From positions 491,891-555,890 of the forward strand of contig OZ241738.1 in assembly GCA_965200925.1 (NCBI GenBank): 64,000 nt of DNA, given 5' to 3'. Each line of letters begins with the position of its first letter. Positions within the stretch are counted from its first letter, which is position 1. This DNA is from Alphaproteobacteria bacterium (GTDB taxonomy: Bacteria; Pseudomonadota; Alphaproteobacteria; UBA828). The translations under genes and the position numbers were made by a program. This document shows positions 1 through 64,000 of this stretch, piece after piece. The notes under the pieces were generated by a model. The model was not told where the DNA came from, did no database searches, and saw only the letters and a list, made by a program, of their open reading frames with translations.

Positions 1-2634
1 GGGGCATGGAAGGATACACGCTGCCTCTACCCGATCCTCGATTTCCACGAGGCGGGGCATCGCGCGGTTCTGGTCTATCCCTACGAGGCCAGCGATCCCT
101 GCATCGGCGGTTGCGGACCGGGCATGGTCCAGCTTCTCGCCGAATGCCGCCAGCATGGCCTCGTCTGCCGCAACCTCCATCCCGCCAATCTGCGTGTCGT
201 CGATGGACAGGTCCGGCTGATCGATTACGGCTCGGACCTCCGCCCCCTCCATGACGAGCGCGAATTCACGGCGATGTGCCGGCGCGCCTGGCTGTGTTGC
301 CGGTGGGCCAATCGCCCCGACCTCAAGCGGATCATGCGCCGGGCGCTGGACGATGCCGGCATCCCCGAGCTGGAAGGGTTCGACCGGTTTTACGAAGCGG
401 TCCGGCGGGTGGCGGGGCTGCATGAGACGCCTGAGGACGTCGTGCTCGGGTTGGCCGGGCGGCCCGCGCACGTCCTCGATTACGGGTGCGGAAGCGGCCG
501 ACTGGCCAGCGTCCTGGCCAACCGGGGCGCACGGGTCCTGGGCTACGACCCCGACGGTGCCCATGGAACGCGCTGGGAGGCGCTTTGCGCCGGAGCCGAC
601 AGGCTGCGGTTCACGCGCGACCGGAGCGAGGCGCTGACGGTCGGCCCGTTCGATCTCGTGATCTGCCGCCGCGTTCTGTGCACCGTCGAGGAAGAGGCGG
701 AAATGCGGGCGATCCTCCGCGATTTGCGGGCCGCGGTGGCCGGGCATGGCCGGGTGATCGTAGCCGTCTGCGACCCGCATTTCACCTTCGGAGGCCCGAC
801 CCCGGAGGCCGATCGCGAACTGCCGCCCGGCGCCCGCTACGAGAGCGCGTTCGTATGGCGCAAACGCATTCGCGCGACGGGCCGGACACGCCGCGACGTC
901 CATCGGCCCGAGCGGATGCTGCGGCGCGCGTTCGCCCGCGCGGGCCTCGCGGTGCGCCGCCGCGTGGAGGCGCCGACCATCGACCTGGAGCGCTTCGAGC
1001 CGGCGTCGGACCTTCTGGCGTTCGAACTCCGGCCCCTGGCGCCGCTCGCCGGCGAGGTCGCACTCCTGGTCAAGGCGTGCGCGATGGAGGCGGGAACGAT
1101 CGAAACCCAGGTCCGCCACTTGGTGTCGCAGCTCGAAGGACCGAGGGCGTTCGCCGAGCGGATTCTCGTGATCGATTCCCGCGAGGACGACTTTCTCAGG
1201 CAATACACGCGGGGCGACCTGCGCAGCCTGCGCGAAGCGGCGCGTCGTCTGGCGGAGGCCGGCTGGATCGACCGGATCGTCGAGGGGTCCGGCGACGGCG
1301 AAGCCACCGCGGCGCTGCATCGGGCATGGTTCGGGATTTCGTGCCCGCTGGCGCATGCCGCGACCGGTGCCCAGACGGCTTCGGTGCTGGCGGGGTTCGA
1401 GGCATGCGCGGCGCGCTACGTCCTCCATGTGGATGCGGACGCCATGATCGGTCGTCTGGATCGCAACCATGACTATCTGGCCGAGATGACCGCGGTGCTG
1501 GCCGGTGACCCCGAAGCACTCACCGTATCGTTCAACATCGCCTCCGACCGCAACCGGCCCTACGGCGCCGAAGGAGAGTCCGGCCCGTGGCGCGTGGAAA
1601 CGCGCGCCGTGATGCTCGACCTCTTCCGGCTGCACCGGGCGCGCCCGCTGCCGAACGCGCTCGACGGAGGCCGTTTGGCGCTCCCTTGGCACAGGGCGTT
1701 GGACCAGGCCGTCCGGGGTGGGGCGGGGCGGTCCTGGCGCGGCGGTGACCGCCGGACTTTCTTCGTGCATCCGCCCAACGCACGCAAGCGGGACCGGGAA
1801 GCGTGGTTCGCGACGCTCGACCGTATCGAACGTGGGGCGGTCCCATGCATCCAGAAGGAAAGTGTGAATTGGACGGGAACCGCCGAGGAATGGTCGGAGC
1901 CGCGGCGGCGCGAACCCTTCGTGTTCGTCGTCTCGGGCCGCAACGTGCCGCCGGGCCGGCTGCGCCGCTGCTTCGGCTCGATGATCCGCCAGCGCGGCCC
2001 GCGATGGGGCGCCGTGGTCTTCGACGATGCATCGGAGCCGCGATTCGCCGAGCATTTCGAGATCGCCTGTGCGCGGCTGGGGGCGCACTGCACGGTCGTT
2101 CGCAACCGGGTTCGGCGCGGGCTGCTGGCCAACATGGTCGTCGCCATTCGGACGATATGCGCGAACCCCGACTCGGTAATCGTGACGCTGGATGCGGACG
2201 ACGTCCTGATCGGCGCGCGGGTCTTGGAGCGGCTGGCCGAGGAATACGACCGGGGCGCCGACGCCACTGTGGGTTCAATGCTGCGGACCGACAAGGCCGC
2301 CGACTATCCGGTGTGCTTCGACCGGCCGCGCGAACGGCGAGGCGGCAACGTCTGGCAGCATTTGCGGTCGTTCAGGAAGCGGCTGTTCGACGCCATACCG
2401 GACGAAGCCCTGCGCCTCGACGGCGACTACGTCGACCTCGCCAGCGACTGGGCTTTCATGCTGCCCATCGTGGAGAAGGCCCGTAACCCGGCGTACATCC
2501 GCGAACCGCTCTATCTCTACGAACCTTCGGGGACCGGGAAAGACCCGGCCGGCAGGGCGGCCCGCGAGAAAGTCATCGCGCGCATCGTCGCCAAGGGTCG
2601 CGCAACGGCGGGCAAAGGCCGCGCCGGGCAATGA
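1..2634 (+). CDS. Multidomain glycan-modification protein, 5' end outside the window. Kinase-like N-terminal region, class I SAM-dependent methyltransferase domain, GT2 glycosyltransferase domain.
   Basis: Frame of ORF 124..2634 is open back to position 1 (GAWKDTRCLYPILDFHEAGH... no stop). HPANLRVVDG..IDYGSD resembles a kinase catalytic loop. VLDYGCGSGRLASVLANRGARVLGYDPD is a SAM-MTase motif I. FVFVVSGRNVPP...VVFDDASEP is GT2-like. Confidence 0.6.
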   Translation, partial: GAWKDTRCLYPILDFHEAGHRAVLVYPYEASDPCIGGCGPGMVQLLAECRQHGLVCRNLHPANLRVVDGQVRLIDYGSDLRPLHDEREFTAMCRRAWLCCRWANRPDLKRIMRRALDDAGIPELEGFDRFYEAVRRVAGLHETPEDVVLGLAGRPAHVLDYGCGSGRLASVLANRGARVLGYDPDGAHGTRWEALCAGADRLRFTRDRSEALTVGPFDLVICRRVLCTVEEEAEMRAILRDLRAAVAGHGRVIVAVCDPHFTFGGPTPEADRELPPGARYESAFVWRKRIRATGRTRRDVHRPERMLRRAFARAGLAVRRRVEAPTIDLERFEPASDLLAFELRPLAPLAGEVALLVKACAMEAGTIETQVRHLVSQLEGPRAFAERILVIDSREDDFLRQYTRGDLRSLREAARRLAEAGWIDRIVEGSGDGEATAALHRAWFGISCPLAHAATGAQTASVLAGFEACAARYVLHVDADAMIGRLDRNHDYLAEMTAVLAGDPEALTVSFNIASDRNRPYGAEGESGPWRVETRAVMLDLFRLHRARPLPNALDGGRLALPWHRALDQAVRGGAGRSWRGGDRRTFFVHPPNARKRDREAWFATLDRIERGAVPCIQKESVNWTGTAEEWSEPRRREPFVFVVSGRNVPPGRLRRCFGSMIRQRGPRWGAVVFDDASEPRFAEHFEIACARLGAHCTVVRNRVRRGLLANMVVAIRTICANPDSVIVTLDADDVLIGARVLERLAEEYDRGADATVGSMLRTDKAADYPVCFDRPRERRGGNVWQHLRSFRKRLFDAIPDEALRLDGDYVDLASDWAFMLPIVEKARNPAYIREPLYLYEPSGTGKDPAGRAAREKVIARIVAKGRATAGKGRAGQ

Positions 2635-2909
2635 GGAGACATGTCGTCGCCATCGTTGGTTCGGCCGGCGCGCTTCCGAGAGACCTCCGGCATACCGTTG
2701 AGACGCTCGCATTGGCTCTGTCCAACGCCAACTTCGATCTTGTGACGGGGGGCATGGACGGCGTCATGCGTGCCGTGGCTCGGGGTCACAGCCAGTCGTC
2801 CAGCTCGTCGAATCTCGTCCATATCGAGCCCGAATGGGAGTGCGCATGGGAACAAACCCCAACGGCATACGCCGCACTTGCGGGCGTCGCGCTAGGTGCC
2901 GATCCATAA
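2631..2909 (+). pseudogene. Truncated LOG/TIGR00725-like (SLOG Rossmann) protein fragment
   Basis: VVAIVGSAG...LVTGGMDGVMRAVARG matches the N-terminal ~50 aa of LOG-family proteins. Only 92 aa, and the rest diverges into serine-rich nonsense. Its 3' end overlaps the out-of-frame extension of the GT2 gene on the opposite strand. Confidence 0.3.
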
Positions 2910-3118
2910 GCTCCCCACGGCCGGCAGGCGGCCATACCGTTCGCCCAGATCGGCAAGAAACTGATACGAAAAGGGCCAGCTATAGTCATTCCCCGTTACT
3001 TGGGCGTGCTCCGGCAAGCTCGCGGTGAAATAGGTGTCATCAGAAGTGGAGGCGCCGCCGTGAACCTGGTGGAAGGTCGACTCTCCGAGCAACAACACGT
3101 TGAGGGCGCCGGCTCGGC

Positions 3119-3790
3119 TCACATAGCGACCGAACAGTTCGAGATTGCAGAGCCCCCCCCCCCCGGCCGGAGGAATCCTTCATCATAACCCCCCACGGTA
3201 TTCCAGGTCTCTCTGGACACGCCAAAGGCATTGGTCTCGTTCTGCAGCAGGGGATTGCCCCCATGGTGTGCGCCTGCCCATACGCTGATGGCGTACAGTC
3301 GATCCAAATCGCCCTCCCAATCCACGGAGTCGAGCAAGGCATCCTCCACGGTCTGATCGTAACCTTCCAGCACGGATTGCATCTGTGGCTTGGGGCCGAG
3401 GTGGCGGCTGCCGACGAATGTGAAGGCGTCCGGATGGTGAGTCAGGACATCGAGAGTCCGGCGCACCAAGTGAGAGCTGGCCATGCGGGCGCCGTCGATA
3501 CAGATCAACAGCAAGTCCCCGGTGGCTGAGTCCCGGATCGCGTCGTTGATGGCGCGAGCCGGCGATACTCGGGCATCCTCGGGAGCGATCCGAACGAGAT
3601 GGACGGGACGCGATGACTGGTGGAGGAGATCTCCGAGTTCCAATGCGTCCGGCGAGCCGTTGTCGACGATGATGATCTCGTAATCGACATCCTCGACCGC
3701 TCTTTGCAACGGAGGCAGGAAGGACCGCAGGGTACGCGGTATTTCCCGTTGCATCTTGTAGGCTATGATGACGATCGACAGCTTGAGCAT
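3119..3790 (-). CDS. GT2-family glycosyltransferase (ATG 3790; current frame stops at 3119; a +1 shift at the G12 tract would extend it to 2892)
   Basis: MLKLSIVIIAYK...DYEIIIVDNGS... are GT2 N-terminal motifs, and the start is preceded by a GGAGG SD. The long ORF 3119..4231 upstream of this Met is leader artefact. C-terminal GGGG is encoded by the homopolymer. The out-of-frame ORF 2892..3122 (LCNLELFGRYVSRAGALNVLLLGESTFHQVH...) looks like the normal GT2 C-terminal region. Confidence 0.7.
   Translation of the reverse strand: MLKLSIVIIAYKMQREIPRTLRSFLPPLQRAVEDVDYEIIIVDNGSPDALELGDLLHQSSRPVHLVRIAPEDARVSPARAINDAIRDSATGDLLLICIDGARMASSHLVRRTLDVLTHHPDAFTFVGSRHLGPKPQMQSVLEGYDQTVEDALLDSVDWEGDLDRLYAISVWAGAHHGGNPLLQNETNAFGVSRETWNTVGGYDEGFLRPGGGGSAISNCSVAM
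3153..3164. repeat. Homopolymeric C12/G12 tract inside the GT2 coding sequence
   Basis: Read directly: agcccccccccccc ggccgg at 3151-3170, 12 consecutive C. Confidence 0.9.
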
Positions 3791-3897
3791 GGGAACCTCC
3801 AATGACCCGCTGCCCTTCTCAGGCCGATTAATTGGGGGATTACATACATAGGTTGACAAGAGGATATCAGCTTCGCTGCAGTTCGCTACCCGTATAA

Positions 3898-3964
3898 GCT
3901 GAAGGTCATGGGGTCGGGACCCAACTGCGATAAACTGTCGCCAGGGGTTCAAGCGCCACTGTCG
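3898..3964. repeat. 67-bp perfect direct repeat, left copy (putative attL core of genomic island)
   Basis: gctgaaggtcatggggtcgggacccaactgcgataaactgtcgccaggggttcaagcgccactgtcg is identical to 30213-30279. About 40 bp of weaker similarity lies immediately upstream of both copies, and both are preceded by AT-rich DNA. Confidence 0.75.
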
Positions 3965-4092
3965 ACGCTCGAGAGGCCGGTCTACGATGGCCGAGCGCGG
4001 CGGTATGGCGACGATGCCGGCGGATCGTGCGCGGGCGGAAAGCTGACAAGGCCGTCGAGTCATGTCCGCGCTTCCGCGGCGTTCGCCCCTGC

Positions 4093-5220
4093 TCAATCGA
4101 CGATGAGCCCGTGTTTGGGCAGGAGATCGCGCAGCACATAGATTCGGTGCAGTGCGGCGGCCTGATAGAAGCGCCAGATATGTGTATCCATGGCGATTCC
4201 GTAATCGTCGCCGCCGTCCAGACTTTCCCACTGCGCGTTCCAGTCCTCGCCCTCGTAATCCGGAATCGCCTCGCCGGCTTCACCGAACAGCGTGCCGGCC
4301 CGCGCAGCGTTCTGCCAAGCCTCGACACGTTCGGCTTCGTTGCCCTGGGTCAGCAGAATCTCCCGCACGCGGGGGGCGATGGCTTCGAAGTCCCGGCCGG
4401 CGCCGGTGTCGACGTCGGGCCGCAGACGGGCGAATCGCCGGAACATGTCGTGCAGGGCCCGGCACCCCGCCAGAAAGGTGACCGGGTTGTTGCGCGTGCT
4501 GCGTATCCCGGCGACCGCGTCCGGGCGCTCGTAGTCGTAACTCCAGACCAGATAGGGCCGGTCGGGCAGGGTGGCGACAGAGCCGTGCCCCAGCGCCCCC
4601 GACGCTTCTTCGGCGAGCCAGCCCTGGATGTTGGTGAGCAGGCCGCCATGCGCCCCCCGCTTCTCGAAGAACGAAGCGGCCTTCCGCGTGACATAATCCC
4701 GCATCTCGGACGACAGCTTCGCCGTCGCACCGTCTGCGCCTTCGACCTCCTCGTGAAAGCGGAAACTGCCGTTGTCGACTCTGTTGCCGCGGGAGCTGAC
4801 GCCCGAGAATCCGTAGTGCGAGAACGTGTCGGCATAGACGTGCGCGGCGATGCCCAGCAGGTGCGGCGCGAAGGCGCGATCCGCATACGTCAGATGGTGG
4901 TCGCGCATCTCCCGCGCGATCCCGCTGTCCATGCGGCACTTCAAGCGTTCCGTGTAGGTCTCGCCGACGTTGCCGGGAATGAAATGGAACGGCACCCACA
5001 CCCGGCGCTGGTCGCGGTCGTCGCGGTTGGAGAGGTCGAAGGGATGATGGGCGGTGGCTTCCGTGTCGATGCGCGACCCGTCCCGAAAGGTCACCCGGCT
5101 TCGCGCCGCGTTGTCGTCCACGAACTGGGCAGACATCGCGACGACCCGCGCCGTTTCCCGCTCCAGTCCCGCGGCGCGGGCCATGGCGTAGGCACCGTAA
5201 TAATGCATGTCGATCTGCAT
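4093..5220 (-). CDS. Hypothetical His-rich protein, possibly a metal-dependent hydrolase (Zn-PLC/S1-P1 nuclease-like fold very tentative); first gene inside the island
   Basis: Real start taken at MQIDMHYYGAYAMARAAG (ATG 5220); upstream part of ORF 4093..5382 is leader. Motifs HHPFD and HLLGIAAHVYADTFSH. Diverse amino-acid composition, unlike the overlapping antisense ORF 4027..5808. Confidence 0.45.
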   Translation of the reverse strand: MQIDMHYYGAYAMARAAGLERETARVVAMSAQFVDDNAARSRVTFRDGSRIDTEATAHHPFDLSNRDDRDQRRVWVPFHFIPGNVGETYTERLKCRMDSGIAREMRDHHLTYADRAFAPHLLGIAAHVYADTFSHYGFSGVSSRGNRVDNGSFRFHEEVEGADGATAKLSSEMRDYVTRKAASFFEKRGAHGGLLTNIQGWLAEEASGALGHGSVATLPDRPYLVWSYDYERPDAVAGIRSTRNNPVTFLAGCRALHDMFRRFARLRPDVDTGAGRDFEAIAPRVREILLTQGNEAERVEAWQNAARAGTLFGEAGEAIPDYEGEDWNAQWESLDGGDDYGIAMDTHIWRFYQAAALHRIYVLRDLLPKHGLIVD

Positions 5221-5286
5221 CGCGTTCTCCCGTCGTCGAATGCCCTTCGATATGCGGCGCCGGCGCGGGATTTCAAGGGGTTTCCT

Positions 5287-5312
5287 GTTTGCCGGCAAAC
5301 TTGCCGGCAAAC
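5287..5312. promoter_or_regulatory. Tandem palindromic operator-like site GTTTGCCGGCAAAC-TTGCCGGCAAAC in the divergent region upstream of brxA
   Basis: Perfect 14-bp palindrome followed by a second 10/12-bp copy with 12-bp periodicity. Located between the divergent hypothetical gene start (5220) and brxA start (5481). Confidence 0.4.
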
Positions 5313-5480
5313 ATATGGCCTGTCGTTGACGGAGCACCGGCGCCGTGGTAGCGACCAGCCGCCATGCACGGTCAGGCCGCATGTTCCTTTCGCCTCTCGC
5401 CGGACGCCGAGTCCCGCGCCGGGGCCGAAACGGCCGGCTTCCGCCTTGGGGCCAAAGGCACGCACACCAGCCGCACGATC

Positions 5481-6173
5481 ATGCTGGCGGAGCTGGAGGC
5501 GGTCCTGGCAGCGGCCGGTGCGGACGCCGCGCGGGCCGACTACGCGGCGGCGATCATTGAGACCAACTGTTTGTCGAAGCCTACCGCGGCGACGCGCCGG
5601 CTCTCGTGCCAGCGGCTGCGCGAGCTCCACGGGCTGGACCCGGCGCTGCCGCTGTTCCGCGTGCTCCGGCGCCTCTGGGCCTTCGATCCGGCGGGCCGCC
5701 CGCTTCTGGCCTTGCTGTCGGCGCTCGCTCGGGATCCGCTGCTTGCCGCCACCGTTCCCGCGATCGTGTCCCTGCCGCCCGGCGCCGATTTCCAGCGTGC
5801 GCCGATGAAGGCCGCGCTGCGGAGCGCCGTGGGCGAGCGCCTGAATGAGGCGGTCCTCGACAAGACCTGCCGCAACGCGGCCAGCAGCTGGACGCAATCG
5901 GGGCATCTCGAAGGGCGGACGTTCAAGAAGCGGCGGCGGGTCACGGCCTCCACGGCGGCCGTCGCCTTCGCCCTCTGGCTCGCCGGCGCCGCAGGCTGTC
6001 GCGGCGCTGGCGTCTTCGTCTCGGCGTGGCTGCGGCTGGCCGATTGCGGTCCCTCGCGGGCGCGCCGCCTGGCCCTGGAAGCGAAGCGGCTCGGCCTGAT
6101 CGACCTCCGGATGGCCGGCGATGTCGTCGAGCTCGACACGGCCCGGCTCGACCCCGCCGGAAGAGGGGTGTGA
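5481..6173 (+). CDS. brxA: BREX protein BrxA (DUF1819-like)
   Basis: First gene of a co-directional operon followed by BrxB and BrxC. Size ~230 aa; start ATG 5481 inside ORF 5364..6173. Assignment rests mainly on position and size. Confidence 0.55.
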   Translation: MLAELEAVLAAAGADAARADYAAAIIETNCLSKPTAATRRLSCQRLRELHGLDPALPLFRVLRRLWAFDPAGRPLLALLSALARDPLLAATVPAIVSLPPGADFQRAPMKAALRSAVGERLNEAVLDKTCRNAASSWTQSGHLEGRTFKKRRRVTASTAAVAFALWLAGAAGCRGAGVFVSAWLRLADCGPSRARRLALEAKRLGLIDLRMAGDVVELDTARLDPAGRGV

Positions 6174-6739
6174 CCGTGTCGCGCATCGAGGACCTCGCGG
6201 AAGCCTACGGCCGGCATATTGCGACGCCCTGGCAGCGGACGGTCGCCGGCGCCCAGCGTGTCGTGATGGTCGTCTACGACAAGGAGCAGGAGCGGATGCT
6301 GCGCGCCCGCAGGCTCGCCTTCGAGACCGCGACAAAGCGGGCCGGATACGCTTGGCTGGAGGTCGATCTGGCGCCGGCTTTCGCCGAATGGATGGCCGGC
6401 GACGAATACCGGGAGGCGTATTTCGCGACGCCCGAGGATCTGCGGCTGAAGCTCGACGCCGCGTTCCCGGACCATGTGGCCGGCCGCATCCGCGAGCGGC
6501 TGACTTCGGCGGACGCCACGGAGGCTTCCGTCGTCGCGGTCTTCGGCGCGGGCGCGCTCTTCGGCCTCGCGCGGGTCTCGCGAATCCTCGGCATGGTCGA
6601 GAGCGATATCCGCGGCCACCTCGTCCTTTTCTTCCCGGGTCAGTACGAACGGAACAACTACCGCTTGCTGGACGCGCGCGACGGCTGGAACTATCTCGCC
6701 GTGCCGATCACGCTGCGTGGCGCGGAGGAGCACGGATGA
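6170..6739 (+). CDS. brxB: BREX protein BrxB (DUF1788-like)
   Basis: ~190 aa. GTG 6170 overlaps the brxA stop (GTGA). Immediately precedes BrxC, whose ATG overlaps its stop (ATGA). Confidence 0.6.
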   Translation: MTVSRIEDLAEAYGRHIATPWQRTVAGAQRVVMVVYDKEQERMLRARRLAFETATKRAGYAWLEVDLAPAFAEWMAGDEYREAYFATPEDLRLKLDAAFPDHVAGRIRERLTSADATEASVVAVFGAGALFGLARVSRILGMVESDIRGHLVLFFPGQYERNNYRLLDARDGWNYLAVPITLRGAEEHG

Positions 6740-9700
6740 AGATCAAGGACGTCCTCCAGCGCGATCCTGCGGCGCACCCCCTCGTCAACAAGGGCCAGGC
6801 CCGGATCGCCGACCGCGAGGACGCGCAGGTGATGCGGGAGCTGCACGGCGAGCTCGCGACCTTCGTCTGCGAGGGCCAATATGCGGACGGCATCCAGAGG
6901 ATCGTCCGTTCGTTCCTCGACGATCTGGGCCGGACCAGCCAGCGCGGCGCCTGGGTCAGCGGCTTCTTCGGCAGCGGCAAGTCGCACCTCCTGAAGATGC
7001 TCTGCCACCTGTGGCGCAACACCGAATTCCCCGACGGGGCGACGGCGCGCAGCCTGGTTCCCGCGATCCCCGAAGATCTGGCCGCGCTGCTGCGCGAGCT
7101 CGACGTCGCCGCCCGGCGCGCCGGCGGCCTCATGGCCGCGGCCGGTTCGCTGCCCAGCGGCAGCACCGACCACGTGCGCCTCACCATCCTCGGGCTGCTG
7201 CTGCGCGCCGCCGGCCTGCCGGCGCAGTACCCCCAGGCCCGGTTCTGCCTGTGGCTGCACGCCGAGGGGCGCTTCGACGCCGTGAAATCCGCGGTCGAAG
7301 CGGAGGGCCGGCGCTTCGAGCGGGAGCTCAATGACCTCTATGTGAGCGGCGCGATCGCCCGCGCCGTCCTCGCCTGTGCCCCGTCCTTCGCGGCCGGCGA
7401 AGCCGAGGCCAGGCAAGCGATCAGGGCGCAATTCCCGCCCCAGGCCGCCGACATCGCGACGGCGGAGTTCCTGCGCACGGCCAAGGACGCCCTGGCGCAT
7501 GCTTCCGATAGTGAGGGCCGGGTGCCGTGCACACTCGTCGTGCTCGACGAAGTGCAGCAATATATCGGCGATTCGACCGAGCGTTCCATGCTCGTCACCG
7601 AAGTCGCGGAAGCCGTCGAAAAGCAGCTCGATAGCCACGTGATGATCGTCGGCGCGGGCCAGAGCGCGTTGACCGACGCGCCGCTCCTCCAGAAGCTGAT
7701 GGACCGCTTCACGATCCGCGTCCCGCTCTCCGACGCCGACGTGGAGACGGTCACCCGCAAGGTGCTGCTCCAGAAGAAACCCAGCGCCGTCGCCGCTCTG
7801 CGCGCGCTGCTCGAAAGGCACGGCGGCGAGATCTCGCGGCAACTCCAGGGGACCCGGCTGGGCGAGACCGCTGCGGACCGCGTGGCCCTTGCGGACGACT
7901 ACCCGCTGCTGCCGGTCCGCCGGCGTTTCTGGGACGCCTGCTTCCGCCAGATCGACGCGGCCGGCACCCACAGCCAGTTGCGTTCGCAGCTGCGCATCGT
8001 CCACGACGCCCTGGCCAGACTCTCCGACCGGCCGCTCGGCGCGGTCGTCGCCGGCGACGAACTGTTCGATGCGCTCGCGCCCGAGATGGTCAACACCGGC
8101 GTGCTGCTGCGGGAGATCAACGAACGGATCATCGAGGTCGGCGAGGCCGAAGGCGCGCTCGCGCGCCGCCTCTGCGGGCTGATCTTCCTGATCGGCAGGC
8201 TGGCGCGGGAGGCGGGAGCGGATACCGGCGTCCGGGCGACCGCAGACCACCTCGCCGATCTGGTCATCGACGATCTCGCCGCCGACAACGGCAAGCTCCG
8301 CAGCGCGGTCGAAACGACGCTCGGCAAGCTCGCCGGCAACGGCATCCTGATGCGGGTGGGCGAGGAATACCGCCTTCAGACCCGCCAGGGCGCCGAATGG
8401 GATCGGGAGTTCCGCAATCGGCAGACCCGCCTGAACAACGATTCCGCCGCGATCCAGCTTCGGCGCGACGCGCTTCTCCACGGAGAGATCGACAGGATCG
8501 TCCGCGGTCTGCGCATGGTCCAGGGGGCGGCGAAGGAACCCCGGCGCTTCGCCGTTCACCGGGGGGCGTCCCCGCCGCCCGCCGCCGACGGTTCCACGAT
8601 CCCGGTCTGGGTCCGCGACGGCTGGGCGGCGTCGGAGAAGGCGGCGGTGGAGGCGGCGCGGGCGGCGGGCGCCGCCGACCCGACGATTCACGTCTTCGTG
8701 CCCCGTCGTTCGGCGGACGATCTGCGCCGCCTGATCGTCGAGGCGGCCGCGGCCGAACAGGCGCTCGACGCGCGCGGCAACCCGACCGAGCCCGAAGGCC
8801 AGGAGGCGCGCCGGAGCATGGAGAGCCGTCGCGCCCGCGCCGAGGCCGGGCGCGACGCTCTGGTCCGCGACGTCGCCGCCAACGCCAAGGTCTTCCAGGG
8901 CGGCGGCAACGAGGTCCTTCTCGCGGCGCTGGAAGACCGCCTCCGGGCCGCCGGCGAGGACGCGCTCGCGCGCCTGTTCCCCCGCTTCAGGGAAGCCGAT
9001 GGCGCGGCGTGGCCGTCCGTCATCAAGCGTGCGCGTGACGGCGCCGACCACCCGCTCCAGCCGGTCGGGCACACGGACGCGGTGGAAAAGCACGCGGTCT
9101 GCCGGCAGGCGCTTGCCGAGATCGGCGTCGGCGCGTCCGGGGCCGCGTTGCGCAAGGCGCTGGCCGGCCCGCCCTTCGGTTGGCCGCGCGACGCCGTGGA
9201 CGCGGCGCTGATCGCGCTGCATCGCGCGCGGCATCTGTCCGCGACGCTGAACGGCGCGGCGCTCCCGCCAGGCGGGCTCGACCAGAACCGCATCGCGAAG
9301 GCGGCGTTCCGCGCCGAGCGCGCGGCCCTCTCGGTTCAGGATCGCTTGGTCCTGCGGAAGCTCTTCCAGGCCGCCGATCTTGCCTGCAAGAGTGGCGAGG
9401 AGGAAGCCCGGGCGAATGATTTCCTGGACACGCTTGCCGAACTCGCCCGTTCGGCCGGCGGTGAACCGCCGCTTCCCGTCCCGCCCGGTACGGTCGACGT
9501 CGAGGACGCGCGCCGGCTGGCCGGGAACGAACGGCTGGCGGCCATCCGCGACAAGGCCGACGAATGGGAAGGGAAGATCGCCGAGTGGCGCGCGGCGGCG
9601 AAGTCGATCGCCGCGCGTCTGCCGGCATGGCGCCTGGTCGAGCGGCTGGCGGCGCATGCCGAAGGGATCGAAGAGGCCGGGCCGCAGCGCCGCGAGGTGG

Positions 9701-10191
9701 CGGCGGTGCGCGACGGGCGGCAATTGCTGGCGGGCGCGGATCCGGCCGCCGCCATCCGCAAGGCGCTGGCGGACCTTCTCCGCGCTTCCGTCCGGGCCGG
9801 GTTCGAGGCCCTTGAGGCCGCCTTCGCCGAGGCCATGCGGACTCTCGACGCGAACGAAGCATGGCGAAAAGCCGCGCCCGCCGACCGCGAGGCGATCCTG
9901 AAAGAGGCGGGGCTGGCCGCACCGGCGAAGCCGGAGGTCGCGACCGACGAAGCCCTGGCCGACTGCCTCGACCGGCGCTCCCTTGCGGGCGTCCGCGCCG
10001 AGATCGACGCCGTCCCGGCACGCGCGGCCCGTGCCGTCGAGCGGGCGGCCCGGCTGCTGGAACCGAAGGTCCGCCCGGTCGCCCTGGAGCGGGCCACCTT
10101 GCGCGACGCCGCCGAGGTCGAGGCGTGGGCCGAGCGCCAGAAGAAGGCGCTGCTCGAAGCCGTCGCCGACGGCCCGGTGCTGGTGAATTGA
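6736..10191 (+). CDS. brxC: BREX P-loop ATPase BrxC/PglY (~1150 aa)
   Basis: MKIKDVLQRDP... N-terminus with Walker A GFFGSGKSHLLKMLCHLW. Large size and position between BrxB and PglX. Confidence 0.85.
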   Translation: MKIKDVLQRDPAAHPLVNKGQARIADREDAQVMRELHGELATFVCEGQYADGIQRIVRSFLDDLGRTSQRGAWVSGFFGSGKSHLLKMLCHLWRNTEFPDGATARSLVPAIPEDLAALLRELDVAARRAGGLMAAAGSLPSGSTDHVRLTILGLLLRAAGLPAQYPQARFCLWLHAEGRFDAVKSAVEAEGRRFERELNDLYVSGAIARAVLACAPSFAAGEAEARQAIRAQFPPQAADIATAEFLRTAKDALAHASDSEGRVPCTLVVLDEVQQYIGDSTERSMLVTEVAEAVEKQLDSHVMIVGAGQSALTDAPLLQKLMDRFTIRVPLSDADVETVTRKVLLQKKPSAVAALRALLERHGGEISRQLQGTRLGETAADRVALADDYPLLPVRRRFWDACFRQIDAAGTHSQLRSQLRIVHDALARLSDRPLGAVVAGDELFDALAPEMVNTGVLLREINERIIEVGEAEGALARRLCGLIFLIGRLAREAGADTGVRATADHLADLVIDDLAADNGKLRSAVETTLGKLAGNGILMRVGEEYRLQTRQGAEWDREFRNRQTRLNNDSAAIQLRRDALLHGEIDRIVRGLRMVQGAAKEPRRFAVHRGASPPPAADGSTIPVWVRDGWAASEKAAVEAARAAGAADPTIHVFVPRRSADDLRRLIVEAAAAEQALDARGNPTEPEGQEARRSMESRRARAEAGRDALVRDVAANAKVFQGGGNEVLLAALEDRLRAAGEDALARLFPRFREADGAAWPSVIKRARDGADHPLQPVGHTDAVEKHAVCRQALAEIGVGASGAALRKALAGPPFGWPRDAVDAALIALHRARHLSATLNGAALPPGGLDQNRIAKAAFRAERAALSVQDRLVLRKLFQAADLACKSGEEEARANDFLDTLAELARSAGGEPPLPVPPGTVDVEDARRLAGNERLAAIRDKADEWEGKIAEWRAAAKSIAARLPAWRLVERLAAHAEGIEEAGPQRREVAAVRDGRQLLAGADPAAAIRKALADLLRASVRAGFEALEAAFAEAMRTLDANEAWRKAAPADREAILKEAGLAAPAKPEVATDEALADCLDRRSLAGVRAEIDAVPARAARAVERAARLLEPKVRPVALERATLRDAAEVEAWAERQKKALLEAVADGPVLVN

Positions 10192-10203
10192 GGAGATACC
10201 GCA

Positions 10204-11403
10204 ATGTCCTTCATCCGCCGTATCGGCCTGCGCGGCCTGCTGTCGTTTCCGCCCGACATGGAGCCGTTCGATTTCCAGCCGCTGAACGTGCTGATCGGCC
10301 CCAACGGCTCCGGGAAGACGAACCTGATCGAGGCGCTGGAGCTTCTCCGCGCGACGCCAACGGATTTCGCCGCCGCGATCCGCGATGGCGGCGGCGCGGC
10401 GGAATGGTTGTGGAAAGGCGAGAATCCAGCGAGGGCGGCGACGGTAGACATCGAGACCGGAGACTCGACGCCATCGACCGGCCGGCCGTTGCGCTATCTT
10501 CTCCAATTCACGTCGTCGAATAGCCGGGTCGAGGTGCTCGACGAAGCGATCGAGGAAGTGAAGCCCGACATTGGACATGACGAACCGTATTTCTATTATC
10601 ACTTCCAGCAGGGACGACCGGCCATTAACGTCAAAGAGACAACGGAAGGTGGTTCTGGTGGACATGTGGAAAGGCGCCTCAAGCGAGACGACATTTTGCC
10701 GGATCAGTCTGTCCTGATGCAACGCAAGGAACCGGATCTCTACCCGGAAGTCGCTTGGATCGGGCGCATGTTCGGGCAAATCCAGACGTTCCGCGACTGG
10801 ACCTTCGGGCGTTATGCTCCATTAAGGCAGCCACAACCTGCGGATCTGCCGGAGGATCGACTGCTGCCCGATAATCGCAACTTAGCCTTGCTTCTCAATC
10901 AAGTCGAACACCGTGATCCTCGGCGGTTCAACGAACTCCTTAAGCGATTCTTCCCACGTTTTGAACGGATGTCGACCAGGATCTCCGGCGGCACGGTGCA
11001 ATTCTATCTGCATGAGTCCGGTTTCGAGTCACCGATCCCCCCGACACGGCTGTCGGATGGGACGGTGCGCTTTGTCGCTATCCTCGCGACCCTGCTGGCG
11101 CCGTCGCCGTCGCCGCTCGTATGCATTGAAGAACCGGAGCTCGGGCTGCACCCCGACGCGCTGACGCTGGTTGCCGAGCTTCTGGTAGAGGCATCCGAGC
11201 GTATGCAACTTGTGGTCACCACGCATTCGGATGCACTTGTCTCCGCGTTGACGAACCAACCGGAATCTGTCGTTGTTTGCGAGCGGCCGGGTGCGGGTAC
11301 CGTGCTGGAACGACTCGATCCCGAAAAGTTGGCGCACTGGTTGAACGAGGATTATGGGCTTGGCGACTTGTGGCGTATCGGAAAACTGGGCGCCAATCCA
11401 TGA
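10204..11403 (+). CDS. ABC-type ATPase (AAA_21/AAA_15-like; OLD/AriA/PtuA-like N-terminal ATPase), module 1
   Basis: Walker A LIGPNGSGKTNLIEALELL. Walker B/D-loop LVCIEEPELGLHPDA. H-loop VVTTHS. 399 aa. Confidence 0.75.
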   Translation: MSFIRRIGLRGLLSFPPDMEPFDFQPLNVLIGPNGSGKTNLIEALELLRATPTDFAAAIRDGGGAAEWLWKGENPARAATVDIETGDSTPSTGRPLRYLLQFTSSNSRVEVLDEAIEEVKPDIGHDEPYFYYHFQQGRPAINVKETTEGGSGGHVERRLKRDDILPDQSVLMQRKEPDLYPEVAWIGRMFGQIQTFRDWTFGRYAPLRQPQPADLPEDRLLPDNRNLALLLNQVEHRDPRRFNELLKRFFPRFERMSTRISGGTVQFYLHESGFESPIPPTRLSDGTVRFVAILATLLAPSPSPLVCIEEPELGLHPDALTLVAELLVEASERMQLVVTTHSDALVSALTNQPESVVVCERPGAGTVLERLDPEKLAHWLNEDYGLGDLWRIGKLGANP

Positions 11404-12011
11404 GTTCCGTCGAAATCTATATGGAGGGGGGAGGGGATCATCGAAATGGTAAGGAACGTCTTCGTCTCGGTATGGATGCGTTTCTTAGCGAGATGAAGGG
11501 CATGGCCAGGTCCCGGTCGACCCGCTGGAGACTCGTTCTTTGTGGTGGGCGGAACCAGGCATATCGGGCGTTTGTGGAAGCGTGTCGGAGCGACCGGGAC
11601 AGCATCTTCGTGCTGCTGGTCGATTCGGAAGGTCCCGTAAATTCCTCGCCGCGCGCCCATCTGGCCGCGGACGGGTGGGACCTGGACGGAGTGGACGAAG
11701 ACCGGGTTCATCTGATGGTCCAGACGATGGAAACCTGGATCGTCGCCGACCCCGAGGCCCTTGCCGCCTATTACAGGCAGAGCTTTCGAGCGAACGCTCT
11801 CCCGGCGGCGGACGACCTGGAAACGGTCGCCAAGAACGAGGTCGCCAGTGCCCTGGACCGGGCGACCGAGCAGACGCAGAAAGGCCGCTACCACAAGATC
11901 CACCACGCCGCCGACCTCCTCGCGTGCATCGACCCGGCGAAGGCGCGGGCGCGCTGCCGCCATTGCGAGCGCCTGTTCGCCACCCTCGACGCGGCCGTCG
12001 CGGCGGGGTGA
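11400..12011 (+). CDS. Small TOPRIM-like partner protein (DUF4276-like; alternatively DUF4435/AriB-like), module 1
   Basis: ATG 11400 overlaps the ATPase stop (ATGA). ~203 aa. N-terminal EIYMEGGGD (conserved Glu) and LLVDSEG (acidic motif) are consistent with TOPRIM/OLD-nuclease-like small partners of AAA_21 ATPases. Confidence 0.55.
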   Translation: MSSVEIYMEGGGDHRNGKERLRLGMDAFLSEMKGMARSRSTRWRLVLCGGRNQAYRAFVEACRSDRDSIFVLLVDSEGPVNSSPRAHLAADGWDLDGVDEDRVHLMVQTMETWIVADPEALAAYYRQSFRANALPAADDLETVAKNEVASALDRATEQTQKGRYHKIHHAADLLACIDPAKARARCRHCERLFATLDAAVAAG

Positions 12012-12100
12012 GGCGATGAGCGCGCTTTCGCGGGAATCGCGCCGGGCGCTGGAGAGGGCCGTCCGCAAGGCCCGCGCCGCCGCCGAAGCGGGCGCGGGCA
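11984..12100. repeat. ~117-bp direct duplication, copy A, spanning the DUF4276-1 3' end and the first 28 codons of pglX (near-identical copy B at 14003-14119)
   Basis: gcggccgtcgcggcggggtgaggcgatgagcgcgctttcgcgggaatcgcgccgggcgctggagagggccgtccgcaaggcccgcgccgccgccga is identical in both copies, then 2 mismatches and divergence after gggcaag. Confidence 0.85.
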
Positions 12101-12132
12101 AGATGAAGTTGGGGGGAGGGGAGGAGAGATGA
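12016..12132 (+). pseudogene. pglX 5' stub (MSALSRESRRALERAVRKARAAAEAGAGK + 9 unrelated codons); insertion scar
   Basis: Translation is identical to the first 28 residues of full-length PglX at 14025. Terminates after KLGGGEER; its stop overlaps the ATPase-2 start (ATGA). Confidence 0.7.
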
Positions 12133-13355
12133 ACATGACCGACGAACAGCTTGCTGGCGTTCCGCGGATCGAGCGTTTGAAGGTGCGGAATTTTCGGGTG
12201 TTGAAAGACGTCGATATAAGGGATTTGACGCCTTTGACGGTGCTGCTTGGACCGAACGGGAGCGGCAAAACCACCTTGTTCGACGTGTTCGCGTTCCTCT
12301 CCGAATCCTTCGAGGACGGCCTGAGGCGCGCCTGGGATCGACGCGGGCGGGCCAGAGAGCTCAAGACCCGTGGCGCCAAAGGCCCGGTCATCGTCGAACT
12401 CAAATACCGCGAGCGACCGGGCACACCGCTTATCACCTATCACCTGGAGGTGGACGAGCATGATGGCGCGCCCAGTGTCGTCCGTGAATGGCTATGGTGG
12501 AAACGGCACAGCTATGGACGCCCGTTTCGTTTTCTCGAATACCGAAATGGCGGAGGCACAGCGATCAGCGGCGAACAACCCGATGTCGAGGAGGATAGAA
12601 TCCCAATTCCTCTCAAGTCTCCCGACCTGCTGGCGGTCAACACGCTTGGGCAGCTCCGGGAGCATCCGCGCGTGGCCGCGCTGCGCGACTTCATTATGAA
12701 CTGGCACGTATCCTACCTTTCCGTGGATGACGCGCGCGGGCATCCGGAAGCGGGCCCCGAGAAGTGGTTGACCAGGACCGGCGATAATCTCGCCAACGTG
12801 ATTCAGTATCTGAAGGAGAATCATCCGAAGCGGTTGAAGAGGATATTCAAATTATTGGGGCGGCGGGTGCCGCATGTCGAGAAGGTTCGCGCTGAAACCA
12901 TGCCGGACGGGCGACTGCTTCTGCAAATCAAGGACGCGCCGTTCGATCATCCGGTTCAGGCGCGCTTCGCTTCCCATGGAACGCTCAAGATGCTGGCCTA
13001 TCTGGTGTTGCTGCATGACCGGAATCCGTCGCCGTTCATCGGTATCGAGGAACCGGAGAATTTCCTGCATCCGAGGCTACTTCCCGAATTGGCGGAAGAA
13101 TGCCGCGCGGCCAGCGCGCGCACGCAACTGCTCGTCACGACGCACTCCCCGTTTTTTCTGAACGCGCTTCGCCCCGAGGAAGTCCGCGTTTTGTGGCGCG
13201 ACGAAACCGGCCACGCGCAGGTCGAGCAGACCTCTGGTCTCGAGGGAGTGGCGGAGTTCATGGATAACGGGGCGCTGCTCGGGCAGCTGTGGGCAGAAGG
13301 GCAGTTCGGCGTCGGCGATCCACTGGTCCGTCGCGGCGGAGGACGCCGCCGATGA
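12129..13355 (+). CDS. ABC-type ATPase (AAA_21-like), module 2, diverged paralogue of the 10204 gene
   Basis: RIERLKVRNFRVLKDVDI...LTVLLGPNGSGKTTLFDVFAFL (Walker A). FIGIEEPENFLHP (Walker B). LVTTHSPFF (H-loop). 408 aa. Confidence 0.75.
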   Translation: MNMTDEQLAGVPRIERLKVRNFRVLKDVDIRDLTPLTVLLGPNGSGKTTLFDVFAFLSESFEDGLRRAWDRRGRARELKTRGAKGPVIVELKYRERPGTPLITYHLEVDEHDGAPSVVREWLWWKRHSYGRPFRFLEYRNGGGTAISGEQPDVEEDRIPIPLKSPDLLAVNTLGQLREHPRVAALRDFIMNWHVSYLSVDDARGHPEAGPEKWLTRTGDNLANVIQYLKENHPKRLKRIFKLLGRRVPHVEKVRAETMPDGRLLLQIKDAPFDHPVQARFASHGTLKMLAYLVLLHDRNPSPFIGIEEPENFLHPRLLPELAEECRAASARTQLLVTTHSPFFLNALRPEEVRVLWRDETGHAQVEQTSGLEGVAEFMDNGALLGQLWAEGQFGVGDPLVRRGGGRRR

Positions 13356-13969
13356 CGTCGGCGCGCCATTTTATATTTCTTGTCGAGGAACCATCCATGG
13401 AGGCGTTTCTCCAGGCGCTCGTTCCACGTATTCTTCCCGATTGCGAGTGCGACATTCGACTGTTTCAGGGGAAACGGGATACGATGAAAAATCTACCGAA
13501 CCGTCTTCGCGCTTATAGCCGCTGGCTGCCCGAAAATTGGCGTATCGTCGTGATGGTCGATCGCGACAACGACGATTGCCGGCTGCTCAAGGCGCAGCTG
13601 GAAAAGGCAGCTGCCGAGTCGCGGCTACGCACGCGCGCGCAATCCGGCGGCGCTTGTTGGCAGGTCGTCAACCGCATCGTGATCGAAGAACTGGAGGCTT
13701 GGTATTTCGGAGACTGGGACGCCGTTCGGCGCGCCTACCCAAAGGTTCCCGATACGATTCCGGGGAAAGCTAAATACCGGAACCCGGACGAGATACACGG
13801 CGGAACGTGGGAAGCATTCGAGCGTGTCCTTCAGAAGCACGGGTATTTCAAGGGTGGGCTACGCAAGATCGAGGCCGCGTGCGCCATCGCCCCGCACGTC
13901 GATCCAGGGCGCAACCGGTCGCCGAGTTTCGCGGCGTTTCGCGATGCACTCGTCGAGGCGGCTGCCTGA
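13352..13969 (+). CDS. Small TOPRIM-like partner protein (DUF4276-like), module 2
   Basis: ATG 13352 overlaps the ATPase-2 stop. ~205 aa. FIFLVEEPSMEAF (conserved Glu) and VMVDRDNDD (DxD) are typical of TOPRIM. Confidence 0.55.
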   Translation: MTSARHFIFLVEEPSMEAFLQALVPRILPDCECDIRLFQGKRDTMKNLPNRLRAYSRWLPENWRIVVMVDRDNDDCRLLKAQLEKAAAESRLRTRAQSGGACWQVVNRIVIEELEAWYFGDWDAVRRAYPKVPDTIPGKAKYRNPDEIHGGTWEAFERVLQKHGYFKGGLRKIEAACAIAPHVDPGRNRSPSFAAFRDALVEAAA

Positions 13970-14002
13970 CGATGGCGATTGGGAAGAAATGCTGGCGGCG
14001 CG

Positions 14003-14119
14003 GCCGTCGCGGCGGGGTGAGGCGATGAGCGCGCTTTCGCGGGAATCGCGCCGGGCGCTGGAGAGGGCCGTCCGCAAGGCCCGCGCCGCCGCCGAGGCGG
14101 GTGCGGGCAAGGCGCTGGA
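14003..14119. repeat. ~117-bp direct duplication, copy B (covers the start of functional pglX)
   Basis: See copy A at 11984-12100. Confidence 0.85.
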
Positions 14120-17100
14120 AAGCCTCGCGGTCGGCCGCCGCGAACCTTGGGAGTCGATGACGCCGGACGGCCGCGCGCTGCGCAACCGGCTGCGCGCCCA
14201 CGGGCGGCATCTCGGCGACCGGCGCGACCCCCGGAGCGGCACACAGGCGAGCGGCCGGCTGATGCGGGAATGCGCCTACGAGCACTGGCACCGGATGCTG
14301 TTCGCCCGCTTCCTCGCCGAGGCCGGCCTGCTGATCGAGCCGGAAACCGGCGTCGCCGTCACCCTCGCCGAGGCGAAGGAGCTCGCCCGCGCCACCGGCG
14401 ACCGACCACTGGCCACCGGCGACCGACCACTGGCCACCGGCGACCGACCACTGGCCACCGGCGACCGACCACTGGCCACCGGCGACCGACCACTGGCCAC
14501 CGGCGACCGACCACTGGCCACCGGCGACCGACCACTGGCCACCGGCGACCGATCACTGGCCACCGGCGACCGACCACACGACTGGCTGGCGCTGGCCGGC
14601 GCCTGGGCCGGGCGGATGCTGCCGCAGATCTTCCGCGCCGGCGACCCGGTTCTCGACGTCGCCTTGCCGCCGGAAACGCGGGCCGACCTCGAAGCGCTGC
14701 TGGAGGGGCTGCCGCGCGCGACCTTCCTCGCCGACGACAGCCTCGGCTGGGTCTACCAATTCTGGCAGGCGGACAGGAAGGAGGCGGTCAACCGCTCCGG
14801 CGTCAAGATCGGCGCCGACGAGCTCCCGGCCGTCACCCAGCTCTTCACCGAGGATTACATGGTCCTGTTCCTGCTCCACAACACGCTGGGCGCGTGGTGG
14901 GCGGGCAAGGTGCTGGCGGCGCGCCCCGGCCTCGCGCAATCGGCCGGAAGCGAGGAGGAACTGCGCGAAGCCTGCAAGGTCGGCGCCGTGGAGTGGCGCT
15001 ATCTGCGCTTCGTCCGCGCGGAGGGGGAAGATGGCGCACCCGGCCCGTGGCGCCCGGCGGCGGGCGCGTATCCCGGCTGGCCGCGCGCGGCGAAGGACGT
15101 GACGCTGTGCGACCCGTGCATGGGTTCGGGGCATTTCCTGGTCTTCGCCCTGCCGATCCTCGCCGCGTTGCGCATGGCGGAGGAGGGGCTTTCGCGGGAG
15201 GCGGCGACGGACGCCGTGTTGCGCGACAACCTCTTCGGCCTGGAGATCGACCCGCGCTGCACGCAGATCGCCGCCTTCACCCTCGCCTTCGCCGCGTGGC
15301 GCATGGCGGGATACCGCTCGCTGCCGGCGCTGAACCTCGCCTGTTCCGGCCGCGCCGTCGGCGCGTCGAAGGCGGAATGGCGGCGGCTGGCGGAGAGGGC
15401 CGCCGCGGCCGCCGACCCGGCCGCCGCCCGCGACCCGCTCGGCGCGGAGGAGACCTTGCGCGCGGCCGGCGTCGAAGAGCGCGTGAAGAACGGGCTCGAG
15501 GCGCTGCACGAATTGTTCGCCCAGGCGCCGGCGCTCGGCAGCCTGATCGACCCGCGCCGGGTGAGCGGCGACATCCTGACCGCGGATTTCGAGGCGCTGG
15601 AGTCGTTGCTGGGCGTGGTTCTCAAGGCGGCGGAGAACGACAGTGAGACCGCGGAGATGGCCGTCGCCGCGCAGGGCATGGCGAAGGCGGCGGAACTCCT
15701 GGGGCGGCGCTTCACGCTGGTGGTGACGAACGTGCCCTTCCTCGGGCGCGGCAAGCAGGACAGGGTGTTGCAGGACCATCTGGCGGTGCATTTCGACGAC
15801 GCGAAGCGCGATCTCGCCACCGCCATGCTTCGCCGCCTGCTGGGCTTCGCGGATACGGGCGGGGTGGTCGCCGCCGTTACGTCGCAGAATTGGCTGTTCC
15901 TGAAGTCCTACGCGAAGCTGCGCAAGCGCGTGTTGCGGGAAACGACATTGAACGTCGTCGCCGCGCTCGGGCCACGCGCGTTCGAGACCATCAGCGGCGA
16001 GGTCGTGAATACCGCCCTGGTAACACTCACCGCCACCTCGCCGCCAAGCGATGCGGCCTTTGCTAGCCTGGACACCAACGACGGTGCGGATGCGGCCGCG
16101 AAAGCGCGGGCGCTGTCGCAGGGGGAGCTATCGCTGCCGGCGCAGGCGGCGCAGAACGCGAATCCGGTTTCTAACCCTGATCTTGTTATTGGATATGAAA
16201 GCAAAGAAGGAACTCAAACCCTTGATAGCGTAAGTTATTGCTATCAGGGCTTGGCGACCAGCGATAATTCCCAATTTGTTATCAACTTTTGGGAACTTGC
16301 AAGGATTTCTGGTGGCTGGGAACCATTCCAAATGACATCCGATGGGACATCAACCTTGAGCGGATGCTCTTGGATAATCCATTGGGAGAACGGCGAAGGT
16401 CGTTATGCACGACATGCGAAGGCTCTAAAAAAGGCAGGAAGGCTTGGAGGATGGAAATCAGGCCATGAGGCTTGGGGGAAGGTTGGCGTCGCAGTCAACA
16501 GAATGAAAGATCTTCCATGTTCTCCATATTTCGGTACAATGTTCGATTGTAATGTTGCTGTTATTATACCTGACGATCCTGAAGATTTCTCGTGGATTTG
16601 GGCACAGGTTCGGACTTCTGAGTATTCAAAAGAGGTTCGTCGACTGAACCGGAATGTTAGTGTGGCCAATCTGACGTTGATCAGGGTGCCGATTGATGAA
16701 AAAATTCGTAGAGCCGATTCATTTCCTAACTTGAGCGCAGCGCAGTGCCCCAACCCGACGCAATGGCTGTTCGACGGACACCCCGCCCGCGCGGACGCAC
16801 CGCTGCAGGTCGCCGCCGCCCGCCTGTGCGGCTATCGCTGGCCACGCCAGACCGGCTCCAGCTTCATGGATTGCCCAACCGTCGGCCCCGACGGGCTCGA
16901 GCGCCACGCGGACGCCGACGGCATCGTCTGCCTCGCCGCCATCGCCGGCGAGGCCCCGGCGCACGAACGGCTGGCCGCGCTGCTCACCGACGCCTTCGGC
17001 CCCGATTGGTCGGCGGCCCGGTTCGCCGGCCTGCTCGCCGAGGCGGGCTTCGCCGGCAAGAGCCTCGACGACTGGCTCCGCGACGGCTTCTTCGCCCAGC

Positions 17101-17735
17101 ACTGCAAGCTGTTCCGCCACCGCCCCTTCGTCTGGCACGTCTGGGACGGCCGCCGCGACGGCTTCCACGCGCTGGTCAACTGCCACCGCCTCGCCGCGCC
17201 CGGCGGCGAAGGCCGGCGCACGCTGGAGAAGCTGATCTGGTCCTGTCTCGGCGCCTGGATCGACCGCCAGCGGGCCGAACGGGACGCGGAAACCGAAGGC
17301 GCCGACGCCCGCCTCGCCCACGCCGAACACCTGCGCGCCGAACTCGTCAAGGTCCTCGAAGGCACGCCGCCCTACGACCTCTTCGCCCGCTGGAAGCCGC
17401 TCCACGAACAACCCCTCGGCTGGGAGCCGGACGCGAACGACGGCGTGCGCGTCAACATCCGCCCCTTCATGACCGCCCGCCCCCTCGCCGCCAGGGCAAG
17501 GAACGCTTGCATCCTGCGCACGACGCCCAACATCCACTGGCGCAAGGACCGCGGCAAGGAGCCCCGGCGGGAGAAGGCCGACCACCCCTGGTTCTGGAGC
17601 CGCAACCCGGACGACCCTGCCCACGAAGTCGATTTCCCCGGTGGCGCGGATTTCGACGGCAACCGCTGGAACGATCTGCACTACACTCGCGCCGCCAAAG
17701 AAGCCGCGCGGGCGGCGGAAGGAGAAGGCCGATGA
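14025..17735 (+). CDS. pglX: BREX adenine-specific DNA methyltransferase PglX (~1236 aa)
   Basis: N6-adenine MTase motifs DPCMGSGHFLVFA and VVTNVPFLG. Size and position. ATG 14025 chosen inside ORF 13824..17735. Confidence 0.85.
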   Translation: MSALSRESRRALERAVRKARAAAEAGAGKALESLAVGRREPWESMTPDGRALRNRLRAHGRHLGDRRDPRSGTQASGRLMRECAYEHWHRMLFARFLAEAGLLIEPETGVAVTLAEAKELARATGDRPLATGDRPLATGDRPLATGDRPLATGDRPLATGDRPLATGDRPLATGDRSLATGDRPHDWLALAGAWAGRMLPQIFRAGDPVLDVALPPETRADLEALLEGLPRATFLADDSLGWVYQFWQADRKEAVNRSGVKIGADELPAVTQLFTEDYMVLFLLHNTLGAWWAGKVLAARPGLAQSAGSEEELREACKVGAVEWRYLRFVRAEGEDGAPGPWRPAAGAYPGWPRAAKDVTLCDPCMGSGHFLVFALPILAALRMAEEGLSREAATDAVLRDNLFGLEIDPRCTQIAAFTLAFAAWRMAGYRSLPALNLACSGRAVGASKAEWRRLAERAAAAADPAAARDPLGAEETLRAAGVEERVKNGLEALHELFAQAPALGSLIDPRRVSGDILTADFEALESLLGVVLKAAENDSETAEMAVAAQGMAKAAELLGRRFTLVVTNVPFLGRGKQDRVLQDHLAVHFDDAKRDLATAMLRRLLGFADTGGVVAAVTSQNWLFLKSYAKLRKRVLRETTLNVVAALGPRAFETISGEVVNTALVTLTATSPPSDAAFASLDTNDGADAAAKARALSQGELSLPAQAAQNANPVSNPDLVIGYESKEGTQTLDSVSYCYQGLATSDNSQFVINFWELARISGGWEPFQMTSDGTSTLSGCSWIIHWENGEGRYARHAKALKKAGRLGGWKSGHEAWGKVGVAVNRMKDLPCSPYFGTMFDCNVAVIIPDDPEDFSWIWAQVRTSEYSKEVRRLNRNVSVANLTLIRVPIDEKIRRADSFPNLSAAQCPNPTQWLFDGHPARADAPLQVAAARLCGYRWPRQTGSSFMDCPTVGPDGLERHADADGIVCLAAIAGEAPAHERLAALLTDAFGPDWSAARFAGLLAEAGFAGKSLDDWLRDGFFAQHCKLFRHRPFVWHVWDGRRDGFHALVNCHRLAAPGGEGRRTLEKLIWSCLGAWIDRQRAERDAETEGADARLAHAEHLRAELVKVLEGTPPYDLFARWKPLHEQPLGWEPDANDGVRVNIRPFMTARPLAARARNACILRTTPNIHWRKDRGKEPRREKADHPWFWSRNPDDPAHEVDFPGGADFDGNRWNDLHYTRAAKEAARAAEGEGR
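14391..14577 (+). repeat. In-frame 21-bp tandem repeat (gccaccggcgaccgaccactg, ~8.9 copies) encoding (ATGDRPL)n within pglX
   Basis: Eight perfect or near-perfect copies from 14391 (copy 8 carries a C>T giving P>S) plus a partial ninth. Translation ATGDRPL x7, ATGDRSL, ATGDRPHDW. Confidence 0.9.
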
Positions 17736-20494
17736 CCTTCCAACGACAGGCCACGGAAAAGTGGCGTAACGAAGTCCCCGGCGCGCGCTGGTTCAAGGCC
17801 GACCTGCACGTCCATACCATCGACGACCACGCCGGCCGGGCGAAAATGCCGGACGGCCTGTCGGGCGATCCGGCGGACCCACAGACGCTGGAGGACTACG
17901 CGCGGCGCTTTCTCCGGGCCGTCGTGGAACGCGGCGTGCAGGTCGTCGGGCTGACGCCGCATTCGCCGCGCGCGGGGGACGGCTCGGACACGAGCGCCGT
18001 CTGGCGCATCGTCGAGGAGTGGAACGAAGGAACCGACGACGACGGCATCCCGTTCCGGAAGAAGATATACGCCGTGTTCCCCGGATTCGAACCGTCGCTC
18101 CGGGAGGGAAAAGAAGGCTTGCATCTCCTGTTTCTGTTCGATCCCGAAATCGGCCGCGATCGTTATCTGAGAGTCTTCGATCTTGTTATGGGCGGCGTTT
18201 CGCCTTGGCAAGGCGGAACCTTGCAGATCTCCGGCAAGCGTGCGGACCAAGCTTTCGACGATTTGAAGAATTTCCGGGAGCGTGAACACTCCGTCGGCGA
18301 GGGTTGGAATTCTCTTGTCCTCGCCCCCCATATCGACGCCGACAAGGGTTTGCTCGGCACGCAGAAAGCCCAGGTTCTGCAACTCTTTGATCACGGAGCA
18401 ATCGCCGGTCTGGAACTCGGCGACGACAAGCTGCCGAAAGAAATTTTGCAGAACCGTCTGTGGCTCCGCGATGGAATGGAAACGCATCGTCAGGCGTTCT
18501 TCCACGCCAGCGACGCCTACGGTCCGGGCGACGTCGGCCGTCGCCATACGTGGATCAAGCTCGCGAGTCCGCGCATCGAAGCCCTGCGCCAAGCGTTCGT
18601 CGCCAGCGATTCGCGCGTGCGGATCGGCTTCGAGAAAGGCAGCGATGGCGCGCTCCGGCCGATCGACCATCCGCCCGCCGTTATATCCGGAAACCGCCCT
18701 TGGCTGAGAGAGGTGACGGTACGCGGCGGCGTTTCGTTCTTCGGCGGCCAGGAAGATGGTAAGCCGAGAGGGACCCGCTTCCGGCTGAATCCGGACCTGA
18801 CCTGCATCATCGGCGGCAGCATGACCGGCAAGAGCACCTTGCTCGACGGCCTGCGCTTGCATGTCGGTGCGCCGTTGCCCTCCAACGAGGCGGTCCGCAG
18901 GCAGGTCGAAACCCGGGGCCGGAACGTTTTCGCCGCCGGTTCGCCCGAGGTTGCGCTCGACTGCCCTGGCCAGGACCCCACTGCACCACCGTTGGAACGG
19001 TGGCCCGCCCGGTTCTTCGCCCAGAACGAATTGCAGCGCCTCTCCCAAGAGAGCGCGGCCGCTGAAGACATTCTTGCGCGCCTGATTCCGTCCGAAATAG
19101 AAGGAATCGATGGGCGCGGCGCCGAGTTGAAACGCCTCGACAAGCGCCTCGCCGATCTGGCCAGGCAGCTCGCGAAACTCGATGAAACCGTCGGGGAAGC
19201 GGAGCAGGATTGTCAACGCACCGGCGACGCGAAAGTGGCGCTCGCCGCCTTTTCCGAAGCCGGCGTGGACGATCTCCACCAAGCCAGCCGTGAGCGGCGG
19301 GCCTGGGAATCGACGGCGAGCACCGTTCAGACGGCTCTCCGAGGTCCTGTCAGGGAAATCGTTCGAGCCGCGCGGGAAATCGACTTGCCGCCCGTGGGCG
19401 GGAAGCAGGTGGAGATTCCGTCAGAGAATTCGGTCGATTGGCGAAAGCTGGATCTGGACGGAAGACAACGCCGGATCGTCGAACGCCTGGAAGCCGTGTC
19501 GCAAGAGGCGGAGAAATGGATCGCTGACATTCTCGACGTCTCCTTGAAAATGGGCAAACGCGAGGCCGCCGTTCGTATCGAAGTGGAGCGAGCTCTTGCC
19601 GCCCGCGGATACGACGCCGGGACACTCAAGGAGATTCAGCAACTCACACGCCAAGCATCGCTGTTTCCCAATTACGCGGCGCATCGCGACGATACGCGCC
19701 GCCGACTCGCGGCGGACGAGAAGGCGTTCGGCGACTCGTCGAAGGAGCGCCGTGCTCTCGTCGAAGAGCAGCGACGGGCCTTCGCGCGCGTTGCCCAAGG
19801 CGTGAACCGGGAATTCGGAGGCCGGATCCGTGTGCACCGGATTGACGACGCCGACACCCGGACTCTCGACGATTTCTTGAGAGGGCTACGGCAAAAGGGC
19901 GTGACGCGCTGGTGGAACGACTTCGACCCGACGAAGAAACCCTCGCCCGACAGGCTGGTCGCGTGCCTCGCCGCTGGTTCCCTCGCCGAAGTCGGCATGA
20001 GCGATGCCGTCCAGGAAAGGTTCCGCGAGAGCGTCACCAAGTCGAAGCGGCGTGAGTTGGCCGCGCTGCGGTGCCCGGACCGTTACGTTCTCGAACTGCG
20101 GATGGACGACGGTTCCTACCGCCCTCTGGACGATCTTTCTGGAGGCCAACGAGTCAGCGTTCTTCTCTCCCTTCTTCTGGAAACCGAAGATGCCCGCCCG
20201 CTGGTGATCGACCAACCCGAGGACGAACTCGACAACCGGTTTCTGTCGGAAACGGTCCTCCCGGCACTGAAGAAACTGCGCGGTCGGCGGCAAGTCATCG
20301 TCGCGACGCACAAGGCGGAGATCGTCGTCAATGGAGACCCCGACATGGTGATCCTTCTCGACGCGACGGCCCACCACGGGCGCGTGGCATGCGCCGGCGC
20401 GATCGAGGAACCGGCCGTTCGCGACGCCATCGTGCGCACTGTGGACGGCGGGGAGGAAGCATTCCGTCTTCGACGGCGGAAATACGGATTCTGA
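17732..20494 (+). CDS. PHP-domain phosphoesterase fused to an SbcC/RecF-like ABC ATPase (920 aa); nested accessory gene between pglX and pglZ
   Basis: N-terminal PHP motifs: FKADLHVHTIDDHAG, LTPHSP, APHIDADKG. RecF/SbcC-like N-lobe with Walker A: LTCIIGGSMTGKSTLLDGLRL. Long coiled-coil-like middle region. ABC signature and Walker B/D-loop: LSGGQRVSVLLSLLLE...LVIDQPEDELD. ATG overlaps the pglX stop. Confidence 0.7.
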   Translation: MTFQRQATEKWRNEVPGARWFKADLHVHTIDDHAGRAKMPDGLSGDPADPQTLEDYARRFLRAVVERGVQVVGLTPHSPRAGDGSDTSAVWRIVEEWNEGTDDDGIPFRKKIYAVFPGFEPSLREGKEGLHLLFLFDPEIGRDRYLRVFDLVMGGVSPWQGGTLQISGKRADQAFDDLKNFREREHSVGEGWNSLVLAPHIDADKGLLGTQKAQVLQLFDHGAIAGLELGDDKLPKEILQNRLWLRDGMETHRQAFFHASDAYGPGDVGRRHTWIKLASPRIEALRQAFVASDSRVRIGFEKGSDGALRPIDHPPAVISGNRPWLREVTVRGGVSFFGGQEDGKPRGTRFRLNPDLTCIIGGSMTGKSTLLDGLRLHVGAPLPSNEAVRRQVETRGRNVFAAGSPEVALDCPGQDPTAPPLERWPARFFAQNELQRLSQESAAAEDILARLIPSEIEGIDGRGAELKRLDKRLADLARQLAKLDETVGEAEQDCQRTGDAKVALAAFSEAGVDDLHQASRERRAWESTASTVQTALRGPVREIVRAAREIDLPPVGGKQVEIPSENSVDWRKLDLDGRQRRIVERLEAVSQEAEKWIADILDVSLKMGKREAAVRIEVERALAARGYDAGTLKEIQQLTRQASLFPNYAAHRDDTRRRLAADEKAFGDSSKERRALVEEQRRAFARVAQGVNREFGGRIRVHRIDDADTRTLDDFLRGLRQKGVTRWWNDFDPTKKPSPDRLVACLAAGSLAEVGMSDAVQERFRESVTKSKRRELAALRCPDRYVLELRMDDGSYRPLDDLSGGQRVSVLLSLLLETEDARPLVIDQPEDELDNRFLSETVLPALKKLRGRRQVIVATHKAEIVVNGDPDMVILLDATAHHGRVACAGAIEEPAVRDAIVRTVDGGEEAFRLRRRKYGF

Positions 20495-20503
20495 GGCGCG
20501 GCG

Positions 20504-21706
20504 ATGGAATGGGCGAACGTACTGCGACGCATAGAAGCGGGCGAAGACCGAACCACCGAGTTCAAGCGGGAGCTCGGAAACGACCTGTCCGCCGTCGGCA
20601 AGGCGATTTGCGCGTTCGCGAACGGTGAAGGCGGCTTGATCGTCCTTGGAATCGACGACGCGGGATCCATCATCGGGCTGAACGCAGATCCGCACAAGGT
20701 GCATGAGCGATTGACCGATTTCCTGCAAACCGGATGCAGCGCGCCGGTCGGGGCGCGCTATGGACGGCACGAGGTCGCGAACGGCTGGGTCCACTGGATC
20801 GAGGCGCCCCGCATCCGGGGACCGGAACCGCTTCGCTACCGCGGGCGCACCTACATTCGCCGCGAACGAAGCAGCGTGGAGCCCTCTCCCCACGAGCTTC
20901 AGGAATTGTTCAACGCCTTCGGCTTTGTCTTAACCGAAGAACAGGCGATTCTGGCGGCGAGTGTCGAAGACATCGATATCAAGTCGTTCCGGTCGTTCCT
21001 GCGCAGACGGGGGCTCGAAACGGAGGAAGAGCCGCAACCCTCGATCGAGGACGATCTGCGCAATGCCCGCGTTCTGCGCGACGTCGACGGAACGCTTCGC
21101 CCCACTCTCTACGGGCTGATGGTCTTCGGCCGGGATCCCCAGGCGCATCCGCACACCGGAAGCTTCTGGATCCAATGCACCGCCTATGCGGGCCGCGACC
21201 GGGCGTCGGACGTCATCCTGGTCGGGGAGGGCAAGGGGCACCTCGACGAACAGGTGCGCCGGGCGCTCGGCTGGCTGAAGAGCCTGGGGTGGACCGAATC
21301 CTATCCCGGCATCCTTCGCGAGGATCGCCCGCTGATCCCCGAACCCGCGGTTCGCGAAGCGCTGGTGAACGCCGTCGCCCACCGCGACTACGCGCTCATC
21401 GGCTCGCCCGTGCAGCTCGAAGTGTTCCGCGACCGGGCCGCCGTCACCAGCCCCGGCACGCTCCCCAACCACATGACGGTCGAAAACGTCCGGTTCGGCG
21501 GTCTCCCACGCTCCCGCAACGAGTGGATGGCGAACGCCATGGTCGTGGCGCGCCTGATGGAAAAGCGGGGGCTCGGTTGGCTCAGGATGCGCCGCGAAAT
21601 GCAGGCGTTCAACGGCACCGAACCGGAACTGGTCAACGACGAAGGCGGCAAATTCGTCCGCGTGACCTTCCGCCTGAAGCCGGAACCCGCCGGGGAAAAA
21701 GCGTGA
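20504..21706 (+). CDS. AlbA_2/Schlafen-like divergent-AAA ATP-binding protein with C-terminal HATPase_c_4-like region (putative nucleic-acid-binding)
   Basis: N-terminus ...EDRTTEFKRELGND...AICAFANGEGGLIVLGIDDAGSIIGL is typical of the AlbA_2 (Schlafen group) domain. 400 aa. The PglZ GTG start overlaps its stop. Confidence 0.5.
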   Translation: MEWANVLRRIEAGEDRTTEFKRELGNDLSAVGKAICAFANGEGGLIVLGIDDAGSIIGLNADPHKVHERLTDFLQTGCSAPVGARYGRHEVANGWVHWIEAPRIRGPEPLRYRGRTYIRRERSSVEPSPHELQELFNAFGFVLTEEQAILAASVEDIDIKSFRSFLRRRGLETEEEPQPSIEDDLRNARVLRDVDGTLRPTLYGLMVFGRDPQAHPHTGSFWIQCTAYAGRDRASDVILVGEGKGHLDEQVRRALGWLKSLGWTESYPGILREDRPLIPEPAVREALVNAVAHRDYALIGSPVQLEVFRDRAAVTSPGTLPNHMTVENVRFGGLPRSRNEWMANAMVVARLMEKRGLGWLRMRREMQAFNGTEPELVNDEGGKFVRVTFRLKPEPAGEKA

Positions 21707-24030
21707 CGACCGCCACCCTGATCGACGCGATCCGCGAGTCGATGGCCGCGAGCCTGCACGGGCCGGACGGCGCGGAACCGCCCGCCGCCCTGCTCTGGAC
21801 CGACCCGGACGGCCAGTGGCGGCCGCTGATCCCCGCGCTCATGAAGGCGCTGCCAGAACTCTACGCCCTCGGCGCCTACGCGCCCGCGGAACGGCGCGGA
21901 CCGGTCATCTGGCTCAAATGCGTCGTCGAACGGACCCTGCCCGACGCGGCGCCGGAAGTGGGCGCGACGCCGGTCCTCTACCTGCCCGAGGTGGGGCGCC
22001 AGACGCTGCGGGCCGCCGACGATTGCGACGCCACGCTCCAGCCGCTGGTCGAGCTGCAATATCGCGGCGCCGTCTGGCATCAGCGCAACGGCCGCGACTG
22101 GACGGTCGAGGCGTTCCTCGCTTCCGACGACGCGCTCGGGCTCGACGTGGCGCGCGACGCGGCGACCCGCGCCGCCGCGTTGCGCGCCCTGCCCTTGCTG
22201 GCGGCGGAGCCGGTCGCGACGCTGCGCGGCCGCCGGCTCGAGGCGGAGGATTTCGACCGCCTGTCGATCGGCGATCCGATCCGCGATCTGTTGACCTGGA
22301 TGAGCGACGCCGCGGCGTTCGAGGCGGACTGCGACCCGGACCGCTGGGCGGCGTTTCGCGACGTCTGCGCGCGCGAATTCGCGTTCGACCCGGAGACGGA
22401 CGGCCTCCGCGCCGCCGCGGACACGCTGGCCGCGGGCGGCGGCAAGTGGAACGAGGCTTGGCGGCGTTTCTGCGATGTGCCGCTGCTTTACCCCGGTATT
22501 CCCGCCGTTCTGCGCACGGCGCGGCCCAAGGACCTGTTGCACCCGGTCGAACCGTCCCGCCGGCCGGGCCTGAACGAGGAGCGGGAAGACCGGCTTCGCG
22601 CGGCGCTGGAAGCGGCCGCCGGGCTTCCCCACGCCGACGCCTGCGACAGGGTCGCGGCGCTGGACGACGAACACAGGGAACGCCGCGGCTGGGTGTGGGC
22701 ACAGCTCGGCGAGAGCCCCTGCGCGTTGGCGCTGGAGCCGCTCGGCCGCCTCGCCCGCGCGGCGAAGCGCGAGGCGGAGGCCGCCTCGGCCGAAGCGCTG
22801 GCCGCGGACTACGCCACGCAAGGGTGGCGCTGCGACCGGGCGGCGATCGAGGCGCTGGCCTGCCCCAAACCCGGCGCCGGACACGGTCTCGTCACCAGCG
22901 TCGTGCGGGCGCTGTACGAACCGTGGCTCGACCGCGCGGCGCGGCGCTTCCAGAGCCTGCTTTCCGCCGGGCATCCCGATCCGGGCGCGTTGACGAGCGG
23001 CGTCGACGCCGAACCCGGGGTCTGCATCCTCTTCGCCGACGGGCTGCGCTTCGATCTCGGGGCCATGCTGGGCGAGCGGCTGGAGGCGCGCGGCGTCCGG
23101 GTGCGGCTCGGGCATCGCATGGCGCCGATCCCGACCGTGACCGCCACTGCGAAGCCGCTGGCTTCCCCCGCCCATGCGGCCTGTGCCGGCGCGGCGAGCG
23201 CGGAGGATTTCTGCCCCGCGGTTGCCGGCGCCGGCAAGCCGGCGACCGCCGCGCGGCTTCGCGCCCTCATGGTGCGGCAGGGCATCGCGATTCCGGAGGC
23301 CGGCGAAATACCCATGGCGCTCGACGGCGGCGCCGGCGCCTGGATGGAAACGGGAAAGATCGACACGCTCGGCCATTCCCTGGACGCCGCACTCGCCCGC
23401 CAGATCGACGCGGAGATCGACGCCATCGCCGACCGTGTCGATGCGCTTCTCGCGGCCGGCTGGCGCAAGGTCCGGGTCGTGACCGATCACGGCTGGTTGC
23501 TGCTTGCGGGCGGATTGCCGCGGGTCGATCTGCCGCCGTCGTTGGTCGAAACCAAATGGTCCCGCTGCGCCGCCGTTCGAGGCGAGTCGGAACCCGTCGT
23601 TCCCACCTACCCGTGGCACTGGGACCCGTCGCTGCGGATCGCCTCGCCGCCGGGAATCGGCGCCTTCCGTGCCGGCACGGAATACGCCCACGGCGGCGTC
23701 AGTCCCCAGGAATGCGTCGTGCCCGATTTGCTCGCGGAGCGCGACGCGGCCGTCGCCGCCGCGCGGATAACGAGCGTGGTCTGGCGTGGGATGCGCTGCC
23801 GGATCGCCGTCGAGACCGGCGCGCCGGGGGCGAAAGTCGACCTGCGGCTCAACCGCAGGCAGGCCGAATCCAGCATCGCCGCCGCGGTCCGGGCGCTGAA
23901 CGATGCCGGCGAGGCGAGCCTCGTCGTTCCCGACGACGAGCACGAAGGCGCCGCGGCCCTGGTCGTGGTTCTGGACGAAGCGGGGCGGGTGCTCGACGAC
24001 CGCCCGACCACCGTCGGCGACGGAGGGTGA
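21703..24030 (+). CDS. pglZ: BREX alkaline-phosphatase-superfamily protein PglZ (~775 aa)
   Basis: N-terminus LIDAIRESMAASLHGPDG...LLWTDPDGQW. PglZ-domain motif VVTDHGWLLL. Position before brxL. Start GTG 21703 (alternative ATG 21742). Confidence 0.85.
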   Translation: MTTATLIDAIRESMAASLHGPDGAEPPAALLWTDPDGQWRPLIPALMKALPELYALGAYAPAERRGPVIWLKCVVERTLPDAAPEVGATPVLYLPEVGRQTLRAADDCDATLQPLVELQYRGAVWHQRNGRDWTVEAFLASDDALGLDVARDAATRAAALRALPLLAAEPVATLRGRRLEAEDFDRLSIGDPIRDLLTWMSDAAAFEADCDPDRWAAFRDVCAREFAFDPETDGLRAAADTLAAGGGKWNEAWRRFCDVPLLYPGIPAVLRTARPKDLLHPVEPSRRPGLNEEREDRLRAALEAAAGLPHADACDRVAALDDEHRERRGWVWAQLGESPCALALEPLGRLARAAKREAEAASAEALAADYATQGWRCDRAAIEALACPKPGAGHGLVTSVVRALYEPWLDRAARRFQSLLSAGHPDPGALTSGVDAEPGVCILFADGLRFDLGAMLGERLEARGVRVRLGHRMAPIPTVTATAKPLASPAHAACAGAASAEDFCPAVAGAGKPATAARLRALMVRQGIAIPEAGEIPMALDGGAGAWMETGKIDTLGHSLDAALARQIDAEIDAIADRVDALLAAGWRKVRVVTDHGWLLLAGGLPRVDLPPSLVETKWSRCAAVRGESEPVVPTYPWHWDPSLRIASPPGIGAFRAGTEYAHGGVSPQECVVPDLLAERDAAVAAARITSVVWRGMRCRIAVETGAPGAKVDLRLNRRQAESSIAAAVRALNDAGEASLVVPDDEHEGAAALVVVLDEAGRVLDDRPTTVGDGG

Positions 24031-24032
24031 CG

Positions 24033-26081
24033 ATGGAACTCGACCGTCTGGACGAACTGGCCGCCGCCGCCTTCGATGGCTACCTGGTGCGCAAGGATCT
24101 GGTCCGCAGATACGCGCGCCAGTACCCGGTGCCGACCTACGTCGTCGAATTCCTCCTCGGGCGCTACTGCGCGAGCGTCGACGAGGCGGAGATCGAAGAA
24201 GGGCTGCGCATCGTCGAACGGTTGCTGAAGGACCGGACCGTCCGCACCGGCGACGAGGAGCTGTTCAAGGCGCGGGCGCGGGAGAACGGGTCGATCCGCC
24301 TCATCGATCTGGTCAAGGCGCGGCTGGACGCGCGCAACGATTGCTATGTCGCCGAACTGCCCAGCCTGAATCTGCGCCACGTCCGCATCGACGACGAACT
24401 CGTCGGCGACAACGAGCGCATGCTGACCGACGGCTTCTATGCCGAGGTCACGCTCGGCTACGACGGCGTCATCGCTCAGGAGAAGGATGGGCGGCCTTTC
24501 AAGGCGGAGGCACTGCGGCCGATCCAGATGTCGAAGCCGGATGTGCTCGACGTCTACGCCGGCGCGCGGCGCGGGTTCGCGACCGGCGAGTGGATCGATT
24601 TCCTGCTGCGCTCCGTCGGCCTGGAGCCGGCGGCGTTCGACGAGCGCGCGAAGCGGGTGGCGCTGCTGCGCATGGTCCCGTTCGTGGAGCGGAACTACAA
24701 TCTGGTGGAGCTCGGGCCGCGCGGGACCGGCAAGAGCCATCTCTTCCAGCAGATATCGCCCTACGCGCATCTGGTTTCCGGCGGCAAGGCGACCGTCGCC
24801 AAGATGTTCGTCAACAACGCCAACGGCCAGCGCGGCCTGGTCTGCCGCTACGACGTGGTCTGCTTCGACGAGGTCGCCGGCATCTCCTTCGACCAGAAGG
24901 ACGGCGTCGGCATCATGAAGGGCTACATGGCCTCGGGCCAGTTCAGCCGCGGCAAGGAGAACATCCGTGCCGACGGCAGCTTGGTGATGGTCGGCAACCT
25001 GGATGCCGACATCGAGCAGCAGCAGCGGATCGGCCATCTGTTGCGCCCGCTACCGCCCGAGATGCGGGACGACACCGCGTTCATGGACCGCCTGCATGCG
25101 TTCGCGCCGGGCTGGGACTACCCGAAGCTCGCGCCGGGTGCGCATCTGACCGACCATTTCGGCCTCGTCAGCGATTTCCTCAGCGAGTGCTGGAGCCGGC
25201 TGCGCAGCGGCAACCGCGTCTCTGCGATGCAGAGCCGGGTGCATCTGGGCGGCGCGTTGAGCGGGCGCGACATCGAGGCGGTCAACAAGACCGTCGGCGG
25301 CCTCATCAAGCTGCTGTTCCCGGACCCGGACATGCCGGTCGCCGACGACGATCTCGAATGGACCGTGCGGCTGGCCCTGGAAGCGCGCCGCCGCGTCAAG
25401 GAACAGCAGAAGCGCGTCTTCAAGAGCGAGTTCCGCAACACCCATTTCAGCTACATCCTGGGTACGGAGGGCGTCGAGCGGTTCGTGGCGACGCCGGAGC
25501 TGCACAGCGACGAGGCGATCGACAGCGACCCGTTGCCGCCGGGGCAGGTCTGGGGCGTCGGCGCCGGGTCGGGCGGCGCCGGGGCCGGCCTCTACCGCAT
25601 CGACGTCACCTGCGGTCCGGGCGGCGGCGTGCGCATCCTGAACCAGCCGACTCCGCCCGCGTTCCGAGAGAGCGTGCGGGTGGGCGAACAGAACCTGTAT
25701 GCGCGGGCAAAGCAGCTGGTCGGCGACCGCAACCCGCGCGAGGACGAGTTCACGGTCCAGATGCGTCCCATGGACGCCACCATGTCGGGCGAGGGGCTGG
25801 GGGTGCCGGTGCTGGTCGCCCTCTGCGGGGCCCTGCTCGGCCGCAACACCCGCGGCGGCGCCATCGTCGCCGGGGCGCTCAATCTCGGCGGCTCGATCGA
25901 GCCGGTCCCGAACGCGGCGCGGGTCGCGGAGCTCGCCGTCGACAAGCAGGCCCAGACGCTGCTGATGCCCGTCTCCGCGCGCCGGCAGCTCGACGACTTG
26001 CCCGACGATCTGTGGACCAGGATCAACATCGAGTTCTACAAGGACGGCCCCGACGGCGTATTCAAGGCGCTGATGGAGTGA
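24033..26081 (+). CDS. brxL: BREX Lon-like protease BrxL (~682 aa)
   Basis: MELDRLDELAAAAFDGYLVRKDLVRRYARQYPVPTYVVEFLLGRYC N-terminus. AAA+ Walker A GPRGTGKSHLFQQISPYA. Lon-like C-terminus. Last gene of the operon. Confidence 0.85.
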   Translation: MELDRLDELAAAAFDGYLVRKDLVRRYARQYPVPTYVVEFLLGRYCASVDEAEIEEGLRIVERLLKDRTVRTGDEELFKARARENGSIRLIDLVKARLDARNDCYVAELPSLNLRHVRIDDELVGDNERMLTDGFYAEVTLGYDGVIAQEKDGRPFKAEALRPIQMSKPDVLDVYAGARRGFATGEWIDFLLRSVGLEPAAFDERAKRVALLRMVPFVERNYNLVELGPRGTGKSHLFQQISPYAHLVSGGKATVAKMFVNNANGQRGLVCRYDVVCFDEVAGISFDQKDGVGIMKGYMASGQFSRGKENIRADGSLVMVGNLDADIEQQQRIGHLLRPLPPEMRDDTAFMDRLHAFAPGWDYPKLAPGAHLTDHFGLVSDFLSECWSRLRSGNRVSAMQSRVHLGGALSGRDIEAVNKTVGGLIKLLFPDPDMPVADDDLEWTVRLALEARRRVKEQQKRVFKSEFRNTHFSYILGTEGVERFVATPELHSDEAIDSDPLPPGQVWGVGAGSGGAGAGLYRIDVTCGPGGGVRILNQPTPPAFRESVRVGEQNLYARAKQLVGDRNPREDEFTVQMRPMDATMSGEGLGVPVLVALCGALLGRNTRGGAIVAGALNLGGSIEPVPNAARVAELAVDKQAQTLLMPVSARRQLDDLPDDLWTRINIEFYKDGPDGVFKALME

Positions 26082-26127
26082 GTCGACGCTGATATCGGTG
26101 GCTGCGGATTCGCCCCGAGGGGCGCCT

Positions 26128-26568
26128 CTACGCGGCCCGCGTCGCCACCACCAGCCGCTGTCCGAGGGCGTGAAGCGCCGCCTCGATATGGCCGATGTGC
26201 GACCGGTGGTCGAGGTCGAGCAGGCACCGCACCGTCCCCTCCACGGTCCCCAATCGCTTGGCCAGCGCGGCGTTGCCGAGCCCGCGCTCGCGCATCGCGC
26301 GGTAGAGAGCGATCTCGGCGGCGACCAGTGCGGGCAGCGCGACAAGCGGACGTCCCCTTCCCGGCGACGGCAGCGGAATGTCGCGGCGGGCTTCGATGTA
26401 TCCACCGAGCGCGGCGACGAGGCAGTCCTCCGCCTCCGCCAGCGCCTCCCGCTCCATGGCGCCTTCCGTCAAGGCTTCCGGGACGTCGGGAAACGACGCC
26501 AGCACGGACCCCCCTTCCTCCGCCTCGAGCCTGACGGGATACGCCAACCGCATCGACCGTATCGTCAT
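26128..26568 (-). CDS. hicB: Type II antitoxin HicB family
   Basis: MTIRSMRLAYPVRLEAEEGGSVLASFPDVPEALTEGAMEREALAEAEDCLVAAL matches HicB N-domain consensus. C-terminal DNA-binding tail. SD caggag upstream of ATG 26568. Confidence 0.7.
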   Translation of the reverse strand: MTIRSMRLAYPVRLEAEEGGSVLASFPDVPEALTEGAMEREALAEAEDCLVAALGGYIEARRDIPLPSPGRGRPLVALPALVAAEIALYRAMRERGLGNAALAKRLGTVEGTVRCLLDLDHRSHIGHIEAALHALGQRLVVATRAA

Positions 26569-26620
26569 GGTTTTCTCCTGAGTCCCCGGAGGTCCTCTCG
26601 GGACAGCCCGAGTTGCCGGA

Positions 26621-26797
26621 TCATGGCCGCGAGGAGGCCTTGGCCGATTTCCTTGAAGCGGTCCTTGACCGTGATGAAACGATCCCCATAACGCAGACGG
26701 CCATGACTTCCCTTGCCCGTTCGGGATTCGAAGCGCACCGCGACGCCCGTTCCCGACCGAGCCTTCGGACGCGCCTGACGAACTCGTCACCGGTCAT
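26621..26797 (-). pseudogene. Possible decayed hicA toxin remnant (frameshifted; GSH motif replaced by GSV)
   Basis: MTGDEFVRRVRRLG in one frame. HicA-like ...EGSVGNGRRGALRIPNGQGKSW only in the adjacent frame, fused to the hicB leader. No intact HicA ORF. Confidence 0.25.
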
Positions 26798-26873
26798 GGA
26801 ACGACGTACACACGTGTACGGATAAGGCTCTGCCGGCGCTTCTTGTCGGGACGCTATCCGCTTTATCAAGACG

Positions 26874-27125
26874 CTATCCGCTGATCTCCGCGATTCTGTT
26901 TGCGATGCGGTTAGCGGCGGCCTTGAGGGAATCGTTGGCGAGGTGAGCGTAGCGGGCGGTGGTCTGGACCTGGGTGTGGCCGAGCAGCTTGCCGATCATC
27001 GGCAGGCCCTCGCCGACCAGCAGGCCGCCGCTGGCGAAGCTGTGGCGCAGGTCGTGGAGGCGCACGTCGTCGAGACCGGCCCGCGCCCGGATGCGTCGCC
27101 AGGGATGCGGCGATGGCGAAGTCAC
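26874..27125 (-). pseudogene. Tyrosine recombinase/integrase C-terminal fragment only
   Basis: LHDLRHSFAS...LLGHTQVQTTARYAHL contains the catalytic H-x-x-R ... Y box at the very C-terminus. Only ~70 genuine residues remain. The N-terminal part is replaced by unrelated sequence at ~27075-27125. Confidence 0.7.
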
Positions 27126-28310
27126 CTACACCATCGAACGGTCCGGCACGCTCAACGCTCCGGCCACGCTGCCCTGCGGGCTGGCGTTCATCGGGTCAGG
27201 ACGCCTCCGGGCCACGGCAAGCACGGCCACCGGCAAGCTCCACCCGGCCGACTGCTCGTCGCGCAACACCCGCTACACCCTGGTCGCAACGGATGTGGAC
27301 GGCGACCGCGCAACCCTGGACTTCGTTCTTGCGGTTGGCAGCGAGCTCACCTTCGGCGACGTCACCGGGCCGACCCTGACGGTCCGCATTGGTCATCTCG
27401 TCGAGGTCGAGTTGCCGGGTGCAGAAGGAGGCGACGGGCGGGTGGACTACAGCCTGGGCACCACGCCGGCGCTGCCGGACGGGTTGAGGTTTCTGCGTTC
27501 CCGCCGAGGATCGAACGCCAAGCAGTCCCACACCCTATGGAGCACGCCGACCGGGGCGCATCCGCGCACCACCTATACGCTCACCACCACGGGCCGCGAC
27601 GGCGACGCCGCGACACGGAACTCCACCATCCAGGCGACGACGAACCGCACCCCGTCGTTCGCTGCCTCATCCACCCGTGCCCGGCGCTTCACGGTTGGTC
27701 AGGTGGCTAGCGACCGTTTGCCGGGCGCCACCGGCGGCAATGGGTCGCTCACCTACACGATCGACCCGGCCTTGCCGCACGACCTGTCGCTGAACGGGAC
27801 CACCATCACCGGCGCGGCCACGGAAGCCAGGGCCGAGACCAGCGACACGCTGGCGGCGAGCGATGCAGACGGCGACGCGGCCACGCTAACCTTCCGGCTG
27901 GCGGTGGCGAGCGCGACCGCACCGAAGATCTCCGATGCGGCCGTCACCTCGACACTGTCGCGCGGCGGCGACACCTACGCCATGGGCGATGCGATCACTG
28001 TGCGGATCGACTTCGACCGGCTGGTCGCGGTCGGCGGCTCGCCCCGACTCGGCATCGGCACGGCCACGCGCTACGCCATGCTTTCCACCAGGGCGCCGCC
28101 GGGGCCGGGCCTGCGGTCAGCGAGCTCGGCTACCGGCACCGGGGGCGCGACCGCTTCGGGCGGCGGTGCGATCGCCGGCACGCCGACCGGTGAGCAGGCC
28201 GCGGCCACCTACACGCCGAGGGCGACGGATGCCGACGGCGACGAGACGGCCGACGACGCGGCGACGCACCCCTTCACCATCGAGGCCGCCAGGCGGGCGC
28301 AGGTGCGCTC
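27098..28310 (+). pseudogene. Fragment of a large repetitive surface protein (putative-Ig/cadherin-like He_PIG-type repeats), no start or signal peptide, ends in nonsense
   Basis: Repeats of the form LPxGLxF...tG..tYTLxATDxDGDxATLxF (three recognisable copies). Begins at the junction with the integrase fragment. Decayed repeat 2. Downstream part of ORF 26959..28569 is low-complexity. Confidence 0.4.
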
Positions 28311-28318
28311 GGTGGAGA

Positions 28319-29066
28319 TCAGCCCGATGTGGGCCGAAGGGGGTGCGCCGCTGCGGCTTTGGCCAGAAGAAACCCGACCAGATCCGAGACGTTCACCTCG
28401 GCGCTACGGTCGATGCCCTCGATCCGGGCGTTCAGCTCGCGTACTTCCATGTCGCGGGCCGCGAAACCGGTGCTGCGGAGATTCAAAGCTCCCAGGTTCT
28501 CGCACGCATCGAACGCGATCGTCGCCTCCGCCGGTTCGCTGTGGAAATCGTCCAACAGCTCGAACTTGACGACCGCTGCGCAGGAAGCCTTGCCCGCGAC
28601 CCAACGCCAGGACCGTCCATCCTCGGGGACAAACCCGGTATCGCGGAGCGCTTCCTCGAGGCGGGCCGCATTCACCGCCCCGCATGCGATTTCGAGATCG
28701 ACCTGTGCGTCTACGTTCGGTTGTCCCGGCGTGATGGAACGCGCTTTCGGCGCAAAGCAGTTCCGGGACCAACCCTCCGAGCACCACGAATTCCGGCCGT
28801 TGCCCGTAGTGGTGGACAATACGCGATAGCGCTGCTTCCGCCGCCGCCCGGGAACGGGGAGGCGGTTCGCTGACCACGGACAATCTCTCGGAGATGCTCG
28901 ACGGCTTCCTCGCCGCGCACGCCCACGGCGCGCAGGTCTGCATACACGCGGGGCCATGGGGCGACGCGCAGGCCGGCTTGCGCGGCCACGGATTCGATCC
29001 CGGCGACCGTTGCCCTGGCGACATAGACCTCGCGATCGTAACCGCAGCAAGGTAGGGAGCAAGCAT
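28319..29066 (-). pseudogene. Frameshifted nucleotidyltransferase-fold protein (AbiEii/GSU2403-like family tentative)
   Basis: Upstream part (EFVVLGGLVPELLCAESAFHHAG) lies in ORF 28404..29066. Downstream part (NVDAQVDLEIACGAVNAARLEEAL...) lies in ORF 28319..29149, a different frame. Confidence 0.25.
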
Positions 29067-29222
29067 CGACGCTGCGATGGTGCCCGTGACTGCTCATGCG
29101 ATGCCCGCGGTATCCCACCGACGGCCGATCTCACATAGTCCCGCCGCAAAGTCGCGCCACGTCACGCCGACCGTGATGGCGGTCGCCGGCGTCGTCGCCG
29201 GGATCGGCGAGAAGCACGGGCG

Positions 29223-29420
29223 GTGATCCTGGCCGATACCGGCCCGCTGGTCGCGCTGTTCGATCCTGCTGACGGCAGCCACGGGCGATGCGTCGAAACC
29301 CTCGCAGCGATCGAAGAGCCGACCGCGACGACCGTCCCCGTCCTGACGGAAGCCTTCCCTCTGTTGGGGCCGGCGAGCGTCGGCGCGCAACGGCTCATGG
29401 ATTTCGTCGTCGACGGCGGT
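29223..29420 (+). pseudogene. PIN-domain (VapC-like) toxin N-terminal fragment
   Basis: (V)ILADTGPLVALFDPADGSHGRCVETLAAIEEPTATTVPVLTEAFPLLG is PIN N-terminal consensus. Reading degenerates after ~65 aa into Arg/Pro-rich sequence. No recognisable VapB upstream. Confidence 0.35.
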
Positions 29421-29879
29421 CTGCGAGGTTCTCCATCTCGACGATCCGGGCCTCGACCGCACCGACTTCGCCGTCTACCGCATCAAGCGCGGCACCGGCA
29501 CGCGGCGTTCCGCGTGATCGGGTAGCCTTCATGTGCGGTCGCTTCACGCAGATGGCGCTATCACATCACCAATGCGGACAACATCGAGCCGAACGGACTG
29601 CGTCCGAAGTGCCGTATGACTGATGTCACGGGCTACTCCATCGGCAAGGCGTATGCGCCACCCTTCGGTTGAGACGATGCTCGCGGCAAGAAACCACGCC
29701 GATTGGCGCGCATGTTCGTCGAGCATTTTCCCTGAATAGCCGAAGACGGAGAAGGAGGAAACCAAGCCTATGCGGGCTGGTTTACCGGAATACTGGCCGT
29801 GGCCGAGAAAGGTCGATTACCGGTTTTCTTCGGAGATTACGAGATCGATTTATCGAGCCTTTCGGTGTCACCGTTGTAG

Positions 29880-30210
29880 TCAATAAGTCCTGAGACAATG
29901 GTATAGATACTAAACCCTGCTTCCACATTTTACAAACGATAGTTATTTATTTTTCCGACAGTTACCAATATCCATACAACTATCCAAAGACCAAAAGTAA
30001 GTACGAATAGAAGAAGATGTAATATATGATTCGGCTTTTGGCCTGTTGCCAGCACTCTTTCATTGCAATGGGAGCAAAACCTGCTCGTTTGTTTTTGACT
30101 CATTCGCCTCCACCTCTAAACAATCATAGATATCCTGCAACCTGGTAGGGACACTCGCGCCACGCATGCTCTACTTGGGACGTTGAGGACGCCAGCTTCA
30201 TTGCCTGTAT
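29880..30210. other. AT-rich (~35-40% GC) non-coding block just inside the right island boundary
   Basis: Read directly; no ORFs in the track; strongly contrasts with ~70% GC flanks. Confidence 0.8.
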
Positions 30211-30212
30211 CG

Positions 30213-30279
30213 GCTGAAGGTCATGGGGTCGGGACCCAACTGCGATAAACTGTCGCCAGGGGTTCAAGCGCCACTGTCG
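30213..30279. repeat. 67-bp perfect direct repeat, right copy (putative attR core)
   Basis: Identical to 3898-3964. Confidence 0.75.
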
Positions 30280-30355
30280 GCGCGCGTTGTCCGGGCGGGT
30301 TGCGGCGGGGGGCGGCTTGGGCCACGGTGCGGTGGGCGAAGCGAGGGGGAACGGC

Positions 30356-30931
30356 ATGGCGATTCCGGCGGACGACGGGCTGCTGCGGCGGGAGCGCTCG
30401 GCGCTGGTCGCGATCGACCTTCAGGAGCGGCTCATGCCCGCCATCGCAGACGGCGAGGCGGTGGCGAAGGCGGCCGGGAGCCTGATCGACGCCGCGCGGA
30501 TGCTCGACGTGCCCGTCGTCGCCACCGAGCAATACCCGAAGGGCCTGGGCCCGACCGTCCCCGCCATCGCCGGGCGCCTGCCCGACGACGCGCCGGTCGT
30601 CGTCAAGCTCACCTTCAGCGCGGCGCGCAACCGCGACTTCACGGCGCAGATCGACGCGCTGGCGGCGGAAGGCCGGGACCACCTCGTGATCTGCGGCGTC
30701 GAAAGCCATGTCTGCGTGTTGCAGACGGCCGCCGCTCTTCACGCGCGGGGCAGCGCCGTTCATCTCGCCGTCGACGCCTGCGGCTCGCGCCGGGCCGCGA
30801 GCAAGGACGCCGCGCTGGCGCGCTGCCGCGCCATGGGCATCGCCTGTGTGACCACGGAGATGGTGCTGTTCGAATGGCTGGAGGCGGCCGGAACGGACGA
30901 GTTCAAGGCCGTCTCCGCTCTCGTCAAATGA
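30356..30931 (+). CDS. Isochorismatase-family cysteine hydrolase
   Basis: LVAIDLQERL...VVATEQYPKGLG...VVVKLTFSA...ICGVESHVCVLQTAAALHARG is a typical isochorismatase-like fold signature. Confidence 0.8.
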   Translation: MAIPADDGLLRRERSALVAIDLQERLMPAIADGEAVAKAAGSLIDAARMLDVPVVATEQYPKGLGPTVPAIAGRLPDDAPVVVKLTFSAARNRDFTAQIDALAAEGRDHLVICGVESHVCVLQTAAALHARGSAVHLAVDACGSRRAASKDAALARCRAMGIACVTTEMVLFEWLEAAGTDEFKAVSALVK

Positions 30932-31680
30932 CGCCGCGCGTCTCGCCCTGGCGGCGGGCGCCCGGGCGGCTGCCCGAAGGCCGGCGAATCTACGCCATCG
31001 GCGACGTCCATGGCCGGCTCGACCTCCTGCGCGCGCTGATCGCGGCGATCGATACGGAACAGAAGGATGCCGGCACCGCACGCCCGACGCTGGTCCTCCT
31101 CGGCGACTACGTGGACAGGGGACCGGACTCGCGCGGCGTCGTCGAGACGCTGATCGAAGGCCCCCTGCCGGCCTTTGAGCGCGTCCATCTGCGCGGCAAT
31201 CACGAGGACTCCTTCCTGCGGTTCCTCGACGACATCGCCGTCGGGCCGAGCTGGCTCTATTACGGCGGCGCCGAAACCCTGGCGAGCTACGGCATCGCGG
31301 CCGCGCGCGACGAGGACGACCCGGCGCGGCTCGTGGCGCTGCAAGCGGCCTTCGCGGCGGCGCTGCCGGACTCCCATCGCGCCTTCATGCGCGGGCTCGA
31401 ACCCTGCCAGGCGATCGGCGGGTATCTCTTCGTCCATGCCGGAGTCCGGCCGGGCGTGCCCCTTGCCGGACAATCGCTCGACGACCTGCTTTGGATCCGC
31501 GGCGAGTTCCTGCGGTCTGCCGCGGATCACGGCCATGTCGTCGTGCACGGCCATACGATCGACAGGGAGCCCCAGATTCGCCGCAACCGCATCGGCATTG
31601 ACACCGGCGCCTTCGCGACCGGCGTGCTGACCTGCCTGGTGCTGGAGGCGGACGGATACCGCCTGATCCAGACGGCGTGA
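30928..31680 (+). CDS. Serine/threonine protein phosphatase (calcineurin-like metallophosphoesterase, ApaH/PrpE-like)
   Basis: IYAIGDVHGRLDLL, LVLLGDYVDRGPDS, LRGNHE motifs. Confidence 0.8.
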   Translation: MTPRVSPWRRAPGRLPEGRRIYAIGDVHGRLDLLRALIAAIDTEQKDAGTARPTLVLLGDYVDRGPDSRGVVETLIEGPLPAFERVHLRGNHEDSFLRFLDDIAVGPSWLYYGGAETLASYGIAAARDEDDPARLVALQAAFAAALPDSHRAFMRGLEPCQAIGGYLFVHAGVRPGVPLAGQSLDDLLWIRGEFLRSAADHGHVVVHGHTIDREPQIRRNRIGIDTGAFATGVLTCLVLEADGYRLIQTA

Positions 31681-31683
31681 TCC

Positions 31684-32253
31684 CTATTCCTCCGCGGGGA
31701 GCGCCGCCGGGCGCGCGCTGAGGGAGCGGAGGAAGACGAGGACGTTGGCGCGGTCGGCCCCTTTCGAAAGGCCCTTGAAGACCATCTTCGTGCCGGAGAC
31801 CGTCCCTTTCGGGTCGGCGATGAAGCCGTTCAGGCGCGCGAAATCCCAGACGCCGCCGAATCCCGCCATGGCCTCGGAATAGGCGAAGCCCTCGACGCTC
31901 GCGACCGGCCGGTTCACGACGTCCCAGAGATTGGGGCCGATCTTGTTCTTGCCGCCCTCCGCCACGGTGTGGCAGGCCGCACATTTCTTGAATGCCTTCT
32001 GGCCCTTGGCGGCGTCCCCATGGGCCAGCAGCGTGGCCAGGGGGACGCTTTCCCGGGCGGCTTCCTCCTCCGCTGCCGCGCCGTGGGCGGGCGCGTCCTG
32101 TTCGAGGCCGACCACCCGGTAGTGGACAACCCGCTCGTGCGCGCCGTGTTCGAACTTGCCGTAGGCCGCGAGCGAGATCAGCCACGCCGTCATCGCGACG
32201 AGGCCCGCGAAAAGGACCGCGCCGAAGAGCTTGTTCAACTCGAAGCTGTTCAT
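31684..32253 (-). CDS. Membrane-anchored class I cytochrome c
   Basis: N-terminal TM helix [20 protein letters not shown]. Heme-binding CAACH in [24 protein letters not shown]...M near the C-terminus. Confidence 0.8.
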
Positions 32254-32402
32254 GCCGACCGCTGTTTCGGATGGAACGGGTGCGCCGGGCGCCGACGGCG
32301 CGGGAGACTAGCCAACTCGTTCGATCCTGTCCAACCTCCTCGACAAGGCCCATGCCGCGCCCTATCCGTTCAGGCGCGAACCGCTCAGGGAGGCCCGAGC
32401 GC

Positions 32403-33200
32403 ATGAACGCGCCCGTCGAGACCCGATCGCCCGCGCCGCGCGCCCCGCTGGTGCTGATTCCTGCGCGCATGGCCTCGACGCGGCTCCCCGGCAAGCCGCT
32501 CGCGGACGTGGCCGGGAAGCCGATGATCGTGCGCGTCCTGGAGCGCGCCGAGGCCGCCGCAATCGGCCCCGTGGCGGTCGCCTGCGCCGACCCGGAGATC
32601 GCGGAGGCGGTCGTGCATGCCGGCGGCCGCGCCGTCCCGACCCGCCCGGAGCACGCCTCCGGCTCCGACCGCATCTTCGAGGCGCTGGAGGCGCTGGACC
32701 CGGACGGCCGGCACGACGCGGTCGTCAACCTGCAAGGCGACCTGCCGACCCTCGATTCCGCCCTGCCGCGCCGCGCCCTGGCGCTGCTGGACGACCCCGC
32801 CGTCGCCATCGGGACCCTCGCCGCCGAGAGCGCCGACCCGGCCGAGCGGGACGACCCGAACGTGGTCAAGGCGGTGGTTTCGTGGGCGCCCGGCGGCGCG
32901 CGGGGCCGCGCCCTCTACTTCACCCGCGCGCCCGCGCCCGCCGGCACCGGGCCTCTCTGGCACCATATCGGCCTCTACGCCTGGCGGCGCGCGGCGCTCG
33001 CGCGTTTCGTCCGCCTGCCGCCGAGCCCCCTGGAGTGCCGCGAGGGCCTGGAGCAGCTCCGCGCGCTTGAAGGCGGCATGCGCATCGACGTGGCCCGCGT
33101 TGACACCGTTCCCCTCGGCGTCGACACTCCGGCGCATCTTGAACGGGCGCGGGCGCTGGTCGCCGGCGCCCGCCGCGCTTTCGACCGGGGGTCCGCGTGA
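32403..33200 (+). CDS. kdsB: 3-deoxy-manno-octulosonate cytidylyltransferase (CMP-KDO synthetase)
   Basis: [34 protein letters not shown] and GSDRIFEAL...[11 protein letters not shown] are KdsB hallmarks. Confidence 0.85.
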
Positions 33201-34153
33201 GCGCACAGACCGGCCGCCTCGAACCGCCCGGCGATCCGGCGAACACCATCGCCTTCCAGGGCGCGCGCGGCGCCTACTCCGAGGCCGCCTGTGCGGCGCG
33301 CTACCCGGCGATGGCGGTGCTCCCGTGCAAGACCTTCGGCGACGCCTTCGCCGCGGTCGCCGACGGCCGCGCCGCGCGCGCGATGATCCCGATCGAGAAC
33401 TCGGTGGCGGGCCGCGTCGCCGACATCCACCAGCTGCTGCCTGAGTCCGGCCTCCACATCGTGGCCGAGCATTTCGCGCGCGTCCGCCACAACCTCCTCG
33501 CCTGCCCCGGCGCGACCGTCGAGGGGCTCGCGACCGTCCGCTCGCACATCCACGCCCTCGCCCAGTGCCGCCGGCTGATCGAGCGGCTCGGCCTCGCGCC
33601 GGTCGTCCATGCGGACACCGCCGGTGCGGCCGCCGAAGTGGTGGCGGCGGGGGACCCGGCCCAGGCCGCCATCGCCTCGGTGCTGGCCGCCGAGACCTAC
33701 GGGCTCGCCGTCCTCGAAGCCGACGTCGAGGACGAGCCGCACAACACGACGCGGTTCGTCGTGCTCGCCCGCGCGCCCGTCGATCCCGGCGCCCATGGCG
33801 GGCCGGTGGTCACCTCCTTCATGTTCGAGGTCCGCAACGTGCCGGCAGCGCTCTACAAGTGCCTCGGCGGCTTCGCCACCAACGGCGTCAACATGACCAA
33901 GCTCGAAAGCTACATGGCAGGCGGGATGTTCACCGCGACCGTCTTCTTCGCTGAAGTCGACGGCCATCCCTCCGAGACGGCGCTCGAACGCGCCCTGGAG
34001 GAGCTCCGCTTCTTCTCCCGCCGAGTCCGCATCATGGGCGTCTATCCGGCCCATCCCTACCGCCGCGCGGCGGCGGCGCAGCCGCGCGGGCGGGGTCAGG
34101 GCGGGATGCGGCCCGCCAGCCAGTCCTCGATCAGGCGCCGCGAGATCGAATAG
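33197..34153 (+). CDS. pheA: Prephenate dehydratase
   Basis: [14 protein letters not shown]...[11 protein letters not shown]...TRFVVLAR plus C-terminal ACT-like region. Confidence 0.85.
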
Positions 34154-35046
34154 CGGCCGGGCAGGCGGAATTCGTCGCTGTCGGGGCGGCCGGCGAGGGC
34201 ACCGCGCGTGTACCAATGGGCGTATTCCAGCTCGGTATCGTCCACGGCGATCGCGCGGGTGAGCGCGCGGGCCATGAACCCGACCATGAGCGTGCCGGGG
34301 AAGGGCCAGGGCTGCGAGGAGTGGTAGCGCACGTCGCCCACCCGCACGCCGCTCTCCTCGCGGATCTCGCGGAAGACGCACTCCTCCAGGCTCTCGCCGG
34401 GCTCGAGGAAGCCGGCGAGCGTGGAGTGCATCCCCGCTGGCCAGCGCGACTGACGGCAGAGCAGGCAGGCGTCGCCATCGTGGACCAGCACGATGACCGC
34501 GGAATCGGTCCGGGGGAAGTGCACCGCCCCGCAATCACCGTTGCCGCAGCGCCGCTGGTGCCCGGCCTCGCGCGATTCCGTGGGCGCGCCGCAGGTGCCG
34601 CAATGACGGTGCCGGCTGTGCCAGTAGGTGAGGCCGCGCGCATAGGCGATCAGCGCCGCATCCGCCCCCGGCACGATCTGCACCGAGTCCCGCAGGTCCA
34701 TCATCCGGCCTCCCGGTGCGCGGGCGAGGAGCGCGTCGGCCTCCACGTGGGAGAGATCCACGACGAAGCGCGCCGTGCCTGCGCCGTCGTTTCCCGCCTC
34801 GATTCCGAGCAGGCAGGGCTCGGCGCGCGCGTCCAGCAGCCCGTCCAGGGCCTCGCGGGCGTGCAACGCCGCGCGCGGCTCCGGCTCCATGTGGATGACG
34901 GCATTCTGCCGCCAGATGGCGACGAAGCGGCTCGCGGGATCGTCCAGCCGGGCCGCGAGCCACGCCTCGTCCGCCCGCAAATGGGCGGCCCGGTCGAGCG
35001 GCATCCCGGAGAGAACGTTCCCGCCGATTCGCGCGAGGGAGGCCAT
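34096..35046 (-). CDS. nudC: NAD+ diphosphatase (NUDIX, NudC family)
   Basis: Zinc ribbon CGTCGAPTESREAGHQRRCGNGDCGAVHFPR. Nudix box GFLEPGESLEECVFREIREESGV. Start ATG 35046 chosen (upstream part of ORF is leader). Confidence 0.8.
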   Translation of the reverse strand: MASLARIGGNVLSGMPLDRAAHLRADEAWLAARLDDPASRFVAIWRQNAVIHMEPEPRAALHAREALDGLLDARAEPCLLGIEAGNDGAGTARFVVDLSHVEADALLARAPGGRMMDLRDSVQIVPGADAALIAYARGLTYWHSRHRHCGTCGAPTESREAGHQRRCGNGDCGAVHFPRTDSAVIVLVHDGDACLLCRQSRWPAGMHSTLAGFLEPGESLEECVFREIREESGVRVGDVRYHSSQPWPFPGTLMVGFMARALTRAIAVDDTELEYAHWYTRGALAGRPDSDEFRLPGRYSISRRLIEDWLAGRIPP

Positions 35047-35209
35047 GTCCCGAAGGTCGCACGGCGCGCGCCGGGGCGCAAAGGCGCCCCGCGGAATCGC
35101 GCCCGGCGCGCCTCCCTGGGCGCGCGGGTCTCCAGCCCCGCATTGCACGCGGCGCATGCAGGAATATAGAGTAGGGCATAGGGAAGAAAGACCGGCAGGG
35201 CACGGGACG

Positions 35210-35917
35210 ATGCCAGGGACCGGCGGCGGCGTACCGCAACGCCAGCACAACGAAGACCGGATGCGGCGCGCCGAAAGCTGGCTGGCGAGGGCGGACAGAG
35301 CCGCGAGCGAGAGTGAGAAGACGGGTGCTGGCGCCGATGATACCGGGTTCGCGTGCGAGCGATTCCTGTTTCTCTGGATATCCTTCAACGCCGCCTATGG
35401 ATACGAGATGATGGAGGACGGTACACATGTGGCCTATCTGGAAGAAAAGAAGAAATTTACAAAATTTTTGTATGAAATCGTAAGACGGGACAGGGGAGGG
35501 ACCATCCGGAACATCCTGTGGGAGCAGTACTCTGGTCCTGTGCGTGTCCTTCTGAAAAACAAATATGTTTTCAAGCCATTCTGGGAATCGGTCCGTGGCT
35601 CTCCGAGCGGCGGGGATTGGGAACAACAATTCGAGAAGGAAAAACGACAGTCGAATCGCGCGCTGGAGAACGGTAACGTTGAGCGTGTTCTCGAAATCGT
35701 CTTCTTGCGGCTCTATGTGCTGCGCAACCAGATCTTTCACGGCGGTGCTACCTTCGCCGCGGGCTGGGGAGGGGATCAGATCAGGGACGGCAGCCGCATC
35801 ATGGCCGCCCTCGTGCCGGCGATTCTCGACATCATGCGCGCCGACCTCGCCGCGAACCCGGACACCGACGCCTGGGGAAAAGTCGCCTACCCGCGTATCA
35901 ACGAAAGCAGGGAGTAG
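35210..35917 (+). CDS. HEPN-like protein (Rx4H motif LRNQIFHGG), lower-GC gene
   Basis: C-terminal R-x4-H matches the HEPN RNase motif. Region 35330-35760 is visibly AT-richer than surroundings. No recognisable partner gene. Confidence 0.4.
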   Translation: MPGTGGGVPQRQHNEDRMRRAESWLARADRAASESEKTGAGADDTGFACERFLFLWISFNAAYGYEMMEDGTHVAYLEEKKKFTKFLYEIVRRDRGGTIRNILWEQYSGPVRVLLKNKYVFKPFWESVRGSPSGGDWEQQFEKEKRQSNRALENGNVERVLEIVFLRLYVLRNQIFHGGATFAAGWGGDQIRDGSRIMAALVPAILDIMRADLAANPDTDAWGKVAYPRINESRE

Positions 35918-36189
35918 CGAACGGCGCCCGCGGTTCGAGGGCCGCGCCCTCTTCGAATCGGAACGTCACCCGCCGGCGCCCATCGCCGCCGCCATCCGTG
36001 CGGCCCGTGGCGACCTCGTAACCCGCGCGGACTTCTGGCGCGGCATGTTCGGGCTGGCAGCGTTCATCGTCGCCGTCGCCGCCCTCTCCATCGGCTTGAT
36101 GCAACTCCTGCGGTAAGCTGCCGCCGCGCGCGCCAGGCGCCCGGCCCGCCGCCGCGCCGATGACCGCGCGGGCGGAAGCTGCTAGGATG

Positions 36190-36298
36190 GGCGCGGGAGG
36201 CCGGTGGTGGACGGCTCTCTCGCCAACCCGGTCAGGTCCGGAAGGAAGCAGCCGTAACGAGCCCGAGCCGGGTCGTCCGCCGGTCTCCCGCCGCGCCC
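36190..36298 (+). ncRNA. ffs: Signal recognition particle RNA (4.5S/ffs), small bacterial type
   Basis: Conserved domain IV motif ggtcaggtccggaaggaagcagcc at 36231-36254. Flanking arms ggcgcgggaggccgg / ccggtctcccgccgcgcc can pair. Lies immediately upstream of dnaX. Confidence 0.75.
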
Positions 36299-36321
36299 GC
36301 GAGCCCTGGGGACGAACAGCG

Positions 36322-37986
36322 ATGAGCGAGGACGGCGCCGCCTACCGCGTGCTCGCGCGCAAGCACAGGCCGGCCGACTTCGCCGGGCTCATCGGCCAGG
36401 AGCCGCTCGTGCGCACGCTCGGCAACGCGATCACGACGGACCGCCTGGCCCATGCCTACCTGCTGACCGGCGTGCGCGGCGTCGGCAAGACCTCCACGGC
36501 GCGGATCATCGCCCGCGCGCTCAATTGCGTCGGCCCGGACGGCCAGGGCGGCCCCACGCCGGAGCCGTGCGGGGCCTGCGAACACTGCGTCGCCATCGCC
36601 GGGGACCGCCACGCGGACGTGATCGAGATGGACGCCGCCTCGCGCACCGGCGTCGACGACGTGCGCGAGCTCATCGAGAGCGTGCGCTACCGCCCGGTGT
36701 CCGCGCGCTACAAGGTGTACATCGTCGACGAAGTGCACATGCTCTCGAAGCAGGCGTTCAACGCGCTCCTCAAGACCCTCGAAGAGCCGCCGGCGCACGT
36801 CAAATTCGTGTTCGCGACCACCGAGGCGCGCCGGCTGCCGGTCACCGTCCTGTCGCGCTGCCAGCGTTTCGACCTGCGCCGGGTGGAGATGGAGACGCTC
36901 ACGGCGCATCTCGCGCGAATCGCCGCCGCCGAAGGCGCGGAAGCGGAGCCGGCGGCGCTCGCCCTGATCGCCCGCGCGGCCGACGGCTCGGTGCGGGACG
37001 GCCTTTCCCTGCTCGACCAGGCGATGTCCCACGCCGGGGCGCGGATTTCCGAAGCGGACGTCCAGGCCATGTTGGGGCTGGCCGACCGGACCCGCCTGTT
37101 CGACCTGTTCGACATGCTGATGCGCGGCGCCCTCAAGGACGCGCTGGAGTGCTTCGCGGAACTCCACGACGCCGGCGCGGAACCCTCGGTCCTGTTGCAG
37201 GACATGCTGGAGCTCTGCCACTGGCTGACCCGGCTGAAGCTGGCGCCCGCCGCGGCCGACGACCCGGCGGTCCCGGAGGCTGAGCGCGCGCGCGGCCGCG
37301 TGATGGCCGAGGCGTTGACCGTCCCGGTGCTGACGCTGACCTGGCAGATGCTGCTCAAGGGGCTGGAGGAGACCAACCAGGCCGCGCGCCCCGCCCTGGC
37401 GGCGGAGATGACCCTGGTGCGGATCGCCTATGCCGCCGATCTGCCGAGCCCGGCCGAGGCCCTCCGCGCCCTCGGCCCCGGCGGCGCGCCGGCGTCCGGC
37501 GAGGCCCCCCGCGCCGCACCCCGCGGCAGCGCCGCCGCCGCGCCAGCGCCCGCGGCGGTGCCCGCGGCGGCCGCCCCCGCGCCGCGCAGGCCGTCTCCGG
37601 CGTCGCTCGAGGAGATCGCGGCGCTGGCCGAAACCCACCGGGAGCCGACCTTGGGCGCGTGGCTGAAGACGGAAGTGCGCCCCGTCCGCGTCGCCGCCGG
37701 GACCCTCGAAATCGATTGCGGCCCGGCGCCGAACCGGAAGATGCTGGCCCTGCTCCAGAGCAGGCTCGAGGCCTGGACCGGCGCACGCTGGATGATCGCG
37801 CTGACGGACGCCGGCGGCGGGGCCACCCTCGCGGAGCAGGCACAGGCGGCGGCGGATGCGGCGGACGAAGCGGCGAAAGGCCATCCGCTGGTGCGCGAGA
37901 TCCTCGAGGCATTCCCCGGCGCCCGCGTGCGGGCGGTGCAGCGGGCGTCGGGGAGCGGCGCGGTCGAAGGAGACCCCTCGCCATGA
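36322..37986 (+). CDS. dnaX: DNA polymerase III subunits gamma/tau
   Basis: YRVLARKHRPADFAGLIGQEPLVRTLGNAI...LLTGVRGVGKTSTARIIARALNC and zinc-binding CGACEHC. Confidence 0.9.
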   Translation: MSEDGAAYRVLARKHRPADFAGLIGQEPLVRTLGNAITTDRLAHAYLLTGVRGVGKTSTARIIARALNCVGPDGQGGPTPEPCGACEHCVAIAGDRHADVIEMDAASRTGVDDVRELIESVRYRPVSARYKVYIVDEVHMLSKQAFNALLKTLEEPPAHVKFVFATTEARRLPVTVLSRCQRFDLRRVEMETLTAHLARIAAAEGAEAEPAALALIARAADGSVRDGLSLLDQAMSHAGARISEADVQAMLGLADRTRLFDLFDMLMRGALKDALECFAELHDAGAEPSVLLQDMLELCHWLTRLKLAPAAADDPAVPEAERARGRVMAEALTVPVLTLTWQMLLKGLEETNQAARPALAAEMTLVRIAYAADLPSPAEALRALGPGGAPASGEAPRAAPRGSAAAAPAPAAVPAAAAPAPRRPSPASLEEIAALAETHREPTLGAWLKTEVRPVRVAAGTLEIDCGPAPNRKMLALLQSRLEAWTGARWMIALTDAGGGATLAEQAQAAADAADEAAKGHPLVREILEAFPGARVRAVQRASGSGAVEGDPSP

Positions 37987-38306
37987 AGAACATCGGCCAG
38001 ATGCTGAAGCAGGCCCAGGCCATGCAGTCCCGCATGGCCGAATTGCAGGAGAGCCTGGGCGCGCTCGAGGTCGAAGGCTCCGCCGGCGGCGGCATGGTCC
38101 GGGTGACGCTGACGGGCAAGGGCGAGATGCGCCGGCTCGCGATCGATCCCGCGCTCTTCTCCGGCGGCGAGAAGGAGGTGCTGGAGGATCTGATCGTCGC
38201 CGCCTTCAACGACGGCAAGGCCAAGGTGGAGCGGCTGGTCCAGGAGAAGATGGCGGAGGTCACGGGCGGCCTCAAGCTGCCGCCCGGCCTCGATCTCGGC
38301 TTGTGA
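37983..38306 (+). CDS. ybaB: Nucleoid-associated protein YbaB/EbfC
   Basis: [25 protein letters not shown]...VTLTGKGEM; 107 aa; ATG overlaps the dnaX stop. Confidence 0.9.
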
Positions 38307-38340
38307 CGGCGGGAAGCGCGCGGCCGAAGGTCCGCCTCCG

Positions 38341-38940
38341 GTGACCGCGGGCGCGGCGGTCGAGCGGCTGATCGAATATCTCGGCAGGCTCCCGGGCCTC
38401 GGCCCGAGGTCGGCGCGCCGCGCCGCGCTGCACCTGCTGGAGCGCCGCGAATCGCATCTGGAGCCGCTCCTGGCCGTGCTCGCGGCCGCGGCGGAGAGCG
38501 TCCGCCCCTGCGCCACCTGCGGCAATCTCGATGCCGCCGACCCCTGCGCGATCTGCGCCGATCCGGAACGCGACCGCGCGACCATCTGCGTGGTCGAACA
38601 GGTCGCCGACCTGTGGGCGCTGGAGCGCACGCGGACCTTTCGCGGCGGCTACCACGTGCTGGGGGGGCTGCTCTCGGCCCTGGACGGAATCGGGCCGGAC
38701 GATCTGGCGATCGCCGGGCTGGTCGCGCGCGCCGGCGCGCCGGAGGTCACGGAGATCATCCTCGCGACCGGTGCCACGGTCGACGGGCAGACCACCGCGC
38801 ATTACCTGACCGATCGCCTCGCCGGCAGCGGCGCCGCAGTCTCCCGTCTCGCGCACGGCCTGCCGGTCGGCGGCGAGATCGACTATCTCGACGACGGCAC
38901 GTTGACCGCCGCGCTCAAGGCGCGCCGCCGCATCGCGTGA
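38341..38940 (+). CDS. recR: Recombination protein RecR
   Basis: [24 protein letters not shown] (HhH). C4 zinc finger [16 protein letters not shown]. Toprim region [10 protein letters not shown]. Confidence 0.9.
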
Positions 38941-38946
38941 GCGGCC

Positions 38947-39909
38947 GTGGCTCGCGCGGGCGGAACGACGGCAGGCGCGCCGAAGAGCGCCGGGCGCCTG
39001 GAACGGGTGCTGCGCACGGGCGGCTTCGCCCTCACCGCGGAGACGGGGCCGCCCGATTCCGCCGACCCGGCCGCCGTCCTCGCCCGCGCCGGGTGCCTGG
39101 AGGGCCTGGTCGACGCCGTGAACGTGCTCGACGGCGCCGGCGCGCGGGCGCATCTCTCGCCGCTGGCGACCGCCGCCATCCTGGCGCGGGCCGGCATCGA
39201 GCCGGTGCTCCAGTTCACCATGCGGGACCGCAACCGCCTGGCGCTCCAGGCCGACGCGCTGGGCGCTGCCGCGCTCGGCGTCCACAACCTGCTCTGCCTG
39301 ACGGGGGATCCGCCGGAGGCCGGCGACGAGCCGGCGGCGAAGCCGGTATTCGACCTCACCGCCGGCGCCTTCATGACGCTCGTCCGCGCCATGCGCGACG
39401 AGGCGGTGCTGCCGGGCGGGCGGGCGCTCGAAGCCGCGCCGCGCCTGCTGATCGGCGGTGCGGACGCGCCTCGCGAGCCGCCCGCCGGCGCGGCGCCGTC
39501 CGGCCTGCTGGCGAAAATCGAGGCCGGCGCGGATTTCTTCCAGACCCAGTTCTGCTTCGACCTCGCCATGCTCAGGCGCTACCTCGCGTGGCTCGGGGAT
39601 TTCGGAATCCCCGCCCGCGCGCCCATCCTCGTCGGCATCGGGCCTCTGCGCTCGGCGCGCGCCGCCCGCTGGATGAACGCGAATCTCTACGGTGTGCACG
39701 TCCCCGATTCCGTCGTCCGCCGCCTGGACCGCGCCGGGGATGCGCGGGCCGAAGGGATCCGCATCTGCGTCGAGCTGCTGGAGGAGCTGCGCACGATCGA
39801 GGGAGTCGCCGGTGCGCACCTGATGGCGCCCCACGGCGAACGCGCGATCGCCGAAGCCATCGCCGAATCGGGCCTCCGTCGCGCCCGTTCGCCCGACGGC
39901 ACCGGATGA
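38947..39909 (+). CDS. Methylenetetrahydrofolate reductase-family protein
   Basis: TIM-barrel MTHFR-like motifs LQFTMRDRNR, LCLTGDPP, ADFFQTQFCFD. Confidence 0.65.
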   Translation: MARAGGTTAGAPKSAGRLERVLRTGGFALTAETGPPDSADPAAVLARAGCLEGLVDAVNVLDGAGARAHLSPLATAAILARAGIEPVLQFTMRDRNRLALQADALGAAALGVHNLLCLTGDPPEAGDEPAAKPVFDLTAGAFMTLVRAMRDEAVLPGGRALEAAPRLLIGGADAPREPPAGAAPSGLLAKIEAGADFFQTQFCFDLAMLRRYLAWLGDFGIPARAPILVGIGPLRSARAARWMNANLYGVHVPDSVVRRLDRAGDARAEGIRICVELLEELRTIEGVAGAHLMAPHGERAIAEAIAESGLRRARSPDGTG

Positions 39910-39990
39910 CGGCACCCGGCGGCGTTGCGGGGCAATTCGCTTTCGGCCACGATGCGGGCCAACGAAACGCAACCCGGAGGGGAGGGAGAG

Positions 39991-40443
39991 ATGGCCGTCA
40001 CGCGAGCGAAGGTCGTCGCCAAGGTCGGGGCGGCGGCGGACCGCGTCTGGAACGAGATCGCGCCGTTCAACAACCTGACCGCGATCATGCCGGACGCGAT
40101 CTCGAAGAGCACCCTCGACGACAAGGGCGTGGTGCGGGCGCTCAAGATCAGGGGGCGGCGGGGCACGCTCTACGAGCGCCTGCTGAAATACGACTCGACG
40201 ACGCGCGTGACGCGCTACGAGATCATCGACGACCCGGATGACCTCGTGCCCTTCACCGACTACACCGCCACCATCCGGGTCAAGCCCGCCTCGGTGCGCA
40301 GTTGCACGGTCGAATGGTCCAGCCGCTTCGTGCCGAAATCCGGGCGGACGAAGGCCGAATGCGTCGAGTTCGCCGAAGGCATCTACAACGCCGGCATCGA
40401 GGGAACCAAGCAGGTGCTCGGCCTCCGCAAGGGCGGCGCATAG
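39991..40443 (+). CDS. SRPBCC-family (Bet v1-like/polyketide cyclase-like) protein
   Basis: 150 aa; AADRVWNEIAPFNNLTAIMP...; strong SD ggaggggagggagag. Confidence 0.55.
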   Translation: MAVTRAKVVAKVGAAADRVWNEIAPFNNLTAIMPDAISKSTLDDKGVVRALKIRGRRGTLYERLLKYDSTTRVTRYEIIDDPDDLVPFTDYTATIRVKPASVRSCTVEWSSRFVPKSGRTKAECVEFAEGIYNAGIEGTKQVLGLRKGGA

Positions 40444-40466
40444 CCCGCGTTCTCCGGCCACGCGGC

Positions 40467-41212
40467 TCACGCCTCCGGCGGATAGACGACCGCCTCCAGA
40501 TAGAGGCCGCAGGCGGGCGCCGTCGGCCCGCAGCGGTTGCGGTCGCAGGCGCTGAGCGCGGCGCCCACGTCGGCGAGTGTCCGCCGCCCTTCGCCCACCT
40601 GCGCCAGCGTCCCCGCCATCGCGCGCACCTGGTGCTGGAGGAAGGAGCGCGCCCGGGCGCGGAGCGTGATCTCGGCGCCGTCGCGGGCGACGACGAGGCT
40701 GTCGAGGGTGCGAACCGGCGAGGCCGCCTGGCAACGCGCGGCCCGGAAGGTCGTGAAGTCGTGGGTGCCTTCCAGCAGGCGGGCGGCTTCGGCCATCGCG
40801 CCCTCGTCGAGCCGGCGCGGGAGATGCCAGGCGCGGCCGCGGGCGAGGGCGAGCGGCGCCTTGCGGTCGATGATCCGGTAGCGATAGACCCGCGCCGTCG
40901 CGTCGCGCCGGGCGTCGAAGGCGTCCGCCGCGCGGGCCGCGGCGAGGACGGCCACCGGCGCCGGCCTGAGATGCGCGTTCACCGCGTCGCGCAGCACCTC
41001 GGGGGCGACGGGGCGCGCCAAGTCGAAATGGCAGCACTGGCCCAGGGCATGGACGCCGGAATCGGTGCGCCCGGCCCCGTGCACCCGCGTCCGCGCACCG
41101 CAGAAGCCCGCGACCGCCCGTTCCAGCGCTTCCTGTACCGAGCGGCCGTTCCCCTGGTGCTGCCAGCCGACGAAGCCGCCGCCGTCATATTCGACGATCA
41201 GCCTGTAGCGGG
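40467..41212 (-). CDS. truA: tRNA pseudouridine(38-40) synthase
   Basis: [19 protein letters not shown]...[16 protein letters not shown] (catalytic Asp). Confidence 0.85.
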
Positions 41213-42145
41213 GCACGGCAGGCGCGTTCCCGGCGCGATGGGGCGGCCGCGAAGGAAGGCGTCCGCCTCCAGCGGCGCCTTGCCGGCCCGCTGGAGGCGC
41301 GTCGGGCGGAGCGCCGAGCCCGCGCCGCAGGCGACGGTCGGCGCCGCGTCGAGGACCGTTCCCGGCGGTGCCGGGCCGGCCGCCGGCACCGCTTTCGCCG
41401 CCAGGAGCTTGATGCGTTCGCCGCCATGGGCGAACCAGGCGCCGGGCGCGGGCGCCAGCGCGCGCACCAGGCGCTCGATGCGCGAAGCCGGCGCGCGCCA
41501 GTCGATGGCGGCCTCGCGCTTCTCGATCTTCGCGGCGTAGGTGGCGCCGTCCGCCGGTTGCGGCGTGGCGGGCAGCGCGCCCGCGGCGAGCCCGTCCAGC
41601 GCGGCGCGGAGCAGGCGCGCCGAGAGCGCGGCGAGGGCGTCGTGCAGCGCGCCCGCCGTCGCGGCCGGCCCGATGGGCACCCGCTCCGCCAGCAGGACGG
41701 GGCCGGTGTCGAGGCCCTCGTCCATGCGCATGATGGTGACGCCGGTTTCCGTATCGCCCGCCATGATCGCGCGCTGGATCGGCGCCGCCCCGCGCCAGCG
41801 CGGCAGCAGCGAGGCGTGGGCGTTGACGAAGCCCAGCCGGGGCGCGGCCAGCCACGTCGGCGGCAGGATCAGGCCGTAGGCGACCGTCACCCCGAGATCG
41901 CAGCCGAGCGCGGCCAGCGCGGCCCCCGCGTCCGCACCGTCCAGGTGCCGGGGGGTCTCGACCGGGACGCCGGCGGCTTCGGCGCGCAACGCGACCGGCG
42001 TGGGCCGCGGACGGTGCCCGCGCCCGGCCGCGCGCGCGGGCTGCGTATAGACCCGCGCCACCTCGTGGCGGCTCGCCAGCAGGGCGTCGAGCGTCGGCAC
42101 GGCATAGGCCGGCGTCCCCATGAACGCCAGCCGCAGGCGCGTCAT
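41198..42145 (-). CDS. fmt: Methionyl-tRNA formyltransferase
   Basis: [40 protein letters not shown]...[17 protein letters not shown]. Confidence 0.9.
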
Positions 42146-42153
42146 CGCGGTGC

Positions 42154-42672
42154 TTACGCGCCCGCGGCGGCGCGGCGCGCCTTGGCCATCTTGCGCAGGA
42201 TGAGGCCGCGCCGGGCCAGCGAGAGGCGGTCCACGAACAGCATCCCGTCCAGATGGTCGATCTCGTGTTGCAGGCAGACGGCGAGCATGTCCGCGGCTTG
42301 CAGTTCGCGGGGCGCGCCGGTCTCGTCGAGATAGGCGACCGTCACCGCCGCCGGCCGCTCCACGTCGGCGTAGTGGTCGGGGAAGGAGAGGCAGCCCTCC
42401 GGGCGGCGGAGCCGCTCCTCGGAACGCCAGCGGATCGCGGGGTTGACCAGCTTGAGCGGTGCCGGTGCTGCGCCGGGCGGTTGCACGTCGGCGACGATGC
42501 AGCGCCTGCGCTCGCCGATCTGGATGGCGGCCAAGCCGATCCCCGCGGAGTCGTACATGGTCTCGAGCATGTCGTCGAGCAGCGCGCGGATCGCGTCGTC
42601 GACGACGGCGACCGGCGCGGAGCGTGCTTTCAGCCGCCGGTCGGGCGCGAGAATGATCGGGCGTACGGCCAT
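42154..42672 (-). CDS. def: Peptide deformylase
   Basis: [27 protein letters not shown] motifs. Confidence 0.9.
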
Positions 42673-42736
42673 CGGTTCGGTCGGGGAACGAAGCGTGCTA
42701 GGTATGACGGCCCGTTCGGGAGGTCAAGCGCCGCCG

Positions 42737-43825
42737 ATGGAGCACATGGCCTTGGCGGCCGTCCTCGCCGTCGCGCTCGCCGCGGCCGTCGCCCTGCCGC
42801 TGCGCCGCGGGCGCCGCGAGCGGGCGGAGACGGACGCCGGGATGGCGCGGCTGGCCGACTCCCTCCGCGCCGGCCAGGGCGAGATGGAGAAGCGCCTCCG
42901 CGACGATCAGAACGCCCTCGCCAAGCGCTTGCACGACCAGGAGCTCGCCCTCACCAAGACTCTGGGCGCCGGCCTCGACTCCGCTACCAAGCGCACGCTG
43001 GAGACGATGGCGCGCCTCGAAGGGCGGCTCGCCGTGATCGACAAGGCGCAGGAAAACATCGTGGCGCTTTCCAGCCAGATGGTGAGCCTTCAGGACATCC
43101 TCGCCAACAAGCAGGCGCGCGGTGCCTTCGGCGAAATCCAGCTGGCCGACCTGGTGCGCCAGGTCCTCCCGCCTTCGGCCTACCGCCTCCAGGCGACGCT
43201 TTCCGACGGCCGCCGCGCCGACTGCCTGTTGACGCTCCCGAACCCGCCGGGCGCCATCGCCATCGACGCGAAGTTCCCGCTGGAGAGCTACCACGCGCTG
43301 CGCGAGGCCGGGAGCGACGACGCGCGCAAGGCGGCGGCGCGCACCTTCCGCGCGGCGATACTCACCCATATCCGCCACATCGCGGGGCGCTACGTGATCG
43401 TGGGCGAAACGGCCGACGCCGCGCTCATGTTCCTGCCCTCGGAGGCGGTCTATGCCGAGCTGCACGGGAACTTCCCCGACGCCGTCCAGGAATCGCACCG
43501 GGCGCGGGTCTTCATCGTCTCGCCCACCACCCTGTGGGCGACGCTGAACACCGTCCGCGCCGTCCTCAAGGACGTGGAGATGCGCGAGCAGGCCGGCCTG
43601 ATCCAGCGCCATGTCCGTTCCCTGATGGGCGACGTGGGCCGCCTCGACGACCGCGTCGCCAAGCTCGACCGCCATTTCGGGCAGGCCACGGAGGACATCC
43701 GTCAGATCCAGATCTCGACGCAGAAGGTGACGCGCGGCGCGGAAAAGATCGACTCGCTCGAGCTCGATCAGGACTCGCCGCCGGCGGTGCCGCCCGCCGG
43801 CCCGGACGTGCCGTCCCGCCCGTAA
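42737..43825 (+). CDS. rmuC: DNA recombination protein RmuC
   Basis: N-terminal TM helix. Coiled coil. RGAFGEIQLADLV...PDCLLTLPNPPGAIAIDAKFPLESY is the RmuC signature. Confidence 0.85.
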   Translation: MEHMALAAVLAVALAAAVALPLRRGRRERAETDAGMARLADSLRAGQGEMEKRLRDDQNALAKRLHDQELALTKTLGAGLDSATKRTLETMARLEGRLAVIDKAQENIVALSSQMVSLQDILANKQARGAFGEIQLADLVRQVLPPSAYRLQATLSDGRRADCLLTLPNPPGAIAIDAKFPLESYHALREAGSDDARKAAARTFRAAILTHIRHIAGRYVIVGETADAALMFLPSEAVYAELHGNFPDAVQESHRARVFIVSPTTLWATLNTVRAVLKDVEMREQAGLIQRHVRSLMGDVGRLDDRVAKLDRHFGQATEDIRQIQISTQKVTRGAEKIDSLELDQDSPPAVPPAGPDVPSRP

Positions 43826-43839
43826 CGCGGCCGGACGGA

Positions 43840-44808
43840 TCAACGGTCGGCGCGGGGGCGGATCTCTTCGGCGAAGCCGGTCATGGCGTCGAGGGTTTCC
43901 TCGATGGTGGGGCGGAGGAACTGGAGCACCAGGTGGCGGACGCCCAGGCCGCGCAGGGCCTGGATGTCGCCGGCGATGTCGTCGGCCGCGCCGGAGAGCA
44001 GCATGCGCTCCCCCGTCTCCGCCTTCACGGGCTCTTCGCTCGCACCGTACCAGACGGCCCAGTAGGCGAGGTCGATGGTGGCCGGGTCGCGGCCCTCCTT
44101 CTCCGCCATGGCCCGCAGGTCGTCGAGCGAGGCGGCGAAGCGGCCCAGCGTGTCCAGGGGGAAACGCGGGTTGCAACCGATCGGGAACCAAGCGTCGCCG
44201 TGGCGCACCGCGCGGCGCCTGGCCGGCTTGCTCTCGCCGCCCACCCAGATCGGCGGATGCGGCTTCTGCACCGGCTTCGGATGGAAGAGGATGTCGTCGA
44301 ACGAGGCGAACTCCCCGGCGTAGCGCGGGTCGTCCGCCGTCCACAGCTCCTTGTAGATCGCGAGATACTCGTCGGTGGCGCGGCCGCGGGCCTCGAAGGG
44401 CGGCGCGCCGACGGGCGGGAATTCCTCGGCCATCCAGCCGGCGCCGACGCCGACCACGACGCGCCCGCGCGACAGCAGGTCGATGGTGGAAAGGAGCTTG
44501 GCCGTGAGCACCGGCTGGCGGTAGGGAACCACCATCACCGAGGTGAGCAGACGCGCCTGCCGCGTGATCCCGGCGAGATGGGCCATCAAGGCGATCGGCT
44601 CCAGGCACTCGCCGGCCAGCAGCGTCGGGAAGTTGAGCTTCCCGTCCGGGGAGTAGGGGTAGGGCGAGGCGATGCCCTTGGGCACGATGATGTGGTCCGG
44701 AATCGCGAGCAGGCGGTAGCCGAGCGCCTCGCCGCGTTCGGCGATGGTCGCGATATGCTCGGGCACGGCGAGCGGGCCGCCGTTCGGCACGTTGAAGCCG
44801 TATTCCAT
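43840..44808 (-). CDS. LLM-class (luciferase-like) flavin/F420-dependent oxidoreductase
   Basis: MEYGFNVPNGGPLA...PIWVGGESKPARRRAVRHGDAWFP; SD ggaggacgacg before ATG 44808. Confidence 0.75.
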   Translation of the reverse strand: MEYGFNVPNGGPLAVPEHIATIAERGEALGYRLLAIPDHIIVPKGIASPYPYSPDGKLNFPTLLAGECLEPIALMAHLAGITRQARLLTSVMVVPYRQPVLTAKLLSTIDLLSRGRVVVGVGAGWMAEEFPPVGAPPFEARGRATDEYLAIYKELWTADDPRYAGEFASFDDILFHPKPVQKPHPPIWVGGESKPARRRAVRHGDAWFPIGCNPRFPLDTLGRFAASLDDLRAMAEKEGRDPATIDLAYWAVWYGASEEPVKAETGERMLLSGAADDIAGDIQALRGLGVRHLVLQFLRPTIEETLDAMTGFAEEIRPRADR

Positions 44809-44899
44809 CGTCGTCCTCCCGCGGGGCTGGTGGGCGGCGACGGTTTTACGCGGCGCCCGGCCGTTTCGCAAACGCCGGGGCCGGTCGAAGGAGGGAGCC

Positions 44900-45748
44900 A
44901 TGGAAGGGAAGGTCTGCGTCGTCACCGGCGCCACCGCCGGGATCGGCCGCGTCACGGCGGAGGTGCTGGCCGGCAAGGGCGCGGCAGTCGTCCTCGTCGG
45001 GCGCAACGAACCCAAGGGCGCGGCCGCCCTCGACGCCATCCGGCGGGCGACCGGGAACGGGCGGCTCCGCTTCGAGAAGGCCGATCTTTCCAGCCAAGCC
45101 GAGATCCGGGCGCTGGCGGGGCGGCTCGGCGCGCGGTTCGACGCCATCGACGTCCTCGTCAACAACGCCGGCGCCCTGTTCACCCGCCGGCAGGAGAGCG
45201 CGGACGGCATCGAGATGACCTTCGCGCTGAACCATCTGGGCTACTTCCTGTTGACCGGGCTTCTCCTGGACCGCCTGCGGGCGAGCGCGGCGGCGCGCAT
45301 CGTCAACGTCGCCTCCGGGGCCCATCGCGGGGCGCGAATCGAGCTGGACGACCCGCAAGGGACGCAGCGTTACGGCGGCTGGCGCGCCTACAAGTGGAGC
45401 AAGCTCGCCAACGTCCTGTTCACCTACCGGCTGGCGGCGCTGCTGGCGGGGACGCCGATCACGGCGAATTGCCTCCATCCGGGCTTCGTCGCCAGCCGGT
45501 TCGGGCACGAGAACGGCGGCCTCTTCGCGGCGGTGCTGAAGGTCGCGCAGCGGCTCTTCGCCATCGACGAGGCGGCAGGCGCGCGCACCGGCATCCATCT
45601 CGCGACCGCCCCGGAGGTGGCGGCGGTGACGGGCCGCTATTTCGACCGCTGCCGCGAAGCCGAAAGCGCGCCCGCCTCCCGCGACGAAGCCGCCGCCCGC
45701 CGCCTGTGGGCGCTCAGCGAGTCGCTGACCGGCTGCCGCTATCCGTGA
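44900..45748 (+). CDS. SDR-family oxidoreductase
   Basis: VTGATAGIGRVTAEVLA (TGxxxGxG), NNAG, and YKWSK (YxxxK). Confidence 0.8.
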   Translation: MEGKVCVVTGATAGIGRVTAEVLAGKGAAVVLVGRNEPKGAAALDAIRRATGNGRLRFEKADLSSQAEIRALAGRLGARFDAIDVLVNNAGALFTRRQESADGIEMTFALNHLGYFLLTGLLLDRLRASAAARIVNVASGAHRGARIELDDPQGTQRYGGWRAYKWSKLANVLFTYRLAALLAGTPITANCLHPGFVASRFGHENGGLFAAVLKVAQRLFAIDEAAGARTGIHLATAPEVAAVTGRYFDRCREAESAPASRDEAAARRLWALSESLTGCRYP

Positions 45749-45763
45749 GGCCACCCGCCGGCG

Positions 45764-46708
45764 TCACTCCCCGATCTCGCGCGCGGCCCGTCCGAGATCG
45801 GCGGCCAGGGCCATGAGGCGGCGGTCGCGCCAAGCCTGGCGGGCGCCGAGATCGGCGAGGGGCAGACGGGCGCGGCGCTCCCCGTGCGCCTTGGCGACCG
45901 CGGCCTCCGACAGGGGGCGCGCCGGCTCGCCCTGCTTCACCATTTCGTAGAAGCCTTCGCCCAGGCGGGCGGCGAAATCGGCCAGGCCGCCGGGGGCGTT
46001 CAGGTCGATGGTCTCGAACGGGCCGATGAAGGCCCAGCGGCGGCCGAGCCCGGCCGCGATCACGGTGTCGATGTCGGCGGCCGTGGCGTAGCCGCCTTCG
46101 AGGAGGCGGAAGGCCTCCCAGAGAAGCGCGGCCTGGAGCCGGTTGGCGATAAAGCCGTCGATCTCCCGCGCGAGCATGACGGGCGCCATGCCGACCGCCG
46201 CCATCAGCTCCCGGCAATACGCCACGGCTTGGGCGTTCGTGTGCGGTGCCGGCGCGATCTCCACCAGCGGGATCACGTAGGGCGGGTTGATCGGGTGGGC
46301 GATCAGGGCGCGTTCCCCGATGGCGAGCCCCTCCGTGAAGACCGACGACGGAATCCCTGAGGAGGAGGAGCCGACGACGAGCGCCGGGTCGGCGAGCCCG
46401 TCGATCGCGGCGTAGACCTGCCGCTTCACGTCTGCCCGTTCGAAGACGCTTTCCTGGGCGTAGGCGGCGCCCTCCAGCGCGTCTTCGAGCCCGGAGGCGA
46501 CGCGGATGCGGGCGCGGGTGGCGGCCGGGTCCGCGATCAGGCCGTGGGTTTCGAGCGCCGCGAGATTGATCTCGATGCGCGCGAGCGCCGCTTCGCACTG
46601 GCCTTCGGCGTCGTCATACAGCGCGACCTGCCGGCCGGCGCGGGCGAAGACGATCGCCCAGGCGCTGCCGACCAGCCCGGCGCCCAGGATCGCGATCTTG
46701 TCCGGCAT
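45764..46708 (-). CDS. 3-hydroxyacyl-CoA dehydrogenase family (carnitine/3-hydroxybutyryl-CoA dehydrogenase-like)
   Basis: KIAILGAGLVGSAWAIVFARAG NAD-binding N-terminus and conserved C-terminal domain. Confidence 0.8.
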   Translation of the reverse strand: MPDKIAILGAGLVGSAWAIVFARAGRQVALYDDAEGQCEAALARIEINLAALETHGLIADPAATRARIRVASGLEDALEGAAYAQESVFERADVKRQVYAAIDGLADPALVVGSSSSGIPSSVFTEGLAIGERALIAHPINPPYVIPLVEIAPAPHTNAQAVAYCRELMAAVGMAPVMLAREIDGFIANRLQAALLWEAFRLLEGGYATAADIDTVIAAGLGRRWAFIGPFETIDLNAPGGLADFAARLGEGFYEMVKQGEPARPLSEAAVAKAHGERRARLPLADLGARQAWRDRRLMALAADLGRAAREIGE

Positions 46709-47756
46709 GAGAAACCTCCTCGGGCGGGCGCGGGCCCATTCCGTTGAACGCGGCGAGCGAGCGCTCGACGGCGCTCCGCGAAAGCCCGTCGACGATGAAG
46801 ACGATGTGCGAGCGGCGGTCCGCGCCGGGCCAGGCGGCCAGATGCAGGGGCGGGTGGACCACGTGCTGCACGCCGTTGAGCACGACCGGTGCCGCCGTTC
46901 CCGCGACGTTGAGGACGCCCTTCACGCGCAGCACCCGTTCGCCGTGGGCATGGAGCAGCATGGTGAGCCAGATGCCGAACGCGGTCCAGTCGAGGGCGCC
47001 GTCGAAGCTCAGGGTGAAGGAATGGATGGTCGCGTCGTGGCGGCTCGCATCGTGCCCGTGCGGCCGGTCCACCGCCTTCCGGGCCTCCGCCGCGAGCCAG
47101 CGGCGCACGTCGGCGCCCTTGGTGCGCGGGTCGTAGATATCCGCGCGCAGCACGCGGCGGACGTCGACCTTGCCGTGTTCCGCCGTCAGGATGTCCGCCG
47201 AGCGGTTGAGCCGCTCCAGGCTGGCGCGGAGCCGCGCCAGCGCCGCCGCGTCGACGAGATCGGGTTTCGTCAACACGATCCTGTCGGCCGCCGCCGCCTG
47301 CTTCACCGCTTCCCCGCGCCGCGCGAGCTGCCGCGGGCCGTTTGCGCCGTCGACCGTCGCGACCACGGTAGCGAGCCGGTAATGGTGCTTGAGGACGGGA
47401 TCGGCGCTGAGCGTGGAGAGGATGGGCGCCGGGTCCGCGAGCCCGGTGGTCTCGACGATCAGCCGCCTGTAGGGAGGAATCTCGCCGCGCGCCCGCCTGC
47501 CGTCGAGGGCCAGGATCGAGTCCTTGAGGTCGCCGCGGATGGTGCAGCAGAGGCAGCCGCTCTGGAGCAGCACCGTGCTTTCGTCCATCGCCTCGACCAG
47601 GAAATGATCGAGGCCCACGGTGCCGAACTCGTTGACCAGCACGGCCGCGTCGGCGAGGGAGGGGTGCTTGAGCATGTGGTTCAGCAGCGTCGTCTTGCCG
47701 CTGCCGAGGAACCCGGTGACGACGAAGACCGGGGTCAGCCGCGCATAGGCCGCCAT
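46614..47756 (-). CDS. CobW/G3E-family GTPase (COG0523 zinc-chaperone-like)
   Basis: FVVTGFLGSGKTTLLNHML, ESTVLLQSGCLCCTIRGDL (CxCC), TTGLADP. Start ATG 47756 chosen inside ORF 46614..48200. Tail overlaps the downstream gene. Confidence 0.8.
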   Translation of the reverse strand: MAAYARLTPVFVVTGFLGSGKTTLLNHMLKHPSLADAAVLVNEFGTVGLDHFLVEAMDESTVLLQSGCLCCTIRGDLKDSILALDGRRARGEIPPYRRLIVETTGLADPAPILSTLSADPVLKHHYRLATVVATVDGANGPRQLARRGEAVKQAAAADRIVLTKPDLVDAAALARLRASLERLNRSADILTAEHGKVDVRRVLRADIYDPRTKGADVRRWLAAEARKAVDRPHGHDASRHDATIHSFTLSFDGALDWTAFGIWLTMLLHAHGERVLRVKGVLNVAGTAAPVVLNGVQHVVHPPLHLAAWPGADRRSHIVFIVDGLSRSAVERSLAAFNGMGPRPPEEVSHAGQDRDPGRRAGRQRLGDRLRPRRPAGRAV

Positions 47757-48097
47757 TCTCCCCCCGCCCGCCCGGCCTCTTCGAGCGCCGAAACCAGGGC
47801 GGGATTGAGCGGGTCCGCGGCCCGCCCGGTCAGCCGCTCGACCGCCATCCAGAGGCCCGGCAGGTCGGCGGTCACCTCGGTCGCGCCGCCGCTCCTGTTG
47901 TGCACGAGATACCGGGCGCCGGCCCAGTCGTCGGCCGCGCACCCGTAAGCCGCGAGGACGCGGTTCAGCAGCGCGAGCCTGTGCCGACGTTCGAGATGGC
48001 GGGTGCGGCCGCCGGGCGCCGCGTCGCTGCGGCCGGCGTCGGTCCCGGCCTCCGTCCAGTGCGGGCCTTCCGCCAGGGCGCCGCAGAGCGCGCACAT
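47735..48097 (-). CDS. Small hypothetical protein (CxxC N-terminus) upstream of the cobW-like gene
   Basis: ORF only; MCALCGALAEGPHW...; co-directional with and overlapping the cobW-like start. Confidence 0.3.
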   Translation of the reverse strand: MCALCGALAEGPHWTEAGTDAGRSDAAPGGRTRHLERRHRLALLNRVLAAYGCAADDWAGARYLVHNRSGGATEVTADLPGLWMAVERLTGRAADPLNPALVSALEEAGRAGGEWRPMRG

Positions 48098-48102
48098 CGG
48101 GT

Positions 48103-49014
48103 CTATTTCTTCTTCCTGGAGGGCTTCCGGCCCTTGAACGGCCGGCGCCTGATGAAGTCGTCGGCGATCTCGTCGAAGGTCGCCCAGCGGACCCCGTCAT
48201 GGGCGCCGATATGGGCGATGATTCGCTCGAGCATGAGGAGCGTCTGCGGGCGGCCCGAAATGTCGGGGTGGATGGTGAGCGTATAGACCGCGTAATCCAT
48301 CTCGCGGTAGACCCAGTCGAACTGGTCGCGCCACCAGTCCTCGATGTCCCGGGGGTTGGTCCAGCCGCCGGAATTCGGCACCTTCTTCATGAACATCATC
48401 GGCGGCAGGTCGTCGAGATACCAGCTGCCGGGGATCTGCACGATGGGGAAGGTATCGCCCTTCTTCATCGGCTTCATCCAGGTCTTCGCCGGCTTGGAAT
48501 AGTCGATCAGCGTCCATTCCTCGTTGATGCGCATCCAGTACGGTTCGAAGTCGTGGTGCATCTGGCTGTGGTCGTACTTGATGCCGCGCTCCATCAGCAG
48601 GTGCGGGGTGTGGGCGCTCATCTCCCACCACGGCGCGACATAGCCGGTGGGGGCGCGCCCGCCCTGGAGCTTCGTCACCAGCGCCATGGTCTTGTCGAGG
48701 ATGTCCGCCTCCTGCTCGGGCGTCATGGCGATGGGGTTCTCGTGGGTGTAGCCGTGCAGCCCGATCTCGTGCCCGGCAGTCGCCACGGCCTTCATCTCCT
48801 TCGGGAAGGTCTCGATCGAGTGGCCGGGGATGAACCAGCTGGTGCGGATGCCCAGCCGGTCGAACAGCTTGAGCATCCGGGGGGTTCCGACCTCGGCGGC
48901 GAAGACGCCGCGCGAAATGTCGCTGGGCGAATCGCCGCCGGCATAGGAGCCGATCTGCCCCGCCACCGCGTCCACGTCCACCCCGATCCCGACGAAGATC
49001 TCCTTCCTGGCCAT
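48103..49014 (-). CDS. Polysaccharide deacetylase family protein
   Basis: Start ATG 49014 with SD ggagggcggg. Deacetylase motif [21 protein letters not shown]...[12 protein letters not shown]. Confidence 0.8.
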
Positions 49015-49173
49015 CCCGCCCTCCTTTCGGTTCGCTTCGCCCGAGCCTACGGAAGCCGCCGCGCCCTGGCAAGGCGGGTCTTGATGCGCACTTGCATCGG
49101 GGGCTAAAATCTGATAGGAACACACCATGCACAAAGAGACTGCCCGCCAGGGGCGAAGGGACCGCGCACCGGA

Positions 49174-50421
49174 GTGCTCCCGATGAGCGGCGGCCCGAAC
49201 TGGTCCAATCAGACGATCTGGACTGCGGACAACCTCGGCATCATGCGGGGGATGAACGCCGCGTCGGTTGACCTTATCTACCTCGACCCGCCGTTCAACT
49301 CGAAGGCCAATTACGCCGCGCCCATCGGAAGTAAGGCGGCCGGTGCCGCCTTCAAGGATACGTGGGGACTCGACGATGTGAATCTCGCGTGGCATGGCGA
49401 GATCATGCACGAGCATCCGGGGCTCTACGCCTTGCTCCAGGCGACGCGACAGATACACGGTGACTCCATGATGAGCTACCTCATCTACATGGCGATTCGC
49501 GTCATGGAGATGAGGCGGCTGCTCAAGCCGACCGGGAGCATCTACCTCCACTGCGACACCTTTGCCAGCCACTACCTGAAACTGCTGATGGACAGCTTGT
49601 TCGGAAAGCAATGCTTCCGAAACGAAATCGTGTGGCGGATCGGTTGGGTGAGCGGATTCAAGACGCAAAAACGGGGATGGATCAGAAACCACGATACCAT
49701 CCTGTATTACGTGGCCTCCCCGGGCGCCGCTAAACGGTTCAACAAGGAATACATCCCATATGCGTCCGATTATGTGCGGCGCGACGGAAAGAAGCCGACC
49801 GGCAAAGGCATTCCGTTAGAGGACACATGGAATTGCTCCGATGCCGACCGGCTGGACTCCCTGATGATCAAGAGCTTCGCTCAGAAGACTGGCTATCCGA
49901 CCGAAAAGCCGCTCGACTTGGTTCGGCGCATTATCCGGGCCAGCAGCAATGAGGGCGATATGGTGCTTGACCCCTTCTGCGGATGTGCCACGGCGTGTAT
50001 CGCGGCGGAGATCGAACAGCGCCGATGGGCAGGGATCGACATCTCACCGAAGGCGGCAGATCTCGTAAAAGACCGGATGGATAAGGAACTTGGCTTGTTC
50101 TACAAGGGCGCGCACCGTACCGACATCCCGAAGCGCACCGATCTTGGAAAGGTCATCCGCTACAACGATGCGAAGAACAAACGATACCTATACGGCGAGC
50201 AAGGCGGTTACTGTAACGGATGCGAACACCATTTCGAGATGCGTAACCTTGCGGTAGACCACATCATCCCGCGATCGAAGGGCGGAACGGACCATATCAG
50301 TAACCTGCAACTCCTGTGCGGGGCCTGCAACTCTCTCAAAGGCGACCGGCCCCACGAATACCTGCTTGCATGCCTGACTGACAAGGGATGGATAAGGCGG
50401 AAGAAGGCCGCTCGAAACTGA
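49174..50421 (+). CDS. Beta-class DNA (N6-adenine/N4-cytosine) methyltransferase fused to a C-terminal HNH endonuclease domain; lower-GC, no adjacent R gene
   Basis: Motif [15 protein letters not shown] precedes motif [18 protein letters not shown] (beta-class order). HNH: [45 protein letters not shown]. Confidence 0.75.
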
Positions 50422-50674
50422 ACGAGGTGCTTGACATGTGGGGGGATCTGGTATGTGGGTCTCCGAAACCCGCCTGCGCGCGAGGCATGAAACAAAAGAC
50501 AGGCGACAAGCCACCTGCCGTTGCTCTCGGCGCGTCATCCGCCATCTCTGGACGATCCTGCCGGTGGTTGAGGACGAGTGGGGTTTCCGAGGCGTTCGTG
50601 CATTTCGTACCCGACATCGAGTACGATCCGGAGTGGGCGATCCCAGTATGGCACGATGTCGCGCGGGATGAGAA

Positions 50675-50730
50675 CGCGCTTGCGCCATGCGCCCCGCCGG
50701 CCCTAGGCCTTGGCGCATGGCGCAAGCGCG
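50675..50730. terminator. 19-bp perfect inverted repeat (cgcgcttgcgccatgcgcc / ggcgcatggcgcaagcgcg) between convergent MTase-HNH and tldD; putative bidirectional terminator
   Basis: Read directly; 18-nt loop containing a cctagg palindrome; no T-tract. Confidence 0.4.
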
Positions 50731-50803
50731 TTCGACACCTTGGCTTACGCGCGCAAGCTCAAGGCCGCTGGAGTCGACGAAGCCCAGGCCGACGCGCCGC
50801 CGG

Positions 50804-52237
50804 TCAGGCTTCGGTACCGCCGACGGTGAGAGGGTCCACCAGGAGGGTGGGCAGGCCGACGCCGACGGGGACGCCCTGGCCGTCCTTGCCGCAGGTGCCG
50901 ACGCCCGGGTCGAGGGCGAAGTCGTCGCCGACGGCCGCCACCCTGGTGAGTACGTCCGGGCCGTTGCCGATCAGGCTCGCGCCCTTGAGCGGCGCGGTCG
51001 CCTTGCCGTCCTCGATCAGATACGCCTCGGAGGCCGAGAACACGAACTTGCCCGAGGTGATGTCCACCTGCCCGCCGCCGAAACTCCGCGCGTACACGCC
51101 CCGCTTCACCCGGCGCAGGATGTCCTCCGGCGCGGCGTCGCCGGCCGGCATGAAGGTGTTGGTCATGCGCGGCAGGGGCGCATGGGCAAAGCTCTCGCGC
51201 CGCCCGTTGCCGGTCGGCTCCATGCCCATCAGGCGGGCGTTCAGGCGGTCCTGAAGATAGCCGCGGAGGATGCCGTCCTCGATCAGCACCGTGCGCCCCG
51301 TGGGCGTGCCCTCGTCGTCCACGGTGAGCGAGCCGCGGCGGCGGTCGAGGGTCCCGTCGTCCACCACGGTGACGCCCGGCGCCGCGACTCGCGCGCCGAG
51401 AAGCCCGGAGAAGGCGCTGGTCTTCTTGCGGTTGAAATCGCCCTCCAGGCCGTGGCCCACCGCCTCGTGCAGCAGGATACCCGGCCAGCCGGGGCCCAGC
51501 ACCACCGGCATCTCGCCGGCCGGTGCCGCCACCGATTCGAGATTGACCAGCGCCTGGCGGAGCGCTTCGTCCACCTGCGCCCGCCACCGCTCGGGCGCCA
51601 GGAAATCCGCATAGGCGACGCGCCCGCCCGTCCCGTGGGAGCCCGTCTCCTGACGGGCGCCGTCGCCCACCATGACCGAGACGTCGAGGCGCACGAGGGG
51701 GCGCAGGTCGCAGGCAGAGGCGCCGTCGGCGCGGACGATCTGCACCGCCTGCCAGCTGCCGGAGAGGGAGGCCATCACCTGGCGCACCCGCGGCTCCTTC
51801 GCCCGCGCGTAGGCGTCGATCTCCGCCAGCGCCGCGACCTTGTCTTCGAAGGGCGCGGAATCGAGCGGGTTGTCGCCGGCGTAGAGCGCGCGGTCGGTCC
51901 GCGACGGCCCGTCCGCGTGAAGCCCGCCATGGCCCCGCCGGACGGCACGGACGGTCTCGCAGGCCCGCTTCAGCGCCGCCTCGTCGAGCGCGCCGGCGTG
52001 GGCGTAGGCGCTGGTCTCACCGGCCACGGCGCGCAGGCCGAAGCCCTGGGCGGTGTCGAAGGCGGCGTTCTTGAGGCGGCCGTCGTCGAACGCGAGGCGC
52101 TCGCTCTGGCGGTATTCGAGGAAGAGCTCGCCGTCGTCCGCGCCCTCCAGGGCCTCGCCCACCAGCCGCTCGGTGCGCGCCCGGTCGAGGCCGGTGCGCC
52201 CGAAGAAGAGATCGTCCGTGATCGATTCGCGGTTCAT
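50804..52237 (-). CDS. tldD: Metalloprotease TldD
   Basis: MNRESITDDLFFGRTGLDRARTERLVGEALEGADDGELFLEYRQSE... conserved throughout; 477 aa. Confidence 0.9.
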   Translation of the reverse strand: MNRESITDDLFFGRTGLDRARTERLVGEALEGADDGELFLEYRQSERLAFDDGRLKNAAFDTAQGFGLRAVAGETSAYAHAGALDEAALKRACETVRAVRRGHGGLHADGPSRTDRALYAGDNPLDSAPFEDKVAALAEIDAYARAKEPRVRQVMASLSGSWQAVQIVRADGASACDLRPLVRLDVSVMVGDGARQETGSHGTGGRVAYADFLAPERWRAQVDEALRQALVNLESVAAPAGEMPVVLGPGWPGILLHEAVGHGLEGDFNRKKTSAFSGLLGARVAAPGVTVVDDGTLDRRRGSLTVDDEGTPTGRTVLIEDGILRGYLQDRLNARLMGMEPTGNGRRESFAHAPLPRMTNTFMPAGDAAPEDILRRVKRGVYARSFGGGQVDITSGKFVFSASEAYLIEDGKATAPLKGASLIGNGPDVLTRVAAVGDDFALDPGVGTCGKDGQGVPVGVGLPTLLVDPLTVGGTEA

Positions 52238-52459
52238 CCTGGCCTCCCGCCGCCGGCGCGCCGGGCCGCGCCCGGCGGAAATCCGCGCCCCGACCGCCCG
52301 CCGTCAATGCAGGGCTTCAAAAACGACGGGGCGCGTGTTAGGACCCTGCCCGGTCCCGCATGCGCCATGCCGCGCAGCGCCGGGTGTGCGGGCGCGCCCC
52401 GGTCCGGGCATGGGCGCGACCTGTCAGGTGGCTTTCGCCGAGCGAGTGGAGGAGCCGGA

Positions 52460-53323
52460 GTGAGGTATCTCGCGAAACTGGGCGCGCGGATGACCGCCGC
52501 CGCCGGCTTGGCTGTCGCCGGACCGGCGGCGGCACAGGCGCCCACCCCCTGGGAGATCGATTTCCAGACCGCGCTCTCGCCCTCCATGGAGCGGATCGTC
52601 GATTTCAATTTCATGGTCACGATCATCATCGTGGTGATCACGGCCTTCGTGTTCGGCCTCATGGCATGGATCGTGATCCGCTACAACGCCAAGCGGAACC
52701 CGGTGCCGACGCGCACCACCCACAATACCCTCCTTGAAGTGGCCTGGACCATCGTGCCGGTGATCATCCTCCTGGTCATCGCCGTCCCCTCGTTCCGGCT
52801 GCTCTATTTCACCGACAGCGTCGAGGACGCCGACATGACCCTCAAGGCGGTTGGCCACCAGTGGTACTGGTCCTACGAATATCCCGACCACGGCGATTTC
52901 ACCTTCGACGCAGTGATGCTGGAGGAGGACGAGCTCGAGGAAGGGCAGCTCAGGCTGCTGGCGACCGACACCCCCGTCGTCCTGCCGGTCGGCGCCACGA
53001 TCAGGCTGCTCACCACCGCCGACGACGTGATCCACTCCTGGGCGGTGCCGGCGCTCGGCGTCAAGCTCGATTCGGTGCCCGGCCGGGTTAACGAGACCTG
53101 GTTCCGGATCAACCGGGAGGGCACCTATTACGGACAATGCTCCGAGCTCTGCGGGACGCTGCACGGCTTCATGCCGATCATGATCGAGGCGGTCCCGCAG
53201 GAAGCCTTCGACGCCTGGGTGGAGGAGGCGCGGGAGGAATACGCATCCACCGGCGCGCGCCCCGACCGCGTCGCGGCCCTCGCCGTCGGCGCGCCGGGGG
53301 AAGACGCGCCGGCGGCGCGCTGA
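52460..53323 (+). CDS. coxB: Cytochrome c oxidase subunit II
   Basis: GTG 52460 after SD ggaggagccggag. Two TM helices. CuA site HSWAVPALGVKLDSVPGRVNETWF...GQCSELCGTLHGFM. Confidence 0.9.
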   Translation: MRYLAKLGARMTAAAGLAVAGPAAAQAPTPWEIDFQTALSPSMERIVDFNFMVTIIIVVITAFVFGLMAWIVIRYNAKRNPVPTRTTHNTLLEVAWTIVPVIILLVIAVPSFRLLYFTDSVEDADMTLKAVGHQWYWSYEYPDHGDFTFDAVMLEEDELEEGQLRLLATDTPVVLPVGATIRLLTTADDVIHSWAVPALGVKLDSVPGRVNETWFRINREGTYYGQCSELCGTLHGFMPIMIEAVPQEAFDAWVEEAREEYASTGARPDRVAALAVGAPGEDAPAAR

Positions 53324-53338
53324 GGGAGGAGAGAGGCC

Positions 53339-54937
53339 ATGGCGCACGAGGCCCACGCCCACGCCACGCACGACCACATGCCGCGGGGCATCACGCGGTG
53401 GCTCTACTCCACCAACCACAAAGACATCGGCACGATGTACATCGCGTACGCGGTGGTGTTCGGCATCGTCGGCGCCGTGCTCTCCATCTTCATGCGGATC
53501 GAGCTCGCCGAACCGGGGATGCAGATCTTCGTCGATCCGCACACCTTCAACGTCTTCGTCACCGGCCACGGGCTGATCATGGTGTTCTTCATGATCATGC
53601 CGGCGTTCATCGGCGGCTTCGGCAACTGGTTCGTGCCGCTGATGATCGGGGCGCCCGACATGGCCTTCCCGCGCATGAACAACATCAGCTTCTGGCTGCT
53701 GGTGCCCTCGGGCGCGCTGCTGGTGACGTCGATGTTCGTGGATGGCGGCCCCGGGCCGGGGGTGGGCGCGGGCTGGACGGTGTACGCGCCGCTCTCGACC
53801 TCGGGCCACGTCGGGCCGGCGATGGACCTCGGCATCTTCGCGCTCCATCTCGCCGGCGCCTCCTCGATCCTGGGCGCCATCAACTTCATCACCACCATCC
53901 TCAACATGCGCGCGCCGGGCATGACGATGCACAAGCTGCCGCTGTTCGTCTGGTCGGTGCTGGTGACGGCGTTCCTGCTGCTGCTGTCGCTGCCCGTGCT
54001 CGCCGGCGCGATCACCATGCTGCTCACCGACCGCAATTTCGGCACCGCCTTCTTCGACGCGGCCGGCGGCGGCGATCCGATCCTCTACCAGCACCTGTTC
54101 TGGTTCTTCGGGCACCCGGAGGTCTACATCCTGATCCTCCCGGCCTTCGGGATCGTGAGCCACATCGTCTCGACCTTCTCCCGGAAGCCGGTCTTCGGCT
54201 ATCTGGGCATGGCCTACGCGATGGTCTCCATCGGCTTCATCGGCTTCGTCGTCTGGGCGCACCACATGTTCACGGTCGGCATGGACGTGGACACCCGCGC
54301 CTATTTCGTTGGCGCGACGATGGTCATCGCGGTGCCGACCGGCATCAAGATCTTCAGCTGGATCGCCACCATGTGGGGCGGCTCCATCGAGTTCAAGACG
54401 CCGATGCTCTGGGCCTTCGGCTTCATCTTCCTGTTCACCGTGGGCGGGGTGACGGGCGTGGTGCTGGCCAATGCCGGGCTGGATAGCGCGCTGCATGACA
54501 CCTACTACGTGGTCGCGCACTTCCACTACGTGCTGTCGCTCGGCGCGGTGTTCATCATCTTCGGCGCCTTCTACTACTGGATCGGCAAGATGTGCGGCCG
54601 GCAATATCCGGAGGCGCTCGGCAAGCTCCACTTCTGGATCACCTTCGTCGGCGTGAACCTCACCTTCTTCCCGATGCACTTCTCCGGCGTCTCGGGGATG
54701 CCGCGCCGCATCCCGGACTACCCGGACGCCTTCGCCGGGTGGAACATGATCTCGTCCATCGGCTCCTACATCTCGGCGGCGGGCCTGGTGCTGTTCCTCT
54801 ACATCCTGGTCTACACGCTGTTCTTCGGCCGGCGCTGCGCCGACAATCCGTGGGGCGAGGGCGCGCGCACCCTCGAATGGACGGTCCCGTCGCCCGCGCC
54901 ATTCCACACCCACGAAGAACTCCCCCGGGTCCGCTAG
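53339..54937 (+). CDS. ctaD: Cytochrome c oxidase subunit I
   Basis: [15 protein letters not shown]...[24 protein letters not shown]...[16 protein letters not shown]; 532 aa. Confidence 0.95.
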
Positions 54938-54956
54938 GCGGGGGCGGAGGGGCGCC

Positions 54957-55877
54957 ATGACCGAGCCCGCGGCCGCCGGGGCGGCCTCCGCCGGGAGCGC
55001 CGGCCCCGTCGCGCTGGGCGACGCCCTGGCTCTGCTCAAGCCGCGGGTGATGTCGCTGGTCGTGTTCACGGGAGCGGTGGGCCTCGTCGTCGCGCCGGGC
55101 GGCATCCACCCCCTGATCGCGCTGGTCGCCGTGCTCTGCATCGCGGCCGGTGCCGGCGGCGCGGCGGCCATCAACATGTGGTACGACAGGGATATCGACG
55201 CCGCGATGGCGCGGACCCGCCACCGGCCCGTCCCGGCCGGGCGGGTGGAGCCCGGCGCCGCCTTGGGCCTCGGCATCGTCCTGTCGGCGGGGGCGACGGC
55301 GCTGATGGGAATCGCCGTCAACTGGCTGGCGGCCGGCCTGCTCGCCTTCACGGTCTTCTTCTATGTCGTGGTCTATACGATGTGGCTGAAGCGGCGCACG
55401 CCGCAGAACATCGTGATCGGCGGCGCCGCCGGCGCCTTCCCGCCGATGATCGGCTGGGCCGCGGCGACCGGCGAGGTCGGCCCCGCTGCGGCGGCGCTCT
55501 TCGCCATCGTCTTCCTGTGGACGCCGCCGCATTTCTGGGCGCTGGCGCTGGTCCGCGCCGACGACTACGCCCGTGCCGGCGTGCCGATGCTGCCGGTGAC
55601 GGCCGGTGCCCGCGCCACCCGCCGCCAGATCGCGGCCTACGCGCTGCTCCTGCTACCGGCGGGCTTGGCGCCTTGCGCGCTGGGCGCGGCGGGCGCGGTG
55701 TACGGGGCAGGCGCCCTCGTCCTGGGCCTTCTGCTGGCGGCGGGCGCGTTCCGGGTGTTGACGGACCGAGGCAAGGCGGCCGCCCGCCGGCTGTTCGGCT
55801 TCTCGATCCTCTACCTGTTCGCCCTGTTCGCGCTCCTGGTCGTGGACAGCGCGTGGCCGGTTCCGGTCTGGCCATGA
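54957..55877 (+). CDS. ctaB: Protoheme IX farnesyltransferase (heme O synthase)
   Basis: [21 protein letters not shown]...[25 protein letters not shown]... Confidence 0.9.
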
Positions 55878-56005
55878 GGGATGAAGCGAGGGGCCGCGAG
55901 GCCGGGCGGCGGCGGCGCGTGCGGAATCTCGCCGTCGGCGGCGCGCTGCTGGCGCTCGCGATCCTCTTCTACCTGATCACCATCGTCAGGATGGGAGGCG
56001 CGTGA
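55874..56005 (+). CDS. Small membrane protein of the cox cluster (CoxF-like position)
   Basis: 43-aa ORF with a single hydrophobic helix [20 protein letters not shown]; ATG overlaps the ctaB stop; sits between ctaB and ctaG. Confidence 0.35.
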
Positions 56006-56006
56006 G

Positions 56007-56594
56007 ATGGCGCGGGCGGGCAGGCGCCGGGTGGCGACCGCGCTCGTCCTGGGCGGGGTGGTCTTGGGCATGGCCGGCCTCGCCTTCGCCGCCGTCCCTC
56101 TCTACCGGCTCTTCTGCCAGGTGACCGGGTTCGGCGGCACCGTCCAGGTGGCGGAAGCGGCGCCGGCCGAGATCGGCGAGCGCATCGTCACGGTGCGCTT
56201 CAACGCCGACACCGCGCGCGACCTGCCCTGGCGCTTCGTTCCGGAGCGGCGCGCGATGGCCGTGCGCGTCGGCGAAGTGAACTTGGCGTTCTACAGCGCC
56301 GAGAACCTGTCCGACCGGGCCTCGGTTGGCAGTTCGACCTTCAACGTCACGCCGGTGAAGGCGGGGGTCTATTTCAACAAGATCGAATGCTTCTGCTTCG
56401 AGGAGCAGGCGCTCGCGCCGGGCGAGCGGGTGCGGTTCCCGGTGTCGTTCTTCGTCGATCCCGACATCGTCGAGGACCGGCGGCTCGACGATGTGAACAC
56501 GATCACCCTTTCCTATACGTTCTTCGGACGGGGCGGCGGTGCGGCCGAGGCCGCCCTGTCCGACGAGGGAGCGAGAGCGAGCGATGGCGGATAG
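56007..56594 (+). CDS. ctaG: Cytochrome c oxidase assembly protein CtaG/Cox11
   Basis: NADTARDLPWRFVPE...FNVTPVKAGVYFNKIECFCFEEQALAPGE (CFCF copper motif). Confidence 0.85.
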   Translation: MARAGRRRVATALVLGGVVLGMAGLAFAAVPLYRLFCQVTGFGGTVQVAEAAPAEIGERIVTVRFNADTARDLPWRFVPERRAMAVRVGEVNLAFYSAENLSDRASVGSSTFNVTPVKAGVYFNKIECFCFEEQALAPGERVRFPVSFFVDPDIVEDRRLDDVNTITLSYTFFGRGGGAAEAALSDEGARASDGG

Positions 56595-57390
56595 CGCGCA
56601 CGGTGCGGCGAACCACGATTTCCACATGGTGCGGCCGAGCCCGTGGCCGGTCATCGGCGCCCTCGGCGGCGGCGGGCTGGGCCTGGGCGGCGTCGTCGTC
56701 TTCATGCATTCCGGGCAGCTCTGGCTGATGACGATCGGCGGCCTCGTCGTCCTCCTGACCATGTATTTCTGGTGGCGCGACGTGATCCGCGAGGGGCTGG
56801 TCGAAGGCGAGCACACCCAGGTGGTGCAGCGCGGCCTGCGCTTCGGCATGATCCTCTTCATCGCCTCGGAGGTCATGTTCTTCGCGGCGTTCTTCTGGGC
56901 GTTCTTCAACGCCTCGATCATGCCGACGGACGCCATCGGCAACGTCTGGCCGCCGCCCGGAGTCGAGGTCATCCCGGCTTGGCGGCTGCCCTTCATCAAC
57001 ACGCTGCTGCTGCTCACCTCGGGCGCGACGGTGACCTGGGCCCACCACGCGCTCCGCCACGGCAACCACCGGCACACGATCTACGGGCTGGCGCTGACCG
57101 TCATGCTCGGCGTCGCCTTCATCGGCGTCCAGGGCTACGAATACGCCCATGCGGCGTTCGGCTTCCGCGAGGGGATCTACCCCTCCACCTTCTTCATGGC
57201 GACGGGGTTCCACGGCTTCCACGTGACGGTCGGCGCGATCTTCCTCGCGGTCTGCCTCTACCGGGCGTTGAAGCGCCAGTTCAAGCCGGATCAGCACATC
57301 GGCTTCGAGGCGGCCGCGTGGTACTGGCATTTCGTCGACGTGGTCTGGCTGTTCCTCTTCATCTGGGTCTATTGGTGGGGCGAGGGCTGA
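56584..57390 (+). CDS. coxC: Cytochrome c oxidase subunit III
   Basis: HDFHMVRPSPWP...ASEVMFFAAFFWAFF...GFHGFHVTVG... Confidence 0.9.
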   Translation: MADSAHGAANHDFHMVRPSPWPVIGALGGGGLGLGGVVVFMHSGQLWLMTIGGLVVLLTMYFWWRDVIREGLVEGEHTQVVQRGLRFGMILFIASEVMFFAAFFWAFFNASIMPTDAIGNVWPPPGVEVIPAWRLPFINTLLLLTSGATVTWAHHALRHGNHRHTIYGLALTVMLGVAFIGVQGYEYAHAAFGFREGIYPSTFFMATGFHGFHVTVGAIFLAVCLYRALKRQFKPDQHIGFEAAAWYWHFVDVVWLFLFIWVYWWGEG

Positions 57391-57400
57391 TCGCGAGGCC

Positions 57401-57727
57401 ATGGGGGAGAGCTACCATCCACCGGTCTCGGTCCTGAAGGCGGGTTTCCTCTCCCGCTGCCCCCGCTGCGGGCGCGGCAGGCTCTTCGCCGGCTACCTGC
57501 GCGTCGCCGAACGGTGTGAGGCCTGCGCCTTCGAATTGCGGCGGCACGACAGCGGCGACGGGCCGGCGGTCTTCGTCATGTTCCTCGTCGGCGGAGTCGT
57601 CGTCGCCCTCGCGCTCTGGCTCGAACTCGCCTTTGAACCGCCCTATTGGCTCCACGTGGCGTTGTGGGCGCCCCTGATCGTCGTCGGCAGCCTCGTCCTG
57701 CTGTGCGGCCCGCCAAGGCCATCCTGA
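57401..57727 (+). CDS. DUF983 family protein (cox-cluster associated)
   Basis: CPRCGRGRLFAGYLRVAERCEAC zinc-ribbon-like region followed by 2 TM helices; 108 aa. Confidence 0.75.
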   Translation: MGESYHPPVSVLKAGFLSRCPRCGRGRLFAGYLRVAERCEACAFELRRHDSGDGPAVFVMFLVGGVVVALALWLELAFEPPYWLHVALWAPLIVVGSLVLLCGPPRPS

Positions 57728-58486
57728 TTGCCCTCCAGTACCGACACAAAGCCGCCGGCTTCGGCGCGGAGTGACCGCGCCCGCCGGCGCGCCACCCTGT
57801 TCGCGATCCCCGGCGTGCTGATCCTGCTCGCGCTCGGCTCCTGGCAGGTCCACCGCCTGATGTGGAAGACCGAGCTCAACGAGGAGCGCCGCGCCCGCCA
57901 CCAGGCGGAGGCGGTGCTGCTCCCGGCGGTGCTCGAAGAGCCGGCTTCCTTCGCCTTCCGCCGCGTCTGGCTGGAGGGGCGCTTTCGCCACGAGGCGGAG
58001 ATGTTTCTCGCCGCACGCACCCACGACCGCCGGGTCGGCTACCACGTGATCACGCCGTTCGAACGGGAAGGCGGCGCGCCCGTCCTGGTGAATCGCGGCT
58101 GGGTGCCGCTCGACAACAAGATGCCGGAAACGCGGCGGGCGGGGCAGATCGAGGGGCGCATCCGCTTCGAAGGCGTCGTGGTGCCCGGCGGGCGCGCCGG
58201 CTGGTTCACGCCGGACAACGCGCCCGAGGAAAACCTCTGGTTCTGGGCGGACACGGAATCGCTGGCGGCGAAGGCGGGCATCCCCGCGCCCGGGTTTCTG
58301 GTCGAGGCCGGCCCTGCGCCCAACCCCGGCGGCCTCCCCATCGGCGGGCAGACGAAGGTCGAACTGCGCAGCGAGCATCTGCAATACATCGTCATCTGGT
58401 ACGCCCTCGCGGTGGCCCTCGCGGTCATCTACCTCCTCTACATGCGCCGCGGCCGCCGCGACGATTCCGGAGAGGCCGGAGCGTGA
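57728..58486 (+). CDS. SURF1 cytochrome oxidase biogenesis protein
   Basis: LALGSWQVHRLMWKTELNEE...HDRRVGYHVITPFEREGGAPVLVNRGWVP. Confidence 0.85.
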   Translation: MPSSTDTKPPASARSDRARRRATLFAIPGVLILLALGSWQVHRLMWKTELNEERRARHQAEAVLLPAVLEEPASFAFRRVWLEGRFRHEAEMFLAARTHDRRVGYHVITPFEREGGAPVLVNRGWVPLDNKMPETRRAGQIEGRIRFEGVVVPGGRAGWFTPDNAPEENLWFWADTESLAAKAGIPAPGFLVEAGPAPNPGGLPIGGQTKVELRSEHLQYIVIWYALAVALAVIYLLYMRRGRRDDSGEAGA

Positions 58487-59970
58487 GCGCCTACGGCGCG
58501 CTGGAGGCCCGGTTCGCGCGCCTCGGCAACCTGGCCGGCGCGGCCGCGATCCTGCATTGGGACTGGGCCGTGACGATGCCGCCCGGCGGCGCCCAGGTGC
58601 GCGCGGCCCAGCTCGCCGAGCTCGAGCTGCTCCGCCACGAAGCGTTGACCGACTCCCGCCTGGGCGACCTGCTGGACGAAGCGGCGGCGGAGGAGGGCGT
58701 CCTCGACCCGTGGCGCCGGGCCAATCTCGCCGCCATGCGCAGGCGGCGGCGCCTCGCGGCAGCCCTGCCCGCCGATCTGGTCAAGGCGTTGAGCGAGGCC
58801 GCTTCGCGCTGCGAAATGGTCTGGCGTGCGGCACGCCCGGCGAACGACTACGCGGGGTTCGCGGCGGCCTTCGCGCCGCTGCTCGGGCTGGTCCGCGACA
58901 AGGCGGCGGCGCTCGCCGACGCCCTGGATTGCGCCCCCTACGACGCGCTGGTCGATCACTATGACGCCGGGATGCGCTGCGCGATCATCGATCCGTTGTT
59001 CGCCGATCTCGCGTGCTTCCTGCCGGATTTCCTCGGCTGCGTCCGCGAGCGCCAGGCGCGCGCGGTGCCGCCGGCCCCGCCTCTCCGCGCGCCCGAGCCG
59101 GCGCAGAAGGCGCTGGCCCGGCGCCTGATGGCGGCGCTCGGTTTCGATTTCGACCACGGGCGCCTCGACGCCAGCTTCCATCCCTTCTGCGGCGGCGTGA
59201 GCGGGGACATCCGGGTCACTGCGCGCTACGACGAGGCGGACATCCTGTCCGGTCTGATGGCGGTCCTGCACGAGACGGGCCACGCCCTCTACGAGGCGGG
59301 CCTGCCGGCGGAATGGCGGCTCCAGCCCGTGGGCGAGGCCGCCGGCATGGCGCTCCACGAGAGCCAGTCGCTGCTGGTCGAGATGCAGGCCTGCCGCAGC
59401 CTGTCGTTCATGCGCTTCCTGGCGCCGCTTCTGCGTGATCTTCCTGGCGGCGACGGCGGCGCGGCGACGGCGGAGGCGCTTTACCGCCGGGCGGTCCACG
59501 TCGAGCCGGGCTTCATCCGGGTGGAGGCCGACGAGGTGACCTACCCGGCGCACGTCATGCTCCGCTACCGGCTGGAGAAGGCCTTGGTCGCGAGCGATCT
59601 CGCCGTGGGCGATCTCCCCGGCGCCTGGGCCGACGCGCTCGACTCCCTGCTCGGCTTGCGCCCGCCCGATCACGCCCGCGGCTGCCTGCAAGACATCCAC
59701 TGGGCGGCCGGCGAGTTCGGCTACTTCCCGAGCTACACCCTGGGCGCGCTGATGGCGGCGCAGTTCTTCGCCGCCGCCGCCCGCGCCGTGCCCGATCTCT
59801 GGCCGGCGCTCGGGCGCGGCGATTTTGCCCCCCTTCTCGGCTGGTTGCGGGCCAACGTCCACCGCTTCGCCTCCCGCCACCCCGCCGCCGGGATCGTCGA
59901 ACGGGCGACCGGCGCTCCCCTCGCCACGACGGCCTTCAAGACCCACCTGCACCGCCGCTACCTCGCCTGA
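58483..59970 (+). CDS. Carboxypeptidase Taq (M32) metallopeptidase
   Basis: HETGHALYE (HExxH), DIRVTARYDE, GCLQDIHWAAGEFGYFPSYTLG. Confidence 0.85.
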   Translation: MSAYGALEARFARLGNLAGAAAILHWDWAVTMPPGGAQVRAAQLAELELLRHEALTDSRLGDLLDEAAAEEGVLDPWRRANLAAMRRRRRLAAALPADLVKALSEAASRCEMVWRAARPANDYAGFAAAFAPLLGLVRDKAAALADALDCAPYDALVDHYDAGMRCAIIDPLFADLACFLPDFLGCVRERQARAVPPAPPLRAPEPAQKALARRLMAALGFDFDHGRLDASFHPFCGGVSGDIRVTARYDEADILSGLMAVLHETGHALYEAGLPAEWRLQPVGEAAGMALHESQSLLVEMQACRSLSFMRFLAPLLRDLPGGDGGAATAEALYRRAVHVEPGFIRVEADEVTYPAHVMLRYRLEKALVASDLAVGDLPGAWADALDSLLGLRPPDHARGCLQDIHWAAGEFGYFPSYTLGALMAAQFFAAAARAVPDLWPALGRGDFAPLLGWLRANVHRFASRHPAAGIVERATGAPLATTAFKTHLHRRYLA

Positions 59971-60024
59971 TTTCGGGTTCGCGGGCTGGAGGCCGTGCAT
60001 CCGAAATCACGAACAGGGGAGCGG

Positions 60025-63000
60025 TTACGCCGCCAGGGTGTGTTCGATGATTCGGCGGAGGCAGGTGGGATCGTGCAGGAAGTAGACTCCGCGCTTCTCC
60101 CATTCGCGCTGCGGGCGCGACTCGTCGCCGATGTTCTGGGGTGCCGTGACGGAGAGGACGTAGGCATGCAGGCGGAGCGCCGGGTCGGCTTCCCGCACCC
60201 GCGCCTCGGTCTCCTTGATCTCGGCGTGCAGCCGCACCTTGCGCCGTTCCTTCGGGCCGTAGCGGCCCAAGCCCTTCGGGTCGAGGAAGACGACGTGCTG
60301 ATCCGCCTCGTCCTTCAACCAGACGATGAAATCCGGGTAGTAGGCGAAGTCGTCGAAGAACGACAAGCCCCGGCCCCGCGTCATGTTGCGGATCAGGTAG
60401 AGTTCCCGCCCCCGCAGGCAGGGGGCGTCCGTCTTCGCCAGCCCGGCCAGCGCCTCGACGACCTTGCGCTCGCTGTCGTCCAGGGGGACGGGCTGGACGG
60501 AGATTTCGCCCTTCCCGGCGGCGGCGTAGAGGAGCGGCCTGTAGGCGTGGGTGTCGGCCATGACGGCGCCGACGTTCATCAGACGACAGACGCTGCCGTC
60601 GCGCAGGAGGGCCGCGAATCCACGGACATCCTCGACCAGCGTTTTCTTCGCCGCGTCCACGGAGAGCCGGTATTCCCGGATGTTGTTGGGGTCGGCCTCG
60701 CCCAGCGTCGTCACGTCGATGTTGGCGTGCTCCCACCGCCGGCGGCGCTTGCGCCAGAACCGGTCGGCGTACTCGGCGATCAGGTCGACGGCCAGCGCCT
60801 CCAATGCGCGCAGGTCCTCGACGCGCCTGACAGCCAGCCGCTCCGGCGGCGCGCGGAGGGTGTACCACCCGTCGTCGTCCAGCAGCCGGTCCACCGTCTC
60901 GCGCTCGATGGCCAGATTGTTCCAGCCCATCCGCCGCTTGCGCGCCAGCAGCCTGTCGTGGATGCGCGCCCGGTCGAAGAAGGCGACGTGGCGGCGGTCG
61001 AGCCTGACCTGCGCCTTCCCCGTTCCAGGCGCGGCGTCGGGAGCGCCGGCCTGGGCGGTTTGCAGCCGCGAGTACAGATCCATTTCCACGACCGGCGGTG
61101 CGTCCGGCTCAGGGGGCGGCAGGGTGGGGCGGTCGTCCGAGCGGTCGTAGGCCGTGCCCTCTTCGAGGCGCAGGATTTTCAGGTCCTTCCTGGCGAAGTT
61201 CCAGGTGACGGGCAGGGTGATGGTTTCCCGCTCCGCGCCGATGCCCTCTTCCCGCAACAACTCGCGGAAGGTCTGCATGTAGGCGGCGCGCAGACCGAAG
61301 ATGCGGAGAGTCTCCAGTTCCGCCAGAAGGCCGCCGTCGGCGGGCGGTTCGGCGCCGCTCTCGCGGTGGCGCTTCAGGCTCATGTTCCAGCCCTTCAGCC
61401 GCACGCCGCGGCCGAACATCTGGACGATCTCGGGCCCCTCGCCGACGCCGACATGCATCAGCCCCATGGTGCTCACCCGCCAGGAATTCCAGCCGGCGAT
61501 GAAGCGCCGCGCGCCGACGACGAGGTTCACGGTCGACTCCGCCCGGTCCACGTTGGCGAAGAGCCGCTCGGCGAAGCCGGCTTCCCGCTCGACCGCGAGA
61601 TCGGGGTTGGCCGCCTCGACGAGCAGCCGGTGGAGCGCCGCCGAGTCGCCCACATTGACCACGCCGAACGGCGGGTTATCCGCGCTGCGCAGATGCAGTT
61701 CGCCTTCGCCGGCGGTGAGATAGACGACATGCAGCCGCCCCTTCCCGTGGAACAAGGTTTGGCAGACGTCGTCATAGATCGTGCCGGCCCCTTCGCCTTC
61801 CAGCCCGCCGAAGCGGCCGGTGAAGTAGTCGCGGCCGGAATCGTCGGTCAGCCCTGCTTCCCCGGTGAGCAGGCGGGCGATCATCGGGCGCACCGCCTCG
61901 CCATGGGCCAGCACCCAGGCGAGGAAGTCGAGGATGCGGAGGACGTCCGACCGGGTTTCCCTGTCCGCACGAGAGTTGCCGGTGACCGTCTTGCCCAGGA
62001 AGACCCAGAGCGGCCTGGCTACGTTGAAGGCCTGCCATCCGGCGTGCCCGTCGCGCCAGATGCGGCACTGCCGGTAGAAGCTCAGGAGGCAGCCGAGCAG
62101 GTACATGCGGCTGTTCGCGTCCTCCGCCCCGCCCGGCAGGTTGGAGATGGCGTAGTCCTTGCCGTAGCCGTCCGCATGGAAGGCGCGGTAGGGGTAGTCG
62201 AACAGCAGGCATTTGCCGTAGGCGTCGCGCAGGCTCTCGTCTTTCGCGGTGATCTGGTTGAAGGTCGCCGAATATTCGAAGGTGAAGCCGCCGCGGGAGA
62301 GCGCCGCGCGCCGTTCGCGCCAAGCCTTGCCCGAGGCGCCCAGATGGCCTTCGTCCACCAGCACCAGGTTGTCGCCGCCGAAATCGCTCACGGCGACGCG
62401 CTTGATTCCCTTCCTCTCCGCCAGCTTGTTGATGTCGACGATTTCGATGGGCGCCAGCAGGTCGGCGCCGGCCGCGCTGGAGAAGAGGCGCGCGTGCAGG
62501 CCGCTTTCGTCCAATTCGCGTTCGTGCTGCGCCGACAGCTGTTCGTTCGGCGTCACCAGTACGACGTTGACGGGTCGCTTGCCGGCGCGCGCCCGGTAAT
62601 GGCGATATTGCAGGATGTGGGCGTGCATCAGCAGCGTCTTGCCGGAGCCGGTGGCGCTCTGGAAGGCCAGGGTGCGCAGGTCGTCCGTCTCGTAGCCCGG
62701 CATCCACCGGGTGAGGGGGTCGTGGAGCCGGGCGCGGTTCAGGTCCGCCCGCAGCGTCTCCGGGTCGTCGAACCAGCGGCGCAGGTAGTGTTCGGTGAAC
62801 AGCAGGGCGAGCCATTGGTGGGGTTTCCAGGTTCGCCCGTGTTCGCCGGTCATGCGCAGGCGGCGGCTGTGCGCGGCGATGTTGGCGTCGTATTCGACCA
62901 TGTGCTCCCGTGCGACCGTGGCCCGTTGCGGGTCCAGGTAGAGCGCCCGCGCGTATTCGCTTTCGCCGCCGGGCCCGATGTCGGCGGGGATGCCGCGCAG

Positions 63001-63117
63001 CCGGTCGAGCATTTCGTTCATGCCCTTGTGGTAGCCGAATTCGCGGCAGGCGAAGCGATGCAGGACGAGGCGGTTGCCGAGGGGAGCGGCCTTCGGCTTG
63101 CGGGTGCGCGGCGGCAT
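60025..63117 (-). CDS. SF2 helicase fused to a C-terminal PD-(D/E)xK-like nuclease domain (Type III restriction Res-like / helicase-nuclease defence protein), solitary
   Basis: Motif I AFQSATGSGKTLLM. Motif II LVLVDEGHLG. Motif VI QMFGRGVRLKG. C-terminal YYPDFIVWL...VVFLDPKG fits a PD-(D/E)xK signature. 1030 aa. No adjacent Mod-like gene. Confidence 0.6.
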   Translation of the reverse strand: MPPRTRKPKAAPLGNRLVLHRFACREFGYHKGMNEMLDRLRGIPADIGPGGESEYARALYLDPQRATVAREHMVEYDANIAAHSRRLRMTGEHGRTWKPHQWLALLFTEHYLRRWFDDPETLRADLNRARLHDPLTRWMPGYETDDLRTLAFQSATGSGKTLLMHAHILQYRHYRARAGKRPVNVVLVTPNEQLSAQHERELDESGLHARLFSSAAGADLLAPIEIVDINKLAERKGIKRVAVSDFGGDNLVLVDEGHLGASGKAWRERRAALSRGGFTFEYSATFNQITAKDESLRDAYGKCLLFDYPYRAFHADGYGKDYAISNLPGGAEDANSRMYLLGCLLSFYRQCRIWRDGHAGWQAFNVARPLWVFLGKTVTGNSRADRETRSDVLRILDFLAWVLAHGEAVRPMIARLLTGEAGLTDDSGRDYFTGRFGGLEGEGAGTIYDDVCQTLFHGKGRLHVVYLTAGEGELHLRSADNPPFGVVNVGDSAALHRLLVEAANPDLAVEREAGFAERLFANVDRAESTVNLVVGARRFIAGWNSWRVSTMGLMHVGVGEGPEIVQMFGRGVRLKGWNMSLKRHRESGAEPPADGGLLAELETLRIFGLRAAYMQTFRELLREEGIGAERETITLPVTWNFARKDLKILRLEEGTAYDRSDDRPTLPPPEPDAPPVVEMDLYSRLQTAQAGAPDAAPGTGKAQVRLDRRHVAFFDRARIHDRLLARKRRMGWNNLAIERETVDRLLDDDGWYTLRAPPERLAVRRVEDLRALEALAVDLIAEYADRFWRKRRRRWEHANIDVTTLGEADPNNIREYRLSVDAAKKTLVEDVRGFAALLRDGSVCRLMNVGAVMADTHAYRPLLYAAAGKGEISVQPVPLDDSERKVVEALAGLAKTDAPCLRGRELYLIRNMTRGRGLSFFDDFAYYPDFIVWLKDEADQHVVFLDPKGLGRYGPKERRKVRLHAEIKETEARVREADPALRLHAYVLSVTAPQNIGDESRPQREWEKRGVYFLHDPTCLRRIIEHTLAA

Positions 63118-63418
63118 GGTTTTCAGGATACCCTATGGAGGCGGGCCGGAAAGCGCCCGCGCGCCGCCGGGATTGCCTGCGCCGGGTGGACATCGCACGT
63201 TCCTGGAAGCGCGACCAAGCGGAAGGACGGGCCATGGTGAAGCGCTCCGGCTCCCAGGCATCCGGAGAGGGTGCCGGCGCGGTGGCCGTTCGGAGGGAGA
63301 TCGTGGAAGATCACATGTCCGGCCAGCCGGGGTTTCTTCCGGGTATCCCCATGTCGGTTGCCCCGGTGGGAAGGATGCGCGATAGTGCTCCGACGGGGTT
63401 GCCGGAGGCGAGAGGGGC

Positions 63419-63817
63419 ATGGGAGTCATGCACGTCACCGTCACCATCCGCAATCCGGCCGAGCCCGCCCGCGCCTGGGAGGGGCCGTTCCTGGTCGATA
63501 CCGGCGCGATCGATTCCCTTGTGCCGCGGCCGCACCTGGAAGCCGTCGGGCTGAAGCTCAAGGGGCGGCGAGTGTATGAAACCGCCGACGGCCGTGAAGT
63601 CGAAATGGACGTCACGACCGGAGACATCGAGGTCATGAGGGAGATCACGGCGGGGCTCATCATCGTCGGAGACGCCGATGCCGAGCCGCTGCTCGGCGTG
63701 ACGGCCCTGGAGTCGGTGGGAATCGAAGTCGATCCGCAGAATCAGCGGTTGAAGAAATTGCCTGCCGTGCGGCTCAAAGGGGTTGCGTGCCGTTTCGATA
63801 GGCCATCACGTCGATGA
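63419..63817 (+). CDS. Retropepsin-like (clan AA) aspartic protease family protein
   Basis: FLVDTGAIDSLVP is the DTG active-site motif; 132 aa. Confidence 0.55.
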   Translation: MGVMHVTVTIRNPAEPARAWEGPFLVDTGAIDSLVPRPHLEAVGLKLKGRRVYETADGREVEMDVTTGDIEVMREITAGLIIVGDADAEPLLGVTALESVGIEVDPQNQRLKKLPAVRLKGVACRFDRPSRR

Positions 63818-63910
63818 TCATTCGAGAGATATTTCAAGCGCATAGGCTCCGGTAAGGGCTCGTATCCATAACGTTGCGAAAACGTTGGATGGGCAGCGGA
63901 ACGATGTCGA

Positions 63911-64000
63911 TTATCGTTCATCGTTCGAATCCTCGAACATCAGCTCGCGGAATACCGGTTCGATGGTCACGGCGATCCAGCCCTCGCCGGGCTGGCACAA
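63911..64000 (-). CDS. 3' end of an unknown CDS continuing beyond the window
   Basis: Open frame from the window edge: ...LCQPGEGWIAVTIEPVFRELMFEDSNDER, stop at 63911-63913. Confidence 0.2.
   Translation of the reverse strand: MCQPGEGWIAVTIEPVFRELMFEDSNDER

What the first reader, a model, noticed from the sequence alone, without database searches (positions are those of the whole stretch)
10204..13969. Two tandem, diverged ABC-ATPase + small TOPRIM-like (DUF4276-like) gene pairs inserted between brxC and pglX (PARIS/OLD-like two-gene modules)
Each pair consists of a ~400-aa AAA_21-type ABC ATPase (Walker A GPNGSGKT, Walker B IEEPE..HP, H-loop TTHS). Each is immediately followed, with an ATGA overlap, by a ~205-aa protein with TOPRIM-like hallmarks: N-terminal Glu (YMEGG / LVEEP) and an acidic DxD cluster (VDSEG / VDRDNDD). 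The architecture matches split OLD-family/PARIS-like (AriA/AriB) or Septu-like two-gene defence modules. The two pairs share the same architecture, but their protein sequences differ substantially (two paralogous specificities?). The brxC-pglX junction is a known insertion hotspot for such modules in BREX loci. The exact family (DUF4276 vs DUF4435) cannot be decided from sequence reading alone.
Basis: partly seen in the sequence, partly recalled or inferred. Interest (0 to 1): 0.8.

Follow-up and report, generated by a model that had tools for sequence, protein, structure and literature searches.

The report
Two stacked nuclease modules inside BREX
Two very different versions of a known two-gene candidate anti-phage module (an ATP-driven sensor plus a small nucleic-acid-cutting enzyme) sit back to back inside a larger phage-defence operon. 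Duplicated scraps of the neighbouring genes show how the second was stacked onto the first, so this is a clear example of a known kind, not a new system.

Summary
Window 10204-13969 holds two ABC-ATPase (AAA_21) + DUF4276 gene pairs, each with an ATGA overlap, between brxC and pglX of a complete type 1 BREX operon.

New here: pair 2 is flanked by a 116-nt direct repeat (the pair-1 tail plus the first 29 pglX codons). Gene conversion keeps the repeat identical within genomes. It leaves a short leader ORF that ends on the pair-2 ATPase start codon.

Related BREX loci show the same stacking arising independently:
- a reverse-order doublet with a duplicated brxC tail;
- a doublet of two pair-1 alleles;
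- a doublet outside BREX.

The best reading is two autonomous sensor-nuclease back-up modules co-expressed with BREX, stacked by unequal recombination at a cargo hotspot. The kind is known; the evolutionary detail is modestly interesting.

The parts
6736..10191 (+). brxC, the upstream flank of the insertion. Its stop codon lies 12 nt before the A1 start codon.
   Evidence: PADLOC BrxC model PDLC02489, 1392 bits, covering residues 206-1355 of the long ORF. 80 homologous loci were retrieved.
10204..11403 (+). A1: the pair-1 ABC ATPase (HEC-01A subtype PDLC04177). Walker A Lys is K38, Walker B is I308-E312, and the H-loop His is H341.
   Evidence: Pfam AAA_21 3.4e-39. PADLOC HEC-01A 6.8e-154. Best NCBIfam match is MAD3 at 85 bits, below its 420-bit cut-off. 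dN/dS against L081 is 0.21.
11400..12011 (+). T1: the pair-1 DUF4276 Toprim-like protein. Residues E9, D75, E77, E111 and D117 are invariant in its family.
11987..12102 (+). R-left: the left copy of the 116-nt direct repeat. It comprises the last 25 nt of T1 (stop codon included), a 4-nt spacer and the first 29 codons of pglX.
   Evidence: the repeat finder family D2, 97% identical to 13996-14111.
12016..12132 (+). pglX' leader ORF (38 codons, MSALSRESRRALERAVRKARAAAEAGAGK + MKLGGGEER). It starts 4 nt after the T1 stop, and its TGA overlaps the A2 ATG.
   Evidence: Sequence and translation. An equivalent 43-codon ORF with the same ATGA overlap is present in L081.
12129..13355 (+). A2: the pair-2 ABC ATPase (HEC-01A subtype PDLC04182). 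Walker A Lys is K47, Walker B is I306-E310, and the H-loop His is H339.
   Evidence: Pfam AAA_21 3.2e-31. PADLOC HEC-01A 3.3e-154. NCBIfam MAD3 at 116 bits, cut-off 420. Nearest solved relatives by sequence are PtuA and Thermus OLD. dN/dS against L081 is 0.25.
13352..13969 (+). T2: the pair-2 DUF4276 Toprim-like protein. Residues E12, E13, D70, D72, E112, E113 and E115 are invariant in its family.
13996..14111 (+). R-right: the right copy of the 116-nt repeat. It carries a vestigial copy of the T1 tail followed by the real start of pglX.
   Evidence: The first 60 nt of pglX and pglX' are 60/60 identical within the window.
14025..17735 (+). pglX (BREX methyltransferase), the downstream flank. 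It contains an in-frame 21-nt tandem repeat at 14391-14577.
   Evidence: PADLOC PglX PDLC02528, 1377 bits. Pfam Eco57I/N6_Mtase. TRF: period 21, 8.9 copies.

Best explanation
The region holds two autonomous HEC-01-type modules. Each is a 'split OLD nuclease': an OLD-family ABC ATPase of about 400 aa plus a DUF4276 Toprim nuclease of about 200 aa. Both are embedded in, and co-expressed with, a type 1 BREX operon at the brxC-pglX cargo hotspot.

Shown here:
- The family assignments.
- The predicted Toprim fold, with conserved acidic residues at the expected positions.
- Tight operon punctuation (12 nt, ATGA, 4 nt, ATGA, ATGA, 55 nt), with no terminator signal in the intergenic gaps.
- Purifying selection on all four genes.
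- The same module types standing alone outside any defence locus.

Inferred by analogy with PARIS, OLD and Gabija:
- The ATPase oligomer holds its Toprim partner in check and senses an infection cue. A phage anti-restriction protein of the kind that disables BREX is one candidate.
- ATP-dependent activation then frees the nuclease, which makes metal-dependent cuts in nucleic acid. Whether the target is tRNA or DNA is undetermined.
- The result is growth arrest or abortive infection, a back-up layer behind BREX.
- The two modules are so diverged that they most likely respond to different triggers or resist different inhibitors.

Origin: the ancestral state was brxC-pair1-pglX, as seen in about 13 related loci. 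Pair 2 was added by unequal or illegitimate recombination, probably with a BREX allele carrying different cargo at the same site. This duplicated the T1-tail/pglX-head junction. Gene conversion has since kept the two copies nearly identical. The left copy survives as a short leader ORF that terminates on the A2 start codon.
For: Family:
- HEC-01A/B HMM matches range from 1e-69 to 1e-154, with different sub-models for the two pairs.
- DUF4276 scores are above the gathering threshold.

Fold and catalytic residues:
- The AF2 models have pLDDT 88.7 and 90.4.
- An invariant Glu follows strand 1 (E12/E13 in T2; E9 in T1).
- D70-x-D72 (T2) or D75-x-E77 (T1) follows strand 3.
- An acidic motif follows strand 4.
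- This agrees with published assignments of DUF4276 to the Toprim superfamily (PMC12065111; bioRxiv 10.1101/2024.01.29.577857).

Function:
- dN/dS is 0.14-0.27 against L081.
- One HEC-01 representative protected E. coli B against at least one of T7, T5 and T4 (PMC12881386).
- Mad3 and Mad4 are required for MADS defence; the source read for one search identifies Mad4 as a DUF4276 homologue, and PADLOC/NCBIfam name Mad3 as an ATPase.

Autonomy:
- Stand-alone pairs of both subtypes occur among metabolic genes (L084, L087-L091).
- A doublet persists without BREX in L173.

Hotspot:
- Of 69 related loci, 48 are empty and 21 are occupied. Thirteen of the occupied loci carry a pair-1-type module. The others carry TIR, ADP-ribosylglycohydrolase + AAA_21, NB-ARC or ParA-like cargo.
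- The literature reports OLD-ABC/Toprim modules as BREX back-up effectors (PMC12839542).

Origin:
- The 116-nt repeat is 97% identical between its copies.
- The same architecture occurs in L081 (76% nt identity, collinear) and L083 (94%).
- pglX/pglX' codons 1-20 are 100% identical within the window and within L081, but only 80% identical between the two genomes.
- Independent stackings left remnants of brxC or pglX: L172 has the reverse order with a duplicated brxC tail, and L053 has a pglX head joined to a brxC tail.
Against: - No activity, trigger or target has been shown for these proteins.
- The HEC-01 representative tested by Payne et al. protected against none of the phages tried. Experimental support for the family rests on one positive screen.
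- T1 has D-x-E rather than the canonical D-x-D motif.
- The fold evidence rests on predicted models. No DUF4276 structure was found in the PDB by sequence search.
- Sensing of anti-BREX proteins is pure analogy. In Salmonella, the BREX-embedded PARIS did not respond to Ocr.
- No BREX allele carrying pair 2 alone at this junction, as the recombination model assumes, was found among the 80 relatives.
- The leader ORFs could stay open by chance in DNA of about 70% GC.
Confidence: 0.65

Rival explanations
1. The pairs are integrated accessory subunits of this BREX system rather than autonomous systems. On this reading they play the role Mad3/Mad4 play in MADS and supply a nuclease arm to a methylation-based system whose killing step is unclear. 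Their activity would then depend on BREX proteins or on methylation status.
For: - mad3 and mad4 deletions abolish MADS defence, and a mad3 deletion strain served as the source of the plasmid preparations the authors labelled methylated.
- MAD3 is the best NCBIfam match for both A1 and A2.
- The pairs are translationally coupled inside the operon.
- Pair-1-type modules recur at exactly this junction in 13 of 69 related BREX loci, and their divergence roughly tracks that of BrxC.
Against: - The MAD3 scores (85 and 116 bits) are far below the 420-bit equivalog cut-off, and T1/T2 match no NCBIfam model.
- 48 of 69 close BREX relatives lack any insert.
- Both subtypes occur as isolated two-gene operons among metabolic genes.
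- The doublet survives in L173 without brxABC or pglX.
- dS of pair 1 (about 1.2-1.4) differs from dS of BrxC (0.64), which suggests cassette exchange rather than strict co-inheritance.
Confidence: 0.15
2. The pairs act mainly as selfish addiction or toxin-antitoxin-like cassettes, with the ATPase restraining a toxic nuclease. They would stabilise themselves and the BREX island rather than provide phage defence.
For: - Pfam labels AAA_21 as 'putative AbiEii toxin, Type IV TA system'.
- AriA is deposited in the PDB as 'AriA antitoxin'.
- One tested HEC-01 representative gave no phage protection.
- The GC3 of the modules is foreign to the locus.
Against: - Another HEC-01 representative did protect against phage.
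- Homologous ATPase-Toprim systems (PARIS, Gabija, OLD) are bona fide defences.
- Placement in a hotspot alongside TIR, NB-ARC and ADP-ribosylglycohydrolase cargo is typical of defence modules.
- A sensor-restrained toxic effector and abortive-infection defence are not mutually exclusive.
Confidence: 0.12
3. One of the two pairs is a decaying passenger left by a rearrangement, and the doublet has no functional meaning.
For: - The flanking duplication shows that a rearrangement took place.
- Direct repeats of this kind would promote loss of the intervening DNA.
- Remnants of modules exist elsewhere, for example a 52-residue A1-like fragment in L060.
Against: - All four ORFs are intact and retain the catalytic motifs.
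- dN/dS is 0.14-0.27 across about 24% nucleotide divergence.
- The doublet is retained in L081, L083, L172 and L173.
Confidence: 0.04

Closest known systems
HEC-01 (PADLOC 'Hma-embedded candidate 01'; Payne et al., bioRxiv 10.1101/2024.01.29.577857)
   Same: The two-gene architecture is the same: an ABC ATPase followed by a DUF4276/Toprim protein. All four proteins match HEC-01A/B HMMs at 1e-69 to 1e-154. The module is embedded in a methylation-based defence operon and lies in the same orientation.
   Different: The host operon here is type 1 BREX, not Hma. Two distinct HEC-01 subtypes are stacked in tandem, with duplicated host-gene ends between them. I did not see a stacked doublet mentioned in the passages of that preprint that I read.
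PARIS (AriA/AriB)
   Different: AriB is a DUF4435 protein of about 300 aa. T1 and T2 are DUF4276 proteins of about 200 aa with no DUF4435 or AriB HMM match. The generic AriA HMM matches A1 and A2 (1e-36, 6e-31) much more weakly than the HEC-01A models do. The PARIS paper's domain key lists DUF4276 as an accession separate from DUF4435.
OLD-family nucleases, class 2 (Burkholderia pseudomallei OLD, PDB 6NK8) and Gabija GajA
   Different: OLD and GajA are single polypeptides, and class 2 members are paired with a UvrD-like helicase. Here the ATPase and the Toprim protein are separate, translationally coupled genes, and no helicase is present.
MADS Mad3/Mad4 (Maestri et al., bioRxiv 10.1101/2023.03.30.534895)
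   Same: MADS contains an ATPase plus DUF4276 pair inside a methylation-associated defence operon, and both genes are needed for defence there. MAD3 is the top NCBIfam match for A1 and A2.
   Different: The scores are far below the equivalog cut-off. No mad1 or mad5-mad8 genes were found. The PADLOC mad2 model gives a weak hit to the methylase region of PglX (1.3e-07). The surrounding system is BREX.
Salmonella BREX-PARIS island and BREX 'backup effector' modules (PMC11341690; PMC12839542)
   Same: These are also OLD-ABC plus nuclease modules nested inside BREX operons and expressed with them. They have been proposed as a second line of defence against anti-BREX phages.
   Different: Those reports, as far as I read them, describe single embedded modules. 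This locus has two stacked modules at the brxC-pglX junction, plus a further TrlF-like ATPase + SLFN pair at the pglX-pglZ junction.

Membership tests
HEC-01 (PADLOC) | The ATPase matches a HEC-01A HMM as its best PADLOC model. | tested here: met
   A1 matches PDLC04177 at 6.8e-154. A2 matches PDLC04182 at 3.3e-154. AriA, PtuA, Old and GajA models score far lower.
HEC-01 (PADLOC) | The partner matches a HEC-01B HMM and lies adjacent on the same strand. | tested here: met
   T1 matches PDLC04201 at 2.5e-69. T2 matches PDLC04202 at 5.6e-85. Both have ATGA overlaps with their ATPase genes.
HEC-01 (PADLOC) | Anti-phage activity. | not testable with these tools
   The literature is mixed: no protection for one representative and protection for another.
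Pfam DUF4276 (PF14103) | Score above the gathering threshold (30.2 bits). | tested here: met
   T1 scores 77.5 bits and T2 121.4 bits.
Toprim superfamily | Three-layer alpha/beta fold with four core strands, similar to known Toprim nucleases. | tested here: met
Toprim superfamily | A conserved Glu after strand 1 and a DxD motif after strand 3. | tested here: met
   T2 has invariant E12/E13 and D70-R-D72. T1 has invariant E9 and D75-S-E77, a DxE variant (read against the strand positions).
PARIS | The AriB partner is a DUF4435-type Toprim protein. | tested here: not met
   Neither T1 nor T2 has a DUF4435 match in Pfam at E <= 0.1, and neither matches a PADLOC AriB model.
Septu | A PtuB HNH nuclease partner. 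| tested here: not met
   The partners are DUF4276, with no HNH match.
OLD class 1/2 and Gabija | ATPase and Toprim fused in one polypeptide. For class 2 and Gabija, an adjacent UvrD-like helicase is also required. | tested here: not met
   The two domains are encoded by separate genes. No helicase gene lies between brxC and pglX.
MADS | A MAD3 equivalog (NCBIfam NF047739, cut-off 420 bits) together with the mad6-8 core genes. | tested here: not met
   A1 scores 85 bits and A2 116 bits. The neighbours are BREX genes.
Type 1 BREX (host operon) | brxA, brxB, brxC, pglX, pglZ and brxL on one strand. | tested here: met
   PADLOC matches: BrxA 3.9e-92, BrxB 6.3e-73, BrxC 1392 bits, PglX 1377 bits, PglZ 5.8e-271, BrxL 7.9e-285.
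   Pfam ABC_tran matches have E of only 0.008 and 0.001 and fall below the cut-off. NCBIfam transporter models score 19-29 bits against cut-offs above 200.

The most novel reading that the evidence does not exclude
The stacking is not accidental. Under this reading, the pair-1-type and pair-2-type HEC-01 modules form a recurrently selected composite.

Evidence that fits this reading:
- The composite was assembled at least twice, in opposite gene orders.
- It was retained as a unit even after the BREX core was lost (L173).

The duplicated BREX gene ends between modules would then act as recombinase-free cassette junctions. They would keep every module translationally coupled to the operon. They would also let modules be gained, lost or amplified by homologous recombination. 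L083 may already show a third module. In effect, this would be an integron-like array of defence cassettes inside a BREX operon.
Probability: 0.2. Interest if true: 0.6.

Novelty: new member of a known kind. Interest (0 to 1): 0.4.

Why it matters
HEC-01 (ABC ATPase + DUF4276) is common. Searches returned 6225 T2-like and 1223 T1-like proteins at E <= 1e-5. Yet the family is barely characterised: it has one negative and one positive phage screen, no solved structure found by sequence search, and no known trigger or target.

This locus and its relatives offer a natural comparison set:
- BREX without an insert;
- BREX with one module;
- BREX with two different modules in either order;
- the doublet without BREX.

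That set makes it directly testable whether such modules act alone, back up BREX, or cooperate.

The duplicated gene-end linkers also give a concrete, sequence-level picture of how cargo accumulates in a defence-operon hotspot without breaking operon expression. The picture is unequal recombination followed by gene conversion. This adds to the 'embedded defence systems' literature but does not overturn anything.

Tried and rejected
- **Exact-sequence look-ups of A1 and A2.** Neither is on record, so the source genome is not in the collection.
- **Sequence searches of T1, T2 and the T2 family profile against the PDB.** Only chance-level hits. Fold evidence therefore had to come from predicted models.
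- **The 116-nt repeat as a structured RNA or riboswitch-like element.** The fold z-score is +0.9 (169 of 200 shuffles fold at least as well), and there are no Rfam hits at E <= 0.1 across 9800-14400. Rejected.
- **Internal promoters or terminators separating the modules.** One terminator-like site was found, inside A2, against 4.1 expected by chance. Four weak promoter-like sites lie inside coding sequence. There is no evidence for separate transcription units.
- **tRNA or integration-site signature.** No tRNA genes anywhere in the window. No inverted terminal repeats or short target-site duplications typical of transposons flank pair 2.
- **Recent tandem duplication as the origin of the two pairs.** Rejected: A1/A2 share 27% identity, and T1/T2 are unalignable by BLASTP.
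- **PARIS, Septu, Gabija or MADS membership.** Each fails a defining feature (see the membership test).
- **A BREX allele carrying pair 2 alone at the brxC-pglX junction.** None was found among the 80 BrxC relatives. Among the 27 of 80 metagenomic pair-2-type loci longer than 6 kb, all are singletons, and only three lie near PglX- or BrxL-like genes, at a different position.

Full report
**1.

- A1 at 10204-11403 (399 aa) and T1 at 11400-12011 (203 aa);
- A2 at 12129-13355 (408 aa) and T2 at 13352-13969 (205 aa).

In each pair the small gene's ATG overlaps the ATPase stop codon (ATGA).

Pfam assigns both large proteins to AAA_21 (3e-39 and 3e-31), with secondary AAA_15/SMC_N matches. Both small proteins match DUF4276 (PF14103) well above the 30.2-bit gathering score, at 77.5 and 121.4 bits. 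The quoted Walker A, Walker B, H-loop and acidic motifs are all present.

The surroundings are a complete type 1 BREX operon on the same strand:
- BrxA at 5364-6173;
- BrxB at about 6179-6739;
- BrxC at 6736-10191;
- PglX at 14025-17735;
- PglZ at about 21712-24030;
- BrxL at about 24033-26081.

The four genes have GC3 of 0.67-0.77, against 0.82-0.92 for the BREX core. That is consistent with foreign cargo.

**2. Family identity.**

All four proteins find their best PADLOC models in HEC-01:
- A1 matches HEC-01A PDLC04177 (6.8e-154), and T1 matches HEC-01B PDLC04201 (2.5e-69).
- A2 matches HEC-01A PDLC04182 (3.3e-154), and T2 matches HEC-01B PDLC04202 (5.6e-85).

The two pairs therefore belong to different sub-models of one candidate system.

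They are anciently diverged, not recent paralogues. A1 and A2 share 27% identity. T1 and T2 have no significant BLASTP similarity. A profile-profile comparison of the T1 and T2 families gives only E = 0.027, although the alignment is colinear and pairs VDRD with VDAE and EELEAWYFGD with QTMETWIVAD.

In NCBIfam the nearest named family for both ATPases is MADS MAD3, at 85 and 116 bits, far below its 420-bit cut-off. The small proteins match no NCBIfam model. By sequence, the closest solved ATPases are PtuA, Thermus OLD, AriA and SMC/Rad50 heads, not transporter subunits.

**3. The Toprim prediction was tested.**

Homologue searches returned 6225 T2-like and 1223 T1-like proteins at E <= 1e-5. 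The alignments show these invariant residues:
- T2 family: E12, E13, D70, D72, E112, E113 and E115.
- T1 family: E9, D75, E77, E111 and D117.

AlphaFold2 models built on these alignments are confident: pLDDT 88.7 and pTM 0.85 for T2, and pLDDT 90.4 and pTM 0.86 for T1.

The conserved acidic residues fall at the canonical Toprim positions:
- the Glu immediately after strand 1;
- D-x-D (T2) or D-x-E (T1) at the end of strand 3;
- the acidic motif after strand 4.

No DUF4276 structure is detectable in the PDB by sequence or profile.

These results agree with two published assignments of DUF4276/HEC-01B to the Toprim superfamily.

**4. What is known about the family.**
- HEC-01 was defined as an ABC ATPase + Toprim pair embedded in Hma systems. 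The representative tested there protected E. coli against none of the phages tried.
- A different HEC-01 representative, from a cold-seep genome, protected E. coli B against at least one of T7, T5 and T4.
- In MADS, the mad3 and mad4 deletions each abolish defence. Mad4 is described as a DUF4276 homologue in PMC12065111.
- OLD-type ABC ATPases paired with Toprim or other nucleases have been catalogued as 'backup effectors' inside BREX loci in at least 1242 taxa.
- The Salmonella BREX island carries an embedded PARIS system.

The kind of module, and its embedding in BREX, are therefore already described.

**5. Comparative context.**

A scan for BrxC relatives returned 80 loci at 44-76% identity. 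Of these, 69 contain both brxC and a pglX start. Their junctions divide as follows:
- In 48 loci, brxC and pglX abut within about 10-20 nt.
- In 21 loci, the junction is occupied.
- In 13 of the occupied loci, the cargo is a pair-1-type ATPase + DUF4276 module with the same tight spacing on both sides.

Other cargo at the junction includes a ParA-like ATPase, DUF4062/HATPase_c_4 + TIR, ADP-ribosylglycohydrolase + AAA_21, and an NB-ARC/TPR/Schlafen protein. The junction is a genuine cargo hotspot.

No pair-2-type gene occurs in these 80 loci.

Both subtypes also occur as isolated two-gene operons among metabolic genes (L084, L087-L091). Among 27 metagenomic pair-2-type loci longer than 6 kb, all are singletons, and three lie near PglX- or BrxL-like genes. 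This argues for autonomy of the two-gene unit.

**6.

A 116-nt direct repeat, 97% identical between its copies, lies at 11987-12102 and 13996-14111. It consists of the last 25 nt of T1 including its stop codon, a 4-nt spacer, and the first 29 codons of pglX.

The right copy runs on into the real pglX. The left copy is a 38-codon ORF (12016-12132) whose TGA overlaps the A2 start codon. The operon is thus punctuated without a gap:
- brxC stop, then 12 nt, then A1;
- A1/T1 ATGA overlap;
- T1 stop, then 4 nt, then the leader ORF;
- leader/A2 ATGA overlap;
- A2/T2 ATGA overlap;
- T2 stop, then 55 nt, then pglX.

Pattern scans give no sign of internal transcription units. The repeat has no unusual RNA structure and no Rfam match.

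**7. The doublet is inherited, selected and homogenised.**

The closest T2 homologues (89% and 85% identical) lie in two metagenomic contigs with the same brxC-pair1-pair2-pglX architecture:
- L083 is 94% identical to the window at the nucleotide level.
- L081 is 76% identical and collinear over 9 kb.

L081 has the equivalent repeat and a 43-codon leader ORF that again ends in an ATGA overlap with A2.

Codons 1-20 of pglX and pglX' are 60/60 nt identical within the window and 60/60 within L081. Between the two genomes they are only 80% identical. This is the signature of gene conversion between the copies after a single ancestral event.

All four genes are under purifying selection between the window and L081, with dN/dS of 0.14-0.27. 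The synonymous divergence (dS) varies:
- pair 1: 1.2-1.4;
- BrxC: 0.64;
- pair 2: 0.37-0.56.

This hints at allele exchange of the cassettes.

L083 ends with the right repeat followed by a second, 95.6%-identical A2 start. That is either a third module or a strain chimera in the assembly. I could not distinguish the two.

**8. Stacking has happened repeatedly.**
- **L053** is the closest BrxC relative (76%). It carries two pair-1-type modules, 66% identical in both proteins. They are separated by a pglX head (about 32 codons) joined to a brxC tail (129 nt).
- **L172** has a BrxC 78% identical to the window's. Its order is reversed: brxC-pair2-[39-codon ORF]-pair1-pglX. The short ORF is a degraded copy of the BrxC C-terminus, and a 99-nt repeat (78% identical) flanks pair 2.
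- **L173** has the same pair2-ORF-pair1 unit. It lies next to a DUF1156 methylase, with brxABC and pglX absent.

In every case the linker is a remnant of the neighbouring BREX gene end. The simplest common mechanism is unequal or illegitimate recombination between BREX alleles carrying different cargo at the same hotspot. That is an inference. The predicted brxC-pair2-pglX parental allele was not found.

The linker ORFs (38-72 codons) bridge the modules in all five doublets. Such ORFs could stay open by chance in DNA this GC-rich, so I do not claim selection for them.

**9. Mechanism.**

Shown here:
- the family and the predicted fold;
- conserved catalytic residues;
- operon coupling;
- purifying selection;
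- autonomous occurrence elsewhere.

Inferred from PARIS, OLD and Gabija:
- The ABC ATPase oligomer restrains its Toprim partner and senses an infection cue.
- ATP-dependent activation then unleashes metal-dependent cleavage of nucleic acid, causing abortive infection.
- The substrate (tRNA as for AriB, or DNA as for OLD and GajA) cannot be decided from sequence.
- Given their divergence, the two modules most plausibly differ in trigger and/or in sensitivity to phage inhibitors.
- Sensing of anti-BREX proteins is an attractive guess only. The Salmonella BREX-embedded PARIS did not respond to Ocr.

The main rival is that the pairs are MADS-like integral subunits of BREX. It is disfavoured by three observations: the stand-alone pairs, the 48 empty junctions, and the BREX-less doublet in L173. 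It has not been excluded.

**10. Verdict.**

The modules are new members of a known, sparsely validated kind. Embedding in BREX is already documented.

The added value is evolutionary:
- the junction duplication and its concerted evolution;
- the coupled leader ORF;
- the recurrent, bidirectional stacking of two HEC-01 subtypes.

Interest is moderate (0.4).

Noticed in passing
window 14391-14577: pglX contains an in-frame 21-nt tandem repeat: 8.9 copies, 98% matches, encoding (ATGDRPL)n. The array is absent from the PglX genes of L081 and L053; their alignments to the window jump from 14399/14391 to 14579. The PADLOC PglX model also skips residues of about 126-185. This is a lineage-specific, length-variable insertion in the N-terminal part of the BREX methyltransferase.
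   Followed up: partly
window 17732-21706: A second embedded cargo sits between pglX and pglZ. It comprises a 920-aa TrlF-family/Ppl-like ABC ATPase (NCBIfam 338 bits against a cut-off of 350) and a 400-aa Schlafen AlbA_2 + HATPase_c_4 protein. The same pair occupies the same position in L085, L086 and L172.
   Followed up: partly
L053 13470-17362: The closest BrxC relative (a Paracoccaceae MAG) has its own tandem doublet of two pair-1-type modules, 66% identical in both proteins. The ATPases are 93% identical at the N-terminus but only 37-40% identical around residues 210-270. The modules are separated by a pglX head joined to a brxC tail.
   Followed up: yes
L172 8748-12566; L173 3308-7145: These loci carry reverse-order doublets (pair-2 type followed by pair-1 type). 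The modules are linked by a short ORF that is a degraded copy of the BrxC C-terminus. In L173 the doublet lies beside a DUF1156 methylase, with no brxABC or pglX.
   Followed up: yes
L083 3950-4222: After pair 2 and the right-hand repeat, the contig continues into a second A2 start that is 95.6% identical to the first. This is either a third tandem module or a strain-chimeric metagenome assembly.
   Followed up: partly
window 10204-13969 versus L081: Synonymous divergence differs between neighbouring genes. dS is about 1.2-1.4 for pair 1, 0.64 for BrxC and 0.37-0.56 for pair 2. This suggests that cassette alleles have been exchanged independently of the BREX backbone.
   Followed up: no
L005, L012, L048, L059, L072, L080 (brxC-pglX gaps): Related BREX loci carry other cargo at the same junction: a ParA-like AAA_31 protein; DUF4062 + HATPase_c_4 with a TIR protein; ADP-ribosylglycohydrolase next to an AAA_21 ATPase; an NB-ARC/TPR/Schlafen protein; and ORFs with no Pfam match.
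   Followed up: partly
window 124-2909 and 2500-4500: Upstream of BREX there is an 836-aa methyltransferase-glycosyltransferase fusion, followed by a 92-aa fragment with a SLOG (LDcluster4) match. A stretch of lower GC (0.60-0.63) then precedes brxA; its ORFs gave no Pfam or PADLOC hits.
   Followed up: no

Follow-up and report, generated by a model that had tools for sequence, protein, structure and literature searches.

A two-gene ATPase/Toprim cassette between the copies of a 113-nt direct repeat in a type 1 BREX operon

The window, as we call the whole 64-kb stretch of DNA analysed here, carries brxA, brxB, brxC, pglX, pglZ and brxL, all co-oriented on the + strand between 5364 and 26081, the gene set of a type 1 BREX system. 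PADLOC scores were 306 bits for BrxA, 242 for BrxB, 899 for PglZ and 944 for BrxL; those for BrxC and PglX are listed with the other features below. The BrxC profile (1-1145) begins at aa 206 of an ORF that extends from 6121 to 10191, and the brxC orthologue encodes 1151 aa in L081 and in L088-L091 (L-numbers denote compared loci or contigs). Two modules, M1 and M2, lie between brxC and pglX. Each is an adjacent HEC-01A/HEC-01B pair in which the start of the DUF4276 gene overlaps the stop of the ATPase gene (ATGA). The match of DUF4276-1 to HEC-01B covers profile positions 1-199 of 202, and the Pfam match of DUF4276-2 spans the full DUF4276 profile. The GC content of M1 and M2 is 60-64%, against 68-72% in brxC and pglX, a foreign composition. 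With leader and trailer, the M2 insert, an OLD-like ABC ATPase plus DUF4276/Toprim pair that PADLOC classes as HEC-01, measures 1.89 kb. Homologues of ATPase-2 above 70% identity number in the thousands; exact-protein look-ups of DUF4276-1, DUF4276-2 and P0121 matched no record, and a PDB sequence search with DUF4276-2 gave no meaningful match. The window holds two different HEC-01 subfamilies in tandem.

Features of the brxC-pglX region (positions in the window)
Feature	Position	Strand	Description
brxC	6736..10191	+	Upstream BREX core gene; PADLOC BrxC PDLC02489, 1392 bits
M1 ATPase (ATPase-1)	10204..11403	+	HEC-01A-type ABC ATPase (AAA_21); Pfam AAA_21 3.4e-39; PADLOC HEC-01A PDLC04177, 510 bits
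M1 DUF4276 (DUF4276-1)	11400..12011	+	HEC-01B, Toprim superfamily; Pfam DUF4276 3.6e-21; PADLOC HEC-01B PDLC04201, 230 bits
Repeat copy 1 (R1)	11990..12102	+	Last 6 codons and stop of DUF4276-1, GGCG, pglX codons 1-29; reaches 11987 with one mismatch
Stub ORF	12016..12132	+	38 codons and stop: 29 pglX codons fused to 9 cassette-leader codons
Cassette leader	12103..12128	+	26 nt, ATGAAGTTGGGGGGAGGGGAGGAGAG; strong Shine-Dalgarno for ATPase-2; left junction between 12102 and 12103
M2 ATPase (ATPase-2)	12129..13355	+	HEC-01A-type ABC ATPase; Pfam AAA_21 3.2e-31; PADLOC HEC-01A PDLC04182, 512 bits
M2 DUF4276 (DUF4276-2)	13352..13969	+	HEC-01B, Toprim superfamily; Pfam DUF4276 1.1e-34; PADLOC HEC-01B PDLC04202, 282 bits
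Cassette trailer	13970..13998	+	About 26-29 nt
Mini-ORF	13972..14028	+	18 codons, MAIGKKCWRRGRRGGVRR and stop; starts 2 nt past the DUF4276-2 stop; TGA overlaps the pglX ATG
Repeat copy 2 (R2)	13999..14111	+	Non-coding relic of the DUF4276-1 tail and true pglX 5' end; reaches 13996
pglX	14025..17735	+	BREX methyltransferase, intact, 1236 aa; PADLOC PglX PDLC02528, 1377 bits; Pfam Eco57I / N6_Mtase

A repeat search of the window returned one two-copy direct repeat (R) of 116 nt, at 11987-12102 and 13996-14111, 97% identical and with a spacing of 2009. Base-by-base comparison at this offset showed a core of 113 nt in which 111 positions are identical; the two mismatches, A/G at 12087 and C/T at 12093, both fall at third codon positions of pglX and are synonymous. 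A 60-nt piece of R occurred exactly twice in the window and not once in 100 shuffles. Taken together, the search, the comparison and the shuffles place the repeat far beyond chance, in favour of an earlier note on this DNA that had proposed such a comparison. That note described a 117-bp duplication at 11984-12100 and 14003-14119. The repeat is real and the first interval was right to within 3 nt, but the second is about 8 nt off and implies an offset of 2019. On the DUF4276-1 side, R takes in the final base of codon 238, all of codons 239-244 and the TGA; a GGCG spacer (4 nt) and pglX codons 1-29 follow. Counted from the pglX ATG, its breakpoints fall at -26/-29 and +87. The note had named the right parts of the two genes, and its count of about 8 DUF4276-1 codons and 28 pglX codons is corrected to 6 plus the stop and 29.

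A collapsed or looped repeat in the assembly could mimic such a duplication, and one short metagenome contig (L172) does run from the downstream copy back into the cassette leader, like a de Bruijn loop. However, the arrangement R-M2-R is present in at least six independent metagenome assemblies: it was found in L081, L082, L172, L178 and L179, and in part in L083/L084. The window shows both junctions, as do L081, L082, L178, L179 and L083/84, which come from ENA, JGI and Logan sources, and the independent assemblies carry SNPs of their own, including differences between the two copies. A diverged version of R-M2-R is found in L087, whose BrxC is 72% identical to that of the window. These results leave an artefact with next to no probability, and we regard it as excluded. 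The insertion is neither private to the window genome nor recent in it, being common to lineages that differ by 2-28% in BrxC.

The homology between the window and L087 is contiguous (81.6%) from 11952 to 14199 and includes leader and trailer. A non-BREX copy of the cassette (L085/L086) shares only 12125-13969 with the window. The leader is 100% conserved in L081-L084 and is not common to L085/L086, where homology begins at 12125; the window trailer is homologous to that of L087, not to that of L086. Because the homology with L087 extends through leader and trailer, unlike that with the L085/L086 copy, the occupied structures of the window and L087 probably had a single origin.

The corresponding empty site was found in four relatives (L088-L091, BrxC 85% identical in amino acids), in which brxC-ATPase1-DUF4276_1-pglX is colinear and bears no scar. 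Their TGA-GGCG-start spacing is that of the window, and their sequence is colinear with a single copy of R, 88-93% identical over a 97-nt stretch (-19 to +78). The ancestral order proposed in the earlier note, which had suggested a search of related genomes, exists there uninterrupted. M1-like modules also lie between brxC and pglX in the more distant loci L007, L010 and L044. A scan of species-representative genomes with PglX, in which the best relative had at most 59% identity, proved useful for surveying brxC-pglX spacing, though not for locating an empty site; a pglX-5' stub was present in none of its 22 loci with inserts between the two genes. Empty sites and repeat bear out M2 as the later insertion, while the description "precise, at the pglX start" is only approximate in view of the breakpoints. 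The empty, occupied and diverged-occupied loci also support the suggestion that the scar is a footprint of cassette shuffling into BREX, and R is supported as a real footprint of a two-gene ATPase/nuclease cassette inserted just before pglX.

We consider it probable that M2 arrived by illegitimate, recombinase-independent insertion with a target duplication of 113-116 bp, followed by embedding in the operon and homogenisation of the repeats. A compact foreign two-gene cassette would have entered a type 1 BREX operon of the order seen at the empty sites, and the copied target would have reached from a point 26-29 nt before the pglX ATG as far as codon 29, in the mode called "insertion with long target duplication" for restriction-modification (R-M) gene complexes. 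Since the target would have been duplicated and not cut, nothing would have been lost, and the downstream copy would keep pglX whole behind its native translation-initiation region. Evidence on the joining itself is limited to the right junction, which shows 3-5 nt of imperfect microhomology (insert ...GGCGGCGC, target ...CTCGACGC). Staggered breaks, two-chromatid end joining and homology-facilitated illegitimate recombination are candidates for the original joining.

A tandem duplication from the ATPase-1 start to pglX codon 29, whose second module was then replaced by M2 or diverged into it, would give the same module-R-module-R topology; M1 and M2 are alike in being HEC-01 pairs whose genes overlap by ATGA, and M1 has undergone allelic replacement at this locus. 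We nevertheless judge it very improbable. The modules belong to different HEC-01 subfamilies (PDLC04177/04201 and PDLC04182/04202), and in tblastn the ATPase queries cross-match each other's homologues at only 25-30% identity; the two repeat copies share 98%. Cassettes elsewhere that stand free or are embedded in type I R-M loci match M2 at 72-87% identity. In addition, the downstream copy keeps only 26-29 nt of the DUF4276-1 tail, right behind the M2 stop and trailer, and the scenario calls for another illegitimate event, whose two breakpoints would both have to fall within the duplicated module.

A Pfam scan of the insert revealed only AAA_21 and DUF4276, with no recombinase, transposase or integrase domain. 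No terminal inverted repeats and no att-like site were found in the insert, nor was an integrase found among the BREX-locus genes scanned against Pfam or PADLOC. The lack of a recombinase gene, inverted repeats and an att-like site fits insertion with long target duplication. Transposons have terminal inverted repeats and a transposase, and integrase att sites are specific sequences adjoining the integrase gene. Integron cassettes carry at their 3' end an attC, an imperfect palindrome of about 57-141 bp, and insert at attI next to intI. With transposons and with elements from site-specific or Campbell-type integration, M2 shares the bracketing by a direct target duplication, whose copies can recombine and so excise the insert exactly, but it has no transposase, inverted repeats, att site or integrase gene, and no palindrome was found in its trailer of 26-29 nt, which is too short for attC. 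Target duplications of transposons are typically <10 bp and at most 19-26 bp, for IS1630 (PMC2853133), against 113 nt here and 49-139 nt in other members of the M2 family.

Flanking direct repeats were detected in 4 of 64 unrelated loci of this family (139, 139, 49 and 49 nt, with scores of 127, 121, 40 and 26), and inverted and permuted controls scored at most 13. The sequences duplicated in the family are mutually unrelated, being the pglX 5' end, the 3' ends of glycosyltransferase, FtsX and hsdS genes, and one unknown ORF. Leader and trailer lengths span 22 to about 160 nt, and neither element is conserved from one context to another. Most members lie directly after hsdS in type I R-M loci. 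A conserved segment of 50-80 nt upstream of many of them was considered as the end of a mobile element and rejected, since it is the conserved hsdS C-terminus (...LRDTLLPKLISGELRV...), so that these cassettes merely sit within type I R-M loci.

The repeated flanking of the family by direct repeats, and the Toprim fold of DUF4276, a putative nuclease conceivably able to nick DNA (PMC12065111), might suggest that M2 is a transposon-, integron- or integrase-type cassette and R an att-like duplication. Given the domain content of the insert, its lack of inverted repeats, the short trailer, the unrelated duplicated sequences of varying length and the unconserved leaders and trailers, we think this highly unlikely. 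It is doubtful, though less far-fetched, that HEC-01-type ABC ATPase and Toprim pairs are self-mobilising selfish units whose own nuclease makes widely staggered breaks or provokes break repair, leaving duplications of 50-140 bp. If so, the duplicated arms would supply homology that travels with the cassette and serves its excision, its tandem amplification and its movement from one related defence operon to another, and there would be a general mechanism for the defence genes "embedded" in BREX and type I R-M loci.

An empty site was sought for one other repeat-flanked member, L128 (139-nt repeat), by comparison with its best relative, L177 (84% nt), which lacks M2. The region is substituted in L177 and native downstream sequence continues for at least 26 nt after copy 1, so a clean target duplication was not seen for L128. 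Viral contigs held only two distant homologues (63-64%); among plasmids, the best homologue (73%) lies in a type I R-M locus and all others are <42%.

Insertion with long target duplication was described for R-M complexes by Nobusato et al. 2000, cited as ref. 37 in Furuta, Abe and Kobayashi 2010 (NAR 38:2428, PMC2853133). The repeats there measure 46 to about 420 bp, no mobility genes are present, all R-M types are affected, and the life cycle proposed for them consists of insertion, amplification by way of the repeats, and release (PMC2853133). Set against the features used by Furuta et al. 2010, M2 is flanked by direct repeats of >30 bp (113-116 nt, 97-98% identical), the empty site in L088-L091 holds a single repeat with both flanks aligning, the insert of 1.89 kb is <20 kb and free of other mobile-element genes, and the repeat is not high-copy within the window. 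The insert differs in lacking homologues of R and M genes. As in the R-M cases, a few-kb defence unit lies between repeats of variable length (49-139 bp in this family) without transposase, integrase or inverted repeats, the repeats are proposed to permit later amplification and release, and the joining mechanism is as unproven as in the original papers. By contrast, the cargo is an OLD-like ABC ATPase and Toprim pair, the copies show signs of concerted evolution across diverged lineages, and the target spans a gene boundary within another defence operon, with the result that its duplication gives rise to a stub ORF while the downstream gene stays translatable. The M2 event works like insertion with long target duplication, with a cargo outside the original definition; this mode is already described, and the locus is a good example of it and not a new principle.

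Surveys have found BREX, DISARM, Hma and type I R-M operons to be full of embedded accessory defence genes. Among them are HEC-01 and related ABC ATPase and TOPRIM pairs, known from Hma, BREX, DISARM and type I R-M loci (Payne et al. 2024, bioRxiv 10.1101/2024.01.29.577857), OLD-ABC/TOPRIM modules have been linked to BREX (PMC12839542), and AriA/AriB of PARIS is a related ABC ATPase and TOPRIM pair (PMC11464382). M1 and M2 match the HEC-01A and HEC-01B models at 230-512 bits inside a BREX operon, and the position of the M2 family after hsdS is the "embedded" habit described for HEC-01 systems. In the phage assays of Payne et al. (10.1101/2024.01.29.577857) HEC-01 was not protective, and a defence function of the modules here is presumed. 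These papers appear to catalogue embedded genes, not how embedding happens, and the word "duplication" is absent from the HEC paper (10.1101/2024.01.29.577857); little is said in them of how a cassette enters mid-operon without breakage. The present locus is a documented example with occupied, empty and diverged-occupied states. Duplication across a gene boundary would let the downstream core gene keep its start region while the newcomer inherits a translated entry point. The locus also extends the long-target-duplication mode from R-M systems to an OLD-like ATPase/Toprim cassette, with the signature at four unrelated targets. The 113 bp of homology between the copies may allow precise loss, gain or tandem amplification of M2, and thereby of accessory immunity, and exchange of the cassette between related BREX loci. 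Long direct repeats spanning gene ends offer a search image for dating and tracing defence-gene shuffling.

Within the first 60 coding nt, the two copies agree at 60/60 positions in the window and 59/60 in L087, whereas window and L087 agree at 47/60 for both copies. A GCG/GCA site reads (G,G) in the copy pair of the window and (A,A) in that of L081; both L172 and L178 read (A,G). The lineage-specific substitutions shared by both copies point to gene conversion and indicate that R has probably been homogenised by concerted evolution. Excess identity at four-fold sites between the window and L087 was 0.72 and 0.58 for the M2 genes and 0.33 and 0.40 for brxC and pglX, so M2 is about half as diverged as the BREX backbone at synonymous sites. 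This lower divergence indicates that M2 was probably exchanged laterally. M2 is younger than the split of the window and L087 backbones, and the window lineage may therefore have received a ready-made R-M2-R by homologous recombination.

This bears on a tentative but real possibility, that the primary event took place in another BREX lineage and that the window gained the finished R-M2-R or an exchanged M2 allele through recombination in the flanking DUF4276-1 and pglX or in the R copies, inheriting the scar laterally. Besides the synonymous divergence, the empty L088-L091 are, by BrxC identity (85% to the window), closer to the window/L081 pair than is the occupied L087 (72%), and the locus is mosaic: between window and L081 the backbone is about 98% identical, M1 58-80% and the PglX target-recognition region 45-74%. 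However, R is only about 75-78% identical between lineages over about 100 nt, a poor RecA substrate if the repeats alone were the arms, and stronger codon constraint on M2 may partly account for its lower divergence. Secondary acquisition would also leave the nature and first origin of the structure unchanged, namely, as we prefer, illegitimate insertion with target duplication.

Under that preferred reading, the upstream copy would have become the 38-codon stub, which runs from the old pglX start into the leader and ends in an ATGA overlap with ATPase-2, and the trailer with the start of the downstream copy would have formed the 18-codon mini-ORF with its ATGA overlap with pglX. The result would be an unbroken chain of abutting ORFs: DUF4276-1, stub, ATPase-2, DUF4276-2, mini-ORF and pglX. 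A promoter and terminator scan of 9900-14400 found none at the junctions, and a cassette in such a chain without promoter or terminator of its own would be expressed within the BREX operon. The stub reads MSALSRESRRALERAVRKARAAAEAGAGK followed by MKLGGGEER; the earlier note had its length right and omitted the M from the divergent peptide (KLGGGEER), and the overlap it reported is confirmed, with the TGA at 12130-12132 and the ATPase-2 ATG at 12129-12131. From this ORF geometry alone, the scar may keep the operon translationally coupled through stub and mini-ORF. Against coupling, ATPase-2 has a strong Shine-Dalgarno of its own.

The stub is called as a 38-aa gene in L082, and the mini-ORF is retained with 18 codons each in L081 and L172. 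In L087 the stub equivalent has 43 codons and the same ATGA overlap, and the mini-ORF has 15 codons, a 9-nt length difference that keeps the frame; this in-frame preservation rests on two indels (+15 nt and -9 nt), an outcome expected by chance about once in 9 cases. We also considered whether the stub peptide itself has a function and regard this as unlikely, since non-synonymous changes accumulate: A3T and S8L in L172, S8L in L178, and divergence past codon 20 in L087. Because its sequence drifts among lineages, the peptide itself is probably non-functional.

The window holds a complete type 1 BREX system in which two modules, M1 and M2, each an ABC ATPase gene paired with a DUF4276 gene, lie between brxC and pglX. 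The GC content of both modules is 60-64%, against 68-72% for brxC and pglX. DUF4276 has been placed in the Toprim superfamily, and ATPase-DUF4276 pairs are counted among the OLD/PARIS-like ABC ATPase-nuclease defence modules (PMC12065111, PMC11464382, bioRxiv 10.1101/2024.01.29.577857); HEC-01 gave no protection in one published test (bioRxiv 10.1101/2024.01.29.577857). Both modules match HEC-01A/B of PADLOC, via different sub-models, and in tblastn searches the homologues of ATPase-1 and ATPase-2 were cross-hit at only 25-30% identity. On these grounds we rejected the possibility that M1 and M2 are recent duplicates of each other. Two further genes are embedded between pglX and pglZ (17732-21706), one for a protein of 920 aa whose C-terminus is an ABC ATPase (PADLOC Ppl/Mad3-like) and one for a 400-aa protein whose orthologue in the close relative L081 has Pfam SLFN_AlbA_2 and HATPase_c_4 domains; both are also found in L081, L087 and L089-L091.

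BREX genes and modules of the window, and long direct repeats flanking M2-family cassettes in other loci
Locus	Feature	Positions	Match, place or repeat	Flank-test score
Window	BrxA	5364-6173	PADLOC match	
Window	BrxB	~6176-6739	PADLOC match	
Window	BrxC	6736-10191	PADLOC match	
Window	M1	10204-11403 (ATPase) + 11400-12011 (DUF4276)	between brxC and pglX	
Window	M2	12129-13355 (ATPase) + 13352-13969 (DUF4276)	between brxC and pglX	
Window	PglX	14025-17735	PADLOC match	
Window	PglZ	~21703-24030	PADLOC match	
Window	BrxL	~24033-26081	PADLOC match	
L128	Direct repeat	4686-4824 / 6856-6994	139 nt, 97%	127
L132	Direct repeat	129-267 / 2341-2479	139 nt, 95%	121
L143	Direct repeat	4758-4806 / 6845-6893	49 nt, 94%	40
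L166	Direct repeat	2135-2183 / 4207-4255	49 nt, 82%	26

M2 is bracketed by a direct repeat. A repeat search placed its two copies at 11987-12102 and 13996-14111 (116 nt, 97% identity), and base-by-base comparison at an offset of 2009 showed that 111 of 113 positions match in the core (11990-12102 / 13999-14111), the two mismatches (12087 A/G and 12093 C/T) being synonymous in the pglX frame. A 60-nt piece of the repeat occurs exactly twice in the 64 kb and in none of 100 shuffles. The 20 largest repeat families listed for the surrounding 9 kb include no other non-tandem repeat of more than 44 nt, and the longest ones do not come near the identity of the 116-nt repeat. The duplication of the pglX 5' end described in the earlier note is thus confirmed; its first interval (11984-12100) was right within 3 nt, while the second copy exists but had been placed about 8 nt too far right (14003-14119). 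The repeat comprises the final six DUF4276-1 codons with the stop, a GGCG spacer and pglX codons 1-29. Copy 1 starts a truncated pglX ORF of 38 codons, the stub (12016-12132; MSALSRESRRALERAVRKARAAAEAGAGK followed by MKLGGGEER and a stop), and the TGA of the stub overlaps the ATG of ATPase-2, as had been claimed.

The repeat is not an assembly artefact, because independent ENA, JGI and Logan contigs share the structure and have their own SNPs, some of which distinguish the two copies. The closest ATPase-2 homologue, P0001 (94% by BLASTP, 95.8% by global alignment), is encoded on contigs of all three sources. On the 196-kb scaffold L081, whose BREX backbone is ~98% identical to that of the window, the order is likewise brxC-M1-R-M2-R-pglX (R, repeat copy), with both copies present and an identical junction. 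L082, in which the 38-aa stub is annotated as a gene, and three additional assemblies (L172, L178 and L179) have the R-M2-R structure, and L083 and L084 cover the left junction. Past its second repeat copy, L172 returns to the leader of the cassette and the start of ATPase-2 (3950-4222; R-M2-R-M2), with SNPs of the L081 type on this second pass; the structure reflects either a real tandem amplification via the repeats or an assembler loop over mixed strains. In L178 (2029-2645) and L179 (1378-1994) DUF4276-2 was called in two pieces (66 + 138 aa), through either a frameshift, i.e. cassette decay, or a sequencing error.

The uninterrupted order brxC-ATPase1-DUF4276_1-pglX, proposed earlier as ancestral, is real. 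Loci L088-L091, reached through ATPase-1 homologues at 83-85% identity, read brxC (1151 aa)-ATPase (398/399)-DUF4276 (204/208)-TGA GGCG GTG-pglX, with neither M2 nor the stub, and their site is colinear with a single repeat copy. An M1-type pair also lies between brxC and pglX in the more distant BREX loci L007, L010 and L044, and brxC abuts pglX in most of 80 PglX relatives. The BREX islands of L088-L091 adjoin (1-3000) an integrase or TrwB/TraG-type coupling protein gene plus a FitA/PIN toxin-antitoxin pair, suggesting an integrative element as the carrier of the whole island.

What kind of event inserted M2? Apart from its two cassette genes, the insert has nothing but a leader (26 nt, carrying a strong Shine-Dalgarno sequence) and a trailer (26-29 nt). 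Pfam and PADLOC profile searches found no recombinase domain in the insert genes, the repeat search found no terminal inverted repeats at the insert ends, an attC site would not fit, and a scan of 9900-14400 found no promoter- or terminator-like sites at the junctions. The right junction shows imperfect microhomology of 3-5 nt (insert ...GGCGGCGC, target ...CTCGACGC). "Insertion with long target duplication", defined for restriction-modification (R-M) gene complexes, involves direct repeats >30 bp (46 to ~420 bp reported) whose sequence occurs once at the empty site, and an insert <20 kb without mobile-element genes; its authors suspected that it is connected with double-strand breakage and put forward a life cycle in which insertion is followed by repeat-mediated amplification and release (PMC2853133). 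The M2 event matches these features and we assigned it to this class because of its long repeats, single-copy empty site, small insert and lack of mobile-element genes. The one defining feature that differs is the cargo, an R-M system there and an ATPase-DUF4276 pair here. The M2 insertion thus represents a rearrangement of known class with a new kind of cargo and target. The empty site, the repeat geometry and the shared occupied loci support insertion of M2 at the pglX start.

We also fetched 80 metagenome loci that encode relatives of ATPase-2 at 68-74% identity, none of which has a window-like BREX beside the cassette. Most of these cassettes directly follow a conserved hsdS C-terminus and so lie within type I R-M loci; the Meiothermus taiwanensis plasmid NZ_CP021131.1 offers an annotated case (hsdM-DUF262-hsdS-DUF4433-macro-ATPase-DUF4276-hsdR). 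When the 400 nt upstream of the cassette were compared with the 400 nt downstream in the 64 loci with sufficient flank, long direct repeats were found in four (table), and scores were 13 or less in the remaining loci, in 64 inverted-orientation controls and in 186 permuted pairs. The four duplicated targets are unrelated to one another, being part of an unknown opposite-strand ORF in L132 and gene 3' ends (glycosyltransferase/deacetylase, FtsX-like and hsdS) in the other three. For L128 a clean target duplication is not proven: the only relative found, L177 (84% nt), lacks the cassette, but here the region has been substituted, and copy 1 is followed by native sequence. Outside BREX, an M2 cassette copy in L085 (11242-12881; ATPase 87%) has a sulfatase gene upstream and a DDE transposase gene after it; its DUF4276 partner matches over residues 1-60 only. 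The partner in L086 matches in two pieces, suggesting a frameshift.

The diverged BREX locus L087 (BrxC 72% identical) has the topology of the window, with an M1-type pair, a 43-codon stub, M2 (ATPase 83%, DUF4276 86%) and pglX. Window 11952-14199 and L087 7793-10062 form one contiguous alignment at 81.6%, leader and trailer included, but homology with the closer M2 relatives of L085 and L086 (87%) is confined to the two ORFs (12125-13969). This distribution of leader and trailer indicates that the insertions in the window and L087 go back to one event. Within the first 60 coding nt, copies 1 and 2 are identical at 60/60 positions in the window and 59/60 in L087, yet 13 positions differ between the loci in both copies, so that the co-varying copies bear the signature of gene conversion. 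In the close clade, copies 1 and 2 read at one GCG/GCA site (G,G) in the window, (A,A) in L081 and (A,G) in L172 and L178.

Between the window and L087, the two M2 genes have four-fold-site identities above chance of 0.72 and 0.58, and the values are 0.33 for brxC, 0.40 for pglX and 0.28 for M1; M2 is thus younger than the BREX backbone. By BrxC identity, the window/L081 pair lies nearer to the empty-site loci (85%) than to the occupied L087 (72%). Two histories would fit: precise loss of M2 in L088-L091, or its transfer between BREX loci through homologous recombination. Clearly, the locus is recombinogenic, because M1 (58-80% nt) and the PglX target-recognition region (45-74%) diverge between the window and L081 within a ~98% backbone. 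M1 (10200-11600) is an exchanged allele, its ATPase being 76% identical in amino acids and 41% at four-fold sites, with similarity resuming in the DUF4276-1 3' region; the presumed target-recognition part of pglX (15800-16800, 45-74% identical) suggests a specificity-domain swap.

Taken together, these data confirm the repeat observation and support its reading as an insertion scar. New here are the empty and diverged-occupied states of the M2 site in BREX, the concerted evolution of the repeat copies, the evidence for cassette movement between BREX loci, and the recurrence of long flanking repeats around this cassette family at unrelated sites.

From DUF4276-1 to pglX, all gene boundaries overlap or are separated by at most 4 nt. 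The DUF4276-1 stop is followed after 4 nt by the stub ATG, ATGA overlaps join the stub to ATPase-2 and ATPase-2 to DUF4276-2, and 2 nt after the DUF4276-2 stop an 18-codon mini-ORF (13972-14028) bridges to pglX, again with an ATGA overlap (14025-14028). Both bridging ORFs are retained in L081, L172 and L087, and the leader (+15 nt) and trailer (-9 nt) of L087 differ from those of the window by multiples of three. The scar may therefore act as two translational adaptors, holding M2 and pglX to the ribosome flow of the operon. We infer this coupling as the weakest step of our account, because a Shine-Dalgarno sequence of its own serves ATPase-2, the preserved frame is worth only ~1 in 9 as an argument, and the peptide of the stub is drifting (L172 has A3T and S8L, L178 has S8L, and L087 diverges beyond codon 20).

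The N-terminal part of pglX also contains an in-frame 21-bp tandem repeat (GCCACCGGCGACCGACCACTG, encoding ATGDRPL; 14391-14577) of 8.9 copies at 98% identity. There are 2 copies in L081 and one degenerate copy in each of L087 and L089, a scaffold gap coincides with this region in L178, and PglX residues ~126-181 are missing from all 80 distant relatives. The array is a variable-number repeat, which adds ~50 aa to PglX and keeps the frame.

Follow-up and report, generated by a model that had tools for sequence, protein, structure and literature searches.

Genes for PglX, the specificity and methylation subunit of BREX, are known to vary through G-tract frameshifts, inversions and recognition-domain changes. 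A fast-changing in-frame repeat in PglX's N-terminal domain would add another route of variation, and the question raised by the locus described here is whether a 21-bp tandem array found in that domain is a regulatory device or a stretch of DNA that mutates quickly and is tolerated by the protein. We favour, at a probability of roughly 0.6, the reading that the array is an in-frame coding minisatellite (VNTR), polymorphic in copy number and expanded recently, in the pglX of an intact type 1 BREX system, that the loop it encodes is tolerated, and that the differences in copy number mainly reflect a high mutation rate rather than a selected device. The whole stretch of DNA analysed, 64 kb in length, is referred to as the window, and all positions are counted from its first nucleotide. 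The array is as follows:

14391..14579, plus strand: 21-bp tandem array, nine head-to-tail copies of the unit GCCACCGGCGACCGACCACTG (Tandem Repeats Finder, unit search, translation, AF2).

The array itself is real. Tandem Repeats Finder (TRF) delimits it at 14391..14577, with period 21, 8.9 copies, 98% matches, zero indels and a score of 367, the runner-up in the window scoring 80. A search for GCCACCGGCGACCGACCACTG allowing up to 3 mismatches finds nine contiguous copies at 14391-14579 against 0.01 expected from dinucleotide-preserving shuffles (nine copies attained in 0/100), and no copy outside the array in the 64-kb window. Units 1-7 are perfect. An earlier note, made from the sequence, had described eight essentially perfect units and a partial ninth, with a C>T change in copy 8; the change stands, as unit 8 carries a single C>T (position 14553, as read) that converts CCA to TCA and Pro to Ser, whereas the ninth unit is a complete 21 bp. 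It is a slightly diverged terminal unit, in which the last two nucleotides differ and the final codon is CAC (His) where the others have CTG (Leu). The encoded peptide, seven ATGDRPL heptads followed by ATGDRSL and ATGDRPH, is in frame with the open reading frame 13824..17735 and occupies residues 123-185 of the 1236 residues of PglX. TRF, unit search and translation thus bear out the earlier description of an in-frame array of about nine ATGDRPL units near the N-terminus of a BREX PglX. The eight internal units contain one substitution, and each unit has two rare codons, CGA (5% of Arg codons) and CCA (8% of Pro codons); near-identity of the units together with rare codon usage favours amplification at the DNA level over an old, optimised sequence.

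The gene that contains the array is readily assigned:

14025..17735, plus strand: pglX (brxX), type 1 BREX N6-adenine DNA methyltransferase and specificity factor, 1236 aa (PADLOC, Pfam, PDB, Foldseek, motifs).

The PADLOC PglX model PDLC02528 matches with 1376.6 bits, in two stretches parted at the repeat, and Pfam places Eco57I, MmeI_Mtase and N6_Mtase domains in the protein. Sequence matches in the PDB are 8ZEK, 8C45 and 9EWZ (E 4e-41 to 9e-41), and the top Foldseek matches of the predicted structure are likewise solved PglX/BrxX proteins (8C45, 8Q56, 9EWZ, 9EX7 and 8ZEK; E 3e-28 to 4e-24, the first three being of the order of 1e-28 to 1e-26). TM values are just 0.37-0.41, which is no surprise when a hinge protein of several domains is compared through a model of moderate quality. 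All 117 sequences compared share motif I, DPCMGSGHF, without change; motif IV reads NVPF, and at its last position 42 of the 117 homologues have F and the other 75 have Y. Translation most likely starts at the ATG at 14025 (MSALSRES...), where homologues begin, and the reading frame is uninterrupted over 1236 aa. With an intact frame, catalytic motifs and the partner BREX genes described below, pglX looks functional. Two further matches were discarded: an adhesin-like, YadA-head repeat was rejected, as the YadA-head/Hep_Hag profile PF05658 matches the array insignificantly (E 0.74, 10.7 bits, below the cut-off of 25), and a PDB match to BpaC (7O23, E 3e-5) is due only to periodic composition.

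The partner genes flank pglX on the same strand; the recognition region within pglX itself is listed after them:

5364..6173, plus strand: brxA (PADLOC BrxA PDLC02450, E 3.9e-92).
6176..6739, plus strand: brxB (coordinates from synteny with the related island L001).
6736..10191, plus strand: brxC (pglY), ATPase (PADLOC BrxC PDLC02489, 1392 bits; start by synteny with L001).
21703..24030, plus strand: pglZ (PADLOC PglZ PDLC02566, E 1.7e-271, full-length).
24033..26081, plus strand: brxL (PADLOC BrxL PDLC02506, E 7.9e-285; Pfam BrxL_N and BrxL_ATPase).
16165..16753, plus strand: core of the PglX target-recognition region, exchanged relative to the closest backbone relative (identity profile, blastn).

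BrxA, BrxC, PglZ and BrxL match their models over the full length. BrxB was placed by synteny rather than by a profile, L001 encoding a 187-aa BrxB (PF08747) at 2149-2712 and its positions 1-7195 aligning to 4028-11228 of the window with 94.4% identity. Judged from these matches, the island is a type 1 BREX system with all six genes intact (brxB by synteny). The variable recognition region of PglX extends over about residues 600-900; divergence begins near residue 600 and is strongest at 700-900, where the window protein is 94-98% identical to the relative P0001 and 28-44% identical to P0002. Outside the recognition region it is P0002 that is 98-100% identical to the window protein, and blastn against L001 and L083 leaves 16165-16753 unaligned. 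By this identity profile the window allele is a mosaic in which the recognition region has been swapped for another intact one. So recent an exchange suggests ongoing selection on specificity.

The array interrupts a conserved structural element of the N-terminal domain, as is evident from its flanks:

14364..14390, plus strand: 5' flank, encoding a conserved helix ending in TLAEAKELAR (predicted helix 114-125).
14580..14618, plus strand: 3' flank, encoding the conserved segment DWLALAGAWAGR (predicted helix 187-198).

In the conservation list and the homologue alignment, A121 and R122 at the end of the 5' flank are both nearly invariant, as is D186 in the 3' flank, and W187 is invariant. The turn between the two helices has its canonical length, four residues where read, in 156 of 162 homologous proteins (~96%) and in 25 of 26 genome loci. 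In the window it is a 63-residue loop, 59 residues longer than the canonical turn and an extreme outlier. The array had previously been called a linker; it is instead an inter-helix turn of the N-terminal helical domain that has been expanded, and does not join domains. In the AF2 model, which covers residues 1-1196 (mean pLDDT 69, pTM 0.45, poor at the C-terminal end), residues 125-184 form coil at pLDDT ~26, lacking secondary structure. The loop, rich in Pro, Gly, Asp and Arg with one Pro and one Gly in every seven residues, is predicted to be disordered. Insertions at the same point occur in other PglX proteins: a profile alignment places ~20 extra residues of Salmonella PglX (8C45) exactly at the turn, and of two metagenomic proteins, P0170 has a ~45-aa insertion and P0232 an insertion of +8. 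Like the window loop they lie between the two helices of the N-terminal domain, but they are non-repetitive and fixed. The alignments show that the turn accepts insertions in other lineages. An outlier of +59 residues in so strongly conserved a turn could nevertheless alter function rather than be neutral.

Comparison of the repeat number among related strains, which the earlier note had proposed as a check, shows that it differs. The compared BREX islands are 85-98% identical in DNA and all come from ENA metagenome assemblies, L001, L083 and L084 from one project (PANK22-1) and L002 from another ENA assembly. P0001/L084 has no unit at the site (ELAR-DRGG-DWL), P0005/L002 has one (ELAR-AAGDRPH-DWL), and P0002/L001 has two (ELAR-ATGDRPL-ATGDRPH-DWL). 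In L083, a short-read scaffold, 3.6 and 2.6 perfect units flank a gap of 100 N, giving at least 6 units. The window allele, with nine, completes the series 0, 1, 2, at least 6 and 9. Between the window and L001 or L083 the sequences flanking the array are 98-99% identical while unit numbers differ. Outside the recognition region, PglX of the 2-unit allele shares 98-100% identity with the window protein; the unit number therefore changes much faster than point substitutions accumulate. The unit being 3 x 7 nucleotides, every allele observed stays in frame, and the earlier expectation that the protein would vary by multiples of seven residues without a frameshift holds. Retention of multi-unit arrays in three related lineages could also reflect selection.

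How the array might have arisen is suggested by the series of alleles and by the folding of the DNA. An ancestral 21-bp segment, encoding a seven-residue turn A-[A/T]-G-D-R-P-H between the conserved helices, would have been duplicated, and further amplification would have followed, whether through slipped-strand mispairing or through unequal recombination of identical units. The G-rich minus strand of the array folds at -60.2 kcal/mol against -37.6 +/- 3.0 in shuffled sequences (z = -7.5; 0 of 200 shuffles as good), and the plus strand with z = -2.05. The strong hairpin of the G-rich strand is consistent with the slippage-prone DNA that the earlier note had supposed, and probably assisted the amplification. 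The outcome would be a 63-residue loop bulging from a normally short turn of fixed length, and gain or loss of units would then alter only the length of the loop and never the frame.

In-frame minisatellites and coding VNTRs are familiar in bacteria, where they are used as MLVA markers and where repeat-length variation affects surface and other proteins. The window array resembles them in a unit length that is a multiple of 3, near-identical units, copy number that differs among close relatives, a low-complexity segment (here predicted to be disordered) and a probable origin by slippage or unequal recombination. It differs in its location, since it lies in a normally fixed-length inter-helix turn of a cytoplasmic defence enzyme, neither a surface protein nor a natural linker being involved. 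If the array is neutral, it still provides a strain marker for the population.

Variation of pglX is better known in other forms. In Streptomyces coelicolor, a change from 8 to 7 G in a pglX G-tract shifts the frame and switches the system ON or OFF at 1e-2 to 1e-4 (Sumby & Smith, 2003, as cited in PMC4365076). Both cases involve a repeat tract within pglX, in genes of equal functional class, and a length change driven by slippage (presumptive in the window), but the Streptomyces tract is a mononucleotide run that shifts the frame, while the 21-bp unit always remains in frame. The Streptomyces Pgl system is classed as Type-2 BREX (PMC12839542). Its PglX has been reported to have no N-terminal domain homologous to that of BrxX (PMC11842806), which conflicts with a report that the domain is conserved in Type-2 methyltransferases (PMC12839542). 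The analogy drawn in the earlier note does not transfer: the G-tract acts by frameshift, in the Pgl system, and a 21-bp unit cannot shift the frame. The host, too, is probably a Rhodospirillales-like alphaproteobacterium; an origin in Streptomyces is rejected, as the relatives that bear names belong to Alphaproteobacteria and other Gram-negative lineages and those of dnaX are Rhodospirillales MAGs. A frameshift phase switch is rejected for the same reason, as a unit that is a multiple of 3 allows no ON/OFF switching of this kind. The phasevarions of Type I and Type III methyltransferases, where a frame shift caused by units of 1-5 bp (up to 7 bp) switches expression (PMC7383803), are similar in that repeat tracts lie in defence methyltransferase genes, theirs being made by slippage and giving population heterogeneity; their frame-shifting switch is impossible with the present unit. 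With respect to contingency loci generally, the array shares a tract inside a gene and a copy number that differs among relatives, and shows no shift of frame or of promoter spacing.

The closest in-frame precedent in restriction-modification is the TAEL repeat of the EcoR124I/EcoR124II HsdS subunits, a 12-bp unit in 2 or 3 copies that changes the spacer of the target sequence from N6 to N7 (Price et al., 1987, 1989, as cited in PMC7383803). It belongs to a helical coiled-coil ruler that separates two recognition domains. Both are in-frame tandem repeats in a restriction-modification component, and TAEL copy number alters a property of the enzyme. The window repeat, however, is Pro/Gly-rich, predicted to be coil, and situated in the N-terminal domain; the recognition region begins more than 400 residues further downstream. 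A specificity ruler of the EcoR124 type is rejected, as residues 123-185 lie outside the recognition region (~600-900) and are predicted coil; given this position and the predicted structure, an effect of the repeat on specificity is not expected.

The most serious competitor to a tolerated minisatellite is an adaptive rheostat or contingency locus, as the earlier note proposed, in which reversible gain and loss of seven-residue units on the N-terminal domain would affect how PglX assembles with BrxC/PglZ, how cis-inhibition is relieved, or how susceptible the protein is to a phage inhibitor or to proteolysis, and would give a population cells whose BREX methylation and restriction are graded or switched without a frameshift. 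Near-identical islands, of which three come from one metagenome project, differ in unit number, and the turn is of fixed length in ~96% of homologues with invariant flanking residues, so that a change there would be likely to have a phenotype. PglX's N-terminal domain has been proposed as the BrxC/PglZ interface or as a cis-inhibitory element (PMC11842806, PMC12839542); a long loop on it could matter. Moreover, where BREX varies, pglX is the usual target and is known to undergo programmed variation (PMC11341690; for the G-tract, PMC4365076), and the TAEL repeat (PMC7383803) offers a precedent for an in-frame repeat that alters a restriction-modification property. Against this, the array is seen in one narrow clade only among the collections searched, its peptide is predicted to be disordered, the turn appears to tolerate unrelated insertions, and in-frame changes cannot produce a clean ON/OFF state. 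A rheostat in this broad sense is possible, though we doubt it. Its more specific form, a selected, reversible and frame-preserving "dimmer", is unlikely. In that form slippage would lengthen or shorten the disordered loop on the proposed contact or cis-inhibitory surface for BrxC/PglZ, and so yield subpopulations whose methylation and restriction are graded, or whose sensitivity to a phage anti-BREX factor or to proteolysis is altered. It would, if true, constitute a new mode of defence-system variation, apart from frameshift switches, inversions and recognition-domain swaps. Should the array affect function in any way, it would give a natural handle on the role of the BREX-specific N-terminal domain in the BrxBCXZ complex. 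For experiments, nature already supplies a graded set of alleles, with 0, 1, 2 and 9 units, whose backbones are almost identical.

Less probable again is an attenuating or inactivating insertion, whereby the 63-residue loop would weaken or disable PglX, for example as an escape from autoimmunity or toxicity, in a decaying locus. The allele does depart extremely from a turn length that is otherwise conserved; PglX can be toxic when active, and Streptomyces readily loses the activity by changes in a repeat (PMC4365076). Decay, however, is difficult to reconcile with a gene that keeps its 1236-aa frame and conserved catalytic motifs, beside full-length BrxA, BrxC, PglZ and BrxL and a syntenic BrxB. 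The recent replacement of the recognition region by another intact one suggests selection on specificity, and a frameshift or a stop would have been an easier route to inactivation.

That the assembler produced or mis-sized the array, or its count of nine units at the least, is very improbable. At 187-189 bp the array exceeds typical short reads, and in the related scaffold L083 it is interrupted by the 100-N gap; yet units of the GCCACCGGCGACCGACCACTG type occur in frame at the corresponding site in two independent assemblies, L001 (two units) and L083 (at least six), and the variant unit 8 and the distinct terminal unit are of a kind rare in collapsed or expanded artefacts. A DnaX of 100% identity sits on a 3.55-Mb contig, which suggests a highly contiguous source assembly. 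Hardly credible is an element acting in DNA or RNA, such as a cluster of protein-binding sites or of BREX target sites, an internal promoter or an RNA structure, to which the peptide would be irrelevant. A quasi-palindromic unit and strong folding of the minus strand speak for it. Against it, sites resembling promoters or terminators are absent from 13300-15300, Rfam gives nothing at E <= 1 in 13000-16000, the 64-kb window has no further copy of the unit, and the frame is strictly kept across alleles.

The distribution of the array is narrow. The exact 24-nt unit junction has no match in JGI metagenome contigs or viral contigs, a protein search with the repeat and its flanks returns just short fragments, none with the repeat, and 80 other PglX loci contain no array like it. 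Within these collections the array is confined to one narrow clade and is not a conserved feature of the PglX family. The literature searched contains no report of arrays of this kind in pglX. Among GTDB representative genomes there is no relative above 59% identity, and the sole match in the plasmid collection, at 75%, is to an Azospirillum lipoferum plasmid. Another contig, L085, whose DnaX is 99% identical, stops ~6 kb upstream of dnaX, short of the BREX island. Even if neutral, the array is a warning for assembly and annotation: in L083 the scaffold is broken at the array, and the gene called as pglX is cut short as a result.

At positions 14391-14579 of the window, the 21-bp unit GCCACCGGCGACCGACCACTG is repeated head-to-tail and in frame, in an array that is polymorphic in copy number. 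Tandem Repeats Finder gives it a period of 21, 8.9 copies, 98% matches, no indels and a score of 367, against 80 for the runner-up in the 64-kb window, and a pattern search counts nine contiguous copies (0.01 expected from dinucleotide-preserving shuffles). Units 1-7 are perfect, unit 8 carries one C>T, and unit 9 differs at its last two bases; translated with ORF 13824-17735, the array reads (ATGDRPL)7-ATGDRSL-ATGDRPH. Unit-by-unit comparison and the nine translated heptads agree with the in-frame array and the C>T in copy 8 described in an earlier note, which counted eight essentially perfect units and a partial ninth; the nine contiguous copies stand, but the last, at the end of the array, has its full length and has diverged only slightly. 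An imperfect 32-bp direct repeat (14192-14255; 2.1 copies, 80-82% matches, with indels) lies in the conserved N-terminal coding part of the same gene and recurs at 9533-9596 of L083, a related BREX locus on a metagenome scaffold; in GC-rich coding DNA, such a repeat probably arises by chance or from base composition.

The gene encodes PglX (BrxX), the BREX methyltransferase. The ORF matches PADLOC model PDLC02528 (1376.6 bits), with the match broken in two precisely where the repeat lies, and Pfam families Eco57I, MmeI_Mtase and N6_Mtase. Solved structures 8ZEK, 8C45 and 9EWZ match it in sequence and are again the best Foldseek matches (E 3e-28 to 4e-24) of an AlphaFold2 model. Motifs I (DPCMGSGHF) and IV (NVPF) are intact. 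Because homologues begin MSAL..., ATG 14025 is the likely start; the protein then has 1236 aa, and the repeat occupies residues 123-185, near the N-terminus as first proposed. Named relatives of PglX come from Proteobacteria and other Gram-negative lineages; the host is likely an alphaproteobacterium of about 70% G+C, and not Streptomyces. Together with its neighbours, pglX makes up a complete type 1 BREX system.

BREX genes in the window
5364-6173, brxA
about 6176-6739, brxB (placed by synteny)
6736-10191, brxC
13824-17735, ORF of pglX (start ATG 14025)
21703-24030, pglZ
24033-26081, brxL

Both flanks of the array are highly conserved among 117 aligned homologues: upstream, ...TL.E..ELAR closes with A121 and R122, both nearly invariant, and downstream, DWL.LA...A.RMLPQIF contains a nearly invariant D186 and an invariant W187. 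Of 162 homologous proteins, 156 keep the canonical spacing between these flanks, as do 25 of 26 genome loci, and in sequences inspected directly the turn has four residues (e.g., EQGA). The AlphaFold2 model, of moderate quality (mean pLDDT 69, pTM 0.45), places helices at 114-125 and 187-198, before and after the array, and coil at 125-184 (pLDDT about 26). Given these flanks, their spacing and the predicted helices, the repeat is an expanded inter-helix turn within the N-terminal helical domain, not a linker between domains. From published structures, the domain (residues 1-210 of E. coli BrxX) is described as BREX-specific, with a proposed role as BrxC/PglZ contact or cis-inhibitory element (PMC11842806), and it has a reported homologue in the N-terminal domain of M.EcoKI (PMC12839542). 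At the array site, a profile alignment gives Salmonella PglX about 20 extra residues, and two metagenomic homologues hold unrelated insertions, which argues that insertions here are compatible with at least one functional PglX. Resemblance of the repeat to YadA-head heptads was weak and not significant.

Comparing repeat number among relatives, a check proposed in the earlier note, gave five states at this one site.

Array states in related pglX loci
P0001 (locus L084) and most of the clade: ELAR-DRGG-DWL, no unit
P0005 (locus L002): ELAR-AAGDRPH-DWL, 1 unit
P0002 (locus L001): ELAR-ATGDRPL-ATGDRPH-DWL, 2 units, the first with a synonymous ACC>ACT
L083: 3.6 perfect units, a 100-N scaffold gap and 2.6 perfect units, at least 6 units
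Window: (ATGDRPL)7-ATGDRSL-ATGDRPH, 9 units

L001, L083, L084 and the related DnaX contig L085 were assembled from separate samples within a single ENA metagenome project (PANK22-1), and L002 is from a different ENA assembly. DNA identity to window 2653-27732 is 91-98% for L001 and L083, 86-93% for L084 and 85-89% for L002. Since the two-unit protein is 98-100% identical to that of the window everywhere outside the recognition region, copy number changes far faster than point substitutions accumulate, and the series from none to many units suggests that a seven-residue turn appeared first, with duplication and then amplification following. In L083 the gap interrupts the array (9732-9962) and the pglX call, shortened to 1025 aa, begins just past it; the array thus defeats short-read assembly and annotation. 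No comparable array was found in about 80 other PglX loci, and no further repeat alleles in JGI metagenomes, viral contigs, GTDB representative genomes or plasmids.

The near-identity of the units and their two codons rare in the window (CGA, 5% of Arg codons; CCA, 8% of Pro codons) are as expected if amplification was recent and at the DNA level. The unit is quasi-palindromic, and the G-rich minus strand is predicted to form, as single-stranded DNA, a long imperfect hairpin of -60.2 kcal/mol (shuffles, -37.6 +/- 3.0; z = -7.5, 0/200 as good), against z = -2.05 for the plus strand. One-strand hairpins in perfect direct repeats are a classical substrate for slipped-strand mispairing. Units would be gained and lost by such mispairing, probably helped by the minus-strand hairpin, or alternatively by unequal recombination. 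With a period of 3 x 7, every gain or loss keeps the frame; PglX length varies without frameshifting, as had been anticipated, and a frameshift ON/OFF switch is ruled out. The suggested analogy with the Streptomyces pglX G-tract therefore fails: the S. coelicolor tract switches by frameshift, from 8 to 7 G (PMC4365076). Like contingency loci, the array is a slippage-prone tract of polymorphic copy number in a defence methyltransferase, but a unit change shifts neither frame nor promoter spacing, their defining feature. The TAEL repeat of EcoR124I/II (PMC7383803) is likewise an in-frame repeat in a restriction-modification component; however, the pglX array is in the wrong domain and not helical, so an effect on specificity is not expected. 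The array is mechanistically ordinary and behaves as an ordinary in-frame coding VNTR in an interesting gene. No description of tandem repeats within pglX was found in the searched papers covering BREX, pglX, tandem repeats and phase variation together.

The most probable outcome (roughly 0.6) is a tolerated, largely mutation-driven loop expansion, favoured by the predicted disorder, the insertions at this site elsewhere, the confinement of the array to one narrow clade and the lack of a comparable one in about 80 other PglX loci. That loop length instead tunes PglX and BREX is a tentative reading: turn length and flanks are strictly conserved, the N-terminal domain is a proposed interface, pglX is commonly varied among BREX genes (PMC11341690), and three related lineages keep multi-unit arrays, yet the disorder, the insertions and the narrow clade weigh against it. 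The ORF, catalytic motifs and whole system are intact, which also speaks for a tolerated loop; an attenuating or inactivating insertion is improbable. An assembly artefact or a DNA-level element is, even together, very improbable, and no promoter-like or terminator-like site or Rfam family was found around the array. Since these natural alleles share a near-identical backbone, they would open the role of the PglX N-terminal domain to experiment.

Elsewhere in pglX, the window allele is a mosaic. Because its backbone is 98-100% identical to P0002 while the target-recognition region (15822-16753, residues about 600-910) is 94-98% identical to P0001 and 28-44% to P0002, the alignments indicate that co-occurring BREX islands recently exchanged the specificity domain; blastn against L001 and L083 leaves a gap at 16165-16753. 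In L002, a second repeat (12575-12619, P0005 residues about 858-880; 10-bp unit TCCCGCCAGT, 4.5 copies, 91% matches) forms part of an insertion of 22 residues in a different loop (HPAR|APLQV), absent from all other close relatives. As 10 is not divisible by 3, gaining or losing one unit would alter the reading frame.

The BREX operon also encloses other defence genes (10204-13969 and 17732-21706). Relatives hold one or two of the HEC-01 pairs (AAA_21 ATPase and DUF4276-like partner) found between brxC and pglX.

Embedded defence genes
10204-11403/11277-12011, HEC-01 pair one
12129-13355/13289-13969, HEC-01 pair two
17732-20494, 920-aa ATPase with Ppl-like C-terminus, between pglX and pglZ
20504-21706, Schlafen/AlbA_2-HATPase_c_4 protein, between pglX and pglZ

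Upstream of the island, ORF 124-2634 (836 aa) has a weak mad2-type methyltransferase match (E 2.6e-9) and matches nothing in NCBIfam at E <= 1e-10. In relatives, a HicB-like gene and fragments of integrases lie downstream of brxL (L001 21927-22864, by synteny window about 26100-27100), and L085 stops near the island, about 6 kb upstream of dnaX; these observations suggest that a mobile or variable island houses the BREX cluster. The window dnaX (36160-37986; best model match PRK09111 DnaX, named relatives Rhodospirillales MAGs) has, in its C-terminal part at 37497-37581, GC-rich tandem repeats that are imperfect (15-29 bp, 65-86% matches), and its closest homologues range from 550 to 595 aa.
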